Shown here piece by piece: positions 1 through 64,000 of a DNA stretch of 64,000 nt (positions are counted from its first letter, which is position 1; each line of letters begins with the position of its first letter). Below the pieces are notes generated by a model. The model did no database searches, was not told where the DNA came from, and worked only from the letters and a program-made list of their open reading frames with translations. Made by a program: the position numbers and the translations under genes. The stretch comes from Myxococcales bacterium. GTDB lineage: Bacteria; Myxococcota_A; UBA9042. The stretch is from positions 48,214 through 112,213 of the forward strand of contig SHZF01000009.1 of the NCBI GenBank assembly GCA_009692425.1. Direction: 5' to 3'.

Positions 1-35
1 AACCCTGCTGTCCTAGCAAGCCCGGGCTGGCGACG

Positions 36-2408
36 ATGCCATGGCGGCGGCGCACACGGCAATGTGTGTGCGGGCGCACACCGAACGCGCACCCCTTGAC
101 GCCCGCCGCCGCATCGGCCACATGCGCGGGGAGGAGGCCGCCGCTGCCTATCCCCTTGAATGCCCGTCCGCGCCGACCGCCGCCCATCGACACGGGTGCG
201 TGCGGGTGGGCTGCGCCGGTCCTGCTCGTCGGCTTCGTCGTCGCGTTCCCCGCTCACGCTGCGCCGCCCACCTGGGTATTGCCGCCGGGCCAAGAAGCCG
301 TCATCGAGCGATTGCTCGTCCCGGCCGTGGGGTTGCCCGCGGGGTGGACCCTGGAGAGTGCGGTCATCGACGGCGGCCAGGTCACGGCGCGCTTCGTGTC
401 CGCAGCGGTGCCAGCAGGCGTTGTCGTCTCGATCGTGCGCGATGCCGTGGCTCCGGTTGCGGTAGTCGCGCAGGCTGGCACGCTCACGGTCGTGGGTGCC
501 GGGGTGCCGGCGGACCTGGTCGCCTCGATCCAGTTGTCTCTGGCTGCGGCGGCTGCCGACGTGCGGTGGGTCGATGCCACGGCCGCACCGGGCCGCGCCG
601 TGGGTCAGGGCGACGCCGCAGCGCCCACGCATGAATCCGACCCGACGGCCACGGGCTCGGTCGGCCTGCACGGCCTTGAGGGCGCCGTCGCCAATGTCGC
701 GGCGGGCTGGCGCAAGCTACCCAGCGACCCTGCCGGTGCCCGCTTGGCGTTCGTGCGCGCGCTCGGCGGCGCCGATACCGACCGCGTGGTGCGCGCCGGG
801 GTGCTGTATGGCTTGGGGCGCGATGAGGATGCGCTGACGACGCTGGCCGAATCCCCCTTGCCGGACGCGACGACAACGTGTTCGGCGGTCGGCGGCGTCG
901 CCCAGGACCTGGCCCGCGTGGGCCGGTCGGCAGCGGCGTTGGACATGCTGAATCTGTGGATCGGACGCAACGCAGGATGCACGGACCTCGTCATCCTCGC
1001 CGCCCTCGAAGCACGCCGGGCCGGGCGCGGCGCGGGCATGGTGAGCACACTGGAGGCCGCCCACCGGACCCATCCCCGCCACCTCGGCATTGCGGTCCAG
1101 TTCGCCCACGCGCTGGCGCTGGTGGGTCGACCGCTGGATGCGCTCGCACTGGCGGACTCCCTCGATCTGACGGTGGCCGACATCGACCGGCGCGTCATTC
1201 TCGACCTGACCCGCATCTGGCTGGACCTCGACGGAGCCGACAAGTCGCTGGCCGTGCAGCGCCAGCGCGCCGACGCCGACCTGACCCGCGGCGTGCCCGC
1301 GTTCGTCGTGGGCACCATCTTGCACCATCGCGACCAGTGGGCCGAGTCCGAGGTCTACCTCGCGCGGTCAGAAGCGCTGTTCGCCGAAGAAGCCCGCCAG
1401 TGGCTCTACCGCGGCATGAATTCATTCCACCTCGGGCGCCAGGCCGAGGCCGAAGCGCGGGTGGAGCGGGCCAGCCAACTGGGGTCAAACGACCCCGACA
1501 TCCAGTACTGCCGCGCCGTGATCCGCACCTTCGCGGCGCCCGACGACGCGATCGCCGCGTACGAAGGCTACCTGCGTGCTACGGCCGGGTCGCGCGAGAC
1601 GTACGCGCCCAAGCAGGCGAAGGTGGCCCGCAACCTCGCGGACCTCAAGGCCTGTCGCGATGCCCGTGACGTGCGCGAGTGCCTGGGCCTGCGCACGTGG
1701 GGCCATCGCGCTGCCGAGTTCGGCCCCGGCACTGTTGCGTGCCTCGTCGCGCTGGGCGCGCTGATCTGGTGGTGGAGGCGCCGCCGCAGGGCGCGTTCGG
1801 CCAGCGATTCCGTCGTGGGCGCCGTGGTGGTGACGTGCGCGTGTGCCTGGTCTCTGGCGGTCGCCCCCGAAGGCCGTGCTGCGGTCCCGGCCGGGCAGGT
1901 TCCGGCCAGCGCGTGGCAGGAGGCCCTGGAACCGGGGCCCGCCGTGCGCCCAGGGAACAACGCGCAGCCCTTCGTCGCGCCGCCGGGTTGGACGGCGACG
2001 CCCGTTGTCGTCGAACCCCACCGGATCGTGATCCGCTGGCTCGGGCCGCCCGATGCGGCCGGGCACCAACCCCGGCTCGATGCCTTGCTGCTGCCAGTCG
2101 GCACCGTGGCGCACCCGTGGCGGCGCACCCCACTGTACGATGTCGGGTATGGCGGGGAGCCGCCCGACGCCAAGACGCGGCCGCTGCTCGACGCGTTCAC
2201 CGCCTGGCTGCAAGCGCGCGGCTCCACGCTGAAGCGCCTCGACCCACCACCGCGTACCGCGCCGGGCGACCTGCGCCCTACGATCGCCGCGCCGACTGCG
2301 CTCGCGTCGCAGTGGACCTGGCTGGCGGACCTCGACCGCGCTCAGGTGCTCGTGTCAGCAGGCTTGCTGATCGTCTTCAGTGGTTTTTTTTTCGGCTCGG
2401 CAGGCTGA
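36..2408 (+). CDS. hypothetical exported/membrane protein with helical (TPR-like) repeat region
   Basis: Longest ORF here with protein-like composition. Hydrophobic leader VLLVGFVVAFPAHA, Ala/Leu-rich helical repeats, internal TM ACLVALGALIWWW followed by RRRRR, hydrophobic C-terminus LLIVFSGFFFG. Start uncertain: ATG 36, or CTG 144 / TTG 156 downstream of GGGAGGAGG at 129-137. Could be two fused genes. No family recognised. Confidence 0.5.
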   Translation: MPWRRRTRQCVCGRTPNAHPLTPAAASATCAGRRPPLPIPLNARPRRPPPIDTGACGWAAPVLLVGFVVAFPAHAAPPTWVLPPGQEAVIERLLVPAVGLPAGWTLESAVIDGGQVTARFVSAAVPAGVVVSIVRDAVAPVAVVAQAGTLTVVGAGVPADLVASIQLSLAAAAADVRWVDATAAPGRAVGQGDAAAPTHESDPTATGSVGLHGLEGAVANVAAGWRKLPSDPAGARLAFVRALGGADTDRVVRAGVLYGLGRDEDALTTLAESPLPDATTTCSAVGGVAQDLARVGRSAAALDMLNLWIGRNAGCTDLVILAALEARRAGRGAGMVSTLEAAHRTHPRHLGIAVQFAHALALVGRPLDALALADSLDLTVADIDRRVILDLTRIWLDLDGADKSLAVQRQRADADLTRGVPAFVVGTILHHRDQWAESEVYLARSEALFAEEARQWLYRGMNSFHLGRQAEAEARVERASQLGSNDPDIQYCRAVIRTFAAPDDAIAAYEGYLRATAGSRETYAPKQAKVARNLADLKACRDARDVRECLGLRTWGHRAAEFGPGTVACLVALGALIWWWRRRRRARSASDSVVGAVVVTCACAWSLAVAPEGRAAVPAGQVPASAWQEALEPGPAVRPGNNAQPFVAPPGWTATPVVVEPHRIVIRWLGPPDAAGHQPRLDALLLPVGTVAHPWRRTPLYDVGYGGEPPDAKTRPLLDAFTAWLQARGSTLKRLDPPPRTAPGDLRPTIAAPTALASQWTWLADLDRAQVLVSAGLLIVFSGFFFGSAG

Positions 2409-2473
2409 CCTGGGCGGCACTCGCCACTGATGCTCCCGCGTGGAGCCGCGCCGAACGCAACGCCACCTGGGTC

Positions 2474-4027
2474 ATGCTCGCCGTCGCCGCCGTCGTGCGG
2501 CTGGCGCTGCCGATGCGCCTCGTCATGGTGTATTCGGCGTACGTGCTGGCCGAAGGGGTGGCGGCGTTTACCGCTGTGCCGCGGTCGGGCGCCACGCCGT
2601 TCGTGCTTCACAGGGCCATCGCAGCTGCGACGGGTCCCGACCACCGGACCATGGTGACGGTGCACACGGTACTTGGCCTTGCAACGCTGCCCCTCTTGCT
2701 GGCCTGGTTGGCGCGCCTCGGTCCGCCACGCGGGACGCTTGCGCTGGCGGCCGCTGGGCTCGCGTTGACCCCGGCACTTGCCCTCGACCCGCGCACCGAA
2801 AGCTGGGGCATTGTCGGGTGGTTCTTCCTCGTCGCGGGGATTCTCCTCCTGGACGCCGCACTGCGCCCCCGGCAGGCCTTGGACCTCCAGTCGGAGCGCA
2901 CAAGCTTGCGCCGGCCGCGGGCGTGGCTCGACGGCGTCGGCGCGCTGATCTGCCTGGCGCTGGCCGCAACGAGTCGGCCGGAGTTGACGATCGTCGCCCC
3001 GTGCGCTGCCGCCGGGCTGGTCGCGCTGCGCCGGGCCGGGAAGCTGCCGTGGGCGGCGTGCGCCGTGGCAACGCTCGCGTTCGTTGCGCTGGTGGCGCCG
3101 CATGCGCTGCACCTGCTTCACGCCGCCGCAGTCGAAGCGGCCGTCGGTTCATTGCCGGCCCTCGACCTGGCGTTCTGGCTGGGCGCGGTGCCGCATCTGG
3201 GTACGCTCGCGCTGCCGCTGCAACCCGACCTCTTCCCGGTTGCGGTGACAGCCATCGCGGTTGCGGGGCTGGCGCTGGGCGATGCGGGGCGTGCGGCGCG
3301 GGCGGGCATGCTGGGCGTGGCCCTGCTGTGGATGGTGCTGACGGTCGTCGATCTGCCGCGCACGTCCGTGCCGCGCCTGCACGCCGCGCCGGGTGCCCTC
3401 GTCGTTCTGGCGGCGGCATGGGCCGCGGCCGCAGCCTGGGTCCGCCCCATGCCGGGCCCGCAAGCGCTGTCGCAACGCAAGCGGCAACTGTTCGCCTTCG
3501 CGCTCGGCGCGGCGGTCGTGGCCAGCGCGGTGCCGTCTGCGCTGGTGCTGACCGCGCGGACCAACGAGGACGACACGGAGGACTTCGTGGCCGCGGCGTT
3601 CGCCCGCCTGCCCGAGCGCGGCGCCTGCCTGCAACTGGCTGACGCCGAAACGCACGCTCCGGCCGACCGCACGCAGCGTGCCATCCCGAAGTACTTGTTG
3701 CGGCCGCCGTGGCGCGACGTCGTCCTGCTCGCGGCGGCCCAGCCAGTACCGCCCACGACCGGCGCGTGCGCGGCAGGCGTGTACCTGCTCGTCGATGCGC
3801 GCTGCTGGGCCGTGCACCGGGACGCAGCCGCCGATGTGAGGCGGGGACCCGACGGCATGCTCGCCGCCTGCAGCCACGCCCTGGCCGGTCATCGGTGGAG
3901 CGCGGTGTTGCAGTGGTCCGTGCGCAGCCGGGGCGACAACGAGTACGGCTACTGGCCGGGCGCGCCGACCCTGCACTACGGCCTGTATCGACGCGACGTC
4001 ACGGCTGCGGCAGCGACGTCGCCGTAA
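2474..4027 (+). CDS. polytopic membrane protein, possible GT-C-type glycosyltransferase
   Basis: In-frame ATG at 2474 just after the upstream stop (2406-2408). The 5' part of track ORF 1679..4027 overlaps the previous gene in another frame and is Arg-rich junk. Ten or more hydrophobic helices (MLAVAAVVRLALPM, LGLATLPLLLAWLARL, GWFFLVAGILLLDAAL, others) and a soluble C-terminal ~150 aa. Confidence 0.55.
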   Translation: MLAVAAVVRLALPMRLVMVYSAYVLAEGVAAFTAVPRSGATPFVLHRAIAAATGPDHRTMVTVHTVLGLATLPLLLAWLARLGPPRGTLALAAAGLALTPALALDPRTESWGIVGWFFLVAGILLLDAALRPRQALDLQSERTSLRRPRAWLDGVGALICLALAATSRPELTIVAPCAAAGLVALRRAGKLPWAACAVATLAFVALVAPHALHLLHAAAVEAAVGSLPALDLAFWLGAVPHLGTLALPLQPDLFPVAVTAIAVAGLALGDAGRAARAGMLGVALLWMVLTVVDLPRTSVPRLHAAPGALVVLAAAWAAAAAWVRPMPGPQALSQRKRQLFAFALGAAVVASAVPSALVLTARTNEDDTEDFVAAAFARLPERGACLQLADAETHAPADRTQRAIPKYLLRPPWRDVVLLAAAQPVPPTTGACAAGVYLLVDARCWAVHRDAAADVRRGPDGMLAACSHALAGHRWSAVLQWSVRSRGDNEYGYWPGAPTLHYGLYRRDVTAAAATSP

Positions 4028-6239
4028 AGCGCAGCCGCGGCCGCACCAGCAGTGCCTTGCCGCCGAACGCGACGACGATTACCGCCTCGCCCGCGCCAGT
4101 CGGCAGCGGCTTCCACACCCGCACGCACTCGCCGTTGGGCGCACATTGGGTCGGGCCGGTCCAACTGCCCTTGCTGCCCGCCGCCATCTCGATCGACGTC
4201 GGCAGGGGAATCTGCGCGATCTTGCCGGACGCTTCGTAGGCGCGCGCCTTGACCTCGATGATTGCGTCTACCGAGGCCGGCGTGTGGCGCGCCGACAGCT
4301 TGACGAGCGGGGGCTCCTCGACCGTCAGCGCTTGCGCTCCGTCCGGCACGGCAGCCACCTGGTCGAAGCCCGACGGCCAGGCGACATGCAGTGACTGTGG
4401 CGCCTCGCCTGACGGCCACGTGAACCACACCTCAGGTAGGGCGGTCGTCTCCGACGGCGCCTGCACATTCATTTCGGCCACACGCTCGCCCAGCGTCGTC
4501 TTCAGCCGCAGCCGCGCGCCGAGGCCCCATGGGTTCGAAACCGTGCCCCGCAGCCGCACCCGCAGCCGCTGGCCCTTGTGCAAGACGTCGTTCCGGAACA
4601 AGCGCGGGGCCTCAGACTGCCCTCCCAGCGCGAGATCGAGGTCGCCGTCGCCGTCCAGGTCGGCCAGGGTCGCCGCCTTGCCGACGAACTGGGCGGGCAG
4701 TCCGAATGCCGCGCCGACATCGGCAAACGTCCCGTTGCCCTGGTTGCGGTACAGCACCGGCCGCGCACCGCCCTCGTCGGCCAACGCAAAGGCGCCGAAA
4801 TCCCAGCCGTGCGTGAGCAACAGGTCGGCGCGCCCGTCGCCGTCGAAGTCCCATGGCAGCGCCGTCCAACTCACCATCGTCTGGCCGGTCGCGCTCAGCG
4901 GCATGACGATGCCCGCGGCGACTTGGGCGGATGTGAAGCTGCCGTTCGGTTGACGCAGCAGCAGGTGCGTCGATTCGTCGGGGTGCGCTGCGAGCCGTCC
5001 CGGGCCGGGCTTGCGCGGGTCCATGCCGCCCATCCGCAGATCGCGCAAGCCGATCTCCGCCAGCACGAGGTCGAGCAGGCCGTCGCCATTGAAGTCTGCC
5101 ACCGCGCCACCCATCGGCGAGCCGAACGGGGCGAGCGCCGGCGCCGTGAACACCGGCGGCAGTGGCTTGTACTCGAAAAGCTTGCCCGCAATCGGGAAGC
5201 CGCGGTTGCGCAGGTACGCGCTGCCGCCTTTGGGGTCGCAACTCTCGGCCAGCAAGAGCAGGTCCATGTGCCGGTCGCCGTCGATGTCGCTCGCCAGCGC
5301 GCCCCACAGCGACGCCTTGTGGTCGAGGCCGAGTTCGGGCGTGCGCAGCGCGAACTTGCCGTTGCCCTGGTTGACCCAGGCAAAGAACGCCGAGGTCGGG
5401 TCGCACGTGAAGTTGGCCGCCACGAAGTCGAGCAAGCCGTCGGAGTCGAGGTCGACGGGCAGCGCCGACTCGAGCGCGACGTTGGGTGGCGTGCCGAGCC
5501 CGCGCGCCTTGGCCTGCTCGACCCACGGCGCCTGGGGGCCCGTGCGCGCCCATAGGAACACGTATGACCCGACGGCCACGAGTTCGGGCAGGTCGTCGCC
5601 GTCGACCTCCAGCCACGCCAGCGAGTGCAGGCCCTTGTAGGGCACCGTGGCCAGGGTCGACCAGTCGAACACCCACGGCTGCGACTGGCGGCCGAGCGAG
5701 ACCGTGTCGATGCCGTCGGTGGCAATCAGATCCAGATCGCCGTCGCCGTCGGTGTCGCCGGCCAGGAAAGCGGAGGATTCCGGCGGACTGCCACCCTTTT
5801 TACCTGGGTCGAGCGCGAAGGCTGGCAGCAGGTCGCTGCGGTCTACGAGTTTGCCGGTCGCCGAAAGTGGTGCGGGCGGCGGGCCGAGGTCGGCGGGCGC
5901 GGCGTCGGGCGAGGAGGTTTCCGGCGCGGGGGCTGGCGCGGCGTCGGGCGGTGTGCGGGCGGCGTCGGGCGGCGTGCGGGCGGCGTCGGACGGGGCAGCG
6001 GCGGCGGCTCCGGTGTCGGTGGAACATGGCCCAGAGTCTGGCGCGGCGGTGGCGGCGGCGGCGGGGATGGCTGGCTTGGCGGAGGGGCAGCCGGCCAGGG
6101 CGAGAAAGGAGGGCAGCGCGACGAGGAGGGGCAGGGCGGTCAGGCAACGGATCGGTCGCGGGCTGGAATCTCCGGGTGGCGCGTGCTCGTCCGGGGTCGC
6201 GGCGCGGCGTGGGGCGGAGTGCTTCTTGTTTGCGACCAT
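3999..6239 (-). CDS. FG-GAP/VCBS-repeat lipoprotein with C-terminal ASPIC/UnbV-like domain (CRTAC1-like)
   Basis: Start moved to ATG 6239 (MVANKK...), giving a signal peptide plus lipobox LALAGC. Six Ca-binding FG-GAP-type loops (DTDGDGDLDL, DLDSDGLLDF, DIDGDRHMDL, DFNGDGLLDL, DFDGDGRADL, DLDGDGDLDL). YRNQGNGTF motif and UnbV-like RLRVRLRGTVSNPWGLGARLRL. Confidence 0.85.
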   Translation of the reverse strand: MVANKKHSAPRRAATPDEHAPPGDSSPRPIRCLTALPLLVALPSFLALAGCPSAKPAIPAAAATAAPDSGPCSTDTGAAAAAPSDAARTPPDAARTPPDAAPAPAPETSSPDAAPADLGPPPAPLSATGKLVDRSDLLPAFALDPGKKGGSPPESSAFLAGDTDGDGDLDLIATDGIDTVSLGRQSQPWVFDWSTLATVPYKGLHSLAWLEVDGDDLPELVAVGSYVFLWARTGPQAPWVEQAKARGLGTPPNVALESALPVDLDSDGLLDFVAANFTCDPTSAFFAWVNQGNGKFALRTPELGLDHKASLWGALASDIDGDRHMDLLLLAESCDPKGGSAYLRNRGFPIAGKLFEYKPLPPVFTAPALAPFGSPMGGAVADFNGDGLLDLVLAEIGLRDLRMGGMDPRKPGPGRLAAHPDESTHLLLRQPNGSFTSAQVAAGIVMPLSATGQTMVSWTALPWDFDGDGRADLLLTHGWDFGAFALADEGGARPVLYRNQGNGTFADVGAAFGLPAQFVGKAATLADLDGDGDLDLALGGQSEAPRLFRNDVLHKGQRLRVRLRGTVSNPWGLGARLRLKTTLGERVAEMNVQAPSETTALPEVWFTWPSGEAPQSLHVAWPSGFDQVAAVPDGAQALTVEEPPLVKLSARHTPASVDAIIEVKARAYEASGKIAQIPLPTSIEMAAGSKGSWTGPTQCAPNGECVRVWKPLPTGAGEAVIVVAFGGKALLVRPRLRFTATSLPQP
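5938..5990. repeat. about 2.5 x 21-bp in-frame repeat (PDAARTP on the coding strand) in the FG-GAP lipoprotein linker
   Basis: gcggcgtcgggcgg[tc]gtgcgg x2 plus a partial unit. Confidence 0.8.
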
Positions 6240-6536
6240 GCGGACGTCCCAGCCTGAGTAGGTGCCACAATCGCCGGCGGGCGTCAAAGCGTGCGCCGAC
6301 CCTCCCCGATCCGCCGCTTTCGGCGCATCTCTGCGTTGTCGCGACGGATTCGGCGTTCGACGTATCACATGTACGCCTTCACCCCGAATCCTGGCTCTGC
6401 CTTGATCTGCATACGAAATCGGCGTCCGCGGGAGCTCATGGTGGTGGATTTGAACCCGCGCTGCCAGTGGCCCCCACCGCCCCGTCCGTGTACCGTACCG
6501 CCCGCGCCCGACTCGGCAGCGGCGCGAGGAGCGCCC

Positions 6537-7847
6537 ATGAACCGACCGAATCCGCCACACGAAGCGTTTCGCCCCGAGTGGTTCCTGCTGGTCGCCGCAG
6601 TGGGCGCCGTGGCCCTCTCAGCCTGCAGTGAAGAAGAGCCCGCCAGCACGACCGCCAAGGGCACCGACGGTGCAGCAGCGGGCGATGGCACTGCGAATCT
6701 CGACGGAGCCGCGACCGACGCCGTGGCCAGCTTGGACACGAGCGCCGACGCAGCCCAAGGTGGCGCAACCGCAGCCGACGGCAGCGCGCCCGACGCCGCC
6801 ACCGCGGCCGATGAGGGCGCGCCCACCACACCCGACGCTGCGGCTACCGACGGCGACGCCGCCGCCGCGAAAGATGCCCCACCGAGTGATACCGCGAAGC
6901 TGATGACCTGCCTTTTCAAGAACTGCGTCGATCAGATCGGCGAATGCCTCGGCGACCAGGGCTGCGCCGACGCGGTCGGTTGCCTCGCCGGCTGCAAGGG
7001 CGACTCGGGCTGCATGGCCGGCTGCGGCTCCGGGCTGCCGGCGAGCGCGCAGCAGGCGCTGCTGTCGGTGGCGAACTGCTCGATCCAGCAAGGCTGCGTC
7101 CAGATCATCAAGATGCCCAACTGCGGCAACGGCAAGTGCGACTTCGGCGAGCAGTTGGCGTGCGCGCAGGATTGCGGCACGACGAGTTCGGTGTGCGGCG
7201 ACGGCAAGTGCGACCTCGCCGAGATGCTGTCGTGCGACAAGGACTGCAAGGCTGCCAACCCGTGCGGCGACGGCAAGTGCGACGGCGTGCTCGAGAATCC
7301 GTTCACTTGCCCGAAGGACTGCCCGGCGCCGGCGTGCGGCGACGGCAAGTGCGGCCTGCCGTTCGAGACCGTGCTGTCGTGCCCGAAGGACTGTTCGGCG
7401 ACGGCGGCGTGCGGCGACGGCGCGTGCGACCCGGCGAGCGAGACGACGCTGACGTGCCTGCTCGACTGCGGGGGCCTGGCGTGCGGCGACGGCAAGTGCA
7501 GCGCCCCGCTTGAGACGACGTTCACGTGTGCCAAGGACTGCCCGGTGCCCAAGTGCGGCGACGCGAAGTGCGAGCCACCTTGGGAGACTGGCCTGACATG
7601 CCCGCTCGACTGCAGCGCGAACGGCGGCACGCTCGTGAACGTCACCGGCTGCATTGCGACGAAGTGCAGCAAGGAGTCGGTGGCGTGTGTCGGCGACTTC
7701 ACCGGCTGCGGCGCCGCGAGCTTGTGCCTCGGCGGATGCAAGGACCTGAAGTGCGTCGTCGGCTGCGGCGCCAAGCTGACGGGCGCGCCGGCGCAGAAAT
7801 TTGCGGCGTTGCAGGACTGCATCGCGAAGAATTGTGTCGCGCCCTGA
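6537..7847 (+). CDS. cysteine-rich lipoprotein with seven tandem CGDGKC...C-x2-DC modules
   Basis: ATG 6537 (MNRPNPP...) with lipobox ALSAC and an Ala/Asp/Thr-rich linker. Seven ~22-24-aa modules lie between 7122 and 7616, flanked by two paralogous multi-Cys cap domains. Confidence 0.75.
   Translation: MNRPNPPHEAFRPEWFLLVAAVGAVALSACSEEEPASTTAKGTDGAAAGDGTANLDGAATDAVASLDTSADAAQGGATAADGSAPDAATAADEGAPTTPDAAATDGDAAAAKDAPPSDTAKLMTCLFKNCVDQIGECLGDQGCADAVGCLAGCKGDSGCMAGCGSGLPASAQQALLSVANCSIQQGCVQIIKMPNCGNGKCDFGEQLACAQDCGTTSSVCGDGKCDLAEMLSCDKDCKAANPCGDGKCDGVLENPFTCPKDCPAPACGDGKCGLPFETVLSCPKDCSATAACGDGACDPASETTLTCLLDCGGLACGDGKCSAPLETTFTCAKDCPVPKCGDAKCEPPWETGLTCPLDCSANGGTLVNVTGCIATKCSKESVACVGDFTGCGAASLCLGGCKDLKCVVGCGAKLTGAPAQKFAALQDCIAKNCVAP
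7122..7616. repeat. seven tandem ~66-75-bp coding modules (CGDGKC...C-x2-DC)
   Basis: tgcggcgacggcaagtgc recurs at roughly 70-bp intervals. Protein modules are listed under the CDS. Confidence 0.8.
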
Positions 7848-7917
7848 CCACCACCTTCCGGCGTTTGACCAGCACGGTCCAGAACGCCACACTGTCGTGC
7901 CACATCGGGAGGTTGCC

Positions 7918-9840
7918 ATGTCCGCTCGCTCGTTCCGAAAGTCTGTCTTGGCCAGCGCTGTCGCCGCGGTCATCGCGCTGGGCTTGACCCCCGTCGCATT
8001 CGCCGTGCCGACTACCCTCGGGCTGCAAGGGAGCCTCGTCTCGGCGGGCGGAGGACCCGTGCCCGACGGCCCCTACGTGATGTCGTTCGGCCTGTTCGCC
8101 GAGCCGACCGGCGGCAAGGCGCTGTGGAGCGAAGGGCCGCTGGTCGTCACGGTCAAGGGCGGCGTGTGGACGCTGACGCTCGGCGCCAAGTCGCCGCTCG
8201 ACCCCAAAATCTACGCCGGCAAGGGCGCGGCGTGGATCGAGGTGAAGATCGAGCCCGACGCTGAACTGTCGCGCGTCGCCCTGCACACGACGCCATTCGC
8301 CGCGCGTGCGGCGTGGGCCGACGGCGTCGATTGTTCAGGCTGCATCAGTGCGGCCCACCTGCACCCCGACGTGTTGAAGGACGTGGCGCTCAAGTCGCAG
8401 TTGTCGACGGTCGCGCTGTCGGGCGCGTTCAAGGACCTGAGCGGCGGCCCGGACCTGAGCGCATATGCCCAGGCGGGCGACCTCGCGCCGGTGGCAATTA
8501 CGGGGCATTACAAAGACCTGTCGGGCCAACCGCCGCTCGCCAAGGTCGGCGCGGCGTGCGGCTCAGGACTCGTGCTCAAGGGATTCAAGGAAGACGGCAG
8601 CCACGAGTGCGTCGTCGCGATGGACCCCAAGGCGCTGCCGGCCGATGGCCTCGACGAGATTTCGAACGGCCTGCTGACGAACCAGTTCACCGAGGTCGCG
8701 GCCAGCAAGACAGCGCCGTTCGACATCCTGGACAACGTGCCCAAGGGCACCAGCGACATCATCGACGTACCCGACTTCGGCATCGCGCAGAACCTCACCG
8801 TGTCGGTGGACCTCGAAAACTCCGACATCTCGACGATACAGGTGTTCGTGCTCGATCCGAACGGGGTCGCCTACCTGCTGTACGACAAGGGCGCCAAGGG
8901 CGTAGCGGTCAAGACGACCTACCCAGACCCGACAGCGACGGTGAGCGGCAACCTGACGACATGGATCGGCAAGAATCCCAAGGGAAAGTGGACGTTGCAG
9001 GTCATCGACAGCGGCTTCAAGGACAACAAGAACGACGGCAAGGTGAATGGCTGGAGTGTCAACGTCTCGACGCTGTCGACGAAGAAGGTCGCCTCCAACG
9101 GTGTGCTCCAGGCCAAGGGCGGCATGCAGTATCCGCTGTTCGAGGCCGCGCCGTGGCCGTGCAGCGCCGCCACGCTCGGCTACACGTATGTGGGCACGAA
9201 GGACTTTACCCTGAACATCTGCAACGGTAAAGAGTACTTTGTGTTGTCAATCAAGCAGTTCGGCACGTCGGACAATCCCGGTTGGTCGTGCAAGGACATC
9301 CTGACGAAGCAGCCGGCATCGAAAGACGGCATCTACTGGATGCAGGCGGGCGGCGGCGCGTTCCAGACCTGGTGCGATATGACGACGAACGGCGGCGGCT
9401 GGACGTTGGCCGCGCGCATGAAAGGCGGCTCGTGGTGCCACATCGACGTCGCCAAGGTTGGCGCGTTGACCGCCACCAACCAGGCCGCGTGCGCCAAGTT
9501 GTCCGACGTGCAGATCAAGGCGCTGTATTCCGACCAGTTCTGGCTGAGCTGTGGCGCGAATACGCCAAACCGCTTCGGCAAGATCGACAGCATCAACAAC
9601 TTCGACACGGTCGCCAAGACCGGCGGCCAGAAGATGACGTGGAGCCAGACGTACGGTGGAGCAGCCTATTCGGGTACCAGCCAAACGTGCTGCAACTTGG
9701 GCGATCACGACTACCACAACCCGCATATCATCTATTCGATCGCCACGGGCCACAACGGCGGCAACTACACGGCAGACTGGTCCGGTTGCTACAATAGCTT
9801 GCACGGCTGGAGTCAGGACGGCTACTTGATGGTGCGGTAG
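7918..9840 (+). CDS. secreted multidomain protein: stalk motifs, proprotein-convertase P-domain, C-terminal fibrinogen/intelectin-like domain
   Basis: ATG 7918 follows GGGAGG (7907-7912); signal peptide ends VAFA. Two GxFKDLSGxP-type motifs. P-domain-like segment (NLTVSVDLENSDISTIQVFVLDPNG...GKWTLQVIDSGFKDNKNDGKVNGWSVNV). C-terminal SCKDILTKQPASKDGIYWMQ...TWCDMTTNGGGWTLAARMKGG resembles FReD/intelectin. Confidence 0.75.
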   Translation: MSARSFRKSVLASAVAAVIALGLTPVAFAVPTTLGLQGSLVSAGGGPVPDGPYVMSFGLFAEPTGGKALWSEGPLVVTVKGGVWTLTLGAKSPLDPKIYAGKGAAWIEVKIEPDAELSRVALHTTPFAARAAWADGVDCSGCISAAHLHPDVLKDVALKSQLSTVALSGAFKDLSGGPDLSAYAQAGDLAPVAITGHYKDLSGQPPLAKVGAACGSGLVLKGFKEDGSHECVVAMDPKALPADGLDEISNGLLTNQFTEVAASKTAPFDILDNVPKGTSDIIDVPDFGIAQNLTVSVDLENSDISTIQVFVLDPNGVAYLLYDKGAKGVAVKTTYPDPTATVSGNLTTWIGKNPKGKWTLQVIDSGFKDNKNDGKVNGWSVNVSTLSTKKVASNGVLQAKGGMQYPLFEAAPWPCSAATLGYTYVGTKDFTLNICNGKEYFVLSIKQFGTSDNPGWSCKDILTKQPASKDGIYWMQAGGGAFQTWCDMTTNGGGWTLAARMKGGSWCHIDVAKVGALTATNQAACAKLSDVQIKALYSDQFWLSCGANTPNRFGKIDSINNFDTVAKTGGQKMTWSQTYGGAAYSGTSQTCCNLGDHDYHNPHIIYSIATGHNGGNYTADWSGCYNSLHGWSQDGYLMVR

Positions 9841-9875
9841 CCTTGGGCGGGCCTGCGAGCGGCGGCCCCGGTAAC

Positions 9876-11456
9876 ATGGGCTGGGCCGGGGGCATCGGAC
9901 GCGGGGCTTGGGGCATCTGGGCGGCGCTCGGGCTGTTGGCCGCCGTCGTTGCGCTGCCGACCCTGGCGTGGCCGTTCGGGCGCGATCAGGCGATCTTCCA
10001 CTACATCGGGCGCCAGTGGGGCCAAGGGCAGCTGCCGTACCTCGACACGTTCGACGTCAAGCCACCGGGCATCTACCTGCTGTTCCGGCTCACGGCGGCC
10101 CTCGGCGGCGATGCGATGTGGCCGATCCGTGTGGCCGACGTGGGTGGCGTGCTGGCGACCGGAGCCCTGCTGCCGTGGGCCTGGCCGGGCCGCGCGGACC
10201 AGCGTCCCCGTGCCCTGGACATGGCAGGATGTGCCGTGCTCGCGCTGTGTGTGCACTTCGCGGTTTTCGATTTCTGGGACTCCGCCCAGGCCGAAACCTG
10301 GCTGGTCGGGCTCGCGACGGCCGCGGCTGCCGTGGCCCGCTGGCAGCCGCGGCGCCTGGGCTCGTTCGGCGCGGGCCTGCTGCTGGGCGCCGCCGCACTG
10401 TTCAAGCCGACCGCGCTCGTGATGGTGCCTTGGGTCGCGGCCAATGGGGTCACCGCTGCCGCTGCGGATCGTTCTGTGCGCGGCCGTGCGGGCCAGGTTG
10501 GCGCCGGGGTGATCGGCATGTTGACGCTGCCCACGCTTGCCGTCGCCTGGTTTGGCGCTCACGGCGCGGGTGCGGCGCTCGCCGAACTGTGGGAGTACAG
10601 CTTGGTCTATGCCGGCGTGGCTTTCGGCGACGCGGACGCCCGCACCGGCACGCTGTGGCTGCTCGGCCGCCACGGGCCGGTATGGCCACTGCTGCTGGTC
10701 GGCGCGCTGGTTGCCGAAGGGCTGCCGTCGCGTGCACAGCGCCCTTGGGGCGAGCGCGCACGGGCCGCGGCGGGAGCGGCAGGATTGTTGGCACTGGCGT
10801 GGCTGGGCGTCGCGGCCCAGCACAAGTTCTTCACCTACCATTGGGGCGCTGTGGCGCCGTTCGCGGTCGGGCTCGTCTGGTCAGGTACGGGCCGCGCGAT
10901 CGCGGCGTGGCAGTGGTGGCGGGTCCGGCCGCCCAGCCGGGACCTGGCGCACGCGACCCTGGCCGGCTTGCTCAGCGCCGGGCTGTGGGTCGGAGCACCG
11001 GACTGGACGTGGAGCCCCGGCGTCTGCGCCGTCGACCTCGCCCGCTACGAGTGGCCGTGGTGGTGTACGGGCGAACTCGACGCAGCGAGTTGGTACGGCC
11101 AGTTCCGCAACCTGTCGCGCTACGACTTCTCCGACCACTGGCGCTTGGGCACGGCGATTCGGGCGCGGGCCCGGCCCGGCGACCAACTCCACGTGCGCGG
11201 CTTCGAACTCGCCGTCTACGCGGTGGCGGGCTTGGCGACGCCCGCACGCTTCGTGTCGGAACTGCCGCTCGACGAGCCCGCCCTGGCCACGCCGCGCCGA
11301 GAAGTCTGGTTGGCAGACCACGAGCGGCGCCTGTGGCAACGAGCTCCGCGGTTTTTCGTGACGTTTCGCGACCGGGACTGGGACCTGATGGCGCTGCGGG
11401 CGCGCGGCTATCGCGAGATCGCCCGGTCGGGCTGGATGGTGGCGCTCGAGCGCTGA
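9876..11456 (+). CDS. GT-C fold glycosyltransferase (ArnT/PMT_2-like)
   Basis: Polytopic membrane protein. First loop WPFGRDQAIFHYIGRQW...YLDTFDVKPPGIYLLF matches the ArnT/PMT_2 pattern. First ATG is 9876 (track start 9843 is TTG). Confidence 0.65.
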   Translation: MGWAGGIGRGAWGIWAALGLLAAVVALPTLAWPFGRDQAIFHYIGRQWGQGQLPYLDTFDVKPPGIYLLFRLTAALGGDAMWPIRVADVGGVLATGALLPWAWPGRADQRPRALDMAGCAVLALCVHFAVFDFWDSAQAETWLVGLATAAAAVARWQPRRLGSFGAGLLLGAAALFKPTALVMVPWVAANGVTAAAADRSVRGRAGQVGAGVIGMLTLPTLAVAWFGAHGAGAALAELWEYSLVYAGVAFGDADARTGTLWLLGRHGPVWPLLLVGALVAEGLPSRAQRPWGERARAAAGAAGLLALAWLGVAAQHKFFTYHWGAVAPFAVGLVWSGTGRAIAAWQWWRVRPPSRDLAHATLAGLLSAGLWVGAPDWTWSPGVCAVDLARYEWPWWCTGELDAASWYGQFRNLSRYDFSDHWRLGTAIRARARPGDQLHVRGFELAVYAVAGLATPARFVSELPLDEPALATPRREVWLADHERRLWQRAPRFFVTFRDRDWDLMALRARGYREIARSGWMVALER

Positions 11457-11484
11457 TAACCCTTCGCGCTTGCGGCTTCGGGTA

Positions 11485-13149
11485 CTACCCGCGCCAGCCC
11501 GGCCGCAGGTTGCGGTACAGCCGGTAGGGCGGCATGTCGGCAATCCGCTCGAAGTGGGCACGGTCGCCTTCGACCGCATCGTCGGCGCCGCGCACGAGCA
11601 CATAGTCATACCACCAGCCGTGGTCGTGCCAGTTGAACGCTTCGGGCGTCCATTCGAAACGAGGGGGGAACGGCGGCGGGCCATCGAGGTCCGGGTACAC
11701 GATCGGCGACTGGGGGTAGTTCGCAAACGAGAAGCTCGCCATGCCACCGCGGTCGACGACATAGTATTGGCCGAGGTGCAGCATCGGACCCTGGTTGAGC
11801 ACTTCGGAGCCGGGCCCGTGCACGAGCGAGATCAGGCGCTTGGCCGGCTCCGCGCGCGCGACGATCTGGCGGATGGGCCCCGCCTCTTGCGAAAACAGCT
11901 CGCCATGCTCGACGTGGACGGCCGCCGTCCATGCGGCCAGTGCCAGTGCCGGGAGCGCGAACCCCACAGCACGGGTCCACGGGCGGCGGCCAAGGCGAGC
12001 GCATTGCAGCGCGGGGATGGCGAAAAGCGCAATCATAGGCACGATCCGATACGAGATCGGCCAGATCCACTTGTACGACACCGGCGCACAGAAGTAGGTG
12101 GCGACGGTGACGAGGAACAGCGCCAACGGGATCTTCTCGGCGAACGGCCCCGGCAGCGGCGAGGCAAGACCGGTGTCGTCGGGCGACGTCGAGCTGTTGT
12201 TGGTGACCGGTGGGACGGGCGCGGCTGCCCGTTGCGCGAGCCAGGCGGCCCACCCGAACAGCGCCAGCCACGCCAACGCGATGCCCTCGTCGGCATCGCC
12301 ACGGTAGGCGTCGAGCCACCAGCCGACCAGGTTGTGCAGCGCATCGAGCCAGGGCTCAAACTCGACCTCGGCTGGCGCGACGTTGCGGCCGCCATGGCCG
12401 GCGTGCCACTGTGCAGCGTCGGCCAGCACCAGCGAGCGAATGGTCCACCCCGCCAGCGCGCTCGCCGCCGGCACAATGTGGAGACCAACCCGCCACCAGT
12501 GGCGCGGGTGCGGGCCGCGGGTGGCCAATGCCACGGTCACGCACGCGAGCACGCAGTAGTGCGCGAACGCTTGGGCGTGCGTGTAGAAAAGCAGCAGCGC
12601 CAGCATCGTGAGTGCCGCCACCCGCGGCCACGTCGGCACATCGACGGCGCGCCGCACCAGCGCCAATGTGACGAGGAGCAGCGGCAGCGCACTCAGCCAA
12701 TTCGCAAACCCGGCGAACCAGAAGACGTTGTAGACCAACGGCACGGCCAGCAGCGCCAAAAGCGGGTCGCGGCCATGGGCACGCAAAAGCAGCGCCATGG
12801 CAAGCGGCAAACCCACTGCATAGCCCGTCAGCACGACGCGGGCGGCCGTCTCGAGCGGTAGCAGCCACGCCAGCAGGTCGACCGCGACGTACCAACTCAG
12901 GTACTGCGTGCGGGCGAAGTCGATGACGTGCCATTTGTCGACGCCGAAGGTCGGGTCATTCCAGCTGTGCAGCACGCGCACGGTGGCGAGGTGCTGCGGC
13001 AGGTCCATCATCGGCAGCAGGTCTGGGGTCCAGATGGGGACGGCGGCGGCGATGGCGCCCAAAGTCAGCGCCACCACGGCCACCGGGTCGCGGGCCAACC
13101 AGAGCCGGGCAGCAGGGAGGAGTTGCGGGATCACGCACCGACCGGCCAC
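11485..13149 (-). CDS. polytopic membrane protein with C-terminal soluble domain (possible GT-C)
   Basis: About 12 hydrophobic helices, then a soluble C-terminal ~150 aa. GTG start at 13149. The opposite-strand ORF 11470..12861 is an Arg/Val/His-rich antisense artefact. No family recognised. Confidence 0.6.
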   Translation of the reverse strand: MAGRCVIPQLLPAARLWLARDPVAVVALTLGAIAAAVPIWTPDLLPMMDLPQHLATVRVLHSWNDPTFGVDKWHVIDFARTQYLSWYVAVDLLAWLLPLETAARVVLTGYAVGLPLAMALLLRAHGRDPLLALLAVPLVYNVFWFAGFANWLSALPLLLVTLALVRRAVDVPTWPRVAALTMLALLLFYTHAQAFAHYCVLACVTVALATRGPHPRHWWRVGLHIVPAASALAGWTIRSLVLADAAQWHAGHGGRNVAPAEVEFEPWLDALHNLVGWWLDAYRGDADEGIALAWLALFGWAAWLAQRAAAPVPPVTNNSSTSPDDTGLASPLPGPFAEKIPLALFLVTVATYFCAPVSYKWIWPISYRIVPMIALFAIPALQCARLGRRPWTRAVGFALPALALAAWTAAVHVEHGELFSQEAGPIRQIVARAEPAKRLISLVHGPGSEVLNQGPMLHLGQYYVVDRGGMASFSFANYPQSPIVYPDLDGPPPFPPRFEWTPEAFNWHDHGWWYDYVLVRGADDAVEGDRAHFERIADMPPYRLYRNLRPGWRG

Positions 13150-13274
13150 GTGCGCCGCAGGCCGAGCGCGACGACAACGACGGGCGCACGGATCGTAGCA
13201 CAGGTGGCCGCTGCAAGAACGGAAGCGCGGCCCGCCACGTTGCCACGCCGCTGCCAGCGCCGTAGCCTTCGCCC

Positions 13275-14933
13275 ATGTCCCCCGCCGCCCTTGCCGCCGT
13301 CGTCGCTGTGCTCGGCGGCCTGCAAGACTGGACCGGTGTCGAATTCGGCCCGGCCCAGTTCGACGTCACGCTGCGCCACGCGCTCGACAAGTGGCTCGAT
13401 GTGCCCGAGCCCGGTGGCGACAAGGAGAGGCGGGCGTGGCGGCGTGCGGCGGAACTGGCGCTGTGGAGCCAGGAGCCGACCGTCGAGTTGCTGCCTGAAG
13501 CCTACCTCGCACATCTCGCCGCCGTTCCAGCAAGAGAAGGTGGGCCAGCGAGCGGAGGTGGGCCGGAACGGTGGCGCCCCGTTCAGCCGGCCGAGCCGCT
13601 GGTGTGCCAGGGCAAGCCGGTCGCCGGCCTGCGCCTCGTCGTCGCCGAGGTGAGCGGGCGTGCCCCAAAAGTGCTCGACGCGGCGTGGCTCGCCTGGTGG
13701 GGCACGGGTACGTTCGCCAAGCGTGAACTGCGCTGCGTGCTCGACTGGATCGAGCGCCGCCTGCCCGCCGACGACCAGCGCGCCACGAAATTGGCGCTGG
13801 CGTGGGTCAACGCGGCGTCTGGCTGGCTGAAGGCGATCGACCGCAACAGCGACGTGGTGGCGCAGCGGTTCTGGGAGCGGGTCAGCGACTCCGATCAGGT
13901 GGCCGACGACGGTGAACCTGGCCTGGCCGTCGAGCCGTGCACGGCGCCGACGCCGACGGACCCGCCCGCGCACTGGTGCGTCGCCGACGTGCGGGCACAG
14001 TCCGCCGCGTGGCAGGGCGACGTGCGCGTCTACGACCGCCTCTTGCAGGTGGGCGATCTTGCCACGGCCGACCAGCCGCGCAAGGCGGTGCTCGCGGCGC
14101 TCGTCGGGTTGCCGGGCTCGAAGGTGCGCGTCCAGTTGCGGCGTGGCAGGGGCGGCAAGCCGCGGACGCTGGCCTTGTTGCGGGACCGGGCGGTCATGCA
14201 CGACGTCGAAGCCGAGTTGCTGGCGCCTGGCATCGTGCACGTGCGGCTACACGATTTCGTGCGCGGCACAGCGGGGCGGCTCGACGCAGCCATCAAGGCG
14301 GCGCTGCAACCACGCAAGGGCAAGCCCAAGGCGTTGGCGGGTGTGGTGCTCGACCTGCGCGGCAATGGCGGGGGTGTGCTCGACGAGGCGATCGCACTCG
14401 CCGACCAGTTCCTCCCGGCGGGTGTCACGGTGCGCACGCGCTGGCGCGGTCGGTCTGACGAGAAGCTGTCGCACGACGACGCGACCGACCGCATGGCACC
14501 TCTGGTCGTGCTGGCCGATCGGCGCTGCGGGTCGGCCTGCGAGGTGCTGGCCGGTGCCTTGCAGGACCGCGGCAGAGCCGTCGTGCTCGGCGCCCGGACG
14601 TTTGGCAAGGCGTCGATGCAAGAGGTCAAGCGGCCGAACCTCATGGCGGGCTATTACGTGAAGGTCACGATTGGGCGCTACCTGACACCGAGCGGGCGCG
14701 ACATCGACGGCGAGGGCCTGCTGCCCGATGTCGCGTTGCCGGCGGACCCCACGACGGGGTTTGCATTGGCCGAGACCCATGCGCTGCACGCTCGCGCGGC
14801 TTGTGTCGCGCGGTCGGGCGTGGGCCGGCAGACGTGGAACGCGGACCCGGCGCCGCGCCGCCGTCACGACGCGTGGCTGGCGATGGCACGGGACTGGCTG
14901 GCGTGCGCGGCGCTGGTGGCCCCGCAGCAGTAG
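13275..14933 (+). CDS. S41 family C-terminal processing (tail-specific) peptidase
   Basis: VVLDLRGNGGGVLDEAIALADQF and LVVLADRRCGSACEVLAGALQDRGRAVVLGARTFGKASMQ match the S41 Ser/Lys peptidase core. A PDZ-like segment precedes it. Confidence 0.8.
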   Translation: MSPAALAAVVAVLGGLQDWTGVEFGPAQFDVTLRHALDKWLDVPEPGGDKERRAWRRAAELALWSQEPTVELLPEAYLAHLAAVPAREGGPASGGGPERWRPVQPAEPLVCQGKPVAGLRLVVAEVSGRAPKVLDAAWLAWWGTGTFAKRELRCVLDWIERRLPADDQRATKLALAWVNAASGWLKAIDRNSDVVAQRFWERVSDSDQVADDGEPGLAVEPCTAPTPTDPPAHWCVADVRAQSAAWQGDVRVYDRLLQVGDLATADQPRKAVLAALVGLPGSKVRVQLRRGRGGKPRTLALLRDRAVMHDVEAELLAPGIVHVRLHDFVRGTAGRLDAAIKAALQPRKGKPKALAGVVLDLRGNGGGVLDEAIALADQFLPAGVTVRTRWRGRSDEKLSHDDATDRMAPLVVLADRRCGSACEVLAGALQDRGRAVVLGARTFGKASMQEVKRPNLMAGYYVKVTIGRYLTPSGRDIDGEGLLPDVALPADPTTGFALAETHALHARAACVARSGVGRQTWNADPAPRRRHDAWLAMARDWLACAALVAPQQ

Positions 14934-14979
14934 GGGGGCGACTCGCGCTGCGCGGCTGATGCCGCTATCCTCGCGCCCG

Positions 14980-17160
14980 ATGGCGGAACTGCCCCAAAAC
15001 TTCGGCCGCTACGTGCTCCGCGAGCGGGTGGCGACCGGGGGCATGGCCGAGGTGTTCCGCGCGTCGCTGCCGGGCTTCGGCGGCTTCGACAAGACCGTCG
15101 CCGTCAAGCGCATGTTTCGCCCCTACGGGCACGACGCGAAGTTCGTCGAGATGCTCACGGACGAGGCGAAGATCGTCAGCCAACTGGCGCATCCCAACGT
15201 CGTGCAGATTCTCGACATCGGCCGCATCGGCGAGGACTACTACATCGCGTTGGAGTACGTCGAAGGCGTCGATCTGTTCCGCCTGCTGCAACGCCACCAC
15301 GAACTTCAGCGCGACCTGCCGATCGGCATCGCCTGCTACGTCGTGGCCGAGTTGTGCAGCGCGCTCGATTATGCCCACTCGCGCCGCTCGGCCGACGGCG
15401 CGCCGCTGCAGATCGTGCACCGCGACGTGAGCCCACAGAACGTGCTGCTCAGCCTGCTTGGCGAAGTGAAGCTGACCGACTTCGGCATTGCCAAGGCCGC
15501 GCACCGCTATACGCAGACACAGGCCGGCATGGTCAAAGGCAAGATCTACTACATGAGCCCGGAGCAGGCGCTCGGCCACCCGATCGACCACCGCTCGGAC
15601 CTGTTTTCTGCGGGCATCTTGCTGTACGAGGCGTTGGTCACGCGCCCGCTGTACGACGAAGTGGACCAGGACGCCCTGTTCGAGAAGGTCTCGACGGCGT
15701 CGTACGATTGGCCCGCCGACAAGATGGTGCGCGTGCCGCCGCCGCTGATGGACGTGGTGGGGCGCGCGCTCGCCCCGCGCCCAGAGCAGCGCTACCAGTC
15801 GGGTCGTGAGTTTCGTGAGGGTCTCGGGGCTGTTGCGCGCGAGATGGGCGTATGGCCCGACCGCGACGACGTCGGGCGCTACCTGCGCGAACTGTATCAG
15901 GTCGCCGAAGACCGCCCGCCGCCGGTCCTGCTCGACGGCGTGCGCATGACCGGCCCCGAAGACGACGGCTGGCACAGCAGGGTGGGGCCGGTGCCGGCGC
16001 CACCGGAGACGGTCGCGATCGACGTGCGCCATGCGATGGCACGCGACGCGTCGGACGATGAGTCGCCCCACCGGCCCGTCACGCGCGTGCCGCTGCCCGG
16101 GGCGGTGCCGCGCGGCAAGACGCCCGCGCCGGTGGCGGTGCCCGTGCAGCCCCGTCGCCCGCCGAGCCCGCGGGCTGGACCCCCACCGGAGGGCCCTGCG
16201 CTGGCCGGGCTGGTGCGAACGCCGGCGCCTTCGGGCACGCCGATGCCGCGGGCTCCCGGTGGCGGCCTCGTGGGCGTCAGCCGCCCGTCTGCTCCCGTTC
16301 CTTCGCCCTTGCCGCCCGCGGCAACCCCTGCGTCGAGTGCTGCGGCGCTGGTCGCTGCGAACCGGCCGCCGCCGTTGCCCCAGAGCGTGAAGGGTGCGCC
16401 CGCATTGATGCCCCGGCCCCCGCTGACTGCGCCCGCGAGCCCGTCTCGGTCGGGGCTGCCCGCGGCGCCGCCGCCCCCTGCGCTGACGTCCATCCCGCCG
16501 CCCGTGCCGGTGCCGCCGCCCTTGCCGGTGCCACCGCCCGTGCCGGTGCCACTGCCCGTGCCGGTGCCACTGCCCGTGCCGGTGCCGCCGCCAGTGCACG
16601 GACAATCCCGCACGCCGCTGCCGAGTCTTGGCGGGTCGAACCAGAGGCCAGGCGCGCCGCAGCCACGGCCATCTGGGCCCCTGCCGGCCGGCACCCGGCC
16701 TGCCGCCGCGACGACCCTCGCCGGGCCTGGCGCATCGGTGGACCGACACGACGAATCGACCTCACTCATCGAGATGGCGGAACTGGGGCGGCGGCTGGCC
16801 GAGTCTGCCCAGTCGCCAACGACGCCGCCGCCCGGCTCCGAATACGCCTCAGTTCCGGCCGCGCGTTCCGAGGCCTCGACGCGGTTCGTGGAAGCGATGC
16901 CCGACGAGGAACTCGAAGACACGACGAAGCCGTCGCGGCGGCGGCGCGCCCCGGCACAGAGCGAGCCCACGCCGGCCATGTTGGTGGCGCAGGCGCCGGT
17001 TGGACCGCCCGGAATGCAGCAGCGCCCGCCCGCCATGCCGGCACCCTTTGATTCAGACGCCCTGCCTGCGAGTTGGTCGCTCGTCGCGCTCGCTGGCCTC
17101 GTATGGACGGCCGTGCTGGTGCTGGGCGTCTACGCGACGCTGCTCACGGTTACCCGGTAG
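14980..17160 (+). CDS. Ser/Thr protein kinase with Pro-rich linker and C-terminal membrane anchor
   Basis: Start at ATG 14980 (MAELPQNFGRYVL...). Kinase motifs GGMAEVFRA, VAVKR, HRDVSPQNVLL, LTDFGIAKA and YMSPEQ. About 450 aa of Pro/Ala-rich sequence. C-terminal TM WSLVALAGLVWTAVLVLGVYATLL. Confidence 0.9.
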   Translation: MAELPQNFGRYVLRERVATGGMAEVFRASLPGFGGFDKTVAVKRMFRPYGHDAKFVEMLTDEAKIVSQLAHPNVVQILDIGRIGEDYYIALEYVEGVDLFRLLQRHHELQRDLPIGIACYVVAELCSALDYAHSRRSADGAPLQIVHRDVSPQNVLLSLLGEVKLTDFGIAKAAHRYTQTQAGMVKGKIYYMSPEQALGHPIDHRSDLFSAGILLYEALVTRPLYDEVDQDALFEKVSTASYDWPADKMVRVPPPLMDVVGRALAPRPEQRYQSGREFREGLGAVAREMGVWPDRDDVGRYLRELYQVAEDRPPPVLLDGVRMTGPEDDGWHSRVGPVPAPPETVAIDVRHAMARDASDDESPHRPVTRVPLPGAVPRGKTPAPVAVPVQPRRPPSPRAGPPPEGPALAGLVRTPAPSGTPMPRAPGGGLVGVSRPSAPVPSPLPPAATPASSAAALVAANRPPPLPQSVKGAPALMPRPPLTAPASPSRSGLPAAPPPPALTSIPPPVPVPPPLPVPPPVPVPLPVPVPLPVPVPPPVHGQSRTPLPSLGGSNQRPGAPQPRPSGPLPAGTRPAAATTLAGPGASVDRHDESTSLIEMAELGRRLAESAQSPTTPPPGSEYASVPAARSEASTRFVEAMPDEELEDTTKPSRRRRAPAQSEPTPAMLVAQAPVGPPGMQQRPPAMPAPFDSDALPASWSLVALAGLVWTAVLVLGVYATLLTVTR
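16501..16590. repeat. 5 x 18-bp in-frame tandem repeat (PVPVP[PL]) in the kinase linker
   Basis: Units cccgtgccggtgccgccg / cccttgccggtgccaccg / cccgtgccggtgccactg x2 / cccgtgccggtgccgccg read directly. Confidence 0.85.
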
Positions 17161-18103
17161 ACGGCGGACCATTCGCCGGCAGGCACCCCTGAACGCGCGC
17201 CGCCTGGAAGTAGCGCCCCGGCAGCAGGTGGTCGAGTTCGCCCGCCAGCACGCCGGACGCCGCGACGAGGCCTGCGAGATCGACGCCCGTCGCGAAGCCG
17301 AGGCCGTGCAGGGCATACACGAGATCTTCGGTCGCGAGGTTGCCGCTCGCGCCGGGTGCGAATGGGCAGCCGCCCAGCCCTCCCGCACTGGCGTCGAACG
17401 TGCGGATCCCGTGCTGCAGGCCCGCCATCACGTTGGCGAGCGCCGTGCCGCGCGTGTCGTGAAAGTGCAGCGCGAGCCGATCGAACGGCAGCCCTGCCGC
17501 ATGGGCCGCGCCGAGCCAGCGCGCCACGTCGCCCGGCGTGGCGACGCCGATCGTGTCGCCGATGCTGATTTCGCCGCAGCCCATGTCGAGCAGGGAACGC
17601 GCCACGACGATGCCCTGCTCGGGCGACACAGAGCCCTCGTACGGGCAGCCGAACACCGCCGATACGTAGCCGCGCACGGCCAGGCCCGCGTCGAGCGCGC
17701 GCTGCACCACCGGGGCGAAATGGCGCAACGACTCGGCCAGCGTCATCCGGATGTTGTGCTGCACGAACGTGTCGCTTGCCGCCGTGAACACCGCGATGTC
17801 ACGCACACCGGCTGCCAGTGCCCGCTCCAGCCCGCGCTGGTTTGGCACCAGTGCGCTAAAGCGGACGCCGTCGGCGGGTCGCAACGCGGCGAACACGGCT
17901 TCGGCATCGGCCAATTGCGGGACCGCGCGGGGGTGAACGAACGACGACACCTCGATGCGGCGCAGCCCGGCCGCCACCAGGGCTTCGACGAAGTGCACCT
18001 TCGTTGCCGTCGCCACCCGCACGCGTTCGTTCTGGAGGCCGTCGCGTGGCCCGACCTCGACGAGGTGGACCCACTCGGGCACGGTCGTCGGGAGGCCGGT
18101 CAT
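17150..18103 (-). CDS. liuE: hydroxymethylglutaryl-CoA lyase
   Basis: Start at ATG 18103 (MTGLPTTVPEWVHLVEVGPRDGLQNE...), the canonical HMGL N-terminus; 317 aa. ATGA overlap with the upstream ORF. Confidence 0.9.
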   Translation of the reverse strand: MTGLPTTVPEWVHLVEVGPRDGLQNERVRVATATKVHFVEALVAAGLRRIEVSSFVHPRAVPQLADAEAVFAALRPADGVRFSALVPNQRGLERALAAGVRDIAVFTAASDTFVQHNIRMTLAESLRHFAPVVQRALDAGLAVRGYVSAVFGCPYEGSVSPEQGIVVARSLLDMGCGEISIGDTIGVATPGDVARWLGAAHAAGLPFDRLALHFHDTRGTALANVMAGLQHGIRTFDASAGGLGGCPFAPGASGNLATEDLVYALHGLGFATGVDLAGLVAASGVLAGELDHLLPGRYFQAARVQGCLPANGPPSTG

Positions 18104-18627
18104 GGTGGCTCCTCGCACGGACTCAATCGCACCAGTTCCGCGCCGCCTTCGACCAGGGCGCCGACCGCGAACACGACCTGCACCACCATAGCGTCGCGCA
18201 CGGCCTTGAGCGTGTACTCCATCTTCATCGCCTCGACGACGACGAGCGGGTCCCCCTTGGCCACGCGGGCGCCGACGGCGATGTGCACGGCGACCAACCG
18301 GCCGGTCATCGGCGAGCGCACCTGCAGGCCTGCGTCGGCGTCGCGGGGGCGTCGCGCCAGGGCCTGCGCCCACCGCGTGGTGCGACTCGCTGCGTCTGCG
18401 GTGCCCGTGTCCGACAGCCACACGATGTCGCGCTGTACCGACAGGTGCACCGTGCGGGTGATGCCACCAACTTCGACCAGGAACTCTCCGCTGGGCGCCT
18501 GGCGCACCGTCACTTGGCGTTCCTGCCGCAGTGCGCCCTCGCCGACCGTGACCACCTGGCCCCCGTCGCGCGCGGCGACAGCGACCTCAATGCGGCGTGC
18601 GCCGACTGTTTCAAAGGCGCGCTTCAT
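18100..18627 (-). CDS. liuD: methylcrotonyl-CoA carboxylase alpha subunit, C-terminal piece (BT remainder plus biotinyl/BCCP domain)
   Basis: Biotin attachment motif VVVEAMKMEYTL in a lipoyl-like domain. ATGA overlaps at both ends (18624-18627 and 18100-18103). Confidence 0.8.
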   Translation of the reverse strand: MKRAFETVGARRIEVAVAARDGGQVVTVGEGALRQERQVTVRQAPSGEFLVEVGGITRTVHLSVQRDIVWLSDTGTADAASRTTRWAQALARRPRDADAGLQVRSPMTGRLVAVHIAVGARVAKGDPLVVVEAMKMEYTLKAVRDAMVVQVVFAVGALVEGGAELVRLSPCEEPP

Positions 18628-20198
18628 GGCGAGCCCCCATGACCAGAGCCCCCATGACCAGAGCCCCCATCACCGGAGCCGACTCGCAGATCGCGCAGCG
18701 TGGTCCAGGGGTCCCCTGTCGTTGCGGCACTCGAGGATTCGCTCGTCGCTTGGTGCACGCCCGCTCCTTGCCGAGGTCCTCCGGGCCCACCCACGGCGAG
18801 CGCCAGCAAGGCCGCCTCCGAAGCTTCGTTGCCGGCACCGGGAGCGGAGTTGCCCCACACCTCGTCGAGCCACCGCGTATGCAGGTCGGACGTCCGCACA
18901 TTGGGGTGGTCGCACAACGCCGCCAGCATCGGCACGTTCGTCGTCACGCCGTGCACCACGGTCTCGGCCAGGGCCGCCCGCAGCCGGTCCAGCGCTTCGT
19001 CCCGCGTGCGCCCCCACGCGATGATCTTGGCCAGCATCGGGTCATAGTGCATCGACACGGTGTCGCCGCTCTCGAAGCCGGCATCGACACGGACAAACGG
19101 CACATCGGGCCAGCGCACGCGAGCGAGCGTCCCCACCTGCGGCACATAGCCTTGGCTCGGGTCTTCGGCATAGACGCGCGCCTCGACGGCCACGCCGCGC
19201 GGCTGCAGGCCCTCGGGCCCGACGATGTCTGTCAGCCTTTCTCCTTGCGCGATGCGTAGTTGCGCCACGCACAGATCGAAGCCCAGCACGGTCTCGGTCA
19301 CCGGGTGCTCGACCTGCAGGCGGGTGTTCATTTCGAGGAAGAAGTGGCGCCGCGTCGCCGGGTCGAACAGGAACTCCACGGTGCCGGCCCCGACGTAGCC
19401 GACCTGCGCCGCGAACGCCTGGCCCGCCGCACAGATCGCGGCGCGCTCGGCCGGGGAGAGGATCGGGCAGGGCGACTCCTCCATCACCTTCTGGTGGCGC
19501 CGTTGCAGGCTGCACTCGCGCTCGAACGCGTGCATGACCGTTCCGTGCCGGTCGCCGAGCACTTGCACCTCGATGTGGCGCGCTGCCGTCACGAGGCGCT
19601 CCGCGAACAGGCGATCCGACGCGAACGATGCGCGCGCGATGCGGGCCGACGCCTGCACGGCGCCCGCGAACCCGTCGAGTCGATCCACGCGCTCCATGCC
19701 CTTGCCGCCGCCGCCGTCTTGCGGCTTGACGAGCAGCGGGAGGCCAAGCGCTTGCACGATTTCGGCGAGATGGGCGGGGTCGGCCGATTCGATGGCGCGC
19801 GCCGGAGCGGTGGGCACGCCTGCGGCGATGGCGACCGCCTTGGCCGCGGTCTTCGACTGGATGCCGGCAATGCAGCGCGCGGGCGGCCCGATCCACGTCA
19901 GTCCTGCCGCCTCGACGGCGTCGGCGAAGTCCTTATTTTCGCTTAGAAATCCATACCCAGGATGGACCGCCTGTGCGCCACTGCGCCGCGCCGCATCGAG
20001 CAGGCGGTCGATCGACAAGTAGCTCTCCGCCGCCGGCGCGGCTCCGATCGCCACGGCCAGGTCGGCGGCGCGCACGTGGCGAGCGGTCGCGTCGGCCTCG
20101 CTGTAGACCGCGATCGGCGTCAGGCCCAACACGCGGCACGCCCGCGCCACCCGGACCGCGATTTCGCCACGGTTGGCGATCAGCACGCGCTGGAACAC
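18624..20198 (-). CDS. liuD: methylcrotonyl-CoA carboxylase alpha subunit, N-terminal piece (biotin carboxylase / ATP-grasp)
   Basis: MFQRVLIANRGEIAVRVARACR..., HPGYGFLSEN, EMNTRLQVEHPVTE: a classic biotin carboxylase. It ends in a GSGHG repeat and a stop instead of continuing into BCCP. Confidence 0.9.
   Translation of the reverse strand: MFQRVLIANRGEIAVRVARACRVLGLTPIAVYSEADATARHVRAADLAVAIGAAPAAESYLSIDRLLDAARRSGAQAVHPGYGFLSENKDFADAVEAAGLTWIGPPARCIAGIQSKTAAKAVAIAAGVPTAPARAIESADPAHLAEIVQALGLPLLVKPQDGGGGKGMERVDRLDGFAGAVQASARIARASFASDRLFAERLVTAARHIEVQVLGDRHGTVMHAFERECSLQRRHQKVMEESPCPILSPAERAAICAAGQAFAAQVGYVGAGTVEFLFDPATRRHFFLEMNTRLQVEHPVTETVLGFDLCVAQLRIAQGERLTDIVGPEGLQPRGVAVEARVYAEDPSQGYVPQVGTLARVRWPDVPFVRVDAGFESGDTVSMHYDPMLAKIIAWGRTRDEALDRLRAALAETVVHGVTTNVPMLAALCDHPNVRTSDLHTRWLDEVWGNSAPGAGNEASEAALLALAVGGPGGPRQGAGVHQATSESSSAATTGDPWTTLRDLRVGSGDGGSGHGGSGHGGSP
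18631..18675. repeat. 3 x 15-bp tandem repeat (GSG[DH]G) at the 3' end of the biotin carboxylase ORF
   Basis: gagcccccatgacca x2 followed by gagcccccatcaccg on the plus strand. Confidence 0.85.
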
Positions 20199-20216
20199 TC
20201 CGTCACCTCTAGGGAA

Positions 20217-20999
20217 TCAGTGTCCGCCGCGGGGAATCCAAGAGGCCGGCCGCTTTTCGAGAAACGCCGCCATGCCCTCGGCCGCTTCGTCGGAGACGCG
20301 CCGCTGCGCCAGAGCGTGCGCCGTCACGTCCACCACGTCCGCGGGAGCCCGAAATGCCACGTCGCGCACGAGTCGTTTGCACGCCGCCAGGGCCTCGGGC
20401 CCACCCGCCAGCAGCGAGGCGATGGTGCGCTCCACGCGGGCATCGAGGTCGGCGGGCGTTGCGATCGCGTGCACGAGGCCGATGCGCCAGGCGTCTTCGG
20501 CGGTGACCTTGTCGCCCAACAAGAACAGCGCGCGCGCCTGGCTCGGCCCGACCCGCTCGACGAGGAAGGGGGAGATTACCGCCGGAAGCAGCCCGAGCCG
20601 CACCTCCGTCAGCGTGAAGCTCGCCGCAGTCGAGGCCACGGCCACATCGCACGCCGCCACCAGGCCGACACCGCCGCCGCGCGCCGCGCCGTGCACGCGG
20701 GCGACCACTGGCTTGGCGAGTCCGGCGATACTATGGAATAATTTGGCAATCTGCACAACACTGTTCGAATTCGCCGCGTCGCCGCCCTGGGCTTGCTGCA
20801 GCATCCAACCGAGATCGGCGCCGGCGCAAAACGAAGACCCCTCGCCCGCCAGCACGACGACGCGCACGGCTGGGTCGGTCCCGAAGGCTTCCAATGCCGC
20901 AGCCATCTGCGTCAGCATCGCGCCGTCAAAGGCGTTGTGTTTCTCCGGGCGCGCCAGCCAGAGGTGCGCGACGCCGGCATGGATGTCGGTGCGAATCAT
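20217..20999 (-). CDS. liuC: enoyl-CoA hydratase family, probable methylglutaconyl-CoA hydratase
   Basis: Crotonase motifs LARPEKHNAF and VVVLAGEGSSFCAGADL. Position between the carboxylase subunits matches liuBCDE order. Confidence 0.85.
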   Translation of the reverse strand: MIRTDIHAGVAHLWLARPEKHNAFDGAMLTQMAAALEAFGTDPAVRVVVLAGEGSSFCAGADLGWMLQQAQGGDAANSNSVVQIAKLFHSIAGLAKPVVARVHGAARGGGVGLVAACDVAVASTAASFTLTEVRLGLLPAVISPFLVERVGPSQARALFLLGDKVTAEDAWRIGLVHAIATPADLDARVERTIASLLAGGPEALAACKRLVRDVAFRAPADVVDVTAHALAQRRVSDEAAEGMAAFLEKRPASWIPRGGH

Positions 21000-21017
21000 G
21001 GACTTTTCCCCCGCCAG

Positions 21018-22640
21018 CTACATGCGGAACACGCCCGGCTTCCAGTCCGGGATCGGCGCGTTGTAGCAGGCTGACAGCGCGAGTCCGACGACATCGCGGG
21101 TCTGTTCCATTTCGATGATGCCGTCGTCCCACAGCCGCGCCGTCGAAAAATACGGATTGCCTTCGGCCTCATAGCGCGCCAGCACCGGGTCACGGATGGC
21201 GGCCTCGTCGGCGGCGCTCAGCGTCTTGCCGGCCTTCTCCAACTGCTCGCGCTTGACCTGGGCCAGCACCGCCGCGGCCTGCTCGCCGCCCATCACGCTG
21301 ATGCGGGCGTTCGGCCACGTGAACAGGAAGCGCGGCTGGTACGCGCGCCCCGCCATGCCGTAGTTGCCGGCGCCATAAGAACCGCCGATGATAACAGTGA
21401 TTTTCGGCACATTTGCGACGGCCACGGCGTGCACCATCTTGGCGCCGTCTTTCGCGATGCCCCCGTGCTCGGCCTGCGAACCCACCATGAAGCCCGTGAT
21501 GTTCTGGAGGAAAAGCAGCGGCACCTTGCGCGCCCCGCACAACTCGATGAAGTGGGCCGCCTTGAGCGCCGACGCGCTGAACAGCACGCCATTGTTCGCC
21601 ACGATGCCGACCGGCATGCCGTGCAGGCGCGCGAAACCACACACGAGCGTCGTGCCGTAGCGGGCCTTGAATTCGTGGAAGCGGGAGCCATCGACCACGC
21701 GCCCGATCACCTCGCGCACGTCGTAGGGCTGGCGCAGATCGCCGGGCACGATGCCGGGCAGTTGGGCAGGGTCGTGCAGGGGCGGTTCTGGCGGCGCGAA
21801 CACGCCGTCGGGTTGCTTGCGGCGGTTCAGATTCGCCACGATGGTGCGGGCGATCTGGAGCGCGTGGGCATCGTCGTCGGCGAGGTGGTCGGCCACGCCC
21901 GAGATGCGCGTGTGCACATCGCCACCGCCGAGCGCTTCAGCGGAAATCTCCTCGCCCGTCGCAGCCTTCACCAGCGGCGGGCCGGCCAGGTAGATGGTGC
22001 CGCGGTTTTTGACGATCACGGCCTCGTCGGCCATCGCCGGCACGTATGCGCCGCCTGCGGTGCACATGCCGAGCACGACTGCGATCTGGGGCACGCCGGC
22101 CGCGGACAGGCGCGCCTCGTTGTAGAAGATGCGGCCGAAGTGATCGCGGTCGGGGAACACGTCCGCCTGCAACGGCAAGAAGGCACCGCCCGAATCGACG
22201 AGGTACACGCACGGCAACTGGTTCTCTGCGGCAACCTCTTGGGCGCGCAGGTGTTTCTTGACCGTCAGCGGCAGGTAGGAACCGCCCTTCACGGTGGCGT
22301 CGTTGGCGATGACCATGCATTCGGTACCGGCCACGCGGCCGATGCCGGTCACGATGCCGGCGGAGGGCGCCGAGCCTTCGTACAGGTCCCAGGCGGCGAG
22401 CGGCGACAGTTCGAGCAGCGGCGAGCCCGGGTCCAGCAGCGCATCGACGCGATCGCGCACAAGCAGGGCGCCGCGCTCCGTGTGGCGGGTGCGCGAGGCT
22501 GCGGGACCGCCCAACCGCACGAGGCCGAGGCGCTCGCGCAACTGGCGCGCCAACCCATGGTGGTGGCTGCGGTTGGCGGCGAAGGCCGGGCTGGCTGGCT
22601 CAGCGTGGGTGTCGAGGACGTCCATCGGGGGCGCACGCAT
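21018..22640 (-). CDS. liuB: methylcrotonyl-CoA carboxylase beta subunit (carboxyltransferase)
   Basis: [31 protein letters not shown]..., GGAYVPAM and a C-terminal ...PGVFRM. Start is ATG 22640 or ATG 22625. The rest of track ORF 21018..23471 is a spurious extension. Confidence 0.9.
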
Positions 22641-22829
22641 AGCGGAAAAGCGGGGCGGGAGCAACGGCCCCGCATTCGGCGACCGGGGATGGGAGTCGGT
22701 GGTAGATCTGGGGCCGACCACGCCCTTGCGCGCGCGCGCATCCTCTGCGAGTTTCCCGCACCCGGCAGGAACCGCGAGCGCCGCCGACTCGTCGACAAAG
22801 GGGAGAGGCGCCCGCAAACAGGAGGAATC

Positions 22830-23600
22830 ATGAAAATTTCCAATGTCATTGCGATGGTCACCGGCGGCGCGTCGGGTCTCGGCCGGGCCACGGCGCAACG
22901 CCTTGCTCGCGAGGGTGCCCGGGTCGCCGTGTGCGATTTGCCTGCCAGCCCGGGTGCCACCACTGCAGCCGAGATCGGCGACGCTGCGATTTTCGTGCCA
23001 GCGGATGTGACGAGCGAACACGACATGCGGGCGGCACTCGACGCGGTCGCCGCGAAGTGGGGCCAAGCGCCCAACGTCGTTGTCAACTGCGCCGGCATCG
23101 CGATCGCCCAGCGCACGCTGACCAAGAGAGGGCCGCACGATCTCGAGTCCTTCGCACGCATCGTGCAGGTCAATGTCGTCGGCACGTTCAACGTGATCCG
23201 GTTGTCGGCGGCGCGCATGGCGGAACTCGAACCGAACGAGCATGGCGAGCGCGGCGTCATCGTGAACACGGCCTCGGTCGCGGCGTACGACGGCCAGATC
23301 GGGCAGGCCGCCTACGCGGCGTCGAAGGGAGCGGTCGTCGGCATGACGCTGCCAATTGCGCGCGACCTCAGCGGCAACGGCATCCGCATCTGCACGATCG
23401 CGCCCGGCCTGTTCAAGACGCCCATGCTCGCGGGGCTGCCCGAGGCGGTCCAGACGCAGTTGGCGAGCCAAGTCCCCTTTCCCAATCGCCTCGGCGACCC
23501 GGACGAGTACGGGCAGTTGGTGCAGGCCATCGTGACGAACCCGATGCTGAACGGCGAGACGATTCGACTCGACGGCGCTCTCCGCATGCCGCCGAAGTAG
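22830..23600 (+). CDS. short-chain dehydrogenase, 3-hydroxyacyl-CoA dehydrogenase type 2 (HSD17B10-like)
   Basis: ATG 22830 follows GGAGGA (22821-22826). TGGASGLG Rossmann motif, [26 protein letters not shown]-terminal [14 protein letters not shown]. Confidence 0.9.
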
Positions 23601-23625
23601 TCGCGGCGACCGACCGGCGCGCCTT

Positions 23626-24150
23626 TCAAGGCAACGTCGCGGCCCGCTCCCAGGGTCGTTGGCTCGATGTCGCCATCAGGTCGAGGCGCCACGCGCCCTC
23701 TTCGCGCACGAGCACCCACTGCCGCGTTTCCCGGCCCGCCCGCACGTCCAACACCACCGAGGCAGTCCCCGCGCGCACGGCAACGACCTCGGTCGGCTGC
23801 TGCGGCGCCCGGGTGGCCAAAGGGGAAGCGGCCGGCGCCGTCGCCATGGCGGCCCGCACGATCGGTCGCGTCGCCGCCGTCAGGAGCGCTCCGATGGAGT
23901 CGCCATCACCCGAAGCCAGCGCCGCTTCCATGCGTGCGGGAAAAGTGGCGGGGTCTTCCTGACATCCGAGGCATCCCACGGCCAGGGCGCACCGTGCCGC
24001 CACGCTCGCAGATCCGGAATGCCAAGGCCCGGTTGGCAAACGGGCAGGGCGCACGCTGCCGGACGCAGCGGGGTCCACTGTGGGCACCCTGCAAAACGAA
24101 GCGGTACCAACTTCGCGCACCTTGCCGGGCGAGGCGGAGTCAGCGGTCAT
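23626..24150 (-). CDS. hypothetical small lipoprotein
   Basis: ORF with G/C-rich third positions and a possible lipobox ALAVGC. The true start is probably internal. No family recognised. Confidence 0.4.
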
Positions 24151-24178
24151 GGCACGTGCCCCGAGTGTTGGATTGCAG

Positions 24179-24262
24179 TGCGAGAAGTGGGACTTGAACC
24201 CACACGCCCTTGCGGGCGCCAGCCCCTCAAGCTGGTGCGTCTACCAATTTCGCCATCCTCGC
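24179..24262 (-). tRNA. tRNA-Leu (anticodon GAG)
   Basis: The reverse complement GCGAGGATGGCGAAATTGGTAGACGCACCAGCTTGAGGGGCTGGCGCCCGCAAGGGCGTGTGGGTTCAAGTCCCACTTCTCGCA folds as a tRNA. It has a 7-bp acceptor stem with one G-U and an anticodon stem CCAGC/GCTGG with loop TTGAGGG. The long variable arm is CGCCC-GCAA-GGGCG and the T arm is GTGGG-TTCAAGT-CCCAC. CCA is not encoded. Confidence 0.9.
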
Positions 24263-24298
24263 AATCGGCCGACCGCAAGGGTCGACCCGGCGCCCAGC

Positions 24299-24327
24299 AA
24301 GATGGCCGCGACCGCTGCGGGTGTCAA
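24299..24327 (-). promoter_or_regulatory. candidate sigma70-type promoter for tRNA-Leu
   Basis: Minus strand reads TTGACA, 17 nt, CATCTT, about 36 nt upstream of the tRNA 5' end. The -10 element is weak. Confidence 0.3.
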
Positions 24328-24404
24328 GGTTGGAAAAACCACAAACCGGTGCTTTGCCCATCGGCTGGACCGCGCTACGCTCGTCCCCGCAACGGGAGGT
24401 CTCC

Positions 24405-24923
24405 ATGAATCCAAGACTCGCCATGAATCCGAAAGTCGACGCGTGGTTTCGCGAGTACGACACGTACCACCGCCACCCGATGAACCGGGCGACGCACAAG
24501 ATCGCGATCCCGCTGATCGTTTTTCACGTCGTCGCCATGTGCGCCTGGCTGCCGTTGTTCGACGTCGGCGCCCATCCGGTCACGTTGGCCCACGTGGCGA
24601 TCGTCGCTTTGACGGGCTTCTATCTGTCGGTGAGCGTCCTGTACGCTGTCCTGATGGCCGTCTCCACGGCCCTGTGCCTGATTGCTGCGCTCTGGCTCGA
24701 AGCGGCGGTGGGCGTGCAGACGGCGCGCGCGGCTGTAGTCGGTGTCGCGATTCTGGCGTGGGTCGTGCAACTGGCCGGCCATGCAGTGTGGGAGAAGCGT
24801 TCGCCTGCGTTCTTGCGCAACCTCGTGCAGGCGCTGGTGGGGCCGATCTACTTCTTCGCCTTGCTGCTCGGCCATTGGCGCGCGCCGGAGTGGGTCGACC
24901 CGCGAGCGGTGTCGGTCAAGTAG
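24405..24923 (+). CDS. DUF962 / Mpo1-like membrane protein
   Basis: ATG 24405 follows GGGAGG (24394-24399). YHRHPMNRATHKIAIPLIVF and GHAVWEKRSPAFLRNLVQALVGPIYFF match the YGL010w/Mpo1-like pattern. Confidence 0.7.
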   Translation: MNPRLAMNPKVDAWFREYDTYHRHPMNRATHKIAIPLIVFHVVAMCAWLPLFDVGAHPVTLAHVAIVALTGFYLSVSVLYAVLMAVSTALCLIAALWLEAAVGVQTARAAVVGVAILAWVVQLAGHAVWEKRSPAFLRNLVQALVGPIYFFALLLGHWRAPEWVDPRAVSVK

Positions 24924-24942
24924 CGGTTCGGCACCCGCGCGG

Positions 24943-25428
24943 TCACAGCGAATCGCCCGGAACGCTCTCGTTGCCGTCCGCATCTACGCTCACGCGCACC
25001 GGGCCCACCGGCGCGGGCGGGTCGCATGTGCTGTCGGCCTCGCCCGTAATCTGGCCGCGCAGTTTCTCCACGTGGGCGAGCCACTGCATTTGGATGTCGG
25101 CGGGCACTTCGTGATCGCGCAGCGTATCGGCGAGGATGCGCGTGCGCCGCGCGAATTGGCCGCCGCGGATCGGGTGGGGAGCGTGGGCCGCGCGCAGGGG
25201 GCGGCCTTCGTACGGCACGTCGGTGGCGCCCAGGGCCCGCGCGGCGAACTGGAACTCCAGCTGCTTCAGCCGGTCGCGATCGACGCTGCGGAAAAAGAAG
25301 CCGATCATCGTGTCGGTGCACACCCGCTCGGTGAAGTCGTCGATGATCGCGGCAAGCGCCGGCGCCCCCAGCCGCGCGAATGCGGTCGACGAGCCCACCA
25401 CGTCGGGCGGGTCCAGCGGCGGGGTCAT
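24943..25428 (-). CDS. group I truncated hemoglobin
   Basis: MTPPL... start at 25428. FFFRSVDRDRLKQLEFQFAARALGATDVPYEGRPLRAAHAPHPI...QFARRTRIL is typical trHbN. The longer track ORFs in this region are alternate-frame artefacts. Confidence 0.8.
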   Translation of the reverse strand: MTPPLDPPDVVGSSTAFARLGAPALAAIIDDFTERVCTDTMIGFFFRSVDRDRLKQLEFQFAARALGATDVPYEGRPLRAAHAPHPIRGGQFARRTRILADTLRDHEVPADIQMQWLAHVEKLRGQITGEADSTCDPPAPVGPVRVSVDADGNESVPGDSL

Positions 25429-26132
25429 GGCGCGCCTGCAACTGCGAGTTCGAGCACCGCGCGCGCCGCAGCCAGTGTGTCGGCCTGCTGCGGCACGCGC
25501 GCCTCGACCTGATCGGCCAGCAGGGTCCGATCCAACCGCCCGAAGCCCAGCGTCGCTTCCTGAACGCGCAGCTCGGCGCGCGCCGCTTCGAGCGCCCGGG
25601 CCACGTCGTCGCCGACATGGTGCAGAGACTCCCCCGCCGCCACCCGCCGCGCAGCTTCCGCCGCCACGGCCGCGTCTCGCTGGTTTTCGAGCGCGAGCCA
25701 ATCGCGGCGCACCCCGTCGAGGCGCTGCGTGAAGCTGGTCGCCTCCGCGCGCCAGAGTTGCACCTGATCGCGCACGATTGGGCGGCCCGGGTCCGCCAGC
25801 GCCGCATCGGCCAGCTTGCGCAGTCGATCGCGGCGGCACTTGTCGAGGTCCGCGGCCCCGGCGGCGTCGGGCAGCCCGCATGGGCGCATGAGCAGGGCGA
25901 GATCGTGCAGGTCAGGCTCTTTCGTCGCGGGACGCGCAGAGACTTCCGTCGAAGGCGCGGGGGCAGGCGCGACTCCGTGACGCAGCGCCTGCGCCGGGGG
26001 CGAATTCTCTGCTGCAGGCGCGCCGACGGCCACCGGGTGGCAGCAGCCAACATGGGCGCCGACCCAACCGCCGACGCCGCCGGATGCCAGTCCAATCATC
26101 AGCATCCTCGCCGTTGCGTTGCGTCCTTCCAT
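25425..26132 (-). CDS. hypothetical membrane-anchored coiled-coil protein
   Basis: N-terminal TM MLMIGLASGGVGGWVGA, then an Ala/Arg/Glu-rich helical region. ATGA overlap (25425-25428) with the globin gene. Confidence 0.55.
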   Translation of the reverse strand: MEGRNATARMLMIGLASGGVGGWVGAHVGCCHPVAVGAPAAENSPPAQALRHGVAPAPAPSTEVSARPATKEPDLHDLALLMRPCGLPDAAGAADLDKCRRDRLRKLADAALADPGRPIVRDQVQLWRAEATSFTQRLDGVRRDWLALENQRDAAVAAEAARRVAAGESLHHVGDDVARALEAARAELRVQEATLGFGRLDRTLLADQVEARVPQQADTLAAARAVLELAVAGAP

Positions 26133-26236
26133 CGTGGTGCCTAGACTCCGCGCCCGCCGCGCAGGCCGCGAGCATCCTTGCCCTGCGCCGGGCCTGCAAG
26201 CCCGCCTGCCCTTCTCAGCCTACGCGAGGAACCCCC

Positions 26237-26521
26237 ATGGACGACGTCCGCATCGACCGCACCCGTGCCCACGAACTCGTCGCCGCCGGCGCCCACCTCG
26301 TCGATGTGCGCACGCCGGAAGAGTTTGCGACTGGCGCCCACGACGGTGCCGTCAACATCCCCGTCCAGGTGATCGGGCAGACGATCGACCAGCACTTCGC
26401 CACCGACGCGACCTTGGTGCTCTATTGCCGCTCCGGGATGCGCAGCGACATCGGTGCCCGCATGTTGCGGCAGATGGGGTACGCCAACGCCTACAACGCG
26501 GGCGGCATCGGCGACCTGTAG
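26237..26521 (+). CDS. single-domain rhodanese (sulfurtransferase-like)
   Basis: ATG 26237 follows GAGGA. LVDVRTPEEFATGAHDGAVNIP and the active-site loop YCRSGMRS. Confidence 0.85.
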   Translation: MDDVRIDRTRAHELVAAGAHLVDVRTPEEFATGAHDGAVNIPVQVIGQTIDQHFATDATLVLYCRSGMRSDIGARMLRQMGYANAYNAGGIGDL

Positions 26522-26910
26522 GGGTGCGTGCGCGCCCTGCCACGCATGCTTGATCACGCACGCCCGTCGCGGACGCCTGGCTCCAGAACCTCGCGCACGA
26601 GACGTTCGAGCCCCGCCTGCAGCGTCCAGCGCGGCGCAGTGCACCACCCAGTCCAAGCGGTCGGGCAGCGACAGCCGGGTCGCAGCGCCGGGCTGGCGGC
26701 ACCAGGCGTCGAGGTTGGCGACTGCGTGGCCCGCGCCTGCGAGATGGCGCACGAGTTCGTCGCCGACGCAGCGGTCGCGTGATCGCCCGACAGCAACACC
26801 GCGCGCTGTCATTGCGGCGGGGTCCGCGTATGCCCATGGCCGCCAGCCGGTCGGCGAGGCGTTGGACGTACAGCGAAATACCACCGCGCGGCGGCAGCGG
26901 ATCCGGGTCG

Positions 26911-29900
26911 CTACGGCCCACAACCCGTCGTGGGCACGCATTTGCCGGGGAGCGCACAGGTACCTGCACACGCCGCCGTGCTGCACGTCGACGCAGCGGG
27001 CAGGGGCACGTAGAAGCAATCGCCGAAAGCGCACTGGTCCTTCGTGCACGCATTGCCGTCGCTGCACGTGGGCGCACCCTGGCACGAACCGCCCGCGCAT
27101 GCATCGCCGTTCGTACAGACGTCGCCGTCGTCGCAGGCGAGGCCGACGGCCACTGCGACATGCAGGCAGCCCGCTGGTGGGATGCAGCCGTCCAGCGTGC
27201 AGAGTTGCTTGTCGTCGCACGGCGCGGCCACTCCCGCACACCCCGCCGCCCCGCACGTGTCGCCAACGGTGCACAGGTTGCCGTCGTTGCAAGGTACCCC
27301 GGCTGGGCCCGCTGTTTGCATACACCCGACTTTGCCGCACAGGTCGAGGGTGCACGGGTCGCCATCGCTGCACGCCAGCGCCGCGCCGTGGCAGGGTGCG
27401 CCGAGACCCGGGCAGGCGTCGGGCACCGTGCACGGGTTGCCATCGTCGCAAGCCGTTCCGGTGGGTGCCTCGGGGAACGAGCAGGCACCACTGCCGACGG
27501 CACACAGGTCGAGCGTGCACGGCTTGCCGTCGATGCAGGTCTTGGCCACCCCGCCTCCGCACGTGGCCGTGGGTCCGCACACCTCGCCGCTCGTGCACGC
27601 GCTGCCGTCGGAACAAGGGGCCCCGGGCACCATCGGTTGGGCGGTGCAGCCGAGTTTGGGTGAGCATCCGTCGAGCGTGCAGGCCTCGCCGTCGTTGCAC
27701 AGCGCGGGTCCTCCGGCGACGCAGACACCACCGGCGCACTTGTCGTTTGCCGTGCACGGGTTGCCGTCGTCACATGCCCCAGCCACGGCTGCAGTCACGC
27801 AGCCGCTCGCCGCAGCGCAGCCGTCCGCCGTGCACGTGTTGCCGTCATCGCACACCACGTTGGCGCCAACGCAAATGCCCGCCGCGCATACTTCGCCCAC
27901 GGTGCACCAGGAGCCGTCGTCGCACGGTGCGGCATCGGTCGCCGAGTGCACACAACCCGCGTCTGCGGCGCATGAATCTGCCGTGCATGGGTCTCCGTCG
28001 CTGCACACCGCGGCCACTCCGAGGCACACGCCGCCCTTGCACTTGTCGCCGTTCGTGCACAGCTTGCCGTCGCTGCACGGGCCGCCGTCTGGCGCGGGTG
28101 TCGCCGCGCACTTGCCGGTGGCGAACGCGCACGAGGCGACCATGCAGCCGTCGCTCGTCGGACAGGCTACGACGGTGGTCGGGTCGAGCGTGCACTTGGT
28201 CCCGCTGCAGACGAGCGTGCCGTTGCACGCATCGCCGTCCTCGAACTTCGCGCAGTCCCCGTCGCCCTTGCAGTTGCACGCGTTCGTGGCGCCGACGCAC
28301 TTGCCACCTTGGCACGCGTCGTTCGGTGTACACGGGTTGGCGTCGTCACACGGGCCCAGTTGGGCGACGTGCGCACAACTGCCGTCGGCCTGGCAGGAGT
28401 CGACGGTGCACGGCTCGCCGTCGCCGCAATCGACCGGGAGGCCCGGCGCGCAGACCTTGGCCTTGCACGCGTCGTGGGTCGTGCAGGCATTGCCATCGTT
28501 GCAGGGGTCGCCGTTTGCCAGCGCAATGCAAGCTCCCGCCGCGCCGCACGCGTCCTGCGTGCACGGGTTGCCGTCGTTGCAAGTGAGCGGTGTGCCGCGG
28601 CAGGCCGTTGCGGTACATGCGTCTGCCAGGGTGCACGGGTTGCCGTCGGAGCACGGACCGGCCCCGGCCGCATGGCCGCACACGCCTGCCAGGCCGCTGC
28701 ACGAATCGATGGTGCAGGCGTTGCCATCGTTGCAGGCCTTCGCCGTCTCAGGCACGCACGCCCCACCTTGGCACGTGTCTCCCTCGGTGCAACCTGCGCC
28801 ATCGTCACACGGAGCCGCCGTGGCGACGTGCACGCAACCCGTCGCTGCCTCGCACAAGTCCAGCGTACACGGGTTGCCGTCCCCGCAGCCCACGCTCGCT
28901 CCTTTGCACAGGCCGCCGGCACAGGCGCCGCCTTGCGTGCACGCGTCGCTGTCCTCGCAGGCAGCGCCGTCCGTAGCCAGCTTCGAGGTGCACGTGCCCG
29001 CTGGGGCCTGACACTGTGCGACGGTGCAAGCCGGGCCGGCCGGGCACACCTTGGGGGCGGCTGCCAGACAGACTCCGCCGCTGCACGCATCTCCCCACGT
29101 GCACGCGTTGCCGTCGTCGCACGGGGGGCCGGTCGCCGCGACATGCACGCAGCCCTGCTTCGGGTGGCACGCGTCCCAGGTGCACGCCTTGCCGTCGCTG
29201 CACGCTGTGCCGGCGCCAGTGCACGTGCCGCCAACGCAGACGTCGGCCTGCGTACACACGTTGCCGTCGTTGCACGTCGCTGCGCCCACGAGCGCCACGT
29301 GGCCGCACTTGCCCGTGTCGGGGTCGCACGCATCGGCCGTGCAAGGGGCGCCATCGTCGCAGGCCACTTGGGAGCCCGCTTTGCACATGCCCTGGGCGCA
29401 CACGGCACCGACGCTGCACAGGTTGGCACCGGCCACGCACGCCACGCTGTCGAGCACGGTTGCCGTGCACCCGGTGGCGGGCACACAGGCGTCGACGGTG
29501 CAACTGTTGCCGTCGCTGCAACCCTTCATCGCTCCTGGCGCGCACTTCTGCTGCAGGCAGATGTCGTTCTCGGTGCACTTGTCGCCGTCGTTGCACACGC
29601 TGCCGTTCGGCAGGGTCTGGTGGGTGCAGCCGCCGGGACCGGAGCCGCACGCGTCTGCCGTGCATGGGTCCGCATCGGCGCAGAGGCCCTCGTCGGTCTG
29701 GTCGTCGCAGTCGTCGTCGAAGCCGTTGCAGGTCTCGCTCGCCGGTGCCGGCGCATCGCAGGCCGACAGCCCCGCCAGCGTGCACTGCCGCTGGCCGATG
29801 CAACTCGCGCCGCCAAGCTTGCCCCCATCGTTCTGGCACGGCGTGGTCAGTGCCCGGGCGACCGCGAACGGCGAGCACGGGCAGATACCGAGCAGTTGTG

Positions 29901-30564
29901 TGACGGGGTCCGCCGGCCCGGGCAGGGGTACGCACTGCGGCCGCACGTCGCCCTCTGTCGTAGGGCGTTCAAGACAGGCGAAATCGGTCGGGCAGTCGGC
30001 ATCGGCCGCGCAGGCTACACCGCAGAACCAACCGATCGGCCCGTGGTCGACACACGTCGCGTCCGCAGCACCGGGGCCGACGCACTCCGACGACTGCGTG
30101 CATGGGTTGCACAGCCGAAAGGTTCGCACGACGCACGCTTGCGCCGTCGTGCCGGGGCGCGCTGCGCAGGAGAGCCCGGGCGCACACTGCCCGTCGGGGC
30201 CACACGTCGGCGCGCACGCCCACGTCGCACCGTCATCCAGGCACGTCTTGCTGGCGCATTCGGCATCGGCGCTGCAGGCGCAGCCACCGGCACCGGGGCA
30301 CACGGCGACGGGCGTGACCTCGACCGGCACGTCGGGCGACACCTCGGTGGCGACTTCGATGCGTGCGGGCGTGTCGGCTGGGGCCGGCGCGTCCTGTACG
30401 GCGCGCACGTCCGGTCGGTCCCACCGCGCCGGCGCCCGCTGCGTCGGCTCCGGCGGGTCGCCGCACGCGATCAGCCCTGCCAGGCACGCGAACCGAGCCA
30501 GCCCGCCACGCCCGGGTCCACGGCACCACATCTGCCCCACGCAGCCACCTCGTCCGCACAGCAT
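26911..30564 (-). CDS. giant cysteine-rich repeat lipoprotein (about 33 C-x-D-G-N-x-C-T-x-D-x-C modules)
   Basis: ATG 30564, leader ending in lipobox LIAC. 1217 aa made almost entirely of alternating ~22-25-aa Cys modules such as CNDGNPCTQDACGAAGACIALANGDP and CNDGNACTTHDACKAKVCAPGLPVD. All other frames are open only because of the repeat composition. Confidence 0.85.
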   Translation of the reverse strand: MLCGRGGCVGQMWCRGPGRGGLARFACLAGLIACGDPPEPTQRAPARWDRPDVRAVQDAPAPADTPARIEVATEVSPDVPVEVTPVAVCPGAGGCACSADAECASKTCLDDGATWACAPTCGPDGQCAPGLSCAARPGTTAQACVVRTFRLCNPCTQSSECVGPGAADATCVDHGPIGWFCGVACAADADCPTDFACLERPTTEGDVRPQCVPLPGPADPVTQLLGICPCSPFAVARALTTPCQNDGGKLGGASCIGQRQCTLAGLSACDAPAPASETCNGFDDDCDDQTDEGLCADADPCTADACGSGPGGCTHQTLPNGSVCNDGDKCTENDICLQQKCAPGAMKGCSDGNSCTVDACVPATGCTATVLDSVACVAGANLCSVGAVCAQGMCKAGSQVACDDGAPCTADACDPDTGKCGHVALVGAATCNDGNVCTQADVCVGGTCTGAGTACSDGKACTWDACHPKQGCVHVAATGPPCDDGNACTWGDACSGGVCLAAAPKVCPAGPACTVAQCQAPAGTCTSKLATDGAACEDSDACTQGGACAGGLCKGASVGCGDGNPCTLDLCEAATGCVHVATAAPCDDGAGCTEGDTCQGGACVPETAKACNDGNACTIDSCSGLAGVCGHAAGAGPCSDGNPCTLADACTATACRGTPLTCNDGNPCTQDACGAAGACIALANGDPCNDGNACTTHDACKAKVCAPGLPVDCGDGEPCTVDSCQADGSCAHVAQLGPCDDANPCTPNDACQGGKCVGATNACNCKGDGDCAKFEDGDACNGTLVCSGTKCTLDPTTVVACPTSDGCMVASCAFATGKCAATPAPDGGPCSDGKLCTNGDKCKGGVCLGVAAVCSDGDPCTADSCAADAGCVHSATDAAPCDDGSWCTVGEVCAAGICVGANVVCDDGNTCTADGCAAASGCVTAAVAGACDDGNPCTANDKCAGGVCVAGGPALCNDGEACTLDGCSPKLGCTAQPMVPGAPCSDGSACTSGEVCGPTATCGGGVAKTCIDGKPCTLDLCAVGSGACSFPEAPTGTACDDGNPCTVPDACPGLGAPCHGAALACSDGDPCTLDLCGKVGCMQTAGPAGVPCNDGNLCTVGDTCGAAGCAGVAAPCDDKQLCTLDGCIPPAGCLHVAVAVGLACDDGDVCTNGDACAGGSCQGAPTCSDGNACTKDQCAFGDCFYVPLPAASTCSTAACAGTCALPGKCVPTTGCGP

Positions 30565-30645
30565 CACCAGCCCGAGCGCTCAGTCAAGCTTGCGCGCAAT
30601 GACCGACGTTGCGTAGCATAGCGGCGCCCGGTCGCGGACACGCCC

Positions 30646-31434
30646 ATGCCGACCCCCCATCGACTCCTCGAAATCGTTGCCATCGCGGCGTTCGCGCTGC
30701 TCGACGTTGGCCTCATGGCCCGCGTCGCCGTAGCCGCCACCACGACGGCCTCCTGGTGCCTCGTCGCGGTCGCCGTCCTCACGGCCTACCTCGTTGCCGA
30801 TTTTGCGTCGGGCTTCGTGCACTGGATGTTCGACCGCTACTTCAGCGTGCGCACCGCGATCGTCGGCGAGAACTTCGTCAAGCCGTTTCGCGAGCATCAC
30901 GTCGACCCCAAGGGCATCTGTCGGCACGACTTCGTCGAGACGAACGGCAACAACTGCATCGGCACTGTGCCGATCCTGGCCGCGGTACACCTGCTGCCCC
31001 TGCCGCCCGACGACTGGCTTTGGTTGTGCGTGGCCGCCGGCACCGCGGCGATGATGATCTTCGTGTTCTGCACCAACCAGTTCCACGCCTGGGCCCACGC
31101 CACCCGCCTGCCGTGGTACATCGCCCGGCTCCAGGGCGCGTGGCTGATCTTGAACAAGCGTCACCACGACATCCACCACACGGCGCCTTTCGATCGCTAC
31201 TACTGCATTACTACAGGGTGGCTGAATCCGCTGCTGCACCGCGTGCGGTTTTTCCCGCTCACGGAGCGGCTGATCTTTCAACTGACCGGAGTGCGCGCAG
31301 GTCGCGACGACGCCGCCTATGCTGGACTCGACCCCGCACTGTACGCTGCGGCGCTGCGGCGCGCCGAGGTCGAAGAGGCCGAAGAGGCCTTGGGGCGCGA
31401 AATCCCGGTCGGAGACGGCAAGGCGCCTCAGTGA
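30646..31434 (+). CDS. carF: CarF / TMEM189 (Kua-domain) family lipid desaturase, probable plasmanylethanolamine desaturase
   Basis: Polytopic protein with His boxes FVHWMFD, FREHHVDP, RHDFVETNG, NQFHAWAH and KRHHDIHHTAPFDRYYCITTGWLN. Confidence 0.85.
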   Translation: MPTPHRLLEIVAIAAFALLDVGLMARVAVAATTTASWCLVAVAVLTAYLVADFASGFVHWMFDRYFSVRTAIVGENFVKPFREHHVDPKGICRHDFVETNGNNCIGTVPILAAVHLLPLPPDDWLWLCVAAGTAAMMIFVFCTNQFHAWAHATRLPWYIARLQGAWLILNKRHHDIHHTAPFDRYYCITTGWLNPLLHRVRFFPLTERLIFQLTGVRAGRDDAAYAGLDPALYAAALRRAEVEEAEEALGREIPVGDGKAPQ

Positions 31435-32840
31435 GCCCGCTGCGCCCCTGGTCGGCTGCGCGTACGGCGGCGCGCGTCCCCTTGGCGCGCCTTGCCCTGC
31501 TCGCGAGTCCCGGCCACCCGAGCCCGTTGGCTGCAGCCGCGACGCCGGCGGAAGTGGAGCGCGTGCTCGGTGCGACGGCTGCGGTGACCGCGCGCGGCGG
31601 ACCGGCGCAGGTCGAGATACAGCTCGGCCACTTCTGCAACAATCGCTGCGTGTTCTGCGCGTCGGGTCAACTCACGGAGCAGGGCCGCGCCCAGCCGGTG
31701 CCCGAACTGCAGGTCGTTCGCGCGCTCGAGGCCGCTGCCGCCAACGGCGTGCGGCGCCTGACACTGCTGGGAGGCGAGCCGACCATCCAGGATGCGTTCC
31801 TGCCCAGCCTGCGGCGCGCCGTCGAACTCGGATTCGCCGACATCACGATCTTCACGAACGGCACCCGCACGGCCGATGCGCGCTTCGTCGATGCCGTCGC
31901 AAGCCTTGGCTCGTTCACCTGGCGCATCTCCATCCAAGGCGCGACGGAAGCGGCCCACGATGTGGCAGTTGGCCGGCGCGGCGCATTCCAGCGCATCGTC
32001 GCGGGTCTCGCATTGCTGCAGGCGCGCCATCAGCGCGTCACGGTCAACATGTGCCTGACGACGCACGCCTTGGCGACGCTCGGCGCTCTCCCGGCGCTTT
32101 TGCTCGGCCGCGGCGTCGGCCAGTTGTGCATCGACATGGTGCGCCCGGTCAGCGCCGGCGAGCGCACCGATGCCGAACTGAAGGCGATGATGCCGACTTT
32201 TGCCGCCGCCGGCCGTGCGCTGCGAGCGATGCTGGCAGAACTCGATGCGCGCGCCCCGGATTTCGACCTCAACCTGACACATCTGCCTTTCTGCGCGCTG
32301 CCCGAAGCCGCCCCGCGCATCCGCCACGGCGGCGACGCGACCGTGACGTTTACGGCCGACCTCGACGAGCGGCAGGGCGTGATGGACAAGTACGCGTTTC
32401 AGCAGACCGACCGGCGCAAGCTCCCGGAGTGTGCGGGTTGCGTCTTCTTTGCCAACTGTTCCGGTGTGCCTCACGCGTACGCCGCCTGGCATGGCGCCGC
32501 GAGCGTCCGTCCCGTGACGATGGCCGAAGTCGTTGCGGCGGACCCCACCGGCCGCGCCCTCTCCGTCGCGGGCGACCAGGCTTCGGCCGAGTGGCAGCAG
32601 GCGCGCGCCTGGGTCGACCGCATTGTGCGCGTAGCCCGCCGTGGCGGTGCGCGGGTCGGCTGGCGCGGTGCGCTGGTCCGCATCGAACTGCGCGAAGGTA
32701 CGCTGGAGTTGTGGCCGCGTACCGAGCCCGGCATCGCGATTGGAGCCCGGGCCGTAGCGCCGCAAGCCTGGGATGCAACCACGCTGCGCGCCGTGAACGC
32801 GCGACTGGCCGCCGTGATCAAGGCCACCCGACGCGGCTGA
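31431..32840 (+). CDS. radical SAM enzyme with C-terminal SPASM/twitch-like Cys cluster
   Basis: CNNRCVFC (CxxxCxxC), LTLLGGEPT, IFTNGT, C-terminal PECAGCVFFANCSG. Start is either GTG 31431 (GTGA overlap with the carF stop) or GTG 31554/31563. Confidence 0.8.
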   Translation: MSPLRPWSAARTAARVPLARLALLASPGHPSPLAAAATPAEVERVLGATAAVTARGGPAQVEIQLGHFCNNRCVFCASGQLTEQGRAQPVPELQVVRALEAAAANGVRRLTLLGGEPTIQDAFLPSLRRAVELGFADITIFTNGTRTADARFVDAVASLGSFTWRISIQGATEAAHDVAVGRRGAFQRIVAGLALLQARHQRVTVNMCLTTHALATLGALPALLLGRGVGQLCIDMVRPVSAGERTDAELKAMMPTFAAAGRALRAMLAELDARAPDFDLNLTHLPFCALPEAAPRIRHGGDATVTFTADLDERQGVMDKYAFQQTDRRKLPECAGCVFFANCSGVPHAYAAWHGAASVRPVTMAEVVAADPTGRALSVAGDQASAEWQQARAWVDRIVRVARRGGARVGWRGALVRIELREGTLELWPRTEPGIAIGARAVAPQAWDATTLRAVNARLAAVIKATRRG

Positions 32841-32873
32841 TCGGACCTGCGCCCGGCCGATCCCTTCGACGCC

Positions 32874-34394
32874 TCAACCCAACGCGAAAAACTCGCGAAT
32901 GCGCGCGAGCAGCACTCCCGATGCCGCGTTCACGTCGTGCTTGGCGTCGGCCTTGGCCGCTCCCGACTGGCGCGCAGCCAACGCCGCCTGGCGCGCGGCG
33001 AGGATGGCGCTGATTTTCTCCGCCACCTCCGGCGCTTCCGCAAGAATTTCGCGAAAGGACGTCTTGTTCACAACCAGCAGCGCACAGTCCTGCGTGGCGC
33101 GAATCGTCGCGGCGCGCCGCTCCCCGGTCATCAGCGACATCTCGCCGAAGAACTTGCCCTTGGCGAGCCGCGCGACCTCGATCTGGGCCCCGTCGGCCCC
33201 ACCCGGCACGAGCACCGCGACCTCGCCGTGCTCGATGATAAACAGTTCTTCGCCCGAATCGCCCTTGCGCAGCACCGTCTCGCCCGGCGCGAACCGCCGG
33301 GTGAACAGGCGCTCGGCCAGTTGCTGCACGCGCTCGTCAGGGAAGGCGTCGAGCAGGTCGACTCCCCGCAGGTCCTGTACGCGCCGCCGCAGCCGTTCGG
33401 CGTGCAGTTCGGCCTCCGTCGCGTCGTGGACCTGGTGCATCCGCACTTCGCGCTGGGGCAACGGAATCGGGATGCCCGCGCGCCGAAAGCCGTACCAGAT
33501 ACGCTCGCGGATGTTGCTGTCGGCCGGGTACACCTCGCCCGGGTTGTCGAGCCAGTAGCGCAACACGTACGTCACGCCATCGGACGAAAACGCCTGGATC
33601 GAGACGCTCGCCGCAGGCACCGCAACCGTGCACGGCGTATCGACGACGCAGGCGAGGATCACTTCCTTGATGTGTTCGGGCGAGTACGAGTACGGCGCCT
33701 GCACCAGGATCTGACGGCGCAACAGCTTGGTCGGGCGAGAAAAGTTGCGGATCGACGCCTTGGCCATCACGCCGTTCGGCACGATGATCTCGAACTGGTC
33801 GTTCGACAGCAGCTTCGTGGCGCGCCAGTTGATCTCGGTCACCTTGCCCAAGGGCTCGCTCGAATCGCTCAGTTGCAGCCAGTCGCCGACTTCGAACGGC
33901 TGCTGGGCCTGGATCGACAACCCTGAGAAAACGTTGCCGAGCGTGTCTTGGAGCGACAGGCCGATGACGGCGGTCAGCAACGCCGATGTCGTGAGCAGGG
34001 AACCCGGTTCCACCCCGCCTTCGCGCAGCACGGCCAGGCCAACCACGAACCACACGATCGACGAGCCGATGTCGCGGAAGATCTTGGGTACCGCGCCCGT
34101 GCGCCGCCGCGCCAGGATCGCATCGAGTACAAGCGTGAGCAGCCCGAGGCCGATCGTGGCCCCGAGCAGCGCCGTCGCGAGGAATTGCAAGGCGCGCGCC
34201 AAGGCCGGTGGCTCCAGCACGTAGGCCCGCACCAGCGCCACGAACACGAATGCCAGGAACAACGCGAGGGGGCCGAACAACTTGCGGCGGTCGGAGCGCC
34301 GCAGCAGCAGCAGCAACAGGCCCGTGATGACGGCCGCCACCAAGGGGCCCAGGTCGGTCTGCAAGGGGCCGAGTCGATTGAGCAGGTCCTGCAT
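32874..34394 (-). CDS. MscS-family mechanosensitive channel with C-terminal cyclic-nucleotide-binding domain
   Basis: LTAVIGLSLQDTLGNVFSGLSIQAQQPFEVGDW...VTEINWRATKL is the MscS core. RKGDSGEELFIIEHGEVAV...FFGEMSLMTGERRAATIRA is the cNMP-binding motif. Confidence 0.9.
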   Translation of the reverse strand: MQDLLNRLGPLQTDLGPLVAAVITGLLLLLLRRSDRRKLFGPLALFLAFVFVALVRAYVLEPPALARALQFLATALLGATIGLGLLTLVLDAILARRRTGAVPKIFRDIGSSIVWFVVGLAVLREGGVEPGSLLTTSALLTAVIGLSLQDTLGNVFSGLSIQAQQPFEVGDWLQLSDSSEPLGKVTEINWRATKLLSNDQFEIIVPNGVMAKASIRNFSRPTKLLRRQILVQAPYSYSPEHIKEVILACVVDTPCTVAVPAASVSIQAFSSDGVTYVLRYWLDNPGEVYPADSNIRERIWYGFRRAGIPIPLPQREVRMHQVHDATEAELHAERLRRRVQDLRGVDLLDAFPDERVQQLAERLFTRRFAPGETVLRKGDSGEELFIIEHGEVAVLVPGGADGAQIEVARLAKGKFFGEMSLMTGERRAATIRATQDCALLVVNKTSFREILAEAPEVAEKISAILAARQAALAARQSGAAKADAKHDVNAASGVLLARIREFFALG

Positions 34395-34509
34395 GGGTCG
34401 AACACGTCAAGTGGTGAAGGGGTACGGTGCGCGCTACGATGCGCCGCCTGGACAATGGCGCAGCACGCCACCGGCCACGGGGGCACCCAGGCGGGTCAGA
34501 TAGGGGGCG

Positions 34510-34869
34510 ATGGTGCCGTTCTTTGCGTTCAGCGTCGATGCCCGCTCGGGCCTCGGCCCCGTGCATGGCGTCGAGGCCGACTGCATGGTGACCGGGGACG
34601 TCACGGTGTCGTTCCAGTCGGCTGATCGCACGGTGTATTCGCTGCCACGGCGCTGGCTTGTCGAGGTGCGCCAATTCGCCGAGCGTGCCGAAGCGCTGGC
34701 CTGGCTGCGGCGCCATCACCGCGACACGGCCCCGGGGCGCGGCCGCATCGGAGAGGAACGGGTGGCGCGGCGGCCCGGCGGTACCGATCGCGCGGCCGTC
34801 GTCGAAGGCGTGCAGATCGTGCTCGAAGGGTGTGCGCCTGCGAGCGGCAAGGGGCGCGCCGGCTCGTGA
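34510..34869 (+). CDS. hypothetical protein
   Basis: 119-codon ORF with mostly G/C third positions. No motif recognised. Confidence 0.35.
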   Translation: MVPFFAFSVDARSGLGPVHGVEADCMVTGDVTVSFQSADRTVYSLPRRWLVEVRQFAERAEALAWLRRHHRDTAPGRGRIGEERVARRPGGTDRAAVVEGVQIVLEGCAPASGKGRAGS

Positions 34870-35053
34870 TCAGCGGTCAGACCGTTGCCCATTGCGCAAC
34901 GTGGTGGCCGTGCTTTCGTAACGCTTTGCGTTCGGCCCCAACCGGTGGTATCTCGCCGCGCCGCGAAGATCGGAGCCCGGGAATCTCCGTGCCTGATCGC
35001 TACCTGTAGCCACCCCGCGGGCCACCTGCCCGCACAAGAGGATCGACCCGACC

Positions 35054-36442
35054 ATGAAGCGCGATCAAGCCCTCATTTTCATGTTGGCTTTGTTTATCGG
35101 CGGCTACGTTATCGGCCGCGCGACGGCAAAGCAGACGCCTTCTCCCGTTGCCGCACCCGCCGTGGCCTTGCCTGGGGCCACGCCTGCGTCCGTCGCCAGT
35201 GCGAGCCCTGCCATCTCGAGCGAGCCCGCCCCGAGCCCATCGCCCGCGCCACCGCCCGCTCCGGCGTCCGAAGCAAAGCCCGCGCCGTCCGACCCGAACC
35301 AGGTCTGGCGCGCCGTGCTCGACAAGGACAAGGACCCGAAATCGGGCCCCGACACCGCCGACATCAAGATCGTCGTGTTCGCGGCGCTCGGCCAGCCCGA
35401 AGTGGCCGAATTCGCTCCGGCGCTCGTCGAGGCGGAGAAGAAGTACGGCAAGCAGATCCAGATCATCTGGAAGCAGAAGGTGATCCTGCCGCCGCACCCC
35501 GACACGCCGATCGCGGGCGAGGCGATGTTGGCTGCGCACGCACAGGGCAAGTTCCGTCCCTTCTGGGACAAGGTGACGCGCTCGGGCCAGGCCGTCGACC
35601 GCGGCAGCCTCGTATCGATCGCCAAGGAGGTCGGCATCGACATTGGCCGCTTCGAAAAGGACCTCGACACCGGTCGCCACCGCGGGCGTGCTCTCAAGGA
35701 CGGGTTGCTCGCCAACGAGATCGCCGCCCACTCGAATCCGAACATCGCCGTCAACGGCGTGCGGCTGTCGCCGCCCAAGAACTGGGACCACCTGCGCGAG
35801 TTGATCGACGCCCAGATCGAGAAGGCCAAGGGGATGGGCGGCAAGAAGGGTTGGGAGTTGTACGACTCGATCGTCAAGGACGGCAAGCAGTTCGAGCAAA
35901 CCGCCGGCCCCAAGGTCGCGATCGCGCACGACGGCAGTCCGACGTTTGGCAACCCGAACGCCAAGGTGGCGGTCGAGGTGTACGAGGACTTCCAGTGTCC
36001 GTTCTGTTCGAAGCTGGCGCCAAGCATCAAGGAGTTCGCGAAGAAGTTCCCCAACGATGTCAAGATTGTATACAAGCACATGCCCCTGACGAGCATCCAC
36101 GACAAGGCGCAGATGGCGTCGGAGGCGTCGATGGCCGCGCACGCGCAGGGCAAGTTCTGGGAGTACCACGACGTGCTGTACGCCAACCAGCAGGCGCTCG
36201 ACCGTGCGGATCTGGAGCGCTATGCTCAGCAAGTCGGTTTGAACATGGAGCAATTCAAGCGTGACCTGGAGATGGGCACGGGCAAGGACACCATCAAGCG
36301 CGATGCTGCCGAAGGCGAGCGCAACGGCGTCAGCGGTACGCCTGCGGTGTACATGAATGGCTTGAAGTACCAGGGCCCGCGTGGCTATCCGGCGGAAGGA
36401 CTCGAAGCCGTCGCCCGGTCGTACCTGGGGCTCGGCGACTGA
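35054..36442 (+). CDS. membrane-anchored tandem DsbA-like thiol:disulfide oxidoreductase (N-domain lacks CxxC)
   Basis: N-terminal TM ALIFMLALFIGGYVI and a Pro/Ala linker. The second thioredoxin-fold domain has YEDFQCPFCSKL. The first, paralogous domain has QPEV at the equivalent position. Confidence 0.85.
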   Translation: MKRDQALIFMLALFIGGYVIGRATAKQTPSPVAAPAVALPGATPASVASASPAISSEPAPSPSPAPPPAPASEAKPAPSDPNQVWRAVLDKDKDPKSGPDTADIKIVVFAALGQPEVAEFAPALVEAEKKYGKQIQIIWKQKVILPPHPDTPIAGEAMLAAHAQGKFRPFWDKVTRSGQAVDRGSLVSIAKEVGIDIGRFEKDLDTGRHRGRALKDGLLANEIAAHSNPNIAVNGVRLSPPKNWDHLRELIDAQIEKAKGMGGKKGWELYDSIVKDGKQFEQTAGPKVAIAHDGSPTFGNPNAKVAVEVYEDFQCPFCSKLAPSIKEFAKKFPNDVKIVYKHMPLTSIHDKAQMASEASMAAHAQGKFWEYHDVLYANQQALDRADLERYAQQVGLNMEQFKRDLEMGTGKDTIKRDAAEGERNGVSGTPAVYMNGLKYQGPRGYPAEGLEAVARSYLGLGD

Positions 36443-36583
36443 TACCAAGTCCATTGAATTCGGCTCGGTGCTCGCTCGCCGCGTTCTGCGCGATCTTGCG
36501 ATCCGATCGTGCTGGCCTGCGATCCGATTCTGCTGGACTTGGCATGAACCGGCGGCGAGCGGAGAGGGGATGCGGGTTCGCCT

Positions 36584-38494
36584 CTAGGCTGCCGACCGCT
36601 TCGACTCCTCGACCGTGCGCGCCTGCAGTTCGGCGAGCAGGTCCTCGCCGTGCTCCTCGATCTCGGCCAGCCACGCCCGGCAGCGCAGGTCGGCACGCTT
36701 CATGAAGCGGTCGGCGCGGCTGCGGCGCTCCGGAAACTTGGTGGCATACTTCACGAGGATGCGCGCCATGGCGGTGTCGGCCAGGATGCGCGTCAGTCGT
36801 TCGGCGTGCAGCAGGCCCGGGGCGAAGTCGAGCTTGGGGTCCCACTCGTTGAACAGGGCGTCCGTCCAACTGCCCATGGGCAAGTCGTACGTGGCCTTCA
36901 GCTTGTTGCGCGCGATGCGCACCAGGATCGTCTGCAGTGCTTTGTACTTGTAGGAGAAGAGCCGTGCCAGTTGCTTCTCCAGCGGGTCGCTCTCGGCCAC
37001 GCGCTTCCAGTTCGCGCGCGCCATCTTCACGATGAAGCGGCGCGGGTCGCGCAGGCCCTGCATCAACTGGTCCTTCAGCGCCATGAGCGACTGGATCTGG
37101 CTCGTACCCTCGTAGATCGGCAACACGAGCGCGTCGCGCAGCAGCTTCTCTGGCAGCGCCTCCTGCGTGTAGCCGACGCCACCGAGGATTTGCATCGCCG
37201 TACGCGACATCTCGACCGCGCGCTCCGAGCCGACGTACTTGAGCAGCGGCGTCAGGTCGCGGGCCTGGCGTTTCACGCGCTGCAGGCGACGCTCGAGTTC
37301 GGCGCGCGCGGCTTCGTCGGCCGGCGGGTCGAATTTCAGGATCTGTTCGAGCTTGGTCGAACGCTCCACCTTCTGCGCGGTCTCGAAGGCGAGTGCGCGC
37401 AACGCTTCGACCTGCAAGGTCATGTCGTCAAGCATGTCCGCCACCATCTCGTGGCGGTCGATCGTCTTGCCCATCGTGACGCGCTGGGCTGCATACTCCC
37501 GCGCCGTGCGCAGTGCCGCCTCGCAGATGCCGAGGCCTTCGAAGCCGACGGCCAGCCGGGCGAAGTTCATCAGCGCCAGCATCAACTCGAAGCCCTCGCC
37601 GCGCCGGCCGATCAGTTCGCCGATCGAGTCTTCGTAGACCAGGCTGCACGTCGGCGACCCGTTGTGGCCGATCTTGTGCTCGACGTTGCTGATGCGGACG
37701 TTCGTCACCGTCTTGCCGTCGCGTTCGATCTTCTGGCGCACGAGCAGCAGCGACAGGCCCTTGAGCCCGGGAGACTTCTTCGGGTCTTCGGTGCGGACCA
37801 GTACGAGTTGGTACTGGCCGTGGCCTGAGGTGATGAAGATTTTTTCGCCGTTCACCTTCCACACGCCATCGCCGGCATCGACGGCGGCAGTGCGAATCTG
37901 CGCGAGGTCCGAGCCGGCGCCCGACTCCGTCAGTACCATGCAGCCCCAGGCCCGGCCGGCGACGCAGTCGGCGATCACGGCATCGTAGGGCGTCGACAGG
38001 ACGCGGCCGTTCTTGACGACCGTGCGCGGGTCGCGCAACGCATACATCAGCAGCGAGACCGCAACGCCGGTGTGGAAGCCGAAGTGCGTCATGCACGACA
38101 CGTCGGCGCGCGAGATCATCTCTCCGGCCGCGAGGTAGACGACGGCGGGCGCGTTCAGGCCGCCCTGCTCACGCGGCACGCACAGCCCGTAGAGGTCGAG
38201 CTTCTTCATCTCCTTGAAGACTTTGGCGAACGTGGGCGATTCGATGACCTCCCCGTTTTCCATGCGCGTACCTTCGCGATCGATCTGGCGTGCCACCGGC
38301 GCGATGCGGCGCGCGGCGAACTTGCCGATCTCCTGCAGCACGCCTTCGTAGCTGTCGCGGGCGTCGCGCACGCTGGCGGGCCGGTCCTCGGCGGTCGCGC
38401 CGTGCTCGCTCATGTCGAAAAGCATCTCCCAATCGAGGGCTTGCTCTACCCAGAATCGGAGATCGGCGTTGTCGGTATAGAAATTGTCGCTCAT
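36584..38494 (-). CDS. large acyl-CoA dehydrogenase (FadE-like, with C-terminal extension)
   Basis: Start at ATG 38494 (MSDNFYTDN...). GAGSDLAQIRTAAV...WKVNGEKIFITSG and PIYEGTSQIQ. 636 aa. Confidence 0.9.
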   Translation of the reverse strand: MSDNFYTDNADLRFWVEQALDWEMLFDMSEHGATAEDRPASVRDARDSYEGVLQEIGKFAARRIAPVARQIDREGTRMENGEVIESPTFAKVFKEMKKLDLYGLCVPREQGGLNAPAVVYLAAGEMISRADVSCMTHFGFHTGVAVSLLMYALRDPRTVVKNGRVLSTPYDAVIADCVAGRAWGCMVLTESGAGSDLAQIRTAAVDAGDGVWKVNGEKIFITSGHGQYQLVLVRTEDPKKSPGLKGLSLLLVRQKIERDGKTVTNVRISNVEHKIGHNGSPTCSLVYEDSIGELIGRRGEGFELMLALMNFARLAVGFEGLGICEAALRTAREYAAQRVTMGKTIDRHEMVADMLDDMTLQVEALRALAFETAQKVERSTKLEQILKFDPPADEAARAELERRLQRVKRQARDLTPLLKYVGSERAVEMSRTAMQILGGVGYTQEALPEKLLRDALVLPIYEGTSQIQSLMALKDQLMQGLRDPRRFIVKMARANWKRVAESDPLEKQLARLFSYKYKALQTILVRIARNKLKATYDLPMGSWTDALFNEWDPKLDFAPGLLHAERLTRILADTAMARILVKYATKFPERRSRADRFMKRADLRCRAWLAEIEEHGEDLLAELQARTVEESKRSAA

Positions 38495-38667
38495 GGAGGG
38501 CTCGGAGTGCGCGCACGGCGGCGCGGGTGGGCGGCCCACGAGGCCGCACTGTCAACGTCCACCTTTCGACGCACCGCGTCAAGAATGATCGACACAGGTT
38601 CCCTTGTGCGTGGGGCGGCGGTACCTTGGCGGCGGCCGGTTCGTGACTGTGACGGGCCGAGGCTGTC

Positions 38668-40323
38668 ATGATCGAACCGACCGCCCACACTGCCGCCCGG
38701 GTCCGCGCTCCGCTGCCCGCGGGTCCGGTCGATGTCGCGATCGTCGGGTGCGGCCTCGGCGGCTTGACGGCCGGCGCGTACCTGGCGCGCGCAGGGCTTC
38801 GCGTGGCGTGTTTCGACAGCCACTATGTCGCGGGCGGGTGCGCCACGATGTTCGAGCGGGGCCGCAGCGACGAGCGCTACTGCTTCGACGTGGGCCTGCA
38901 CTACATCGGCGACTGCGGTCCGGGCGGCATGATCCCGAGCCTGCTGCGCGGGGTCGGCGTCGCCCAGGCCTTCGTGCCGATGGACGCCGATGGCTTCGAC
39001 ACGCTGGTGCTGCCGGACCTGCGCTTTCGGGTGCCGGTCGGGCTGGATCGCTATCGGGAGCGGCTGGCGGAGACCTTTCCTGCCGAGCGGCGCGGCATCG
39101 ACAACTACGTGCGGTTCCTGGCCGAGGTCGACCGTGCCCAGCGCCAGATGGAACACGCCGGCGGCCGGGTCGGGCTGCGCGCCCTGATCGACGTCGTGCT
39201 TCATGGGCGCCTGCTCGCGCGGTGGCGCACGGCCACCATCGGTTCCGTCGTGCAGTCATGTACCCGCGACCCGCGCCTGCAAGCCGTGCTGCTCGGCCAG
39301 AACGGCGACTACGGCGTGCCCCCCTCCGAAGCGTCGGCGGTGCTGCACGCGGGGCTGCAGAATCACTATTTCCGCGGTGCTTGGTACCCGGCTGGCGGCG
39401 GCCAGACGATTGCCGACAGCCTGGCAAGCGTCATCGAGGCGCACGGCGGTACGATCCACCTGCGCTGCGGCGTGGACCGCATCCTGTTCGAAGACGGTCG
39501 CGCCATCGGCGTGCACATCGAGGCGGGCGGCCGGCATGGCGGCGCCGAGGTGCGGGCGCGCGCCGTGCTGTCGAACGCGGACCTCAAGCGTACGCTGCTC
39601 GACCTCGTAGGGCCCGCACTGTTGCCGCCGCAGTGGCTCGGCCGCGCGCGCAACTTCCAGATGGGCGGCGCGCTCTACCTGTTGTGCCTGGGCATCCGCC
39701 ACGATTTCGCTGCGGCCGGCATGACGGCCACGAATTACTGGCAGTTCGACTCGTATGACATGGAGTCGTCCTACCGGGAGGCGCGCGTCGGCGACCGGCC
39801 CGTGCCGCGCGGTTGTTACGTCACGTCCACCGCGTTCAAGGACCCCGCCACGCAAGGACACGCGCCGCCGGGTGTCACCGCCGTCGAGGTCATGACGCTG
39901 GTGCCACACGACCTGGGCGCCTGGGGCGTCGATGATCCGGCGGACCTGGCATCGGGCCGCTACCGCAAGCTGCCGGGCTACGTCGAGCGCAAGGCGGCGG
40001 TGGAGGCAGACCTGATCGGCCGACTCGATACGCTGTTTCCCGGCAGCTCCGCCGGCATCGTGTTCCGGGAAGGGGCAAGCCCACTGACGCACGAACGGTT
40101 CACGCGGGCGAGCGATGGCACCGGCTACGGCCTCGCCGCCACGCCGGCGCAGATGATGAAGGGAAGGCCCGGCTACAGCGGCCCGCTGCCGGGGCTGTGG
40201 CTGTGCGGCGCATCGACCCGGGCGGGCCACGGCATCGTCGGCGCGATGACGGGTGGCCAGCGCGCGGCGGCGCGGATTGGAGCGGCGCTGGGGGCGAATG
40301 TCGCGGCGCCGCTGTCGGCGTGA
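38668..40323 (+). CDS. FAD-dependent oxidoreductase of the phytoene desaturase / RetSat-like family
   Basis: VDVAIVGCGLGGLTAGAYLARAGLRVACFDSHYVAGGC dinucleotide-binding fold. C-terminal LWLCGASTRAGHGIVGAMTGG. Confidence 0.85.
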   Translation: MIEPTAHTAARVRAPLPAGPVDVAIVGCGLGGLTAGAYLARAGLRVACFDSHYVAGGCATMFERGRSDERYCFDVGLHYIGDCGPGGMIPSLLRGVGVAQAFVPMDADGFDTLVLPDLRFRVPVGLDRYRERLAETFPAERRGIDNYVRFLAEVDRAQRQMEHAGGRVGLRALIDVVLHGRLLARWRTATIGSVVQSCTRDPRLQAVLLGQNGDYGVPPSEASAVLHAGLQNHYFRGAWYPAGGGQTIADSLASVIEAHGGTIHLRCGVDRILFEDGRAIGVHIEAGGRHGGAEVRARAVLSNADLKRTLLDLVGPALLPPQWLGRARNFQMGGALYLLCLGIRHDFAAAGMTATNYWQFDSYDMESSYREARVGDRPVPRGCYVTSTAFKDPATQGHAPPGVTAVEVMTLVPHDLGAWGVDDPADLASGRYRKLPGYVERKAAVEADLIGRLDTLFPGSSAGIVFREGASPLTHERFTRASDGTGYGLAATPAQMMKGRPGYSGPLPGLWLCGASTRAGHGIVGAMTGGQRAAARIGAALGANVAAPLSA

Positions 40324-40335
40324 CTTCCTGTTTGT

Positions 40336-42675
40336 CTACAGCCCACACTGCGCATCGGCGTTGCACGTCTTCGCCACCCCGCAGGAACTCCCCGCCGCCA
40401 GCGAGAAGTGGGCGCAGCCCTTGCCGGGCAGGCACACGTCGGTCGTGCACGGGTTCGTGTCGTCGCAAGTGACCGGAGGCGTCTTGACGCAGGCCTTGCC
40501 CGTCGAGCACGACTTGTTGCCCCACACGTCGGCGCGCACCACCCAGGCTTGCAGGCTGGCGACTTCGCGCTGGCCGGCCGCCAGCAGGCCACCCGCCGCG
40601 ACCACGGGGTCGGTGCCCAGGCGCACGGCGGCCAGCTTGTCGAGGCCAACGGCCCCCAGTTTCTGCTGCCAGACGAGGTTGCCGTTGGGGTCGACCGCCA
40701 GCAGCCAGCCGTTCGGCTTGGTGACGTCGTCGCCCGTGACGCCCGCCAGCGCGAAGCCCGCTATCGATCCCGCGTCGCCGGGCAAAATTGCCAAGCCCGC
40801 GACGGCGTCATTGCCTTCGGAACCGATGGCTCGGTCCCACAGCTTGACCCCGGCCAGATCGGTGCGCACGAGCCACGCATCGGACTTGCCGGCGCCCTTG
40901 CCCGTCGTGGACCCGGCGAGCAGGAACCCGTCGGCCAGCGCGACCAACACGGCGCCGTCGTCGGTGCCCGGCGTGCCGTAGGTTTTCTGGAACATCTTGG
41001 TCCCGTTCGCGTCGGTGCGCACCAGCGTGAATTCCGTGCCGTTGTCCGGCGACGGCGTCGAACCCGACAGCGCATACCCTTCTGCCAGCACCGCGAGGCC
41101 GTAGGCATGGTCGTCGCCGCCGGTTCCATACACCTTGTCGAATTCCTTGGTGCCGTCGGCCTTCAGCTTGACCAGCCACAGGTCGAGGGAGCCGCCCACG
41201 CCCCCGGCGGACTCGCCCGCCAAGGCCCAGCCACCGGCTGCCAGGGCCTCGAGCCGATACGGGCGGTCGGCAGGCTTGCCACCGATCACGGCCTTGCCCG
41301 CCAACGTGCCGACCGGCGAGTACTGCAGCAACACCGTGTCGTAGTCGCCTGAGCCTTGGGACACCGAAAATGCGGCAACGCCGATCGTACCGTCCTTCTG
41401 CACGGCGAGTGCCTGGCCGCCGTCATCGCCCTTGCCGCCGAACGTCTTCTCCCAGACAAGCGCGCCGCTGGGCGACACCTTGGCAATGAAGGCCTCCGGG
41501 TCGCCCGAATCCGTGCGAACGCCGACGACGACGATGCCGCCCGCGACGCCGATCACGTCGAGCGCGCCATCGGACTGGGGTCCGCCCAGTTGTGACTCCC
41601 ACAGGGCCTCGGCCGCCGCGCACGTGCCCGCGATGCAGCCCTCGGCCACCGCGCACTCCGTGGCGATTGTGCACGTGACGCCATCGGACACGGGTACGCC
41701 CTTGCAGGCCCCGTCGGTGCACGCATCGTTCGTGCACGCATTGCCGTCGTCGCATGGCTTGGCCTTGCCTTTGCACTTGCCGTCGCTGCCACACACGTCC
41801 GATTCCGTGCAGGTGTCTTTGTCGTCGCAGGCCGCGCCGCCGACCGCCTTGGCTGCGCAGCCGACAGCCGGGAGGCAACTGTCCGCCGTACATGGGTCGC
41901 CGTCGTCGCATTTCGTCGGCGCGCCGCTGCTGCACTTGCCGTCCTTGCACGCAGTCGCGTCCGTGCACAGGTCGTCGTCCACGCAACTGGCCGTGCTGGG
42001 GAGGAACACGCAACCGCTGGTGCTCTGGCAGCCGTTGTCCGTACACGCGTTGCCGTCGTTGCAAAACTTCGCCTTGCCGCCCGTGCACTTGGCTTCGACG
42101 CATGTTCCATCGACGAGGCACAGGTCTGCCAACGTGCACGTGCCTTCCGTCGGCAGCGCCGCGCAGCCCGTTGTCTTGTCGCAGGTGTCCTGCGTGCACG
42201 GATTGCCGTCGTCGCAGCCGAGGGCGAAGCCTGCACCGCACGCGCTGGATTTGCAGGTGTCGCCGGTGGTGCACGCGTCGCTGTCGCTGCACGAGGCGGC
42301 GTTGGCGAGGTGAACGCAGCCTAGTGCCGCGTCGCACGCATCGTCGGTGCAAGGGTTGTCGTCCGCACACCCCGCGGCACACGGGTCCGCCGTGTCGGCT
42401 GGCGCGTCACTGTCTCCGCCGACCGTGGCGTCGTCGGCGTCACCCGCGGCGTCATCGTCTGCCCCGTCGGCGCCGCGTCCCTCGCCATCGGTGGTGCCAT
42501 CGGCGTCGTCGCCCGGAGCAGCGGCGCCATCGGGCGGCAACGCGTCCTGGTATTTGAATTCCGCGTCTGCGGGCAGTTCCTCGGTGCAGCCGATCAGCGC
42601 GCACCCGGCAACGACACGGGCAGCGAGCGTGGCCCGCGCGCGGCGCGCGGGATGCGTGCGGGGTGTGGTCGTCAT
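40336..42675 (-). CDS. lipoprotein: Cys-rich C-x-D-G-N-x-C-T modules plus six-bladed beta-propeller-like repeats
   Basis: ATG 42675 follows GGAGAGG; lipobox LIGC; acidic linker. About 11 Cys modules of the same type as 26911..30564. Six ~55-aa repeats (W-x-K-T-[FY]-G-G-x-G-x-D ... D-x-WLV[KR]). One more Cys module at the C-terminus. Confidence 0.8.
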   Translation of the reverse strand: MTTTPRTHPARRARATLAARVVAGCALIGCTEELPADAEFKYQDALPPDGAAAPGDDADGTTDGEGRGADGADDDAAGDADDATVGGDSDAPADTADPCAAGCADDNPCTDDACDAALGCVHLANAASCSDSDACTTGDTCKSSACGAGFALGCDDGNPCTQDTCDKTTGCAALPTEGTCTLADLCLVDGTCVEAKCTGGKAKFCNDGNACTDNGCQSTSGCVFLPSTASCVDDDLCTDATACKDGKCSSGAPTKCDDGDPCTADSCLPAVGCAAKAVGGAACDDKDTCTESDVCGSDGKCKGKAKPCDDGNACTNDACTDGACKGVPVSDGVTCTIATECAVAEGCIAGTCAAAEALWESQLGGPQSDGALDVIGVAGGIVVVGVRTDSGDPEAFIAKVSPSGALVWEKTFGGKGDDGGQALAVQKDGTIGVAAFSVSQGSGDYDTVLLQYSPVGTLAGKAVIGGKPADRPYRLEALAAGGWALAGESAGGVGGSLDLWLVKLKADGTKEFDKVYGTGGDDHAYGLAVLAEGYALSGSTPSPDNGTEFTLVRTDANGTKMFQKTYGTPGTDDGAVLVALADGFLLAGSTTGKGAGKSDAWLVRTDLAGVKLWDRAIGSEGNDAVAGLAILPGDAGSIAGFALAGVTGDDVTKPNGWLLAVDPNGNLVWQQKLGAVGLDKLAAVRLGTDPVVAAGGLLAAGQREVASLQAWVVRADVWGNKSCSTGKACVKTPPVTCDDTNPCTTDVCLPGKGCAHFSLAAGSSCGVAKTCNADAQCGL

Positions 42676-42704
42676 GGAGGCCTCTCCTGCATCGGCCGCG
42701 CGGA

Positions 42705-43703
42705 TTAGAATCGCCACGCGACACCCATCCCGCGGCCATCGGGTCCCGGGACCAGCATGGCCTTGGCCGTCGGTGCACTCAACACGAGCCATGCGCCTGC
42801 GGCCGCGGCGGCGACGCCCACGCCACCGAGGGCCGCAGCCATCGTCTTGCTGCCCGCGATGCGGTCGGCCTCGGCACGCGCATCGGTCTTCGCGATGCCG
42901 ATGATTTGCTGGGAGACGGGGTCTTTCATCGCCAGCTTTTCATCTAGCGCGGCGCGGTCTGCGTTCGCCATCAGCCAGACCGTGAGCCCAGCGCCTGCGA
43001 CAGCCACGCCAGACCACCCGACGGCGTGCCCCACCCAGGCCGAGCCCGCGCCCTCGTCGGCCGGCGTCGCTGCGCGTGCCAGGACGGCTGCCTCGTCGGC
43101 GCGGAGCCTGGCCAGCACCGGATCGACCTCCACATGCTCCGGAGCGTCGTGCGGCGCGGCGCGGCCGTATTGCTCCAGCAGGCCCTTGGCGTTGGCGTTG
43201 CCGGCACGGTGAGCCGCCAATGCGGCGCGGGCCAACCAAGCGTGGCGATCGCTGTCGATGCCGTACGCTTCCAGCCAGCGCAGGTGGGCGGTCGCAAAGT
43301 CGCCGCTGGCGCCGGCTGCTTCGGCCTCGCGCGCCTTGGCTTCCCCGCGCTGGCTGCGCGCTTCCTTCAAGCTTGCCGTCGCCCGATCCGCGTTCGCTGC
43401 ATCGACACCCGGCAGAGCGAGCAAGGCGCGGTACAACTCTTCGGCGCGTTCGAACTGGCCCGCCTTCTGTGCCGCGCTCGCCGCCAAGGCCAGATACTCG
43501 GCCTTCTTCGGGTCGGTGCGGTGCGCTTCGAACCACAGGCCCGCTGCCTTGGCGGCATCTCCTGCTTCCAGCGCCTTGGCGGCCTGCTTGGCGAGACCTG
43601 CGGCCGCCTTGGCCGGGTCCGCGGCAAACGCGGGCGCGCTGGCGGCCAGCGTCCCGCCAACCAGGAAGGCGAGGACAGTGAGCGAGCGGAGGTTCCACGC
43701 CAT
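42705..43703 (-). CDS. secreted TPR-like protein with C-terminal hydrophobic segments (paralogue of 45407..46252)
   Basis: ATG 43703, signal LAASAPAFA. AGDAAKAAGLWFEAHRTDPKKAEYLALAASAAQKAGQFERAEELYRALLA. C-terminal ...ADRAALDEKL... between hydrophobic stretches. Ends ...VAWRF. Confidence 0.65.
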   Translation of the reverse strand: MAWNLRSLTVLAFLVGGTLAASAPAFAADPAKAAAGLAKQAAKALEAGDAAKAAGLWFEAHRTDPKKAEYLALAASAAQKAGQFERAEELYRALLALPGVDAANADRATASLKEARSQRGEAKAREAEAAGASGDFATAHLRWLEAYGIDSDRHAWLARAALAAHRAGNANAKGLLEQYGRAAPHDAPEHVEVDPVLARLRADEAAVLARAATPADEGAGSAWVGHAVGWSGVAVAGAGLTVWLMANADRAALDEKLAMKDPVSQQIIGIAKTDARAEADRIAGSKTMAAALGGVGVAAAAAGAWLVLSAPTAKAMLVPGPDGRGMGVAWRF

Positions 43704-43935
43704 GGCGATCTCGGTAGGCAAGGCCGTTTCCAGCGGCGCGGAGGGTACTCGCGGCGTTCGGGGCCGGCAAGGACGCTTCACGGCTCGACGCCGCCACGTC
43801 GCCGACGGGACCTAGGAGTTCCCGGCCGGGACCAGGGTGCACGCAAAGGCCCAGCAGCACCGCGTCGAACAGGACGAACGCCGGCATGGGCAGGAGTTCG
43901 CCAGCGCGGCGACAGAGAGGCTCTTGCTGGATCGG

Positions 43936-44355
43936 CTACGCCCAACCCGCTACGACCATGATGCAATCGCCCGCCACGACTGCCCCGCAGCGGGCCTGTG
44001 CCTGCGCGACCACGTCCGCGTCGAAGGCCCCAGGTTGGAACCACACGACACCGATCCGATCGGCAGGCAACTCTGCCACCACGGCGCGCGCGACGTCGGG
44101 CGGCACCACCAGGTTGACGATGTCAACGTGCCCCTCGATCGCCGCGACGCTGCGCCACACCGGCAGCCCCGCGACGTGCCGTTCGTGCAGATGGACCGGC
44201 AGGACCGTGTAGCCGCGCCGCAGCAGGTTGCGCACGATGATGTTGCCGTACTTCGCGGGGTCATTGCTCGCACCCACCACAGCGATGCGCGTTCGCCCGG
44301 AGCGTTCGCGCAGCAGGGTGCGGGCCTGATTCAGGGCGGTAGGCGGTGTACTCAT
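43936..44355 (-). CDS. CoA-binding domain protein (YccU-like)
   Basis: RIAVVGASNDPAKYGNIIVRNLLRRGYTVLPV...VDIVNLVVPP is typical of the CoA_binding_2 family. Confidence 0.85.
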   Translation of the reverse strand: MSTPPTALNQARTLLRERSGRTRIAVVGASNDPAKYGNIIVRNLLRRGYTVLPVHLHERHVAGLPVWRSVAAIEGHVDIVNLVVPPDVARAVVAELPADRIGVVWFQPGAFDADVVAQAQARCGAVVAGDCIMVVAGWA

Positions 44356-44442
44356 CGGATTTTCCCACGGCGCGCGGGTGGCCGTTGCCGTGCCACGCCC
44401 GGCAGGCTAGAACGCAGGCGAGCCTCGCGCCAGTGCGAGCCG

Positions 44443-45396
44443 ATGCGCGCCACGATGCCCTCCGACGCCGACACCGGGACACGCCGCCTCAAGGCCATCA
44501 TGTTCACGGACATCAAGGGCTACTCGACCATGATGGGCGTGGACGAGGCGCGCACCGTGCGGCTCGTGACGGAGCACCGCGAACATGTGCGGGCCGCGCT
44601 CGCCATCCACGGGGGCCAGGAGCACGAGACGATCGGCGACGCGTTCGTGGTGCTTTTCGATTCGGTGGTGAATGCCGTGCACTGCGGCATGGACATCCAG
44701 CAGCGGCTGCGCGCACGCAATGCGGGCCTGCCGCCGGCCGACCAAGTATGGGTGCGCATCGGCATCCACCTGGGCGACATCATCATGCAGGGCGACGGCA
44801 TCTACGGCGACGGTGTCAATCTTGCGGCCCGGGTCGAGTCGAAGGCGAATCCGGGTGGCATCTGCATCACGGAGCAGGTGTTCCTCCAGATCGACGGCAA
44901 GATTGACGTCCACGTGGAGGCGATGGGCCGCACGGAGCTGAAGAACATCCGCAACCCGCCGCGCCTGTACCGGATCGACGTGCTCGGCGAACAGGCACGC
45001 CCTGCATCGCGCAGGGTCGCTTTCGGACTCGGCGCGGCCGCGCTGGCGATCGCAGCGATCGGGGCCGCAGGGTGGTGGAACGTCCACTCCGGCACGGGCG
45101 CTCCCCCCCTGCCCGCAGCAACGCCCCCAGCAACTCCTGCTTTCCGCGCCGCCGTCTCGCCTCTACCGGGCGCGCCACCCGCAGGTGTCGTTGCGCGCCC
45201 CGCCACACAGGAGCAGGATGCGATCGACGTTGCGCTTGCGCCTGCCGTTACGGCCGCCGCTGCTCCCGCTGCTCCCGCTGCTCCCGCTGCTCCCGCTGCT
45301 CCCGCCGAGCCCGCGGCCAAACGGACCCAAGGCCATGGCAAGGTTCGTCCCCGTCCCGACGGCAGCCGCATTCGGCCCGCGATCGTGGTCGATTGA
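44443..45396 (+). CDS. class III adenylate/guanylate cyclase with C-terminal TM and Ala/Pro-rich tail
   Basis: KAIMFTDIKGYS, ETIGDAFVVLF, GIHLGDII..GDGIYGDGVNLAARVES. TM FGLGAAALAIAAIGAAGWW. Start is ATG 44443 or 44455. Confidence 0.85.
   Translation: MRATMPSDADTGTRRLKAIMFTDIKGYSTMMGVDEARTVRLVTEHREHVRAALAIHGGQEHETIGDAFVVLFDSVVNAVHCGMDIQQRLRARNAGLPPADQVWVRIGIHLGDIIMQGDGIYGDGVNLAARVESKANPGGICITEQVFLQIDGKIDVHVEAMGRTELKNIRNPPRLYRIDVLGEQARPASRRVAFGLGAAALAIAAIGAAGWWNVHSGTGAPPLPAATPPATPAFRAAVSPLPGAPPAGVVARPATQEQDAIDVALAPAVTAAAAPAAPAAPAAPAAPAEPAAKRTQGHGKVRPRPDGSRIRPAIVVD
45259..45303. repeat. 5 x 9-bp in-frame repeat (AAP) in the cyclase tail
   Basis: gctgctccc x5 read directly. Confidence 0.85.
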
Positions 45397-45406
45397 CCGG
45401 CTCGGT

Positions 45407-46252
45407 GTGATTGGCGTCTGCCGCAGCGCGCTCGGCCTCTGCTTCCTCGGCGCGCTCGCCGCCGGACCCGCCCACGCCCAGCCCGCCGCCAGCAAAGACG
45501 AAGCAGCGGCCATCTCCCTGGTCGCGGCGTCAAAGGCCAAGGCGGGTGAATTCGCACTCTGCGCCAGCCTGTACCAGCAAGCCTACCGCCAGGACCCGAG
45601 CTACCTCGCGTACCTGTTCAGTGCCGCACGCTGTGCCCAGAAGGACTCAAACTTCGATGCGGCCGAGCGGGACTACCGCGCCTTCCTGGCACGCTCACCT
45701 GCCACGGACCCGCTGGTGGAAAAGGCGCGCACCAACCTCGACGAGATTCTCGGCCGCCGGCGCGCCGCAGCCGTGCCAGACGAGCAGGCGCGCCCGCCCG
45801 CGAGCCCGGCTGCGGCGGCTCTCCCCCCGGCCGTGACGCTGACCGCAGGTTCTGCGGGCACTCCGGCCGGCGATGCCCAGATTGCGCCACCCCTGGCCGC
45901 CGGACCCGCAGCGTGGCCGAACTGGGCGTGGCTGGCCGGTGGCACGCTTGCTGTCGCCGGCGGCGGCTGGCTTGTGGCAGGCGGCGTGGCCGACCGCGCG
46001 GCGCTGTCCAGCGACCTCGCGCACCCCGCCAACGGCCTCATCGTCGGAGTCACGCCGTCACAGGCTCACGCGCGCGATGTGGCCTGGCGTACTTCGGTCG
46101 GCGCGGGAGCGGCACTGGCCATTGCGGGCGCCGCTGCAGCCAGCTGGGGCGGATGGCAGGTGTGGCGCGGCAGCCCGCTGCAGCCGGGGCTCTCAGTCCG
46201 CAGCGACGGCTGGTTGGTGACGCTTGCCGCGCCCCTTTGGCCCCGTTCCTGA
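45407..46252 (+). CDS. secreted TPR-like protein with C-terminal hydrophobic segments (paralogue of 42705..43703)
   Basis: GTG 45407 gives signal IGVCRSALGLCFLGALAAGPAHA without overlapping the cyclase (alternative ATG 45335). AGEFALCASLYQQAYRQDPSYLAYLFSAARCAQKDSNFDAAERDYRAFLA aligns with the paralogue. ADRAALSSDL is shared. Confidence 0.6.
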   Translation: MIGVCRSALGLCFLGALAAGPAHAQPAASKDEAAAISLVAASKAKAGEFALCASLYQQAYRQDPSYLAYLFSAARCAQKDSNFDAAERDYRAFLARSPATDPLVEKARTNLDEILGRRRAAAVPDEQARPPASPAAAALPPAVTLTAGSAGTPAGDAQIAPPLAAGPAAWPNWAWLAGGTLAVAGGGWLVAGGVADRAALSSDLAHPANGLIVGVTPSQAHARDVAWRTSVGAGAALAIAGAAAASWGGWQVWRGSPLQPGLSVRSDGWLVTLAAPLWPRS

Positions 46253-46277
46253 CAAGATGGCGTCTGCACGCTTACCG

Positions 46278-46886
46278 CTAGCCGTCGGCCGGAGCAACGG
46301 AAACCCGGCGCGGCCGGCGCACCGTCCACGCCCAATCCGCCGCTTCGAGTTTCAACTCCAGTTGGGCGAATTCCTCCGCGGTGTTGACTGCGTCGCCAAT
46401 CACGGTGAACTCCTTGCGGTCCTAGCTGCCGATCGTGCCCTGCAGCACGTCGCCGCGGTGCAGGCCGATGCCGTTGTCGAGCGTCGCCCAGCCGCGCTGC
46501 TGCCTGGTCACGTTGAGCGCGGCAAGCCGGCCGCGCATCGCGAGCGCCGCATCGAGCGCGGCCTCTGCGGGGTCATCCAGAGGAAGCAAGCCGCCGAACA
46601 CCGCCATGACTGCGTCGCCGATGAACTTGTCGACCGTGCCGCCTCGGCTGGTGATGGCCGCTACCATCTCGTCGAAGTACTCGTTGAGTTGCAGTACGAG
46701 TTGCTCCGGCTCGACGCCCTCGGACCATGCCGTGAACGACCGGATGTCGCTGAACAGCACGACGACGGTCTTGCGTTCGCCGACGCTGTCCTGCGTTAGG
46801 CGCAGCAGTTTTTCGCGCACCTCCGGGCTGACGAACTGACCGAACAGCCGCGTGATGCCCTGCTTTTCGCGTTCCTCGCGGACGAC
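46278..46886 (-). pseudogene. class III nucleotidyl cyclase domain interrupted by an in-frame TAG
   Basis: The minus-strand frame reads ...ERKTVVVLFSDIRSFT...DKFIGDAVMAVFG...GLHRGDVLQGTIGS-TAG(46424..46422)-DRKEFTVIGDAVNTAEEF.... The upstream boundary is another in-frame TAG (46889..46887). The canonical Arg after VNxA is replaced (NTAEE). Confidence 0.7.
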
Positions 46887-47026
46887 CTAGCCAACCAGCC
46901 CGCCATCTCGCTGCGCATCGTCGCGTCCGCCATCTGGATGCGCGCGAGTTCCGGTGCCGCCAGCCACCAGCTCGCGACTCCTCGGCAATGGCGGCAGCGA
47001 CAGGGTCGGTGGCAGTGTCCAACGGG

Positions 47027-47917
47027 CTACTGATCGATCCGCAGTTCGATGCCCTCGCGGGCGGCGAACACGAAAAGGGAGGAGCCGAACGCCTGGACCC
47101 GGCTGCGACAGGCGGCGATCTTCATGTCGATCTGGATGTCGGATTGCATCGGGTCGTGGTGGTAGATCGCCAACTGGCGCGCGCCGGCCTGTACGGCGAG
47201 GTCGACCGCGGTGGTGGCGCGCGGGTGCCCCCAACCGACGTGCTTTGGGAAGTACTGCTCATCGGTGTACTGCCCGTCGACGATCAGCAAATCCGCATCG
47301 CGCACAAAGGCGACGAGGTCGTCGGGAATCTTGCGGGGCGCCGCGAGGTCGGCCTGCACAGCCTTGGCGTCGGGCAGGGTCATGTCGATCTCGTTGTCCG
47401 TCGCATAGACGACCTTGCGACCACCCTTCTCGAACGAATACGCATAGCTCGTGCCCGGGTGGCACTGCTCCATGCAGCGCACGCGCACCCCGTCGATGAC
47501 CCGGTCCGCGTTGCCGAGGTCGACCGCGCGGATGTCGGCGTTGAGTTCGCTGAAGTCCACCGGAAAGTAGTCCGAGCGCATCTGCCCGGACAGCAGGTTG
47601 TGAAAGCGGCGATCCCCCGGGCTGGTGCCGTAGATGTAGAAGGTGTTGCTCGGGATGTAGGCGGGCACGAAAAACGGAAAGCCCTGAATGTGGTCCCAAT
47701 GCATGTGGCTGAATAGCAGGTGCGCCACGATGCTCTGGCTACCCCGCTTCATCAGGTCGATGCCAAGTTCGCGCAGGCCGGTGCCACCGTCGCAGATGAA
47801 CAGGGCCTCGTCGATGCACACTTCCACGCACGACGTATTGCCGCCGTAGCGGTTCGTGGTCCGGCCCGGCGTTGGAATGGACCCGCGCGTGCCCCAAAAG
47901 CGAACCAGGAATGCCAT
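47027..47917 (-). CDS. MBL-fold metallo-hydrolase
   Basis: RFWGTRGSIPTPG..., LFSHMHWDHIQGFPFF (HxHxDH motif). 296 aa. Confidence 0.85.
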   Translation of the reverse strand: MAFLVRFWGTRGSIPTPGRTTNRYGGNTSCVEVCIDEALFICDGGTGLRELGIDLMKRGSQSIVAHLLFSHMHWDHIQGFPFFVPAYIPSNTFYIYGTSPGDRRFHNLLSGQMRSDYFPVDFSELNADIRAVDLGNADRVIDGVRVRCMEQCHPGTSYAYSFEKGGRKVVYATDNEIDMTLPDAKAVQADLAAPRKIPDDLVAFVRDADLLIVDGQYTDEQYFPKHVGWGHPRATTAVDLAVQAGARQLAIYHHDPMQSDIQIDMKIAACRSRVQAFGSSLFVFAAREGIELRIDQ

Positions 47918-47976
47918 CTTCGTCCTACTGGTCCACGCCGGTCAGCGGGGCAGACCGGCGCGGGCCGGAGCGACCG

Positions 47977-48348
47977 TCACTTGCCCTCATGGTAGATGAA
48001 CACCGCGTTGCCGAGCTGGATGGTGTCTCCGTCTCTCAATACTGCAGAATTAATGCGGATTTGGTTCAGGTACACGCCGTTCGAGCTGTCGAGGTCGATG
48101 GCGCGGTAGCCACCTTGATACCGCTCGATGCGCATGTGCGTGCGCGACAGGGCCGACGACGGCACGCGAATCTGGGCCTCGGAGCTGCGACCGACGATGA
48201 CGGTGTCGTCGTTGAGTTCGATGAGCTGGGGCGACAGCGGACCGCGCACCTGTTGGAGCACGTGCGGCCGGTGATAGGGCTGCACCGGGATGACGGGGAT
48301 GTCCGTCTCCTCGGTCAGGCGGATGTCGTCGTCGGTTTGAGAAATCAT
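47977..48348 (-). CDS. FHA domain protein
   Basis: IVGRSSEAQIRVPSSALSRTHMRIE...IDLDSSNGVYLNQIRI...LRDGDTIQLGNAVFIY is a canonical FHA core. Confidence 0.85.
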   Translation of the reverse strand: MISQTDDDIRLTEETDIPVIPVQPYHRPHVLQQVRGPLSPQLIELNDDTVIVGRSSEAQIRVPSSALSRTHMRIERYQGGYRAIDLDSSNGVYLNQIRINSAVLRDGDTIQLGNAVFIYHEGK

Positions 48349-48516
48349 CCCGTCGCCTTCGCATGCTTGCTGCGGTAGCCTGCTGGCTGGCCGTTCCGCT
48401 TGCCCGTCACCCGAGGATCAAACTGAGCAAAGCGTAGACCGCGTGCCGAGCCGGCGCAAGAGGAAGCGTCCCGTCGCCGGCTTGCCTACAATCCATTCAA
48501 ATTAAAAACCAACTTT

Positions 48517-49521
48517 CTATTCTGGCTGCGCTCCGTCCGGCACCATTACGACGGCGTCGGCAACTCTCGCGGCAACATCGACCCGCAGGCGCGCGCCCGG
48601 CGGCACGCTGGCGGTCACCCACGTGTTGCCGCCGATGATGGCACCGCGCCCGATGACCACGTCGCCGCCGAGCAGGGTCGCGTTGGCGTAGACGACCACG
48701 TCGTCTTCGAGCGTCGGGTGCCGCTTGGCGGGCGGCTCAGGCTGCGGCTCGCCGTCGCGCACCTTGGGAACGCTGCGGGCCCCCAGCGTGACGCCCTGGT
48801 AGAGCCGGACGCGGCGACCGACGTGAGCCGTCTCGCCGACGACGACGCCGGTGCCGTGGTCGATGAAAAATGCCGGCCCGATCGTGGCGCCAGGGTGCAG
48901 GTCGATGCCGGTGCGCGCGTGCGCCAGTTCGGTCATGAGGCGGGCGGTCAGGTGCGCTCCTGCCAGCCACAGCAGGTGTGCCACCCGGTACGACAGCACG
49001 GCGTGGAAGCCCGGGTAGCACAGCACGACTTCGGCGCGACTGCGGGCGGCAGGGTCGCCGTCGAGAGCCGCTTGCAGGTCCGTCTCGGCCATGTCGCGCA
49101 ACCCCGGCAGCTCGTCAATGAGCGACAGGGCCGTTTCGTGCGCCCGGCAGCGCGCCAACTGTTCGGCGCGGGCGTGGACGGGCGCGGCACCCGGCGCCAG
49201 ATGGCCGCGGCCCGGCTGGGCGAGGTGCTCGGCCGCCAGCACATCGACGAGCAATTCGTAGAGGTGGTGGACCATCGCTTCGACACTGGCCGCGACCGGG
49301 GCCTCGTCCGTCCACACTTCGGGAAAGATCAACCGCCGCACGAGGCTTGCGGCCTCGGCCACCCGATCCGGGCTGGGCAGGCGCGGCGCCCGCAGCACCA
49401 GGCGGGCGCGCTCGGCCACGCGTTGCGCCACGCTGGCGGCGGTCGTCGCGAGTTCCGTCGCGCGCACGCCGATGTCCTTGCAGTCGGCCTCGGGCTGGCC
49501 CGATCCGGGCTGGCGGCTCAC
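48517..49521 (-). CDS. cysE: serine O-acetyltransferase
   Basis: GIDLHPGATIGPAFFIDHGTGVVVGETA plus hexapeptide repeats. GTG 49521 overlaps the cysK stop (GTGA). Confidence 0.85.
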   Translation of the reverse strand: MSRQPGSGQPEADCKDIGVRATELATTAASVAQRVAERARLVLRAPRLPSPDRVAEAASLVRRLIFPEVWTDEAPVAASVEAMVHHLYELLVDVLAAEHLAQPGRGHLAPGAAPVHARAEQLARCRAHETALSLIDELPGLRDMAETDLQAALDGDPAARSRAEVVLCYPGFHAVLSYRVAHLLWLAGAHLTARLMTELAHARTGIDLHPGATIGPAFFIDHGTGVVVGETAHVGRRVRLYQGVTLGARSVPKVRDGEPQPEPPAKRHPTLEDDVVVYANATLLGGDVVIGRGAIIGGNTWVTASVPPGARLRVDVAARVADAVVMVPDGAQPE

Positions 49522-50423
49522 GAGAGGTACCGCTCGCCGGAATCGCACAGGAACGTCACCACCCGCCCGCCCGCTGGCAGCCGCGCCGCTTCTTGGAGCG
49601 CGACGGCCACGTTGGCACCCGACGACGGTCCCACAAGCAGCCCCTGACGCTGTGCGACGCGGGCCGCCATCTGTAGCGCCTCGTCGTCGGTGACGGCCAC
49701 GACCGCATCGATGAGTGCGCGGTCCACCACCGGCGGCACGAACCCGGCGCCGATCCCCTGGATCGCATGGGGATGGAACGGCAACCCTTGGAAAGCCTGC
49801 GCCTTCTGTGGCTCGACGGCCACGACGCGGAGGTTGGGCAGGTGGACCCGCAGTGCGCGCGCCGTTCCCGTCAGCGTGCCGCCCGTGCCCACGCCGGCCA
49901 CCAGCACGTCGAGGCGGCCGTCACAGTCGCGCAAGATTTCCTCAGCGGTCGTCCGCATGTGGGCCGCCGGGTTGTCGGGGTTCTCGAACTGTCGGGTCGT
50001 GAACGCGCCACCGGGCCCGGTCGCCGCCGCGAGATCGCGCGCCCGCTGCAGCGCGCCGGCCATGCCCGCCTCCTTCGGCGTGAGTTCGACCCGGGCTCCG
50101 TAGGCGCGCAGGATGCGACGGCGCTCCAGGCTCATGTCCTCCGGCATCACGAGCACGCAGACGTAGCCGCGCTCGGCGCACAGCATCGCCAGCGAGATCC
50201 CGGTGTTGCCCGACGTCGCCTCGATGACGACGCTGCCCTCGCGCAGGTCGCCGCGGCGTTCGGCGGCGTCGAGCATCTCGCGCACGGGGCGGTCCTTGAT
50301 GCTCCCGCCGGGATTGAGGAACTCGACCTTTGCGGCCACTTCGACGCCCACAGGCGCCAGGCGGTCGAGGCGCACCAGCGGCGTGTTGCCGATGAGGTCA
50401 GAGACGCGGGCTACAGGCGGCAT
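49518..50423 (-). CDS. cysK: cysteine synthase (O-acetylserine sulfhydrylase)
   Basis: Start at ATG 50423 (MPPVARVSDLIGNTPLVRL...). NPGGSIKDRP PLP-Lys motif and ATSGNTGISLA. 301 aa. Confidence 0.9.
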   Translation of the reverse strand: MPPVARVSDLIGNTPLVRLDRLAPVGVEVAAKVEFLNPGGSIKDRPVREMLDAAERRGDLREGSVVIEATSGNTGISLAMLCAERGYVCVLVMPEDMSLERRRILRAYGARVELTPKEAGMAGALQRARDLAAATGPGGAFTTRQFENPDNPAAHMRTTAEEILRDCDGRLDVLVAGVGTGGTLTGTARALRVHLPNLRVVAVEPQKAQAFQGLPFHPHAIQGIGAGFVPPVVDRALIDAVVAVTDDEALQMAARVAQRQGLLVGPSSGANVAVALQEAARLPAGGRVVTFLCDSGERYLS

Positions 50424-50694
50424 CGGCGGCTCACGCGCCGCGTGCGCGCGGCCCGTGCAGTGTGAGGCAGGCAGGCGCCGGCGGGCAAGCCATCCCGGAG
50501 CCGCCGCCTTGGGCCCATCTGCGTCGTTGTCGCGGCGGCGTTGGTGCTCAACGTACCCAAGCACGTCTTCGCCCCAACCCCTTGCTCCGCCTAGCATCTG
50601 GACCCAATTCGGCGTCCCGGGAAGGTCTTGGGGTGGTGGATTTGGGCCATGCAAGCTGCGCGGGTCTGGGCGCCGCCGCAGCGACCACGACGTG

Positions 50695-52053
50695 CTAGGT
50701 GCGCCCGAGCCGGCGGTCAAGGCGACGGCTGCCGATCGCGCCCGATTGGAGCCACTCCCCGAGCGCATGCTGGCTGCCGGTCACGACGACACCGCCGCGC
50801 TTGCCGGCCTCGCGCCGCGCCTGATCGAGACACTTGCGCAGCCCGCCTACCGCATACGGCAGGTGGGGCGCGGCGGCATCGGCGGCGTCGGCAAGGTCTT
50901 CCGGAGGCCGCAGGGTCGAACCGTCGCAGCGCACGAACCACAAGGACTGTGCGACTTTCGCGATGGCCCGGATCACGTCACCCGGGTCGCGATCGGTGCG
51001 CACAGCCAGCAGGACCTGCCAACCGGCGCCATGCTCTGCCAGCGCGTCGGCCAGGGCGGCAAGGCCAGCGGGATTGTGCGCAGCGTCGAGCACCAGAGGA
51101 ACCTCGTCGACTTCGCTGACTTCGATGCGCGCCGGCCAGGCCACGTCCGTCAGTGCCGGCGCCAGTTCGTCGAGTCCGGGCAACGGCCGGGCTCCCGTCG
51201 CCGCCCATGCCGCGCCCAATGCTTGAACTGCGAGCAGCGCGAGGGCCGCGTTGTCCAGCTGGTGGCGGCCCGGCAGGTCGAGGTCCAGGTCGATCGGCGT
51301 CGGCAGCGATCGCCCTTGCAAGCGTCCCGCCGTGCGCCACTGCGCACCCCGCACCGTGACGCCGTCGACAGCAGCGTCCGGGCCGAGCGACCTCAGCTGT
51401 GACGGCTCGACCCCGTGGCGCTTCAGCGCTGCGCGACACAGCCCCGCTTGCGCCACGACAAGCGGCCGACCGGCGCGCGCGATGCCACATTTTTCCCAGG
51501 CGATGTCGGCGAGCAGGTTGCCGAGAACCGCCGTGTGGTCGTACGACAACTGGGTGACGACCGACACGGCGGGCTCCGTGGCATTCACGGCGTCGAGCCG
51601 CCCGCCGAGGCCGACTTCGAGCACCGCGACCTGAACACCGGCGGCCCGACACAGCCACAGCGCCGCTGCCGTCAGCGCCTCGAAGGGCGTCGGCTCGATC
51701 GGCGGCACGGCTTGACATGCAGCGTCCCGCGTTCGCACGAGCGCCGCATCCAGGTCTTCTGCCGGCACGCACGTTCCGCGGATGGCAAGCCGTTCGCGGG
51801 TCTCTACCAGGTGGGGAGAAGTGTACAGCGCGCTGTGCACGCCGCCCGCACGCAGCAGTGCATCGATCATCGCCGCAGTCGACCCCTTGCCGTCGGTGCC
51901 AGCGACCGCTACGACGAGGAACGCGCGCTCTGGGCGGTCCAGTGCGTCGAGCAGCGCACGCACGCGGGGCAGGCCGAGCGCCATGCCGCGCGCGCCCAAC
52001 CCTGCCAGCCACTGGTGGCCGGGGCCGTCGTGCGAGATGAGGGCTTCGTTCAT
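50695..52053 (-). CDS. folC: folylpolyglutamate synthase / dihydrofolate synthase
   Basis: VAVAGTDGKGSTAAMI P-loop, YTSPHLVETRERL, Mur-ligase-like layout. Confidence 0.85.
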   Translation of the reverse strand: MNEALISHDGPGHQWLAGLGARGMALGLPRVRALLDALDRPERAFLVVAVAGTDGKGSTAAMIDALLRAGGVHSALYTSPHLVETRERLAIRGTCVPAEDLDAALVRTRDAACQAVPPIEPTPFEALTAAALWLCRAAGVQVAVLEVGLGGRLDAVNATEPAVSVVTQLSYDHTAVLGNLLADIAWEKCGIARAGRPLVVAQAGLCRAALKRHGVEPSQLRSLGPDAAVDGVTVRGAQWRTAGRLQGRSLPTPIDLDLDLPGRHQLDNAALALLAVQALGAAWAATGARPLPGLDELAPALTDVAWPARIEVSEVDEVPLVLDAAHNPAGLAALADALAEHGAGWQVLLAVRTDRDPGDVIRAIAKVAQSLWFVRCDGSTLRPPEDLADAADAAAPHLPYAVGGLRKCLDQARREAGKRGGVVVTGSQHALGEWLQSGAIGSRRLDRRLGRT

Positions 52054-52083
52054 GGGGCTCGGAGGGAAGGAGGAGATGACGGT

Positions 52084-53181
52084 TCAGTGCGGCTGGAATC
52101 CCTGGTCGACGAGCTTCTGGTGGCGGCTGCGCGCGGCTTGCACCTCGTCGAGGGCACGGCGGTAGTCGTTGTCGGCATCGAGTTGGTACGCCCGCTGGAA
52201 ATCGGCGACGGCCTGATCGAACCAGCGCCCGTAGTGGTGCACGACGCCGCGATCGTAATACGCCTTGGCGACTTCTTGCGGGGGCAGGCGCGCCGCCTCG
52301 AGCTCGTGGATTGCGTCGGTGAACGCTGCGATGGCACCGGCGTAGTTCGACTTCGCCAACTGGGCCACGCCGGCGGCGCACGTGTCTTCTGCCGGCTGCG
52401 CGCAATCGAGCAGCGTTGCAGTGACGCGCACGTGGGTTGGCGCGACGATCTCGGCGATGCCCTGCACGGCGACGGCGCGCAGTTCGTCGAGTGTCGCACT
52501 GCCATCAGGCGGCGGCGGCGGTCGATCGCGGCCCTCGGTCGTCTTGCCGGAGCGGACCGCGTGCACCGGGGCGAAGTGCAGGACCTGGCCCTGGTTGCTC
52601 GTCACGCGCACGTTCACGAGGAGGGAGGCGCGCCAGTCGTACCACTTCCAGAAACAGTCACGGGTCACCTTTTCGGTTGCCGCCGCCGTGCCCTGGACGA
52701 CCTGGACCGTGTCCGTGCACTTGGCGAGCCGGCTGCCCTCGGTCACATACAGCGTGTGGTCTGCAACTTCGCCGGTCAGCACCAGCCCGCCTCCGGCCTC
52801 GCGCAGTTGCACGGCGCCACCGGGCGACTGCAGGATCTTCTGCTCGACTTCTCGCTTCAGTTGGCCTGCGACCTCGACGAATTCCGGCCGCGTCGGAGCG
52901 AACCCCGCCACGGTGACAGAGCCGCCGTAGGGGCGCGCATTGAGCAGCGCAGGTTGCAGCACGAGCATCGAAACATGGCTGCGGCCGCACGCTCCCAGGC
53001 TGGCAACGGCGGCGATCGCGGCCAGAGCGGGCACGATCGCGGCCAGAGCGGGCACGATCGCGGCCAGAGCGGGCACGATCGCGGCCAGAGCGGGCACGAT
53101 TGCGGCCCAGGCGGGCTTGATCGCGGCCCAGGCGGGCTTGATCGCAGCGAGGGTGGCAACGCTCAGGGGCTGTATTCGCAT
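52084..53181 (-). CDS. lipoprotein with repeat-expanded leader and C-terminal TPR-like motif
   Basis: ATG 53181 follows GGAG. The leader contains (AAIKPAW)x2 (AAIVPAL)x4 before lipobox SLGAC. C-terminal AKAYYDRGVVHHYGRWFDQAVADFQRAYQLD. Confidence 0.7.
   Translation of the reverse strand: MRIQPLSVATLAAIKPAWAAIKPAWAAIVPALAAIVPALAAIVPALAAIVPALAAIAAVASLGACGRSHVSMLVLQPALLNARPYGGSVTVAGFAPTRPEFVEVAGQLKREVEQKILQSPGGAVQLREAGGGLVLTGEVADHTLYVTEGSRLAKCTDTVQVVQGTAAATEKVTRDCFWKWYDWRASLLVNVRVTSNQGQVLHFAPVHAVRSGKTTEGRDRPPPPPDGSATLDELRAVAVQGIAEIVAPTHVRVTATLLDCAQPAEDTCAAGVAQLAKSNYAGAIAAFTDAIHELEAARLPPQEVAKAYYDRGVVHHYGRWFDQAVADFQRAYQLDADNDYRRALDEVQAARSRHQKLVDQGFQPH
53014..53160. repeat. about 7 x 21-bp in-frame tandem repeat inside the lipoprotein leader
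   Basis: gatcgcggccagagcgggcac x4 (53014-53097), gat[tc]gcggcccaggcgggctt x2, and one degenerate unit. Confidence 0.9.
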
Positions 53182-53211
53182 GGGGACGGCTCCGCAACTG
53201 GGCGGCGCCGA

Positions 53212-54024
53212 TCATGGTCGGGCGTGGCCGGCCGGGTCAAGCGTGGCGCGGGCTGCGGCGAGCCATGTGTGCGGCGGCGCTCCGAGCGGATGGCTGCCGA
53301 TGCGCGCGACCACGCGCACCCCCCAGATCGCGTTGACGAGCACGGCCCAGTCGAGGGGCTCGAGGTCGCCGGGCCCCAGCGCCCCGTCGGCGATGGGCAA
53401 TGATTTCCGCAAACGCGCCAGCGCCGTGCCCGGCAGCGCCGCAGCGCCGGGGCCCGGCGTCACGACGGTGCCGTCGGAGAGCCCAAAGATCGCGGTCGAT
53501 GTCGTCGCTTCGGAAAGTTGGCCATCGACGGCACACAGCAGCGCATCGTCGGCCCCGTCGGCGCGGGCCGCCCGCCGCCACGCCAGGGCTTCGGCGAGAC
53601 CGACGTGTTTGCAATCCCACAGCCGCGCCGCCGGATTGCGCACGCGGCCTCCGATGGCGAGCGACCAGGGGCGCGGATCCTGCTCGTCGGCCTGCAGCGG
53701 CTCGATCGTGACGGCGATGGCGCAGCGCCGCGGCGGTTCGTGCAGGGGGGCACCGCCATCGGCCCACAGCGTGAACCGTGCCCGTACCGTGCCGGGGCCA
53801 TGCGCCGCCTGGGCGCTGGCCAGTGCCGCAGCGATCCGAACGTCGCCGGGCCACGGCAGTTCTAGCCGGCTCGCTCCGCGGCGTAGTCGATCGAGATGCA
53901 GCGTCCAACCGGGCGGTGCAGCGAGCGCGCAGTCGCGATCGAGGCGCAGGGACTCGAACACCCCTTCGCCGGTGAGCATCCCGCGCAATCCAGGCGGGCC
54001 GGGTGCATCACGGTCGGCCATCAC
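53212..54024 (-). CDS. pabC: aminodeoxychorismate lyase (class IV aminotransferase fold)
   Basis: GEGVFESLRL...HLDRLRRGA pattern, size, and start (GTG 54024 / ATG 54021) overlapping the pabB stop. Confidence 0.7.
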   Translation of the reverse strand: MMADRDAPGPPGLRGMLTGEGVFESLRLDRDCALAAPPGWTLHLDRLRRGASRLELPWPGDVRIAAALASAQAAHGPGTVRARFTLWADGGAPLHEPPRRCAIAVTIEPLQADEQDPRPWSLAIGGRVRNPAARLWDCKHVGLAEALAWRRAARADGADDALLCAVDGQLSEATTSTAIFGLSDGTVVTPGPGAAALPGTALARLRKSLPIADGALGPGDLEPLDWAVLVNAIWGVRVVARIGSHPLGAPPHTWLAAARATLDPAGHARP

Positions 54025-55298
54025 GGCACTGGCTCCTCAGCCAGCCGCGCGAAGGCGCGGAGCCGATCGAGCAACGCGAGCCCCGAGCGCGCCTTCAGGC
54101 ACGTCTCGGCCCACTCGGCAGCGGGAACGGAGTCCGCGACGATGCCGGCGCCTGCGGCGACTTCGGCCCAGCCGGCGCCGACGACCACCTGGCGAATGCC
54201 GACGGCCCACTGCGCCGTGCCGTCGGGCAGCGCGATTCCATACGTGCCGCAGTACGGCCCGCGCCAACGCTTTTCGAGGCGACCGATCACCTGGCAGGCC
54301 TGCACCTTCGGGCACCCCGTGACGGACGCCGGGGGCAGCGTCGCCCCCAGGAGTTGGCCGAGTCCGAACCCTGGCCGGAGGACACCGCGGACGTCGGACT
54401 CCAGGTGCCACAGCGACGCAAACGCCTCGGCCCGGCACAGCGCGGCCACGTCCACGCTGCCCCACTGGCAGGCCTGCTGCAGGTCGTTGCGGACCATGTC
54501 GACGATCATCGTGTTTTCTGCGAGTTCCTTTTCCGACGCGAGCAGGCGCCGACGCAGGGCGGCGTCGCGACCCGGTGAGGCGCCACGGCGACAGGTCCCC
54601 TTGATGGGCCGCGAGCGCACGGTGCCGTGTTGCACGGCCAGGAACTCCTCCATCGACCCGCACGCCAGCACCCCGCCTTGCCCGGCGAACGCCGCAGCGA
54701 ACGGAACCGGCTGTACGGCGAGCGCCGCGGCAACGCACGCCGCCGGGTCCGGCGCCGTCCGACCCGCCCACGCCGCACGGGCCGCAACCGTGACGTTGAC
54801 CTGATAGACTTCGCCGCTACCGATGGCCGCCAGCGCCGCCTCGACGGCGGTGAGGTAGGCCGCGCGTTGGCGGGTCAGCGTGCGGGGCAGGGCGGCGCGC
54901 GGGCGGCCCGGTGCAGGCGCGGGCAGGGCGCCGGCTCGGAGGCTGGTGGGTTGGAACGCGACAAGGTCCGCGTCCGGCCACCCTCCGCGCGCCGGCCGCA
55001 CGGGAAGGTCCTCGCGCGCAACGCCGACCTCGAAGCCGAGCCAGCCGGCCACCGCCAGCCCCGCGCCGTGCCAGTCGTCGATCTGGCGCAGCAGCGCGTC
55101 GGCCTGGTTGCGCGCACGGTCGCGGTCGGCGCGGTCTAGGTGGAGCTTTGCCTGCGTCGCCACGTCGCGCGGCGCCAACCACACGCACGCGTCCGGTTGC
55201 GCGGCCCCCAGCACGCGCCAGCGCCGGGCACCGTGGCCGCCCAGCACGAACACGGCGTCGGTGGGAGGGCAAGGCAACAGGGTCGGACTGTTCGGCAT
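54021..55298 (-). CDS. pabB: aminodeoxychorismate synthase component I (chorismate-binding enzyme)
   Basis: SRPIKGTCRRG, ENTMIVDMVRND, SVTGCPK, RGPYCGTYG, GAGIVADS. Confidence 0.85.
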   Translation of the reverse strand: MPNSPTLLPCPPTDAVFVLGGHGARRWRVLGAAQPDACVWLAPRDVATQAKLHLDRADRDRARNQADALLRQIDDWHGAGLAVAGWLGFEVGVAREDLPVRPARGGWPDADLVAFQPTSLRAGALPAPAPGRPRAALPRTLTRQRAAYLTAVEAALAAIGSGEVYQVNVTVAARAAWAGRTAPDPAACVAAALAVQPVPFAAAFAGQGGVLACGSMEEFLAVQHGTVRSRPIKGTCRRGASPGRDAALRRRLLASEKELAENTMIVDMVRNDLQQACQWGSVDVAALCRAEAFASLWHLESDVRGVLRPGFGLGQLLGATLPPASVTGCPKVQACQVIGRLEKRWRGPYCGTYGIALPDGTAQWAVGIRQVVVGAGWAEVAAGAGIVADSVPAAEWAETCLKARSGLALLDRLRAFARLAEEPVP

Positions 55299-55367
55299 CG
55301 GGCCGCCATGCTACACCACGGCGGTGGCGGTTGGCTCAGCCTTGCCCCTTTTCCCGCTGCCACGCCC

Positions 55368-56192
55368 ATGCACGAACGCACCATGCCCTTCGACGAACGC
55401 ACCATGCCCTTCGACGAACGCACCATGCCCTTCGACGAACGCACCATGCCCTTCGACGAACGCAGTGCCGTGCCCCGGGTTCCGCTGGCGCTGCGGGCGT
55501 ACCTGGCATCAATCGAGAACTGTTTTATTGCGTTGCGCGGACGTGGCATCCAGTGGTCGCACGACGACGGTGCCCGCGCCCGCTCGTGGTTCGACGTCGG
55601 CGTGCCAGCCGGGGCGGTCGTGCGCGTCATCGAAGCGCGGGTTCGCGCTTGGGAATTCTCGCACGGCCGCGCGAGTTCCGTGCCGGCGAGCCTGCGCTGG
55701 TACGACCCCGCCGTGCTCGACCACACCCGCCACCTGCGCCGCGTGGGCCACACCGAAGGTCACGCGTGCGAATCGACCGGCGTGCCAGCCGACGCCGACA
55801 TCACCCTCGGCCACCTGGTCGACATGGCTGCCGACCTCGCCCGCAGCGCCCCGGCGCCCATCGCAGCGCACGCGTACCGGGCCGGCTTTGCCGCGCTCGA
55901 TCGCCGCCTGCACGGCTCGGATGCCGAAGACGCCACACCGCCCGATCTCGATGCCGTGGTCGATCGGGCCCGTGCGGCCGTGGTGAAGGCGGCGCTGGGA
56001 GGGTTGCCGGATGCCGAACGCGCAGCGCTCGAAGCCGACATCGAGGAGCAACTCCGCCCCCTGCGCGCAACGCTGAGTCGCAAGGCGTTGCAGGCACGCG
56101 GCCGCCTGTTGCTCGAAGCGCGCATCTCGGCGCACTTGGGCCTGCGCCTGCCGACGCGGGCAGGTTGGAAGGAACCCGATGACCTCGCATGA
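55368..56192 (+). CDS. hypothetical protein with N-terminal (ERTMPFD)x4 repeat
   Basis: First ATG is 55368; each repeat unit adds another in-frame ATG. The helical body LRAYLASIENCFIALRGRGIQWSHDDGARARSWFDVGVPAGAVVRVIEARV weakly recalls DnaD/DnaB co-loader winged-helix domains (speculative). 14-nt overlap with the next gene. Confidence 0.6.
   Translation: MHERTMPFDERTMPFDERTMPFDERTMPFDERSAVPRVPLALRAYLASIENCFIALRGRGIQWSHDDGARARSWFDVGVPAGAVVRVIEARVRAWEFSHGRASSVPASLRWYDPAVLDHTRHLRRVGHTEGHACESTGVPADADITLGHLVDMAADLARSAPAPIAAHAYRAGFAALDRRLHGSDAEDATPPDLDAVVDRARAAVVKAALGGLPDAERAALEADIEEQLRPLRATLSRKALQARGRLLLEARISAHLGLRLPTRAGWKEPDDLA
55374..55457. repeat. 4 x 21-bp perfect in-frame tandem repeat (ERTMPFD)
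   Basis: gaacgcaccatgcccttcgac x4, then a diverged fifth unit. Confidence 0.9.
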
Positions 56193-57189
56193 CGCCACCG
56201 GTCCTTCGATGCCTGGCGCGGCGGCGCGGCCCCTCGCGGCGTGCCAGGCTGCCGACGCGGACGTCGCATGCGCGATCTGTCACGGCGATGGCTTTACGAC
56301 CGGGGCTGGCGCCGACCAGGCCGAGGCCCGCCTGTGTGCGCACCTGGCGGCGTGCCCGGCATGTCGCGGCTCCGGGTGGCGGCGAACGCGCGATGCAGGT
56401 GGCTACGAAGTCGTCGAACCGTGCGATCTGCGCCTCCTGCTCCACCGGATCGGCCTGTTCAACGCAGCGGGCATCCCGGCGGCGTATCACGCGGCGACGT
56501 TGGCCGGGTACGACCCGCGCGGTGGCAATCAGAGCGAGGTGCGCATGCGCTTCGCAGACCTGCAGAAGCGGTTGGAGGCCGGTGTCCAGCCCGGCGGCAA
56601 GGTGCCGGTGCAGACGAAGGGCATCGGCTTGTCGGGTCCGCCCGGCGTCGGCAAGACACACTTGCTGGTCGCGATGGCGCGCCACCTTGCATTGGACCTT
56701 GGCGTCGCGGTGCGCTTCACCGATTTTTCCCGGTTGCTGTGGTCGCTCAAGGCGGGGTTTTCGGCGGGGCAGGGCGAGGCCCAGTTGATTCAGCCGCTGG
56801 CCGATGTCGAAGTGCTCTTCCTCGACGAGATGGGCAAGGGACGCGCGTCGGAGTGGGAGATAGGCGTGCTCGACGCGCTCGTGTGCGCACGCTACGACCG
56901 CGGGCTGCTGACCTTTTTTGCGACGAATTTCGCGTTCGGCCCACCGGACCTGACCGACTATGCGCGCGCCGAAGCCATCTTGCGCGATGGAGGCACCGCC
57001 GCCGTCGAGACCCTGGGCGAGCGCGTCACGGAGCGGATTCTCTCCCGCCTCCAGGCCATGTGCGCGCTCGCGACGCTGCAAGGTGACGATCGTCGGCCGC
57101 AGACATGGGCTCGACCGCCGGGCCGGTCTACGGGGCCGATTGGCGCCCGCGGCACGGCACCACCGCCCGTTCAGCGGCGGCCGGGATGA
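56179..57189 (+). CDS. DnaC/DnaI/IstB-like AAA+ ATPase with N-terminal DnaJ-type zinc motifs
   Basis: CAICHGDGF and CPACRGSGW (CxxCxGxG x2). IPAAYHAATLAGYDP, Walker A GPPGVGKTHLLVAMA, Walker B VLFLDEMG, FFATNF. ATG 56179 follows GGAAGGAA. Confidence 0.8.
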   Translation: MTSHDATGPSMPGAAARPLAACQAADADVACAICHGDGFTTGAGADQAEARLCAHLAACPACRGSGWRRTRDAGGYEVVEPCDLRLLLHRIGLFNAAGIPAAYHAATLAGYDPRGGNQSEVRMRFADLQKRLEAGVQPGGKVPVQTKGIGLSGPPGVGKTHLLVAMARHLALDLGVAVRFTDFSRLLWSLKAGFSAGQGEAQLIQPLADVEVLFLDEMGKGRASEWEIGVLDALVCARYDRGLLTFFATNFAFGPPDLTDYARAEAILRDGGTAAVETLGERVTERILSRLQAMCALATLQGDDRRPQTWARPPGRSTGPIGARGTAPPPVQRRPG

Positions 57190-58586
57190 TCTGTCCCCGC
57201 TGCCAGGCGTCGCAACCCGACGCGCCGGAGTGCGCGCGCTGTGGCGTCTTCATTGGAAAGGCGAAGGCGAGCCCTCTCAGCGCCGCGCCGACGCCAACCC
57301 AGCCCGACCCCGACGACCTGTGGGGCGACCTCGATGCGGTCGAAGTCGTGATTCCCGAGGGCGTCGAGGCAGCGCGCCTGAACCAGCCTTCGCCCAACGT
57401 GGCTCAGCGTGGCCCAGCTTCCTCCCGCGCGCGGGCAGAGGTCGCGCCGCAGCTCAGTGACCGGCCGCCACAAGGGCGCTGGCTGGAGCGGGCGCTCGCC
57501 GAGTTGCGCCACCGGCTGGCCACCCGCTCGCCCGCGCCGAGTGCGCGCGCGTTGACGTTCCTCCACCTTGGCCGTCTGCTCGGGGGCGGCGTCGGGCACG
57601 CCGAGGCCCTCCCAACGGTGCGCGCGGTCGTCGGCCCCGGCACGATGGAGCGCAACCTCGCCGGCGTGCAGGCGGACGTCGAAGGCGGACTCCCCCTGCA
57701 TGAGGCGCTGGCGGCCCGGCCGTGGGCATTCGACCCTGTCGAGGTGAGCGTGCTCGCGGCCGCCGCCGGCGATGTGCGGCGCCAGGGCAGGCTCTGCGTG
57801 CGGCTCCACGAGCGCCTGGCCGGTGGTGCAGACCCGTGGCGCACCTTGGCGCGCGAGTTGAGCTGGCCCGCGTTCGTTGCGCTGACGGCCTGCTTCCTGC
57901 TGCCGATCCCGCGCTACGCGATTGCCGGGGGCGCAGCCTATGCTGCCGAGATGATGGGCAATCTTCTCTTGCTCGGTGCGGTCGCCGGCCTCGGCTTCGT
58001 CGTCCTCCCCCTGGTCCTGTCGCAGCCCGACGTGCGGGCCCGGCTCCTGCTCGCGGGTGCTCGCATCCCGGGGGTCCGCACGCTCGTGCTCGACCGGCGT
58101 TGGGCGCTGGTGTGTTCTGGGCTTTCCGTCGCGCTTGAGGCCGGCGTCGCACCCGAGCTGGCGTTACATCTGGCCGGCGCAGCGAGTGGCGAGCCCGAAT
58201 TGCAGGCCGCGGCGGCGCGCAAGGCCCCCGAGGTCGCCGGTGTCGGCATTGGGGCCGCCTTTGCCGATTTCCCCGGACTTGATGCCCAAACCCGCGCCCT
58301 CGTCACTGCGGCGGCCCGCGCCGGCACGCTGGCGCAAGGACTGGCCGAGTTGGCAGCCGACCGGCGGGCGCGGTTCCAGCGTGACGTGCACATCGCCGCC
58401 CTTGGCGTACGCGGCGGCGCGTCGGCCATCGTCTCGATCGTCGTCGCGGTGCGCCTCATCTCGAAGGTCATGCAGTTGTTTGCGGACCCGACCGCCCTGA
58501 TGCCCGCAGGCGATCAGGCCGACCTGCAGCGCGAACTTGGCAAGGCGTATCAGCAGGTCGAGCACCCACCCGCGGGAGACCACTGA
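57186..58586 (+). CDS. zinc-ribbon plus two T2SSF (GspF/PilC-like) domains membrane protein
   Basis: ATGA overlap with the upstream stop. MICPRCQASQPDAPECARCG. LGRLLGGGVGHAEALPTV...VEGGLPLHEALAARPWAFDP and LSVALEAGVAPELALHLAG...AARAGTLAQGLAELA match the two-fold T2SSF pattern, separated by TM helices. Confidence 0.7.
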   Translation: MICPRCQASQPDAPECARCGVFIGKAKASPLSAAPTPTQPDPDDLWGDLDAVEVVIPEGVEAARLNQPSPNVAQRGPASSRARAEVAPQLSDRPPQGRWLERALAELRHRLATRSPAPSARALTFLHLGRLLGGGVGHAEALPTVRAVVGPGTMERNLAGVQADVEGGLPLHEALAARPWAFDPVEVSVLAAAAGDVRRQGRLCVRLHERLAGGADPWRTLARELSWPAFVALTACFLLPIPRYAIAGGAAYAAEMMGNLLLLGAVAGLGFVVLPLVLSQPDVRARLLLAGARIPGVRTLVLDRRWALVCSGLSVALEAGVAPELALHLAGAASGEPELQAAAARKAPEVAGVGIGAAFADFPGLDAQTRALVTAAARAGTLAQGLAELAADRRARFQRDVHIAALGVRGGASAIVSIVVAVRLISKVMQLFADPTALMPAGDQADLQRELGKAYQQVEHPPAGDH

Positions 58587-58589
58587 CCG

Positions 58590-59282
58590 ATGCGGACCCT
58601 GGCCATCGGAGTCCTGGCCCTTGCTTGCGGCGGCGCGATCGGCCTTCTTGCCAGCGGTCTCCTGCTCCGGGACCTGCGCGTCGCCCCGCCCTTCGACATC
58701 GACGCGTTCGAGGGCTCCACGGTGCCTGCCTCGCTGCCGCCCGCTCCGGTGGCCACGCGTGTGCAGATCGCTCCCGACCCGACGGAGACGCAGGGGCGCG
58801 TCGCAGAGCCTGCTGGCCCCGACCCACCGGATGCCATGCGGTCAGGCTCAACTCCGGACGCCGAGGCTGGCGGCGGAATCCTGGTGCCCGCGCCCCTCGA
58901 CGGAACTGTCGCCGCCGCACCCGATTGGAGCTTGATTCCCCGCGGCCCTGGCCGCTTTGCCCTGCTCGATCTTGCGGCTGCCCACCTGGGCGCCGTGGCA
59001 TTGCGGGCTGGGCGGTTGGAGCGCGACGGGGCGAGGCAGCCCCGGGCATTCACCAGTGCACCGAAGCTTGCCGTGTTGCGGGGCGAACGCGTCCGGGTCG
59101 AACTGCTCCACGTCGCGACCGACGCCGAAGCGCAACCGATCCTGGCCCATGTGCGCACTGCGGCCGGACTGGAGGGCATCGTTCTGCTGCGCAGCGGCGG
59201 CCTGGCGATTCGCTTGCTGCCGGACGCGGCGGAAGCAAAGGGGCCGCACGACACCGAATCTGCGCCCGTTGTTGAGCCATAG
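58590..59282 (+). CDS. hypothetical membrane-anchored protein
   Basis: Starts 3 nt after the upstream stop. N-terminal TM LAIGVLALACGGAIGLLASGLLL. No family recognised. Confidence 0.55.
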   Translation: MRTLAIGVLALACGGAIGLLASGLLLRDLRVAPPFDIDAFEGSTVPASLPPAPVATRVQIAPDPTETQGRVAEPAGPDPPDAMRSGSTPDAEAGGGILVPAPLDGTVAAAPDWSLIPRGPGRFALLDLAAAHLGAVALRAGRLERDGARQPRAFTSAPKLAVLRGERVRVELLHVATDAEAQPILAHVRTAAGLEGIVLLRSGGLAIRLLPDAAEAKGPHDTESAPVVEP

Positions 59283-59353
59283 CCACGGGACCGCTCACTT
59301 CGATCAACATCTACAAGTCGGTTGTCACCCCTTGCTGAATCGCTAGACCGGAA

Positions 59354-59656
59354 TCATCTGACGATCGCATAGTGCGTCAGTGCGCCGCACGTGGCTTCCC
59401 GATGACGTCGATCAGATAAAAACACGTAAACAGAACATGAATATACAAGTGACCTCCTCATGCCCTCTGGTGGAATGATCATGCCGTACAGCTGGCGCAA
59501 CGCGTCTTTCGATAGACGATCGTCAGACTCCATCGAAACAAGATAATCTGCTGCTATATCCAGTAGATATACGTGGCGCTCACGGGCAAATTCCTGAAAG
59601 TCTGTGAAAAAGTCGGGAGACTCGACGCCCCGACAATCGGCATAGATACTTGTCAA
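59354..59656 (-). CDS. orphan small protein in low-GC islet
   Basis: 100-codon ORF in a stretch of roughly 40-55% G+C. Its amino-acid composition (Tyr/Ile/Phe/Asp/Glu rich) is unlike the high-GC artefact ORFs. No family recognised. Confidence 0.45.
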
Positions 59657-59800
59657 CCGCGGGGCGAGCCCCCATCATCTGCCCAAGCCAACACCGGCAG
59701 GTCGCCTCCCGAGTCCGGGACGGCGGGCCGGGCGACCAGTGGGGGACACGTGATTGCAGGACTTGCGCGGGCACGCACCGCAAAGGGCGGGCATTCGATC

Positions 59801-60220
59801 ATGACGAATGACAAAGATCGGCAGAGGTCGGTGACGATTCCGGCGCGGCGCCTGTCGCGGGCCGAAATCCAGGAGGGCATCTCGCTGTCGGACTGGATGG
59901 ATGTGCCGCGGCCGAGGACGCGCTCGGAGTGCGTCGATGGTCCGCGGCCCTGCCCGTTTGTCGCATGCAAATACCACCTGTTCTTGGACGTGAATCCCGT
60001 CACGGGCTCGATCAAGATCAACTTCCCCAAGAAAGACGTGTGGGACCTCGAGGAGACGTGCTCGCTCGACATCGCGGACCGCGGCGGGATCACACTCGAA
60101 GAAGTCGGCGCCATCATGAACCTGACGCGCGAGCGCATTCGTCAGGTCGAAGTCGCCGGCCTCGAGCGCCTCCAAGCTGAGGACTTCGCCCTCGACCTCG
60201 AAACCGTGTTCCGAGCGTAG
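59801..60220 (+). CDS. small DNA-binding protein with sigma-70 region-4-like HTH and Cys3His motif
   Basis: ATG 59801 (MTNDKDR...). [16 protein letters not shown] followed by [28 protein letters not shown]. Confidence 0.7.
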
Positions 60221-60304
60221 CGTTATAGGGGTGCGCCGCGGGCGGCCCTTGTCCGCGGTCGAGCCGTGGCCTAGCCTTCGCGCGCTCTGACCGGCGGAGG
60301 CCCT

Positions 60305-61879
60305 GTGCGCAAGATCGCCCTGCTGTCCTGTTCTGACAAGGAAGGCCTGCTCGAGTTCGCGGTATCGCTGCTGCGTGCGGGCTACACGATCGTCTCGACG
60401 GGCGGCACCGCGGGGATGCTGTACGAGAACGGCGTGCCCGTGGAACCGGTCGAGTCGATCACGCGCGTGCCCGAGATGCTCGACGGCCGCGTCAAGACGC
60501 TGCACCCCGCAGTCCACGGCGGCATCCTAGCGCGCCGCGACATTGCCGCGCACATGGAGACGCTGGCACGCTGGAACATCGCCCAGATCGACGTCGTCTG
60601 CGTCAATCTCTACCCGTTTCGCGAGACGCTGCTCGACGCCGAGGCCGACGACGCCGAATGCATTGAGCAGATCGACATCGGCGGGCCCGCGATGGTGCGC
60701 TCGGCCGCCAAGAACCATGGCGACGTCGTCGTCGTGGTCGATCCCGCAGACTACGCCGACGTCGGGGCGAGCCTCGGCGCCGGCAACATGAGCCTCGATC
60801 GGAGGCGCGCGCTCGCCGCCAAGGCCTTCCAACACGTCGCCGAATACGACACGGCCGTCGCCCGCTGGTTGGCCAACGGCGACCGAGCGGCCGCGGCGGC
60901 CGGCGGAACGGGTCTCGCGACGGCACCGGGCGACATTCTTGTCCACCTCGGGCACCCCAGCGCGCTGCGGTACGGCGAGAATCCCCACCAGAAGGCTTGG
61001 CGATTCGACGACATGCGCGGCACGGCGGCCCTGACGCAACGCTGGACCGTCTACCAGGGCAAGGAACTCGGCTACAACAACCTCGTCGATGCCGACGCCG
61101 CGTGGCAACTCTTGCAGGACCTGCCGCGCGATCAGCCGGCCGCATGTGTGGTCAAGCACGCGAACCCGTGCGGAGTAGGTTCCGTTCCGACGTCGATCGC
61201 AGGGGCGGTGATGCGGGCCATCGAGGCGGACCCGATCGCGGCATTCGGAGGCGTACTCGCGCTGAACCGGCCGCTCGACCTGACCGCGATGCGCGCCATC
61301 GGCGAGCGGTTTCTCGAGGTGGTGCTTGCGCCCGGCTTTGACGAGGGTGTGCTCGAAGAACTCGCGGCGAAGCCAAACCTGCGCGTGATCGACATCAGCA
61401 ACCTGCAGCCCGGCGGCGTGCGTATGGTGATCAAGCCGACAGTGTTCGGGGTGCTGGCGCAGGAGCCAGACGCCATCGACCCCGGCCTGGGGCCCCAGGT
61501 GCGCACGGTGACGAAGTTGGAGCCGAGCGCGAACGACCGCAAGGCGCTGGACCTGCTGTGGCGCATCTGCAAGCACGTGAAATCGAATGCGATCGTGATC
61601 GGCGACGAGCGCGGCACGATCGGCATCGGTGCGGGCCAGATGTCGCGGGTCGACGCGGCGACGATCGCGTGCGGCAAGGCGCGCAAGGGGCTCAAGGCGA
61701 CGGCCGCGGCGTCCGACGCGTTCTTTCCGTTTCCCGACGGGGTCGAAACACTGGCGCGCGCTGGCATCAAGGCGATCGTGCAGCCCGGCGGCTCCAAAAA
61801 GGACGCGGAAGTGATCGCCGCTGCCGATGCGCTCGGCGTGGCGATGTTGCTCACGGGTACCCGGCATTTTCGCCACTGA
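60305..61879 (+). CDS. purH: bifunctional AICAR transformylase / IMP cyclohydrolase
   Basis: ALLSCSDKEGLLEFA...STGGTAGML...DGRVKTLHPAVHGGILARR, plus a full-length AICARFT domain ending GTRHFRH. GTG start. Confidence 0.95.
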   Translation: MRKIALLSCSDKEGLLEFAVSLLRAGYTIVSTGGTAGMLYENGVPVEPVESITRVPEMLDGRVKTLHPAVHGGILARRDIAAHMETLARWNIAQIDVVCVNLYPFRETLLDAEADDAECIEQIDIGGPAMVRSAAKNHGDVVVVVDPADYADVGASLGAGNMSLDRRRALAAKAFQHVAEYDTAVARWLANGDRAAAAAGGTGLATAPGDILVHLGHPSALRYGENPHQKAWRFDDMRGTAALTQRWTVYQGKELGYNNLVDADAAWQLLQDLPRDQPAACVVKHANPCGVGSVPTSIAGAVMRAIEADPIAAFGGVLALNRPLDLTAMRAIGERFLEVVLAPGFDEGVLEELAAKPNLRVIDISNLQPGGVRMVIKPTVFGVLAQEPDAIDPGLGPQVRTVTKLEPSANDRKALDLLWRICKHVKSNAIVIGDERGTIGIGAGQMSRVDAATIACGKARKGLKATAAASDAFFPFPDGVETLARAGIKAIVQPGGSKKDAEVIAAADALGVAMLLTGTRHFRH

Positions 61880-61889
61880 CGAGGCCAAC

Positions 61890-63194
61890 ATGCGCGTCCT
61901 GGTCGTGGGCAATGGCGGGCGCGAGCACGCGCTGGTGTGGGCGGCGGTGCGCGCGGGCGCCGTGGTGTGGGCGACGCGGCCGAACCCTGGCATGGCGCCG
62001 TTGTGCAGCGCACTCGACCTGTCCGCCACCGACATTGACGGTGTCGTCGCGGCGGCGTGCGCCCTCGCCATCGATCTGGTGCTGATCGGACCCGAGGCAC
62101 CGCTCGTGGCAGGGCTCGCCGACGCCCTGCGGGCTGCTGGCGTCACCGTGCTCGGTCCTGGGCGCAGCGCGGCGCGGCTCGAGGCGTCGAAGGCATTCGC
62201 GAAGGATTTCCTGGCGCGGCACGGCATCCCGACCGCGCGCCACCGCACGTGTCATACGGTGTCGGAATCCATGGCGTTCTTGGCCGAATTCGGGGCGCCG
62301 GTCGTCGTGAAGGCCGACGGCCTCGCCGCGGGCAAAGGCGTCGTCGTCGCCGAGACGGAACGCGATGCGCGCGCGGCCATCGAGGCGTTCCAGCAGCGGC
62401 GCCACCTGGGCGATGCCGGCGCGACGCTCGTGCTCGAAGAGCGGTTGCAGGGGCCGGAAGTTTCTGCGCTGGCGCTGTGCGACGGAGAGCGGTTGGTGGC
62501 CTTCGATCTGTGCCGCGACCACAAGCGGCTCGGCGACGGCGACACCGGACCCAATACCGGAGGGATGGGCGCCGTGTGCCCCGTGCCCGGCGTGGCGCGT
62601 GAGGTCCACGCGGCCATCCTGCAAGACGTGCTGCTGGCGACCGTGGCGGGCCTGCGCCGCGACGGCCTCGACTACCGCGGGGTGCTGTATGCGGGGGTGA
62701 TGCTCACGCCAGACGGTCCCAAGGTGCTGGAGTACAACGTGCGCTTCGGCGACCCGGAGGCGCAGGTGCTGCTGCCCCGCCTCGGGCGCGCGTTTCTGCC
62801 GGCGGCGTGGCAGGCAGCGCGCGGGTGTCTGGCCGGGCCGATCGAGCCCGAAGATGCGCGGCCCGCGGTCGCCGTTGTCGTCGCGGCACCCGGCTACCCG
62901 AGTGGACCGACCGCCGGAGCCGTCGTCTCCGGGATCGCCGCAGCCGAGGCGGGCGGCACGCTCGTATTCCAGGCCGGCACGGCCCAATGCGGCGCGCACG
63001 TTGTGGCGAGCGGCGGGCGTGTGCTGGCGGTCACTGCGCTGGGGTCCACCTTTTCGGCGGCGATTGTGCGGGCCTACGAAGGGGTTGCCTGCATTGGCCT
63101 GGCGGGCGGCCAGTTCCGCCGCGACATCGGCGCCACCACAACGGATCCGGCGCGTCCTTTGCCAGCCCAGGATTCACCGACTGACGCCCCTTGA
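61890..63194 (+). CDS. purD: phosphoribosylamine-glycine ligase
   Basis: ATG 61890 (MRVLVVGNGGREHAL...). VVVKADGLAAGKGVVV, GDTGPNTGGMGA. Confidence 0.95.
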   Translation: MRVLVVGNGGREHALVWAAVRAGAVVWATRPNPGMAPLCSALDLSATDIDGVVAAACALAIDLVLIGPEAPLVAGLADALRAAGVTVLGPGRSAARLEASKAFAKDFLARHGIPTARHRTCHTVSESMAFLAEFGAPVVVKADGLAAGKGVVVAETERDARAAIEAFQQRRHLGDAGATLVLEERLQGPEVSALALCDGERLVAFDLCRDHKRLGDGDTGPNTGGMGAVCPVPGVAREVHAAILQDVLLATVAGLRRDGLDYRGVLYAGVMLTPDGPKVLEYNVRFGDPEAQVLLPRLGRAFLPAAWQAARGCLAGPIEPEDARPAVAVVVAAPGYPSGPTAGAVVSGIAAAEAGGTLVFQAGTAQCGAHVVASGGRVLAVTALGSTFSAAIVRAYEGVACIGLAGGQFRRDIGATTTDPARPLPAQDSPTDAP

Positions 63195-63252
63195 CGCGTC
63201 CCGCCGGAGGCGCACACCCTACCCGTCCGGACTCTCCGCCCGCTGAGGCTAC

Positions 63253-64000
63253 ATGCCCTTGCGCGTCCAGTGCGACAACTGCGCCTCGACGTACACGTTG
63301 CCCGACTCGCGGCTGACGCCCGGTCGCCGTGTGCAGTTCCAGTGCCGCCACTGCCAACACCGCATCCTCGTGTCGGTGCCTGAGGGCGGGATCGTCGCGG
63401 TCGGCGAAGGCTCGTTGGTGCCTCAGGGCGGCTCCGCGTTGACGCTCGGGCAGCCAATGACCGCCATCGGGTCGATCGTCCGAGGTCGGGGGGCTGGCGC
63501 GCCTCTGTCTGCCGCGGCGGCAGCACCCCACGCTCCGATCTCTCAGGCAGCGGCGGCTCGCGTTTCGCAGCCGATCGCCCCGGATCGGGCCGCCCAGCCG
63601 CTTGCGGCGGCTCGGACCTCGCAACCCATCGCAGCGCGGCCGGCCGTTGCGCCAACCCCTCCGAACATCATGTGGTTCGTGGCGTCGCCGAGTGGTCAAC
63701 AGCAACGGCTTGGCACGGACGGCCTGCGTGCAGCGATCGCTGCGGGCGACGTCCGAGCCGACACGTTGCTGTGGCGCAAAGGGTTCGCCGAATGGCAGCG
63801 CGCCGGTGACACGGCCGACTGGGGCCCGGCGATCCGCGAGGCCGACAGTATGGCCGGGCGCACCGCCTCCTCTGCCACTCGGGCGAAACCGGTCGCGGCA
63901 GGCTTGGGTCACAACGCGGCAGGCTTGGGTCACAACGCGGCAGGCTTGGGTCACAACGCGGCCGGAATGGGCCAGAACGCGCACGGGATGGGCCAAAACG
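63253..64000 (+). CDS. MJ0042-type zinc-ribbon plus GYF_2-like domain protein (3' end outside window)
   Basis: Not in the ORF track because no stop lies within the window. ATG 63253 follows GAGG. MPLRVQCDNCASTYTLPDSRL...FQCRHCQHRILV. WFVASPSGQQQRLGTDGLRAAIAAGDVRADTLLWRKGFAEWQRA. Then the (AGLGHNA) repeats. Confidence 0.75.
   Translation, partial: MPLRVQCDNCASTYTLPDSRLTPGRRVQFQCRHCQHRILVSVPEGGIVAVGEGSLVPQGGSALTLGQPMTAIGSIVRGRGAGAPLSAAAAAPHAPISQAAAARVSQPIAPDRAAQPLAAARTSQPIAARPAVAPTPPNIMWFVASPSGQQQRLGTDGLRAAIAAGDVRADTLLWRKGFAEWQRAGDTADWGPAIREADSMAGRTASSATRAKPVAAGLGHNAAGLGHNAAGLGHNAAGMGQNAHGMGQN
63898..64000. repeat. 5 or more x 21-bp in-frame tandem repeat (AGLGHNA), running off the window
   Basis: gcaggcttgggtcacaacgcg x3 perfect, then two diverged units. 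Confidence 0.9.

What the first reader, a model, noticed from the sequence alone, without database searches (positions are those of the whole stretch)
30646..32840. CarF/TMEM189-type ether-lipid desaturase gene coupled to a radical SAM / SPASM-like gene
ORF 30646..31434 carries every histidine box I associate with the Kua/TMEM189/CarF family: FVHWMFD, FREHHVDP, RHDFVETNG, NQFHAWAH and KRHHDIHHTAPFDRYYCITTGWLN. Its TGA overlaps an in-frame GTG (GTGA at 31431-31434) of a roughly 470-codon ORF. That ORF has the CNNRCVFC radical-SAM motif and a C-terminal Cys cluster (PECAGCVFFANCSG) resembling SPASM/twitch auxiliary clusters. In Myxococcus xanthus, CarF makes vinyl-ether (plasmalogen) lipids used in singlet-oxygen/light sensing. 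As far as I know, no radical SAM partner belongs to that pathway. A coupled rSAM enzyme suggests extra chemistry on ether lipids (C-methylation, chain modification or an oxygen-independent step), or a different substrate for this CarF paralogue. The pair is transcribed divergently, 81 bp away, from the 1217-aa Cys-repeat lipoprotein.
Basis: partly seen in the sequence, partly recalled or inferred. Interest (0 to 1): 0.8.

Follow-up and report, generated by a model that had tools for sequence, protein, structure and literature searches.

The report
CarF desaturase plus relocated HxsC-like rSAM
An ordinary plasmalogen desaturase gene (carF) is followed by an overlapping radical SAM gene, but that gene belongs to a peptide-modifying (HxsC-like) family and sits beside carF only in three closely related lineages, so a new ether-lipid pathway is unlikely.

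Summary
ORF 30646-31434 is a CarF/PEDS1-type desaturase (PF10520, 6e-54) with every essential histidine. ORF 31431-32840 is a radical SAM enzyme with CX3CX2C and five further invariant Cys, including CX2CX5C. The two genes overlap by GTGA, preceded by a conserved AAGG.

The interpretation does not hold up:
- The pairing occurs only in the window and its two closest metagenomic relatives (rSAM 85% and 66% identical).
- It is absent from 83 other CarF loci and about 165 other loci of the rSAM family.
- Five MAGs carry both genes on different contigs.
- The closest CarF relatives share the order rhodanese -> carF -> <- Rce1-like <- metallophosphoesterase. In L016 the rSAM fills the carF|Rce1 slot. 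Elsewhere that slot is empty or holds an acyltransferase or a P-type ATPase.

The rSAM's best models are HxsC4 and HxsC, far below cut-off. Homologues at 40-50% identity lie in His-Xaa-Ser clusters with HxsB, HxsD, (HGS)n precursors and an HExxH hydroxylase. None of these partners is in the 64 kb window.

Best reading: a normal carF, with an orphan HxsC-like peptide/protein-modifying rSAM relocated next to it and now co-translated. Interest is low to moderate.

The parts
30646..31434 (+). carF / PEDS1-type plasmanylethanolamine desaturase gene (262 aa)
   Evidence: PF10520 at 6.2e-54. NF045946 CarF at 236 bits, below the 500 cut-off. Ten His, D63 and F81 are invariant with Myxococcus CarF. dN/dS is 0.12 against L014.
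31417..31434 (+). Translational-coupling junction: GGCAAGGC (AAGG Shine-Dalgarno-like, 7 nt before the start) followed by GTGA, the stop/start overlap
   Evidence: Both elements are invariant in the window, L014 and L016 even though the flanks have diverged. No terminator-like or sigma-70-like site lies between the genes.
31431..32840 (+). HxsC-like radical SAM gene (469 aa), orphan with no Hxs partners nearby
   Evidence: PF04055 at 7.7e-21. The best NCBIfam models are HxsC4 (85 bits against 500) and HxsC (71 bits against 268). The AF2 model has pLDDT 79. Foldseek's best matches are SkfB, SuiB, BlsE, viperin and PqqE, with TMq at most 0.45. dN/dS is 0.13.
31635..31658 (+). CX3CX2C radical SAM [4Fe-4S] motif (C69, C73, C76; CNNRCVFC)
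   Evidence: Invariant in 44 homologues. Read directly from the sequence.
32430..32459 (+). CX2CX5C (C334, C337, C343), probable ligands of an auxiliary Fe-S cluster. C208 (32052-32054) and C288 (32292-32294) are also invariant.
   Evidence: Invariant columns in A3. HxsC's second cluster uses a CxxC at C342/C345 (PMC13128918).
30568..30645 (.). 78-nt divergent intergenic region, the presumed promoter region for carF-rSAM and for the Dicty_CTDC gene
   Evidence: Inferred from position only. No sigma-70 consensus was found.
26911..30567 (-). Dicty_CTDC Cys-repeat putative lipoprotein. It lies between the rhodanese gene and carF, which are adjacent in relatives.
   Evidence: PF00526 at 5e-44. Lipobox-like LIAC. 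The L016 orthologue is 49% identical. Rhodanese-carF adjacency in relatives.
26237..26515 (+). Small rhodanese gene, the ancestral upstream neighbour of carF
   Evidence: 63% identical to the rhodanese directly upstream of carF in L264. PF00581 at 8.6e-13. It lies 7-204 nt upstream of carF in 18 related loci.
32874..34394 (-). Convergent MscS-type channel with a cNMP-binding domain. It marks the downstream boundary of the pair.
   Evidence: PF00924, PF21082 and PF00027. 92% identical in L014.

Best explanation
Gene 1 is an ordinary orthologue of CarF/PEDS1, the O2-dependent di-iron membrane desaturase that makes the vinyl-ether bond of plasmalogens. Gene 2 belongs to a Myxococcota/Binatia radical SAM family related to HxsC, the peptide/protein-modifying rSAM of His-Xaa-Ser systems. 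It has one SAM cluster and probably one auxiliary Fe-S cluster. In the common ancestor of the window, L014 and L016, this already existing stand-alone rSAM gene landed in the variable slot just 3' of carF. It lost its own expression signals and became translationally coupled: an AAGG lies inside the last carF codons and the stop and start overlap as GTGA. The two proteins are therefore co-expressed, but they most likely act in different processes. CarF acts on alkyl-ether phosphatidylethanolamine. The rSAM acts on a peptide or protein substrate encoded elsewhere. Shown here: the family assignments, the coupling, the shallow distribution and the synteny. Inferred: the direction of the event (insertion rather than loss), the rSAM's class of substrate, and the absence of a shared pathway.
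For: CarF identity: PF10520 at 183 bits; all essential His including the H113 equivalent (H94), plus D63 and F81, conserved with Myxococcus CarF (PMC9131029). rSAM family: HxsC4 and HxsC are the top models, with full-length model coverage. Homologues neighbour HxsB (TIGR03978, 447 bits against a 370 cut-off), HxsD (TIGR03976) and an HExxH hydroxylase (TIGR04267). They also neighbour (HGS)n precursor peptides. Pair distribution: only L014 and L016 share it. It is absent from 83 CarF loci and about 165 rSAM loci. Five MAGs carry both genes unlinked. Synteny: rhodanese -> carF -> <- Rce1 <- Metallophos in at least 12 relatives. L016 has the rSAM exactly between carF and an orthologous Rce1 (51% identical) and Metallophos (56% identical). 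The same slot holds Acyl_transf_3 or a P-type ATPase in L028, L027 and L024. Coupling and selection.
Against: A 4-bp overlap with a conserved SD-like element, kept over a divergence of about 66% rSAM identity, is typical of true operons, and operon partners are often functionally related. Both genes co-occur in the sister MAGs, which is compatible with a shared function at a distance. Most family members (about 75-80% of loci) lack Hxs partners within 5 kb, so the peptide-modifying assignment is an extrapolation for the window clade. No substrate was identified. Only 64 kb of the genome could be inspected.
Confidence: 0.65

Rival explanations
1. Functional coupling. The rSAM acts in the same pathway as CarF, for example by C-methylating, cross-linking or otherwise modifying ether lipids or plasmalogens. 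Alternatively this CarF has a different substrate that the rSAM prepares.
For: Translational coupling is conserved in three lineages. Both genes are under purifying selection. rSAM enzymes that act on lipids exist: GDGT-MAS/Tes appears among the weak structural and HMM matches. The neighbourhood is loosely lipid-themed, with an Mpo1-like gene, an acyl-CoA dehydrogenase and MCCase-like genes.
Against: The pairing is absent outside a shallow clade. carF's ancestral locus lacks the rSAM, and the same slot holds unrelated genes in relatives. The family's recurrent partners are peptide-maturation genes (HxsB, HxsD, HxsA-like, HExxH), never lipid genes. The Tes/GDGT-MAS matches are generic rSAM-core hits. 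The CarF sequence shows no departure from canonical PEDS1 residues. No paper links CarF to a radical SAM enzyme.
Confidence: 0.1
2. The rSAM is the HxsC component of a dispersed His-Xaa-Ser-type system (antiphage or other peptide maturation). Its hxsA, hxsB and hxsD partners lie elsewhere in the genome, so it is not truly orphan.
For: HxsC4 and HxsC are the best models. Family members sit in Hxs-type clusters in several clades of the tree. The second-cluster CxxC matches that described for HxsC.
Against: Canonical HXS keeps HxsB and HxsC adjacent in more than 99% of systems (PMC13128918). None of the 13 loci in the window's own clade has an Hxs partner within its flanks. No HxsB, HxsD, HExxH or HxS-repeat ORF lies in the 64 kb window. 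Scores are far below the HxsC cut-offs. The clade has a C-terminal region about 100 aa shorter.
Confidence: 0.15
3. The rSAM post-translationally modifies CarF itself, for example its clade-specific C-terminal tail, or another membrane protein encoded nearby.
For: HxsC-type enzymes modify proteins. CarF in this clade has an extended tail ending in a conserved GKA. No separate precursor ORF is adjacent.
Against: This is speculation with no direct support. The conserved GGCAAGGC is equally explained as an SD element. The tail is otherwise poorly conserved in L016. There is no His-Xaa-Ser-like motif in CarF.
Confidence: 0.05

Closest known systems
CarF (Myxococcus xanthus) / TMEM189 = PEDS1, plasmanylethanolamine desaturase (PF10520; NF045946)
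   Same: Full-length Lipid_desat domain. About 43-49% identical to Myxococcaceae CarF. All nine functionally required histidines are present, including the PEDS1-diagnostic H113 equivalent, as are the required Asp and Phe. Four hydrophobic segments are visible.
   Different: It scores 236 bits against the narrow NCBIfam equivalog cut-off of 500. The genomic context differs from Myxococcaceae (murI and tolQR neighbours there; rhodanese and Rce1 in this lineage). It carries a clade-specific C-terminal tail that overlaps the next gene.
HxsC / HxsC4, the paired radical SAM maturase of the His-Xaa-Ser (HXS) system (TIGR03977, NF038332; antiphage system, Nat Commun 2026, PMC13128918)
   Same: It is the best-scoring curated model, aligned over nearly the whole model. 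It has CX3CX2C plus a C-terminal CxxC-containing second cluster. Homologues at 40-50% identity neighbour HxsB, HxsD and (HGS)n-repeat precursors.
   Different: Scores of 71-85 bits are far below the cut-offs of 268 and 500. No HxsB, HxsD or HxsA lies in the window or in the window's clade. The Myxococcota/Binatia clusters add an HExxH beta-hydroxylase and an aldo-keto reductase. The family carries an extra, uncharacterised C-terminal domain of 100-200 aa. Here the gene is coupled to carF instead.
SPASM/twitch-domain radical SAM enzymes (SkfB, SuiB, BlsE, PqqE)
   Same: These are the top structural and sequence matches in the PDB. A CX2CX5C motif is characteristic of the SPASM/twitch auxiliary-cluster region.
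   Different: No PF13186 or TIGR04085 hit. Only part of the seven-Cys SPASM motif is present. TM-scores are at most 0.45 over the query.

Membership tests
CarF/PEDS1 (plasmanylethanolamine desaturase) | PF10520 Lipid_desat domain above the gathering score | tested here: met
   183.1 bits against 26.4; residues 48-218 cover profile positions 1-172 of 175.
CarF/PEDS1 (plasmanylethanolamine desaturase) | Eight universally conserved His plus the PEDS1-specific His (CarF H113), all required for function (PMC9131029) | tested here: met
   H59, H84, H85, H94 (RHD, the H113 equivalent), H147, H151, H173, H174, H177 and H178 are invariant in an alignment with Myxococcus, Corallococcus and other CarF sequences.
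CarF/PEDS1 (plasmanylethanolamine desaturase) | Conserved Asp and Phe required for PEDS1 activity (mouse D100 and F118) | tested here: met
   D63 and F81 are invariant. Their mapping to mouse D100 and F118 is inferred from spacing relative to the EHH motif and was not aligned to the mouse sequence here.
CarF/PEDS1 (plasmanylethanolamine desaturase) | NCBIfam equivalog NF045946 score at or above cut-off | tested here: not met
   235.9 bits against a cut-off of 500. The model appears tuned to Myxococcaceae-like sequences.
CarF/PEDS1 (plasmanylethanolamine desaturase) | Vinyl-ether (delta-1') desaturase activity on plasmanylethanolamine | not testable with these tools
   Needs complementation of M. 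xanthus delta-carF, or lipid analysis.
HXS system, HxsC component | Score at or above the TIGR03977 or NF038332 cut-off | tested here: not met
   70.8 bits against 267.9, and 85.1 bits against 500. Hxs-linked homologues score similarly, 72-104 bits.
HXS system, HxsC component | Adjacent HxsB radical SAM/SPASM partner | tested here: not met
   No HxsB-like ORF in the 64 kb window, L014 or L016, by tblastn and a custom HMM. The rSAM-core HMM finds only one rSAM in the window.
HXS system, HxsC component | HxsD (TIGR03976) partner and an HxsA substrate with His-Xaa-Ser repeats | tested here: not met
   None in the window. The only H.S-repeat hit is a spurious antisense frame of the Dicty_CTDC gene. 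Both are present next to homologues: L011, L122, L142 and L252 carry (HGS)n precursors, and L171 and L154 carry HxsD.
HXS system, HxsC component | Two Fe-S cluster motifs (CX3CX2C plus a C-terminal CxxC) | tested here: met
   C69/C73/C76 and C334/C337(/C343) are invariant. Compare HxsC C105/C108 and C342/C345.
SPASM/twitch radical SAM | Match to PF13186 or TIGR04085, or the seven-Cys SPASM motif | tested here: not met
   No such hit at E<=0.01. Only CX2CX5C plus two upstream invariant Cys (C208, C288) are present.
SPASM/twitch radical SAM | Fold similarity to solved SPASM/twitch enzymes | tested here: inconclusive
   The top Foldseek hits are SkfB, SuiB, BlsE and PqqE (E 1e-9 to 1e-7), but TMq is only 0.37-0.45 and viperin and MoaA score similarly.
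Conserved carF-rSAM operon (as a system) | Adjacency retained across related genomes | tested here: not met
   The pair is present only in the window, L014 and L016. It is absent in 83 CarF loci and about 165 rSAM-family loci.

The most novel reading that the evidence does not exclude
In this shallow Myxococcota lineage an HxsC-type, protein-modifying radical SAM enzyme has been recruited into an operon with CarF. It now acts on plasmalogen or ether-lipid metabolism, or on CarF itself. That would add a radical SAM step to aerobic plasmalogen biology, which is not known to have one.
Probability: 0.08. Interest if true: 0.7.

Novelty: new variant of a known kind. Interest (0 to 1): 0.25.

Why it matters
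If the coupling were functional, it would add an unexpected radical SAM step to aerobic plasmalogen biosynthesis or to CarF-based light and singlet-oxygen signalling. The evidence instead shows a lineage-specific gene-order accident, so the pair is a poor lead for new lipid chemistry. The useful results lie elsewhere. First, there is a large, uncurated HxsC-like rSAM family in Myxococcota and Binatia, with at least 465 species genomes and 129 clusters at 50% identity. Some members sit in non-canonical His-Xaa-Ser clusters that carry an HExxH hydroxylase and an aldo-keto reductase, but most are orphans. Second, a public gene call for this rSAM is over-extended. Third, a rhodanese-carF adjacency is conserved in this lineage.

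Tried and rejected
1. rSAM start at 31140 (the database call P0001, 566 aa) or at 31554. Both rejected on homologue N-termini, the conserved motif upstream of 31554, the GC3 frame plot and the conserved GTGA.

2. The C-terminal domain as a fused HxsD or another known domain. hhalign probability was 0.07, and there were no NCBIfam hits even at E<=10.

3. PADLOC defence models. Only generic viperin-type rSAM-core hits were found, and HXS does not appear among the PADLOC 2.0 hits.

4. A metagenome scan to deepen the census of the pair-bearing clade. It still gave 0 of 80 loci with CarF.

5. Retrieving the window's own contig through the P0001 look-up. It was not on record.

6. A search for conserved partners of CarF in Myxococcaceae. 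Only housekeeping synteny (murI, tolQ/R and ftsE-like genes) was found, with no lipid or rSAM partner.

7. Promoter and terminator consensus scans. They were uninformative: no promoter, and terminator-like hits at chance level.

8. A literature search for CarF + plasmalogen + radical SAM. It returned 0 papers.
Full report
**Observation**

The two ORFs are exactly as described. ORF 30646..31434 translates to a 262-aa protein carrying all the quoted histidine boxes. It matches PF10520 (Lipid_desat) at 6.2e-54 over the whole domain. The sequence at 31431-31434 is GTGA. From that GTG a 469-codon frame runs to the TGA at 32840, and it contains CNNRCVFC and PECAGCVFFANCSG. It matches PF04055 at 7.7e-21. 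These are real genes and not chance ORFs. GC3 in the carF frame is 0.85-0.97. GC3 in the rSAM frame rises from about 0.5 to above 0.8 at about 31420-31540. dN/dS against the closest relative is 0.12 for carF and 0.13 for the rSAM.

**Where the rSAM gene starts**

The rSAM frame is open back to 30609, and a public gene call (P0001, 566 aa) starts at 31140, inside carF.
- Homologue N-termini align only from about window residue 25 onwards. A conserved motif, (N/S)PHAPAATPE, aligns to residues 30-41, which lie upstream of GTG 31554 (residue 42).
- The GC3 switch sits at about 31420-31540.
- In both relatives that share the pair, the rSAM start overlaps the carF stop by 4 bp (L014 1011-1014; L016 8001-8004).

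At the junction, GGCAAGGC and GTGA are invariant across the window, L014 and L016, while the surrounding sequence has diverged. The GGCAAGGC contains an AAGG Shine-Dalgarno-like element 7 nt before the start. No terminator-like or promoter-like site separates the genes. Translational coupling is therefore well supported.

**Gene 1 is an ordinary CarF/PEDS1**

- It is 41-49% identical to the CarF proteins of Myxococcus, Corallococcus and Archangium, and 50-59% identical to many stand-alone homologues in uncultured Myxococcota.
- Ten histidines are invariant in the alignment. One of them is H94 in RHDF. This corresponds to CarF H113, the residue that separates PEDS1 from plant FAD4-type and alphaproteobacterial homologues (PMC9131029).
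- D63 and F81 are also invariant. By spacing they match the Asp and Phe required in mouse PEDS1.
- It misses only the NCBIfam equivalog cut-off, 236 bits against 500.

**Gene 2 is an HxsC-like radical SAM enzyme**

Across 44 homologues the invariant cysteines are C69/C73/C76 (CX3CX2C), C208, C288 and C334/C337/C343 (CX2CX5C). This fits one SAM cluster plus probably one auxiliary cluster. No SPASM model matches.

An AlphaFold model (pLDDT 79) resembles SkfB, SuiB, BlsE, viperins, PqqE and GDGT-MAS only at the generic rSAM level, with TMq at most 0.45. PDB sequence matches are likewise confined to the rSAM core.

The best curated models are HxsC4 (85 bits, aligned over model positions 15-335 of 335) and HxsC (71 bits). 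Both are far below their cut-offs.

**What the rSAM family looks like elsewhere**

- The family is large. It has at least 465 hits in GTDB species genomes (Polyangia, Nannocystales, Sandaracinaceae, Binatia and others). At 50% clustering it forms 129 clusters with E<=1e-30.
- In several separate clades of the family tree the neighbours are HxsB (TIGR03978, 447 bits against a 370 cut-off), HxsD (TIGR03976), an aKG-HExxH peptide beta-hydroxylase (TIGR04267) and a divergent aldo-keto reductase. One member is fused to the aldo-keto reductase (P0243).
- Four loci carry precursor ORFs ending ...SHGSHGSHGS...HG(Q/S)W, that is, His-Xaa-Ser repeats.
- The HXS system was recently shown to be an antiphage system. 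In it HxsB, HxsC and HxsD mature the HxS-repeat effector HxsA, and HxsC carries a second cluster with a CxxC. The system is reported almost only from Pseudomonadota (PMC13128918).
- The window's rSAM therefore belongs to a peptide/protein-modifying lineage. Its own clade of 13 loci shows no Hxs partners. The 64 kb window has no HxsB, HxsD, HExxH or HxS-repeat ORF.
- The clade's C-terminal region is about 100 aa shorter than the family norm. That region matches no known family and is not HxsD-like.

**Is the pairing conserved?**

Only in the two closest relatives:

| Locus | rSAM identity | CarF identity | Shared flanking genes |
|---|---|---|---|
| L014 | 85% | 83% | MscS gene downstream |
| L016 | 66% | 75% | Dicty_CTDC gene divergently upstream |

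Everywhere else the pair is absent:
- The next-closest rSAMs (54-64% identical; L015, L017, L262, L263) have no CarF.
- None of about 85 distinct genome loci or 80 metagenome loci of the rSAM family encodes CarF within its flanks.
- None of 83 CarF loci from other genomes has any ORF that matches an rSAM-core HMM.
- Five MAGs carry both genes on different contigs.

**How the pair arose**

The closest CarF relatives share a conserved arrangement: rhodanese -> carF -> <- Rce1-like <- metallophosphoesterase. Rhodanese lies 7-204 nt upstream of carF in 18 loci. Rce1 lies 16-171 nt downstream in about 9 loci.

L016 has carF -> rSAM -> <- Rce1 <- Metallophos, and both downstream genes are orthologous to those in L264 (51% and 56% identical). 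So the rSAM occupies exactly the carF|Rce1 slot. In other relatives the same slot holds an Acyl_transf_3 gene (L028) or a P-type ATPase in either orientation (L024, L027).

MAG CAMDBH01 keeps the ancestral rhodanese-carF-Rce1 locus (L031) and has its rSAM on another contig (L106).

In the window the rhodanese gene is still present at 26237-26515. It is now separated from carF by the 3.7 kb Dicty_CTDC gene.

The simplest history is that a pre-existing stand-alone rSAM gene moved into a rearrangement-prone slot 3' of carF in a recent ancestor and then became translationally coupled.

**Mechanism and verdict**

I commit to the following, at about 0.65 confidence. CarF makes vinyl-ether lipids as usual. 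The co-translated rSAM is an orphan HxsC-like enzyme that uses 5'-deoxyadenosyl radical chemistry on a peptide or protein substrate encoded elsewhere. The operon link reflects shared expression and not a shared pathway.

| Rival explanation | Confidence |
|---|---|
| True lipid-pathway coupling | 0.10 |
| A dispersed HXS system with partners elsewhere in the genome | 0.15 |
| Modification of CarF itself | 0.05 |

As a pair this is a new, lineage-restricted variant built from known kinds. Interest is low to moderate (0.25).

Noticed in passing
window 26237-26515 (+); L024-L037, L264-L266 just upstream of carF: A small (~94 aa) rhodanese gene lies directly upstream of carF and co-directional with it (7-204 nt gap) in 18 related loci. 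In the window the Dicty_CTDC gene separates the two. This adjacency is far more widely conserved than carF-rSAM, though it may only reflect synteny within one lineage.
   Followed up: partly
L011 11868-12245(-), L122 1332-1679(+), L142 3-71(+), L252 51-419(+); L154 3967-10991; L171 5001-10477: Myxococcota and Binatia MAGs carry non-canonical His-Xaa-Ser clusters. They contain (HGS)n-repeat precursors ending HG(Q/S)W, HxsB, HxsD and the HxsC-like rSAM. They also contain an aKG-HExxH peptide beta-hydroxylase and an aldo-keto reductase, the latter fused to the rSAM in P0243. The published HXS antiphage system is reported as 99.7% Pseudomonadota with four genes only.
   Followed up: partly
L024 5732-8317, L027 5700-8153, L028 5702-6826, L016 8001-9413: The slot between carF and the convergent Rce1-like gene is variably filled in related genomes. 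It holds a P-type ATPase in either orientation, an Acyl_transf_3 acyltransferase or the rSAM, or it is empty. This suggests a local rearrangement hot spot.
   Followed up: partly
window 30609-32840 (+): The rSAM reading frame stays open for 822 nt upstream of its real start, across most of carF. A public gene call (P0001, 566 aa, start 31140) is over-extended into carF.
   Followed up: yes
window 31240-31480 (+): Over the poorly conserved CarF C-terminal tail, the third frame (that of ORF 31319..33013) has higher GC3 (0.8-0.9) than the carF frame (0.72-0.78). This is unexplained and probably compositional.
   Followed up: no
window 26911-30567 (-) and 40336-42792 (-): Two large Dicty_CTDC Cys-repeat proteins (1218 aa and 818 aa) lie in one window. 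The first has a lipobox-like LIAC near its N-terminus.
   Followed up: partly
window 18624-23675 (-), 24179-24262 (-), 24198-24923 (+): There is a methylcrotonyl-CoA carboxylase-like set: biotin carboxylase, enoyl-CoA hydratase and an 885-aa carboxyltransferase. A tRNA gene follows, then an Mpo1-like (2-hydroxy fatty acid dioxygenase family) ORF whose listed start overlaps the tRNA.
   Followed up: no
window 32874-34394 (-), 35054-36442 (+), 36584-38539 (-), 38668-40323 (+): The downstream neighbours are an MscS channel fused to a cNMP-binding domain, a double DsbA/thioredoxin-like protein, a 651-aa acyl-CoA dehydrogenase and an amine-oxidase/CrtI-like flavoprotein.
   Followed up: no
L003/L031/L106 (CAMDBH01), L010, L035, L113, L137: Several public MAG records that carry these GC-rich Myxococcota-type genes are titled 'Klebsiella pneumoniae', 'uncultured Rickettsiales' or 'Enterobacteriaceae'. 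These are probably mislabelled records.
   Followed up: no
L263 3592-4928 (+): In one relative the rSAM is immediately preceded by co-directional TP_methylase and NAD_binding_7 genes (siroheme-synthase-like pieces). This is a single case.
   Followed up: no

Follow-up and report, generated by a model that had tools for sequence, protein, structure and literature searches.

No step in the initiation of bacterial replication varies more than helicase loading. In Bacillus subtilis, a DnaD-like gene (dnaB) lies directly upstream of, and overlaps, the gene of a DnaC/DnaI-type AAA+ loader (dnaI); the loader has an N-terminal zinc-binding domain, both genes are resident in the chromosome, and DnaB has in addition been connected with attaching the initiation machinery to the membrane (the title of Pfam family PF07261 is ‘Replication initiation and membrane attachment’). 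In Aquifex aeolicus, DnaC (3ECC/3EC2) carries an N-terminal CxxCxGxG...C motif, and its gene has a Band_7 neighbour. Loaders of the DnaC/DnaI type, for which seven domestication events were described in 2016, are regarded as phage-derived substitutes for DciA confined to a few phyla, and phage replication modules made of DnaD-like and DnaC-like proteins are the accepted source of the cellular dnaC and dnaI (PMC5109545). PilC and GspF, each built of two T2SSF domains with three transmembrane (TM) segments, are platforms of other machineries, type IV pili and type II secretion, and the literature searched gives no precedent for a helicase loader translationally coupled to a membrane protein of this kind, just as the initial annotation had stated.

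In the Myxococcales DNA analysed here, a stretch of 64,000 nucleotides called the window below, four tightly packed ORFs occupy positions 55368-59282 of the plus strand (Table 1). Our preferred reading, to which we give a probability of roughly 0.6, is that this locus is a helicase-loading operon resident in the chromosome of an uncultured Myxococcota lineage and passed on vertically, which later gained a membrane partner at its loader gene. The junctions first described, i.e., a 14-nt overlap between genes 1 and 2, a 4-nt ATGA overlap between genes 2 and 3 and a 3-nt spacer between genes 3 and 4, are all present. Codon-position GC is coding-like in the four genes (GC3 0.77-0.83, GC2 0.54-0.57), their codon usage is that of the host, and so is their G+C, as had been claimed (0.70-0.73, against about 0.70 for the whole window).

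Table 1. Features of the four-gene locus, in window coordinates
Feature	Position	Strand	Description
Gene 1 ORF	55368-56192	+	DnaD-like-domain protein (family-level assignment), 274 aa
Perfect 21-bp tandem repeat	55372..55464	+	4.4 copies, unit ACGAACGCACCATGCCCTTCG
Gene 2 ORF	56179-57189	+	putative DnaC/DnaI-family AAA+ helicase loader, 336 aa
Gene 3 ORF	57186-58586	+	zinc ribbon + PilC/GspF-type platform protein
Gene 4 ORF	58590-59282	+	bitopic protein, 230 aa

Judging from profile and motif comparisons, the product of gene 2 is a DnaC/DnaI-family AAA+ protein, nearer to the characterised loaders than to IstB. It matches PF01695 (47.2 bits, cutoff 24.1, E 2.6e-12) and, more specifically, phrog_50 ‘DnaC-like helicase loader’ (6.5e-34). 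The best match of its family profile in the PDB is A. aeolicus DnaC (3ECC, 1.3e-38, over the whole AAA+ domain), and DnaI (2QGZ, 5.6e-25) and E. coli DnaC (3.9e-23), whose matches span 1e-19 to 1e-25, and IstB (1.4e-12) come behind. All the motifs quoted in the initial annotation are found: Walker A GPPGVGKTHL, Walker B LFLDEMG (within VLFLDEMG), the sensor I ATN (within FFATNF) and two N-terminal CxxCxGxG motifs, CAICHGDG and CPACRGSG (C31/C34 and C59/C62), which form a cluster with C53, H55 and C82; an IPxxY motif and a C-terminal Pro/Arg tail complete the protein. Walker A, Walker B and sensor I are intact, and the arginines R282, R286 and R290 show no or almost no variation in the family alignment. 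It is the ranking of the PDB matches, the phrog_50 match and the zinc motif shared with Aquifex DnaC that set gene 2 among the loaders, with which it groups. PF01695 is also the family of the IS21 helper IstB, a candidate that we considered and rejected: in the PDB, IstB is matched 26 orders of magnitude more weakly than DnaC, the NCBIfam IS21_help_AAA score (51.5 bits) falls short of its cutoff (200), and neither the window neighbourhood nor any related locus has a transposase or IstA. Gene 2 is, however, orthologous neither to the Bacillus nor to the E. coli protein, since it falls far below the NCBIfam equivalog cut-offs for DnaI (PRK08939, 63.4 bits against 228) and DnaC (PRK07952, 30.7 bits against 357). 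Even Aquifex DnaC is only about 25-28% identical to it, and differs in having neither the second CxxCxGxG nor the Pro/Arg-rich tail of the myxobacterial proteins, and in a gene neighbourhood without genes 1, 3 and 4.

Gene 1 had been described as vaguely like the DnaD/DnaB co-loaders, a guess that gains backing at the level of the family. Its product combines a conserved N-terminal four-helix domain (Y..IE..F..LRGRG..LSP.D...A..W...G.PL) with a C-terminal helical domain, and its family comprises 83 clusters. We call it DnaD-like because 35 of 62 family members match phrog_7498 (best E 4e-13) and seven match phrog_16826, both annotated ‘DnaD-like helicase loader’, because three of the 62 match PF07261 (DnaB_2) weakly (best 0.002), and because its AF2 model (all-helical, pLDDT 86.6) finds partial matches to phage DnaD-like proteins in BFVD (E 0.4-2, probability up to 0.97). 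The window's own protein has no Pfam or PHROG match, and a Foldseek search of the PDB with its model returned nothing with E below 0.001, i.e., no fold match to a solved DnaD or DnaB domain.

The gene order thus recalls Bacillus dnaB-dnaI, as proposed earlier, with a DnaD-like gene upstream of and overlapping a gene of the DnaC/DnaI type. The differences are these: gene 1 encodes a short protein (about 240-270 aa) in which a single DnaD-like domain can be recognised, in the N-terminal part, the helical C-domain being unrelated; in gene 2 the zinc module is of the CxxCxGxG type and does not align to DnaI-N, alignments beginning after it; and the host is a diderm lineage of Myxococcota whose operon includes dedicated membrane proteins. 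Phage modules (phrog_7498/16826 with phrog_50) pair the two families in this order as well, whereas this locus has no phage genes and sits in housekeeping synteny; in INPHARED, no phage exceeds 30% identity to gene 2 and none matches gene 1.

The third gene encodes, as first suggested, a zinc ribbon (residues 1-22, CPRC...CARC) joined by a low-complexity linker to two T2SSF platform domains. PF00482 is matched in two stretches, above its gathering score (46.3 bits, cutoff 25.2, 5e-12), the TM scan gives three segments (about 229-247, 254-283 and 401-433), and the family profile finds Myxococcus xanthus PilC (3JC8, 3.2e-28) and GspF (3.7e-16) in the PDB. Gene 3 shares its two T2SSF domains and its three TM segments with PilC and GspF, but has a zinc ribbon and a long linker of its own, and the equivalog scores stay well under their cut-offs (GspF TIGR02120, 31 bits against 424; PilC, 12 bits against 700). 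The surroundings also differ from those of a pilus or secretion platform. Neither between 46 and 63 kb of the window nor in related loci is there a GspE/PilB ATPase, pilin or secretin, in line with the initial annotation; no prepilin peptidase lies near the four genes; and the conserved upstream partner is the putative helicase loader. The small anchored protein announced for gene 4 begins with a TM anchor (residues 1-27), followed by a Pro-rich linker and, at the C-terminus, a conserved domain of about 90 aa (GPGxFAxLDLAAA...RDG...RVELLH...AHVRT), with homologues in L001, L003, L007, L010, L092 and L093 and no match in Pfam, PHROG, PADLOC or the PDB.

Synteny gives the order in which these parts came together. 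Genes 1 and 2 are adjacent in 14 loci (L001-L004, L007-L012, L017, L018, L092 and L093) and in the P0023 contig, down to 34% identity and in differing housekeeping contexts, so that this pair is the ancient core, of far greater age and spread than the four-gene unit. The latter is kept in about eight related lineages, the same order recurring in at least seven besides the window (L003/4, L007, L010, L092, L093 and the P0023 contig), always in the frame pabC-pabB<>g1-g2-g3-g4-sigma_r4-purH-purD. In a neighbour-joining tree every locus with genes 3 or 4 falls in one clade and the lineages with genes 1 and 2 only fall outside it; genes 3 and 4 were therefore added once, in one clade of uncultured Myxococcota. 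Within it, the stop/start overlap of genes 2 and 3 (RTGA, 4 nt) is kept in seven of eight loci at 42-56% protein identity, and L006 retains these two genes together in a different neighbourhood, without genes 1 and 4. Both facts argue for a tight coupling of genes 2 and 3. L001 has genes 1, 2 and 4, and has lost gene 3. Of the three outcomes by which the initial annotation said that it could be refuted (no synteny elsewhere, no PF00482 match of gene 3, gene 2 clustering with IS21 IstB beside a transposase remnant), none occurred.

According to our preferred reading, gene 1 would supply a DnaD-like adaptor and gene 2 a DnaC/DnaI-type AAA+ loader of the Aquifex DnaC kind, whose N-terminal zinc module probably touches the replicative helicase DnaB; the two would bring this helicase to oriC or to restarted forks and load it there. 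In one clade, the genes of a polytopic zinc-ribbon PilC/GspF-like protein and a bitopic protein were inserted right behind the loader and have remained translationally coupled to it; the membrane complex of the two could then bind the loader, gene 2 contacting gene 3, and thereby tether or sequester helicase loading at the inner membrane. A stronger version, in which genes 3 and 4 are a dedicated inner-membrane receptor for a DnaC-type loader and loading, hence the initiation or restart of replication, is tethered to or gated at the membrane of this clade by a repurposed pilus/secretion platform, is doubtful.

It is possible, if on balance unlikely, that genes 1 and 2 load the helicase while genes 3 and 4 are unrelated passengers (a PilC-like orphan and its anchored partner), which came to lie between the loader and the sigma_r4-purH block and share nothing but the transcript. 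Bacterial operons commonly mix functions, the outgroups do without genes 3 and 4, and L001 does without gene 3. In addition, paralogues combining the zinc ribbon and T2SSF domains adjoin an FHA protein, in FHA/ExbBD contexts with no loader near, so that the membrane protein has no exclusive tie to loaders. Against the passenger reading stand the RTGA overlap, kept in seven of eight lineages at the divergence given above, and L006, where gene 3 has stayed with gene 2 in a new neighbourhood after the loss or relocation of genes 1 and 4.

Of the two options offered in the initial annotation, a replication module is much the better supported. The other, a membrane machine unrelated to replication in which gene 2 is a motor docking on the PilC-like platform in place of PilB/GspE, with genes 1 and 4 as accessories, draws on the adjacency and translational coupling of genes 2 and 3, and would suit the lack of a PilB/GspE-type ATPase, pilin and secretin nearby. 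It is improbable, given that the pair of genes 1 and 2 long predates gene 3 and that both match replication proteins specifically; moreover, DnaC-type AAA+ proteins are known as matchmakers for helicases or transposases and are not known as mechanical motors.

Still less probable is a mobile-element remnant, i.e., an IS21-type IstB helper or a recently integrated replication module of a prophage or plasmid, to which the IstB family membership, the typical phage pairing of DnaD-like and DnaC-like genes and the upstream tandem repeat could point. The region between 46 and 63 kb of the window has no integrase (as had been noted) or transposase, IstA and phage genes are likewise absent, and no mobile-element, phage or defence signature is found at the locus; together with its host-like composition and codon usage, this argues that the locus is no mobile element. 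The chromosomal synteny is, besides, stable among lineages at 34-56% identity, phage matches are as distant as described above, and the likeness to IstB is much weaker than that to loaders. An ancient domestication from a phage may have taken place, and would agree with the helicase-loading operon. An anti-phage defence system of AAA+ ATPase and membrane effector is hardly credible, since the weak PADLOC matches in the P-loop region of gene 2 (mad8, DrmD and IetA, E 1e-4 to 1e-2, best 1.5e-4) are limited to the generic AAA+ core, genes 1, 3 and 4 have none, and the locus, with its conserved housekeeping synteny, does not resemble a defence island.

A vertically inherited pair of DnaD-like and DnaC-like proteins in uncultured Myxococcota would widen the picture of DciA replacement, as would the related loaders seen in dnaK operons of Acidobacteriota, and both prompt one to ask if a DnaC-type loader can exist side by side with DciA. 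DciA is present in cultured Myxococcales (Brezellec 2016 supplement), and the branch with genes 1 and 2 only includes a member named Anaeromyxobacteraceae, so that the loader of this locus may be present alongside DciA without being the main replicative one. Should the coupling of genes 2 and 3 stem from a physical complex, membrane-linked control of helicase loading would have a concrete case that can be tested, and a T2SSF platform would be seen at work outside pili and secretion. Were the dedicated-receptor version true, Myxococcota and Acidobacteriota would be added, as lineages with resident loaders of the DnaC/DnaI type, to the seven domestications, and the T2SSF fold would have a use so far undescribed, adding a new layer of replication control.

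The initial annotation also called gene 1 repeat-headed. The perfect repeat is there, each unit containing the palindrome TTCGACGAA and an in-frame ATG, but its place in the protein is doubtful: the array is either translated, as MPFDERT four times over, or part of the divergent leader between pabB and gene 1. Gene 1 may start at the GTG at 55470, which would put the repeat in the 5′ leader and outside the protein; that start would give an N-terminus as long as in the homologues and a product of about 240 aa. An unrelated perfect repeat (15 bp, 3.7 copies) occupies the same relative place in L007, and one short-read contig ends within the 21-bp array.

On sequence grounds, the locus appears to be a helicase-loader operon in which a PilC-like membrane partner has been conserved. 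Its four ORFs and their junctions (a 14-nt overlap between genes 1 and 2, an ATGA overlap between genes 2 and 3, and a 3-nt spacer between genes 3 and 4) were reproduced as reported in the initial annotation, their codon-position G+C (GC3 0.77-0.83, GC2 0.54-0.57) has the pattern of real genes of this genome, and all the motifs cited there were found in the translated products. At ~70% across the whole window, G+C is host-like, as had been stated, and a promoter/terminator scan gave no promoter-like or terminator-like signals above chance inside the four-gene block. The neighbours are of the housekeeping kind: a PLP enzyme, a FolC-like ligase, a TPR protein, pabC and pabB are encoded divergently on the upstream side, and the operon is followed by a small Sigma70_r4 protein, purH and purD. 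Farther out come genes of ordinary metabolism and signalling. In the window flanks inspected, neither a secretion ATPase nor a pilin, integrase or transposase was found, as the initial annotation had said of the first three. Overall, the initial observation is confirmed and its interpretation largely supported.

ORFs of the operon, in window positions
Feature	Position	Strand	Basis
Gene 1 ORF	55368-56192	+	ORF calling
Gene 2 ORF	56179-57189	+	ORF calling
Gene 3 ORF	57186-58586	+	ORF calling
Gene 4 ORF	58590-59282	+	ORF calling

Behind gene 4 comes a low-GC3 non-coding gap (59283-60220), which matches no Rfam family, as is the case across 53-62 kb of the window, then promoter-like sites (59520-59547 and 59650-59678) and the small Sigma70_r4 protein. 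This gap, the small r4 protein and purH (then purD, contig permitting) follow gene 4 in every locus reaching that far. Farther away, at 40336-42939 on the minus strand, the window encodes an 867-aa protein with Dictyostelium-type cysteine-rich repeats (PF00526, E 8e-20), a domain unusual in a bacterial genome.

The membrane half, genes 3 and 4, is the unusual part of the locus. The gene 3 product carries a CPRC...CARC zinc ribbon followed by a low-complexity linker, two T2SSF domains by Pfam and three TM segments, and the profile of its family finds M. xanthus PilC (3e-28) and GspF (about 1e-16), which upholds the earlier description of a zinc ribbon joined to two T2SSF platform domains. Gene 4 encodes a protein anchored at its N-terminus, with a proline-rich linker and, at the C-terminus, a conserved domain of ~90 aa; its profile found no Pfam or PDB match, and its single-sequence AF2 model is of low confidence (pLDDT 45). 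Synteny of the four genes, to which the initial annotation had looked, holds elsewhere: besides the window, the full order recurs in the related loci L003/4, L007, L010, L092 and L093 and on the P0023 contig, always in the shared frame pabC-pabB / sigma_r4-purH-purD. MAGs with the cluster include GCA_964586155.1 and CANMNA01. L001 has genes 1, 2 and 4 and is missing gene 3, and L006 has genes 2 and 3 alone in a different neighbourhood. The gene 1-gene 2 pair itself, with the gene 1 homologue directly upstream, is found in L001-L004, L007-L012, L017, L018, L092 and L093, in contexts that otherwise vary and that include a low-GC organism (L009). In a neighbour-joining tree of gene 2 (no support values), every locus with genes 3/4 falls in one clade and the lineages with genes 1 and 2 only fall outside, which suggests a single insertion of genes 3 and 4 followed by occasional loss. 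L006, the sole locus with genes 2 and 3 but without gene 1, has upstream of them (5921-6873) a DUF2786/DUF7168 protein encoded on the same strand and, on the other strand, a DUF2164 protein.

The overlap of the gene 2 stop with the gene 3 start, as ATGA or GTGA, is kept in seven of eight loci, and this conserved translational coupling, together with the joint retention of genes 2 and 3 in L006, argues for a functional link between the two. Our best reading, and one that we only infer, is that the products of genes 3 and 4 would tether or sequester the gene 2 loader at the membrane. The PilC-like protein would be a generic membrane scaffold, to judge from L001, which has lost gene 3, and from the paralogues that have other partners. 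In L090 (5629-9365) and L096 (1522-5392), ZnR-T2SSF paralogues are encoded immediately downstream of the gene for a large FHA-domain protein, and no loader gene is present at either locus, so that the cytoplasmic partner of the PilC-like scaffold seems to vary. The two FHA proteins share 88% identity, and in L090 the pair is preceded by ExbB/ExbD genes. A reduced gene 3 alignment gave three metagenome loci only, with a loader in 0/3. As for the pairing of a loader with a T2SSF protein, no paper combining T2SSF with DnaC, IstB or a helicase loader was met in the literature searched, in line with the earlier remark that no such described system was known.

The identity of gene 2 as a DnaC/DnaI-type AAA+ protein, proposed at the outset, stands. 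It matches PF01695 above the Pfam threshold and falls far under the equivalog cut-offs that NCBIfam sets for DnaI, DnaC and IstB. A profile of 22 family members finds as its best PDB match Aquifex aeolicus DnaC (3ECC, E 1.3e-38, with the AAA+ domain covered in full), followed by the DnaI-type loaders 2QGZ, 2W58 and 4M4W and E. coli DnaC 6QEL (1e-19 to 1e-25), and PHROGs returns 'DnaC-like helicase loader' at 6.5e-34. The N-terminal cysteine cluster (two CxxCxGxG motifs plus C53, H55 and C82) is an elaboration of the single CxxCxGxG...C motif common to Aquifex DnaC and the acidobacterial relatives. These profile, PHROG and zinc-motif comparisons show gene 2 to be a helicase-loader-type AAA+ and not an IstB; a remnant of IS21, which the initial annotation had named as an outcome that would refute it, is rejected, as IstB structures match at about 1e-12 only and no transposase lies nearby. 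Homologues at 34-85% identity, among the matches listed, belong to metagenomes and to MAGs assigned to Myxococcota, Myxococcales, Deltaproteobacteria or Anaeromyxobacteraceae, and those listed at 25-33% to Acidobacteriota and Aquificota; that no cultured myxobacterial genus is among the matches listed does not show the gene to be missing from them. In the Acidobacteriota-type relatives L022 (2282-8145) and L005 (5585-8879), a dnaK-dnaJ-merR(hspR-like)-dnaC-like-hemN-like row ties a helicase-loader homologue with a DnaJ-style CxxCxGxG motif to a chaperone operon.

Gene 1 had been called vaguely DnaD/DnaB-like, and this holds at the level of the family, whilst the window protein itself has no match in Pfam, NCBIfam, PHROGs or PADLOC. 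A full-library phmmer search gathered 83 clusters, with proteins of ~220-280 aa, into a coherent family; of the 62 members aligned, 35 hit phrog_7498 and seven phrog_16826 (best E 4e-13), both named 'DnaD-like helicase loader', and three have a weak match to Pfam DnaB_2. Near the N-terminus the family conserves the motif F..LRGRG..LSP.D...A..W...G.PL, which is similar to the consensus of the DnaD-like domain. A confident AlphaFold2 model from the family alignment (pLDDT 86.6) has an N-domain of four helices and a C-domain of five, in agreement with the helical body noted earlier; it has no significant structural neighbour in the PDB, and its neighbours in BFVD, all weak and partial, are DnaD-like proteins of phages or proteins named 'replication initiation and membrane attachment'. 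Taken together, the family matches, the motif and the BFVD neighbours suggest a DnaD-like family, an assignment that does not extend to the C-terminal domain. A six-sequence gene 1 profile found no Pfam or PDB match, and word-index homologue searches with genes 1 and 3 returned essentially the query alone; both proteins are fast-evolving and of low complexity.

The 'repeat-headed' character of gene 1 depends on which start codon is used. A perfect 21-bp x4.4 tandem repeat does lie at 55372-55464, between the pabB start and the conserved gene 1 core, each unit containing the palindrome TTCGACGAA and an in-frame ATG. An alternative start, GTG 55470, would give an N-terminus as long as in the homologues and place the array in the divergent promoter or leader. 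The equivalent position in L007 holds a perfect 15-bp x3.7 repeat of unrelated sequence (6130-6184), and a short-read contig of the same organism ends within the 21-bp array.

The core of the locus would accordingly read, by homology, as a helicase-loading pair of a DnaD-like and a DnaC-like protein, an arrangement that typifies phage replication modules and the Bacillus dnaB-dnaI operon, the latter already brought to mind by the gene order in the initial annotation. Host-like composition, housekeeping synteny stable over deep divergence and the lack of close phage relatives (by tblastn against INPHARED, phage matches to gene 2 stay at or under 30% identity and gene 1 has none) show this pair to be resident and old in the host chromosome, and for the same reasons a recent prophage module is rejected. 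An anti-phage defence system is likewise dismissed, PADLOC having found none at the operon.

Seven domestications of dnaC/dnaI have been recorded, none of them in Myxococcota or Acidobacteriota (Brezellec et al., PMC5109545). According to the supplement of that work, cultured Myxococcales have DciA and one to ten PF01695 proteins, and cultured Anaeromyxobacter genomes have DciA and 1-4 (Supplementary Data 1). Gene 2 may be either the replicative loader or a second, more specialised one. A protein of the branch with genes 1 and 2 only (P0165, of the cluster of P0037) is labelled Anaeromyxobacteraceae, which, given DciA in Anaeromyxobacter genomes, hints that DciA and a DnaC-like loader of the gene 2 type may coexist. 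If true, this would be contrary to their reported mutual exclusion.
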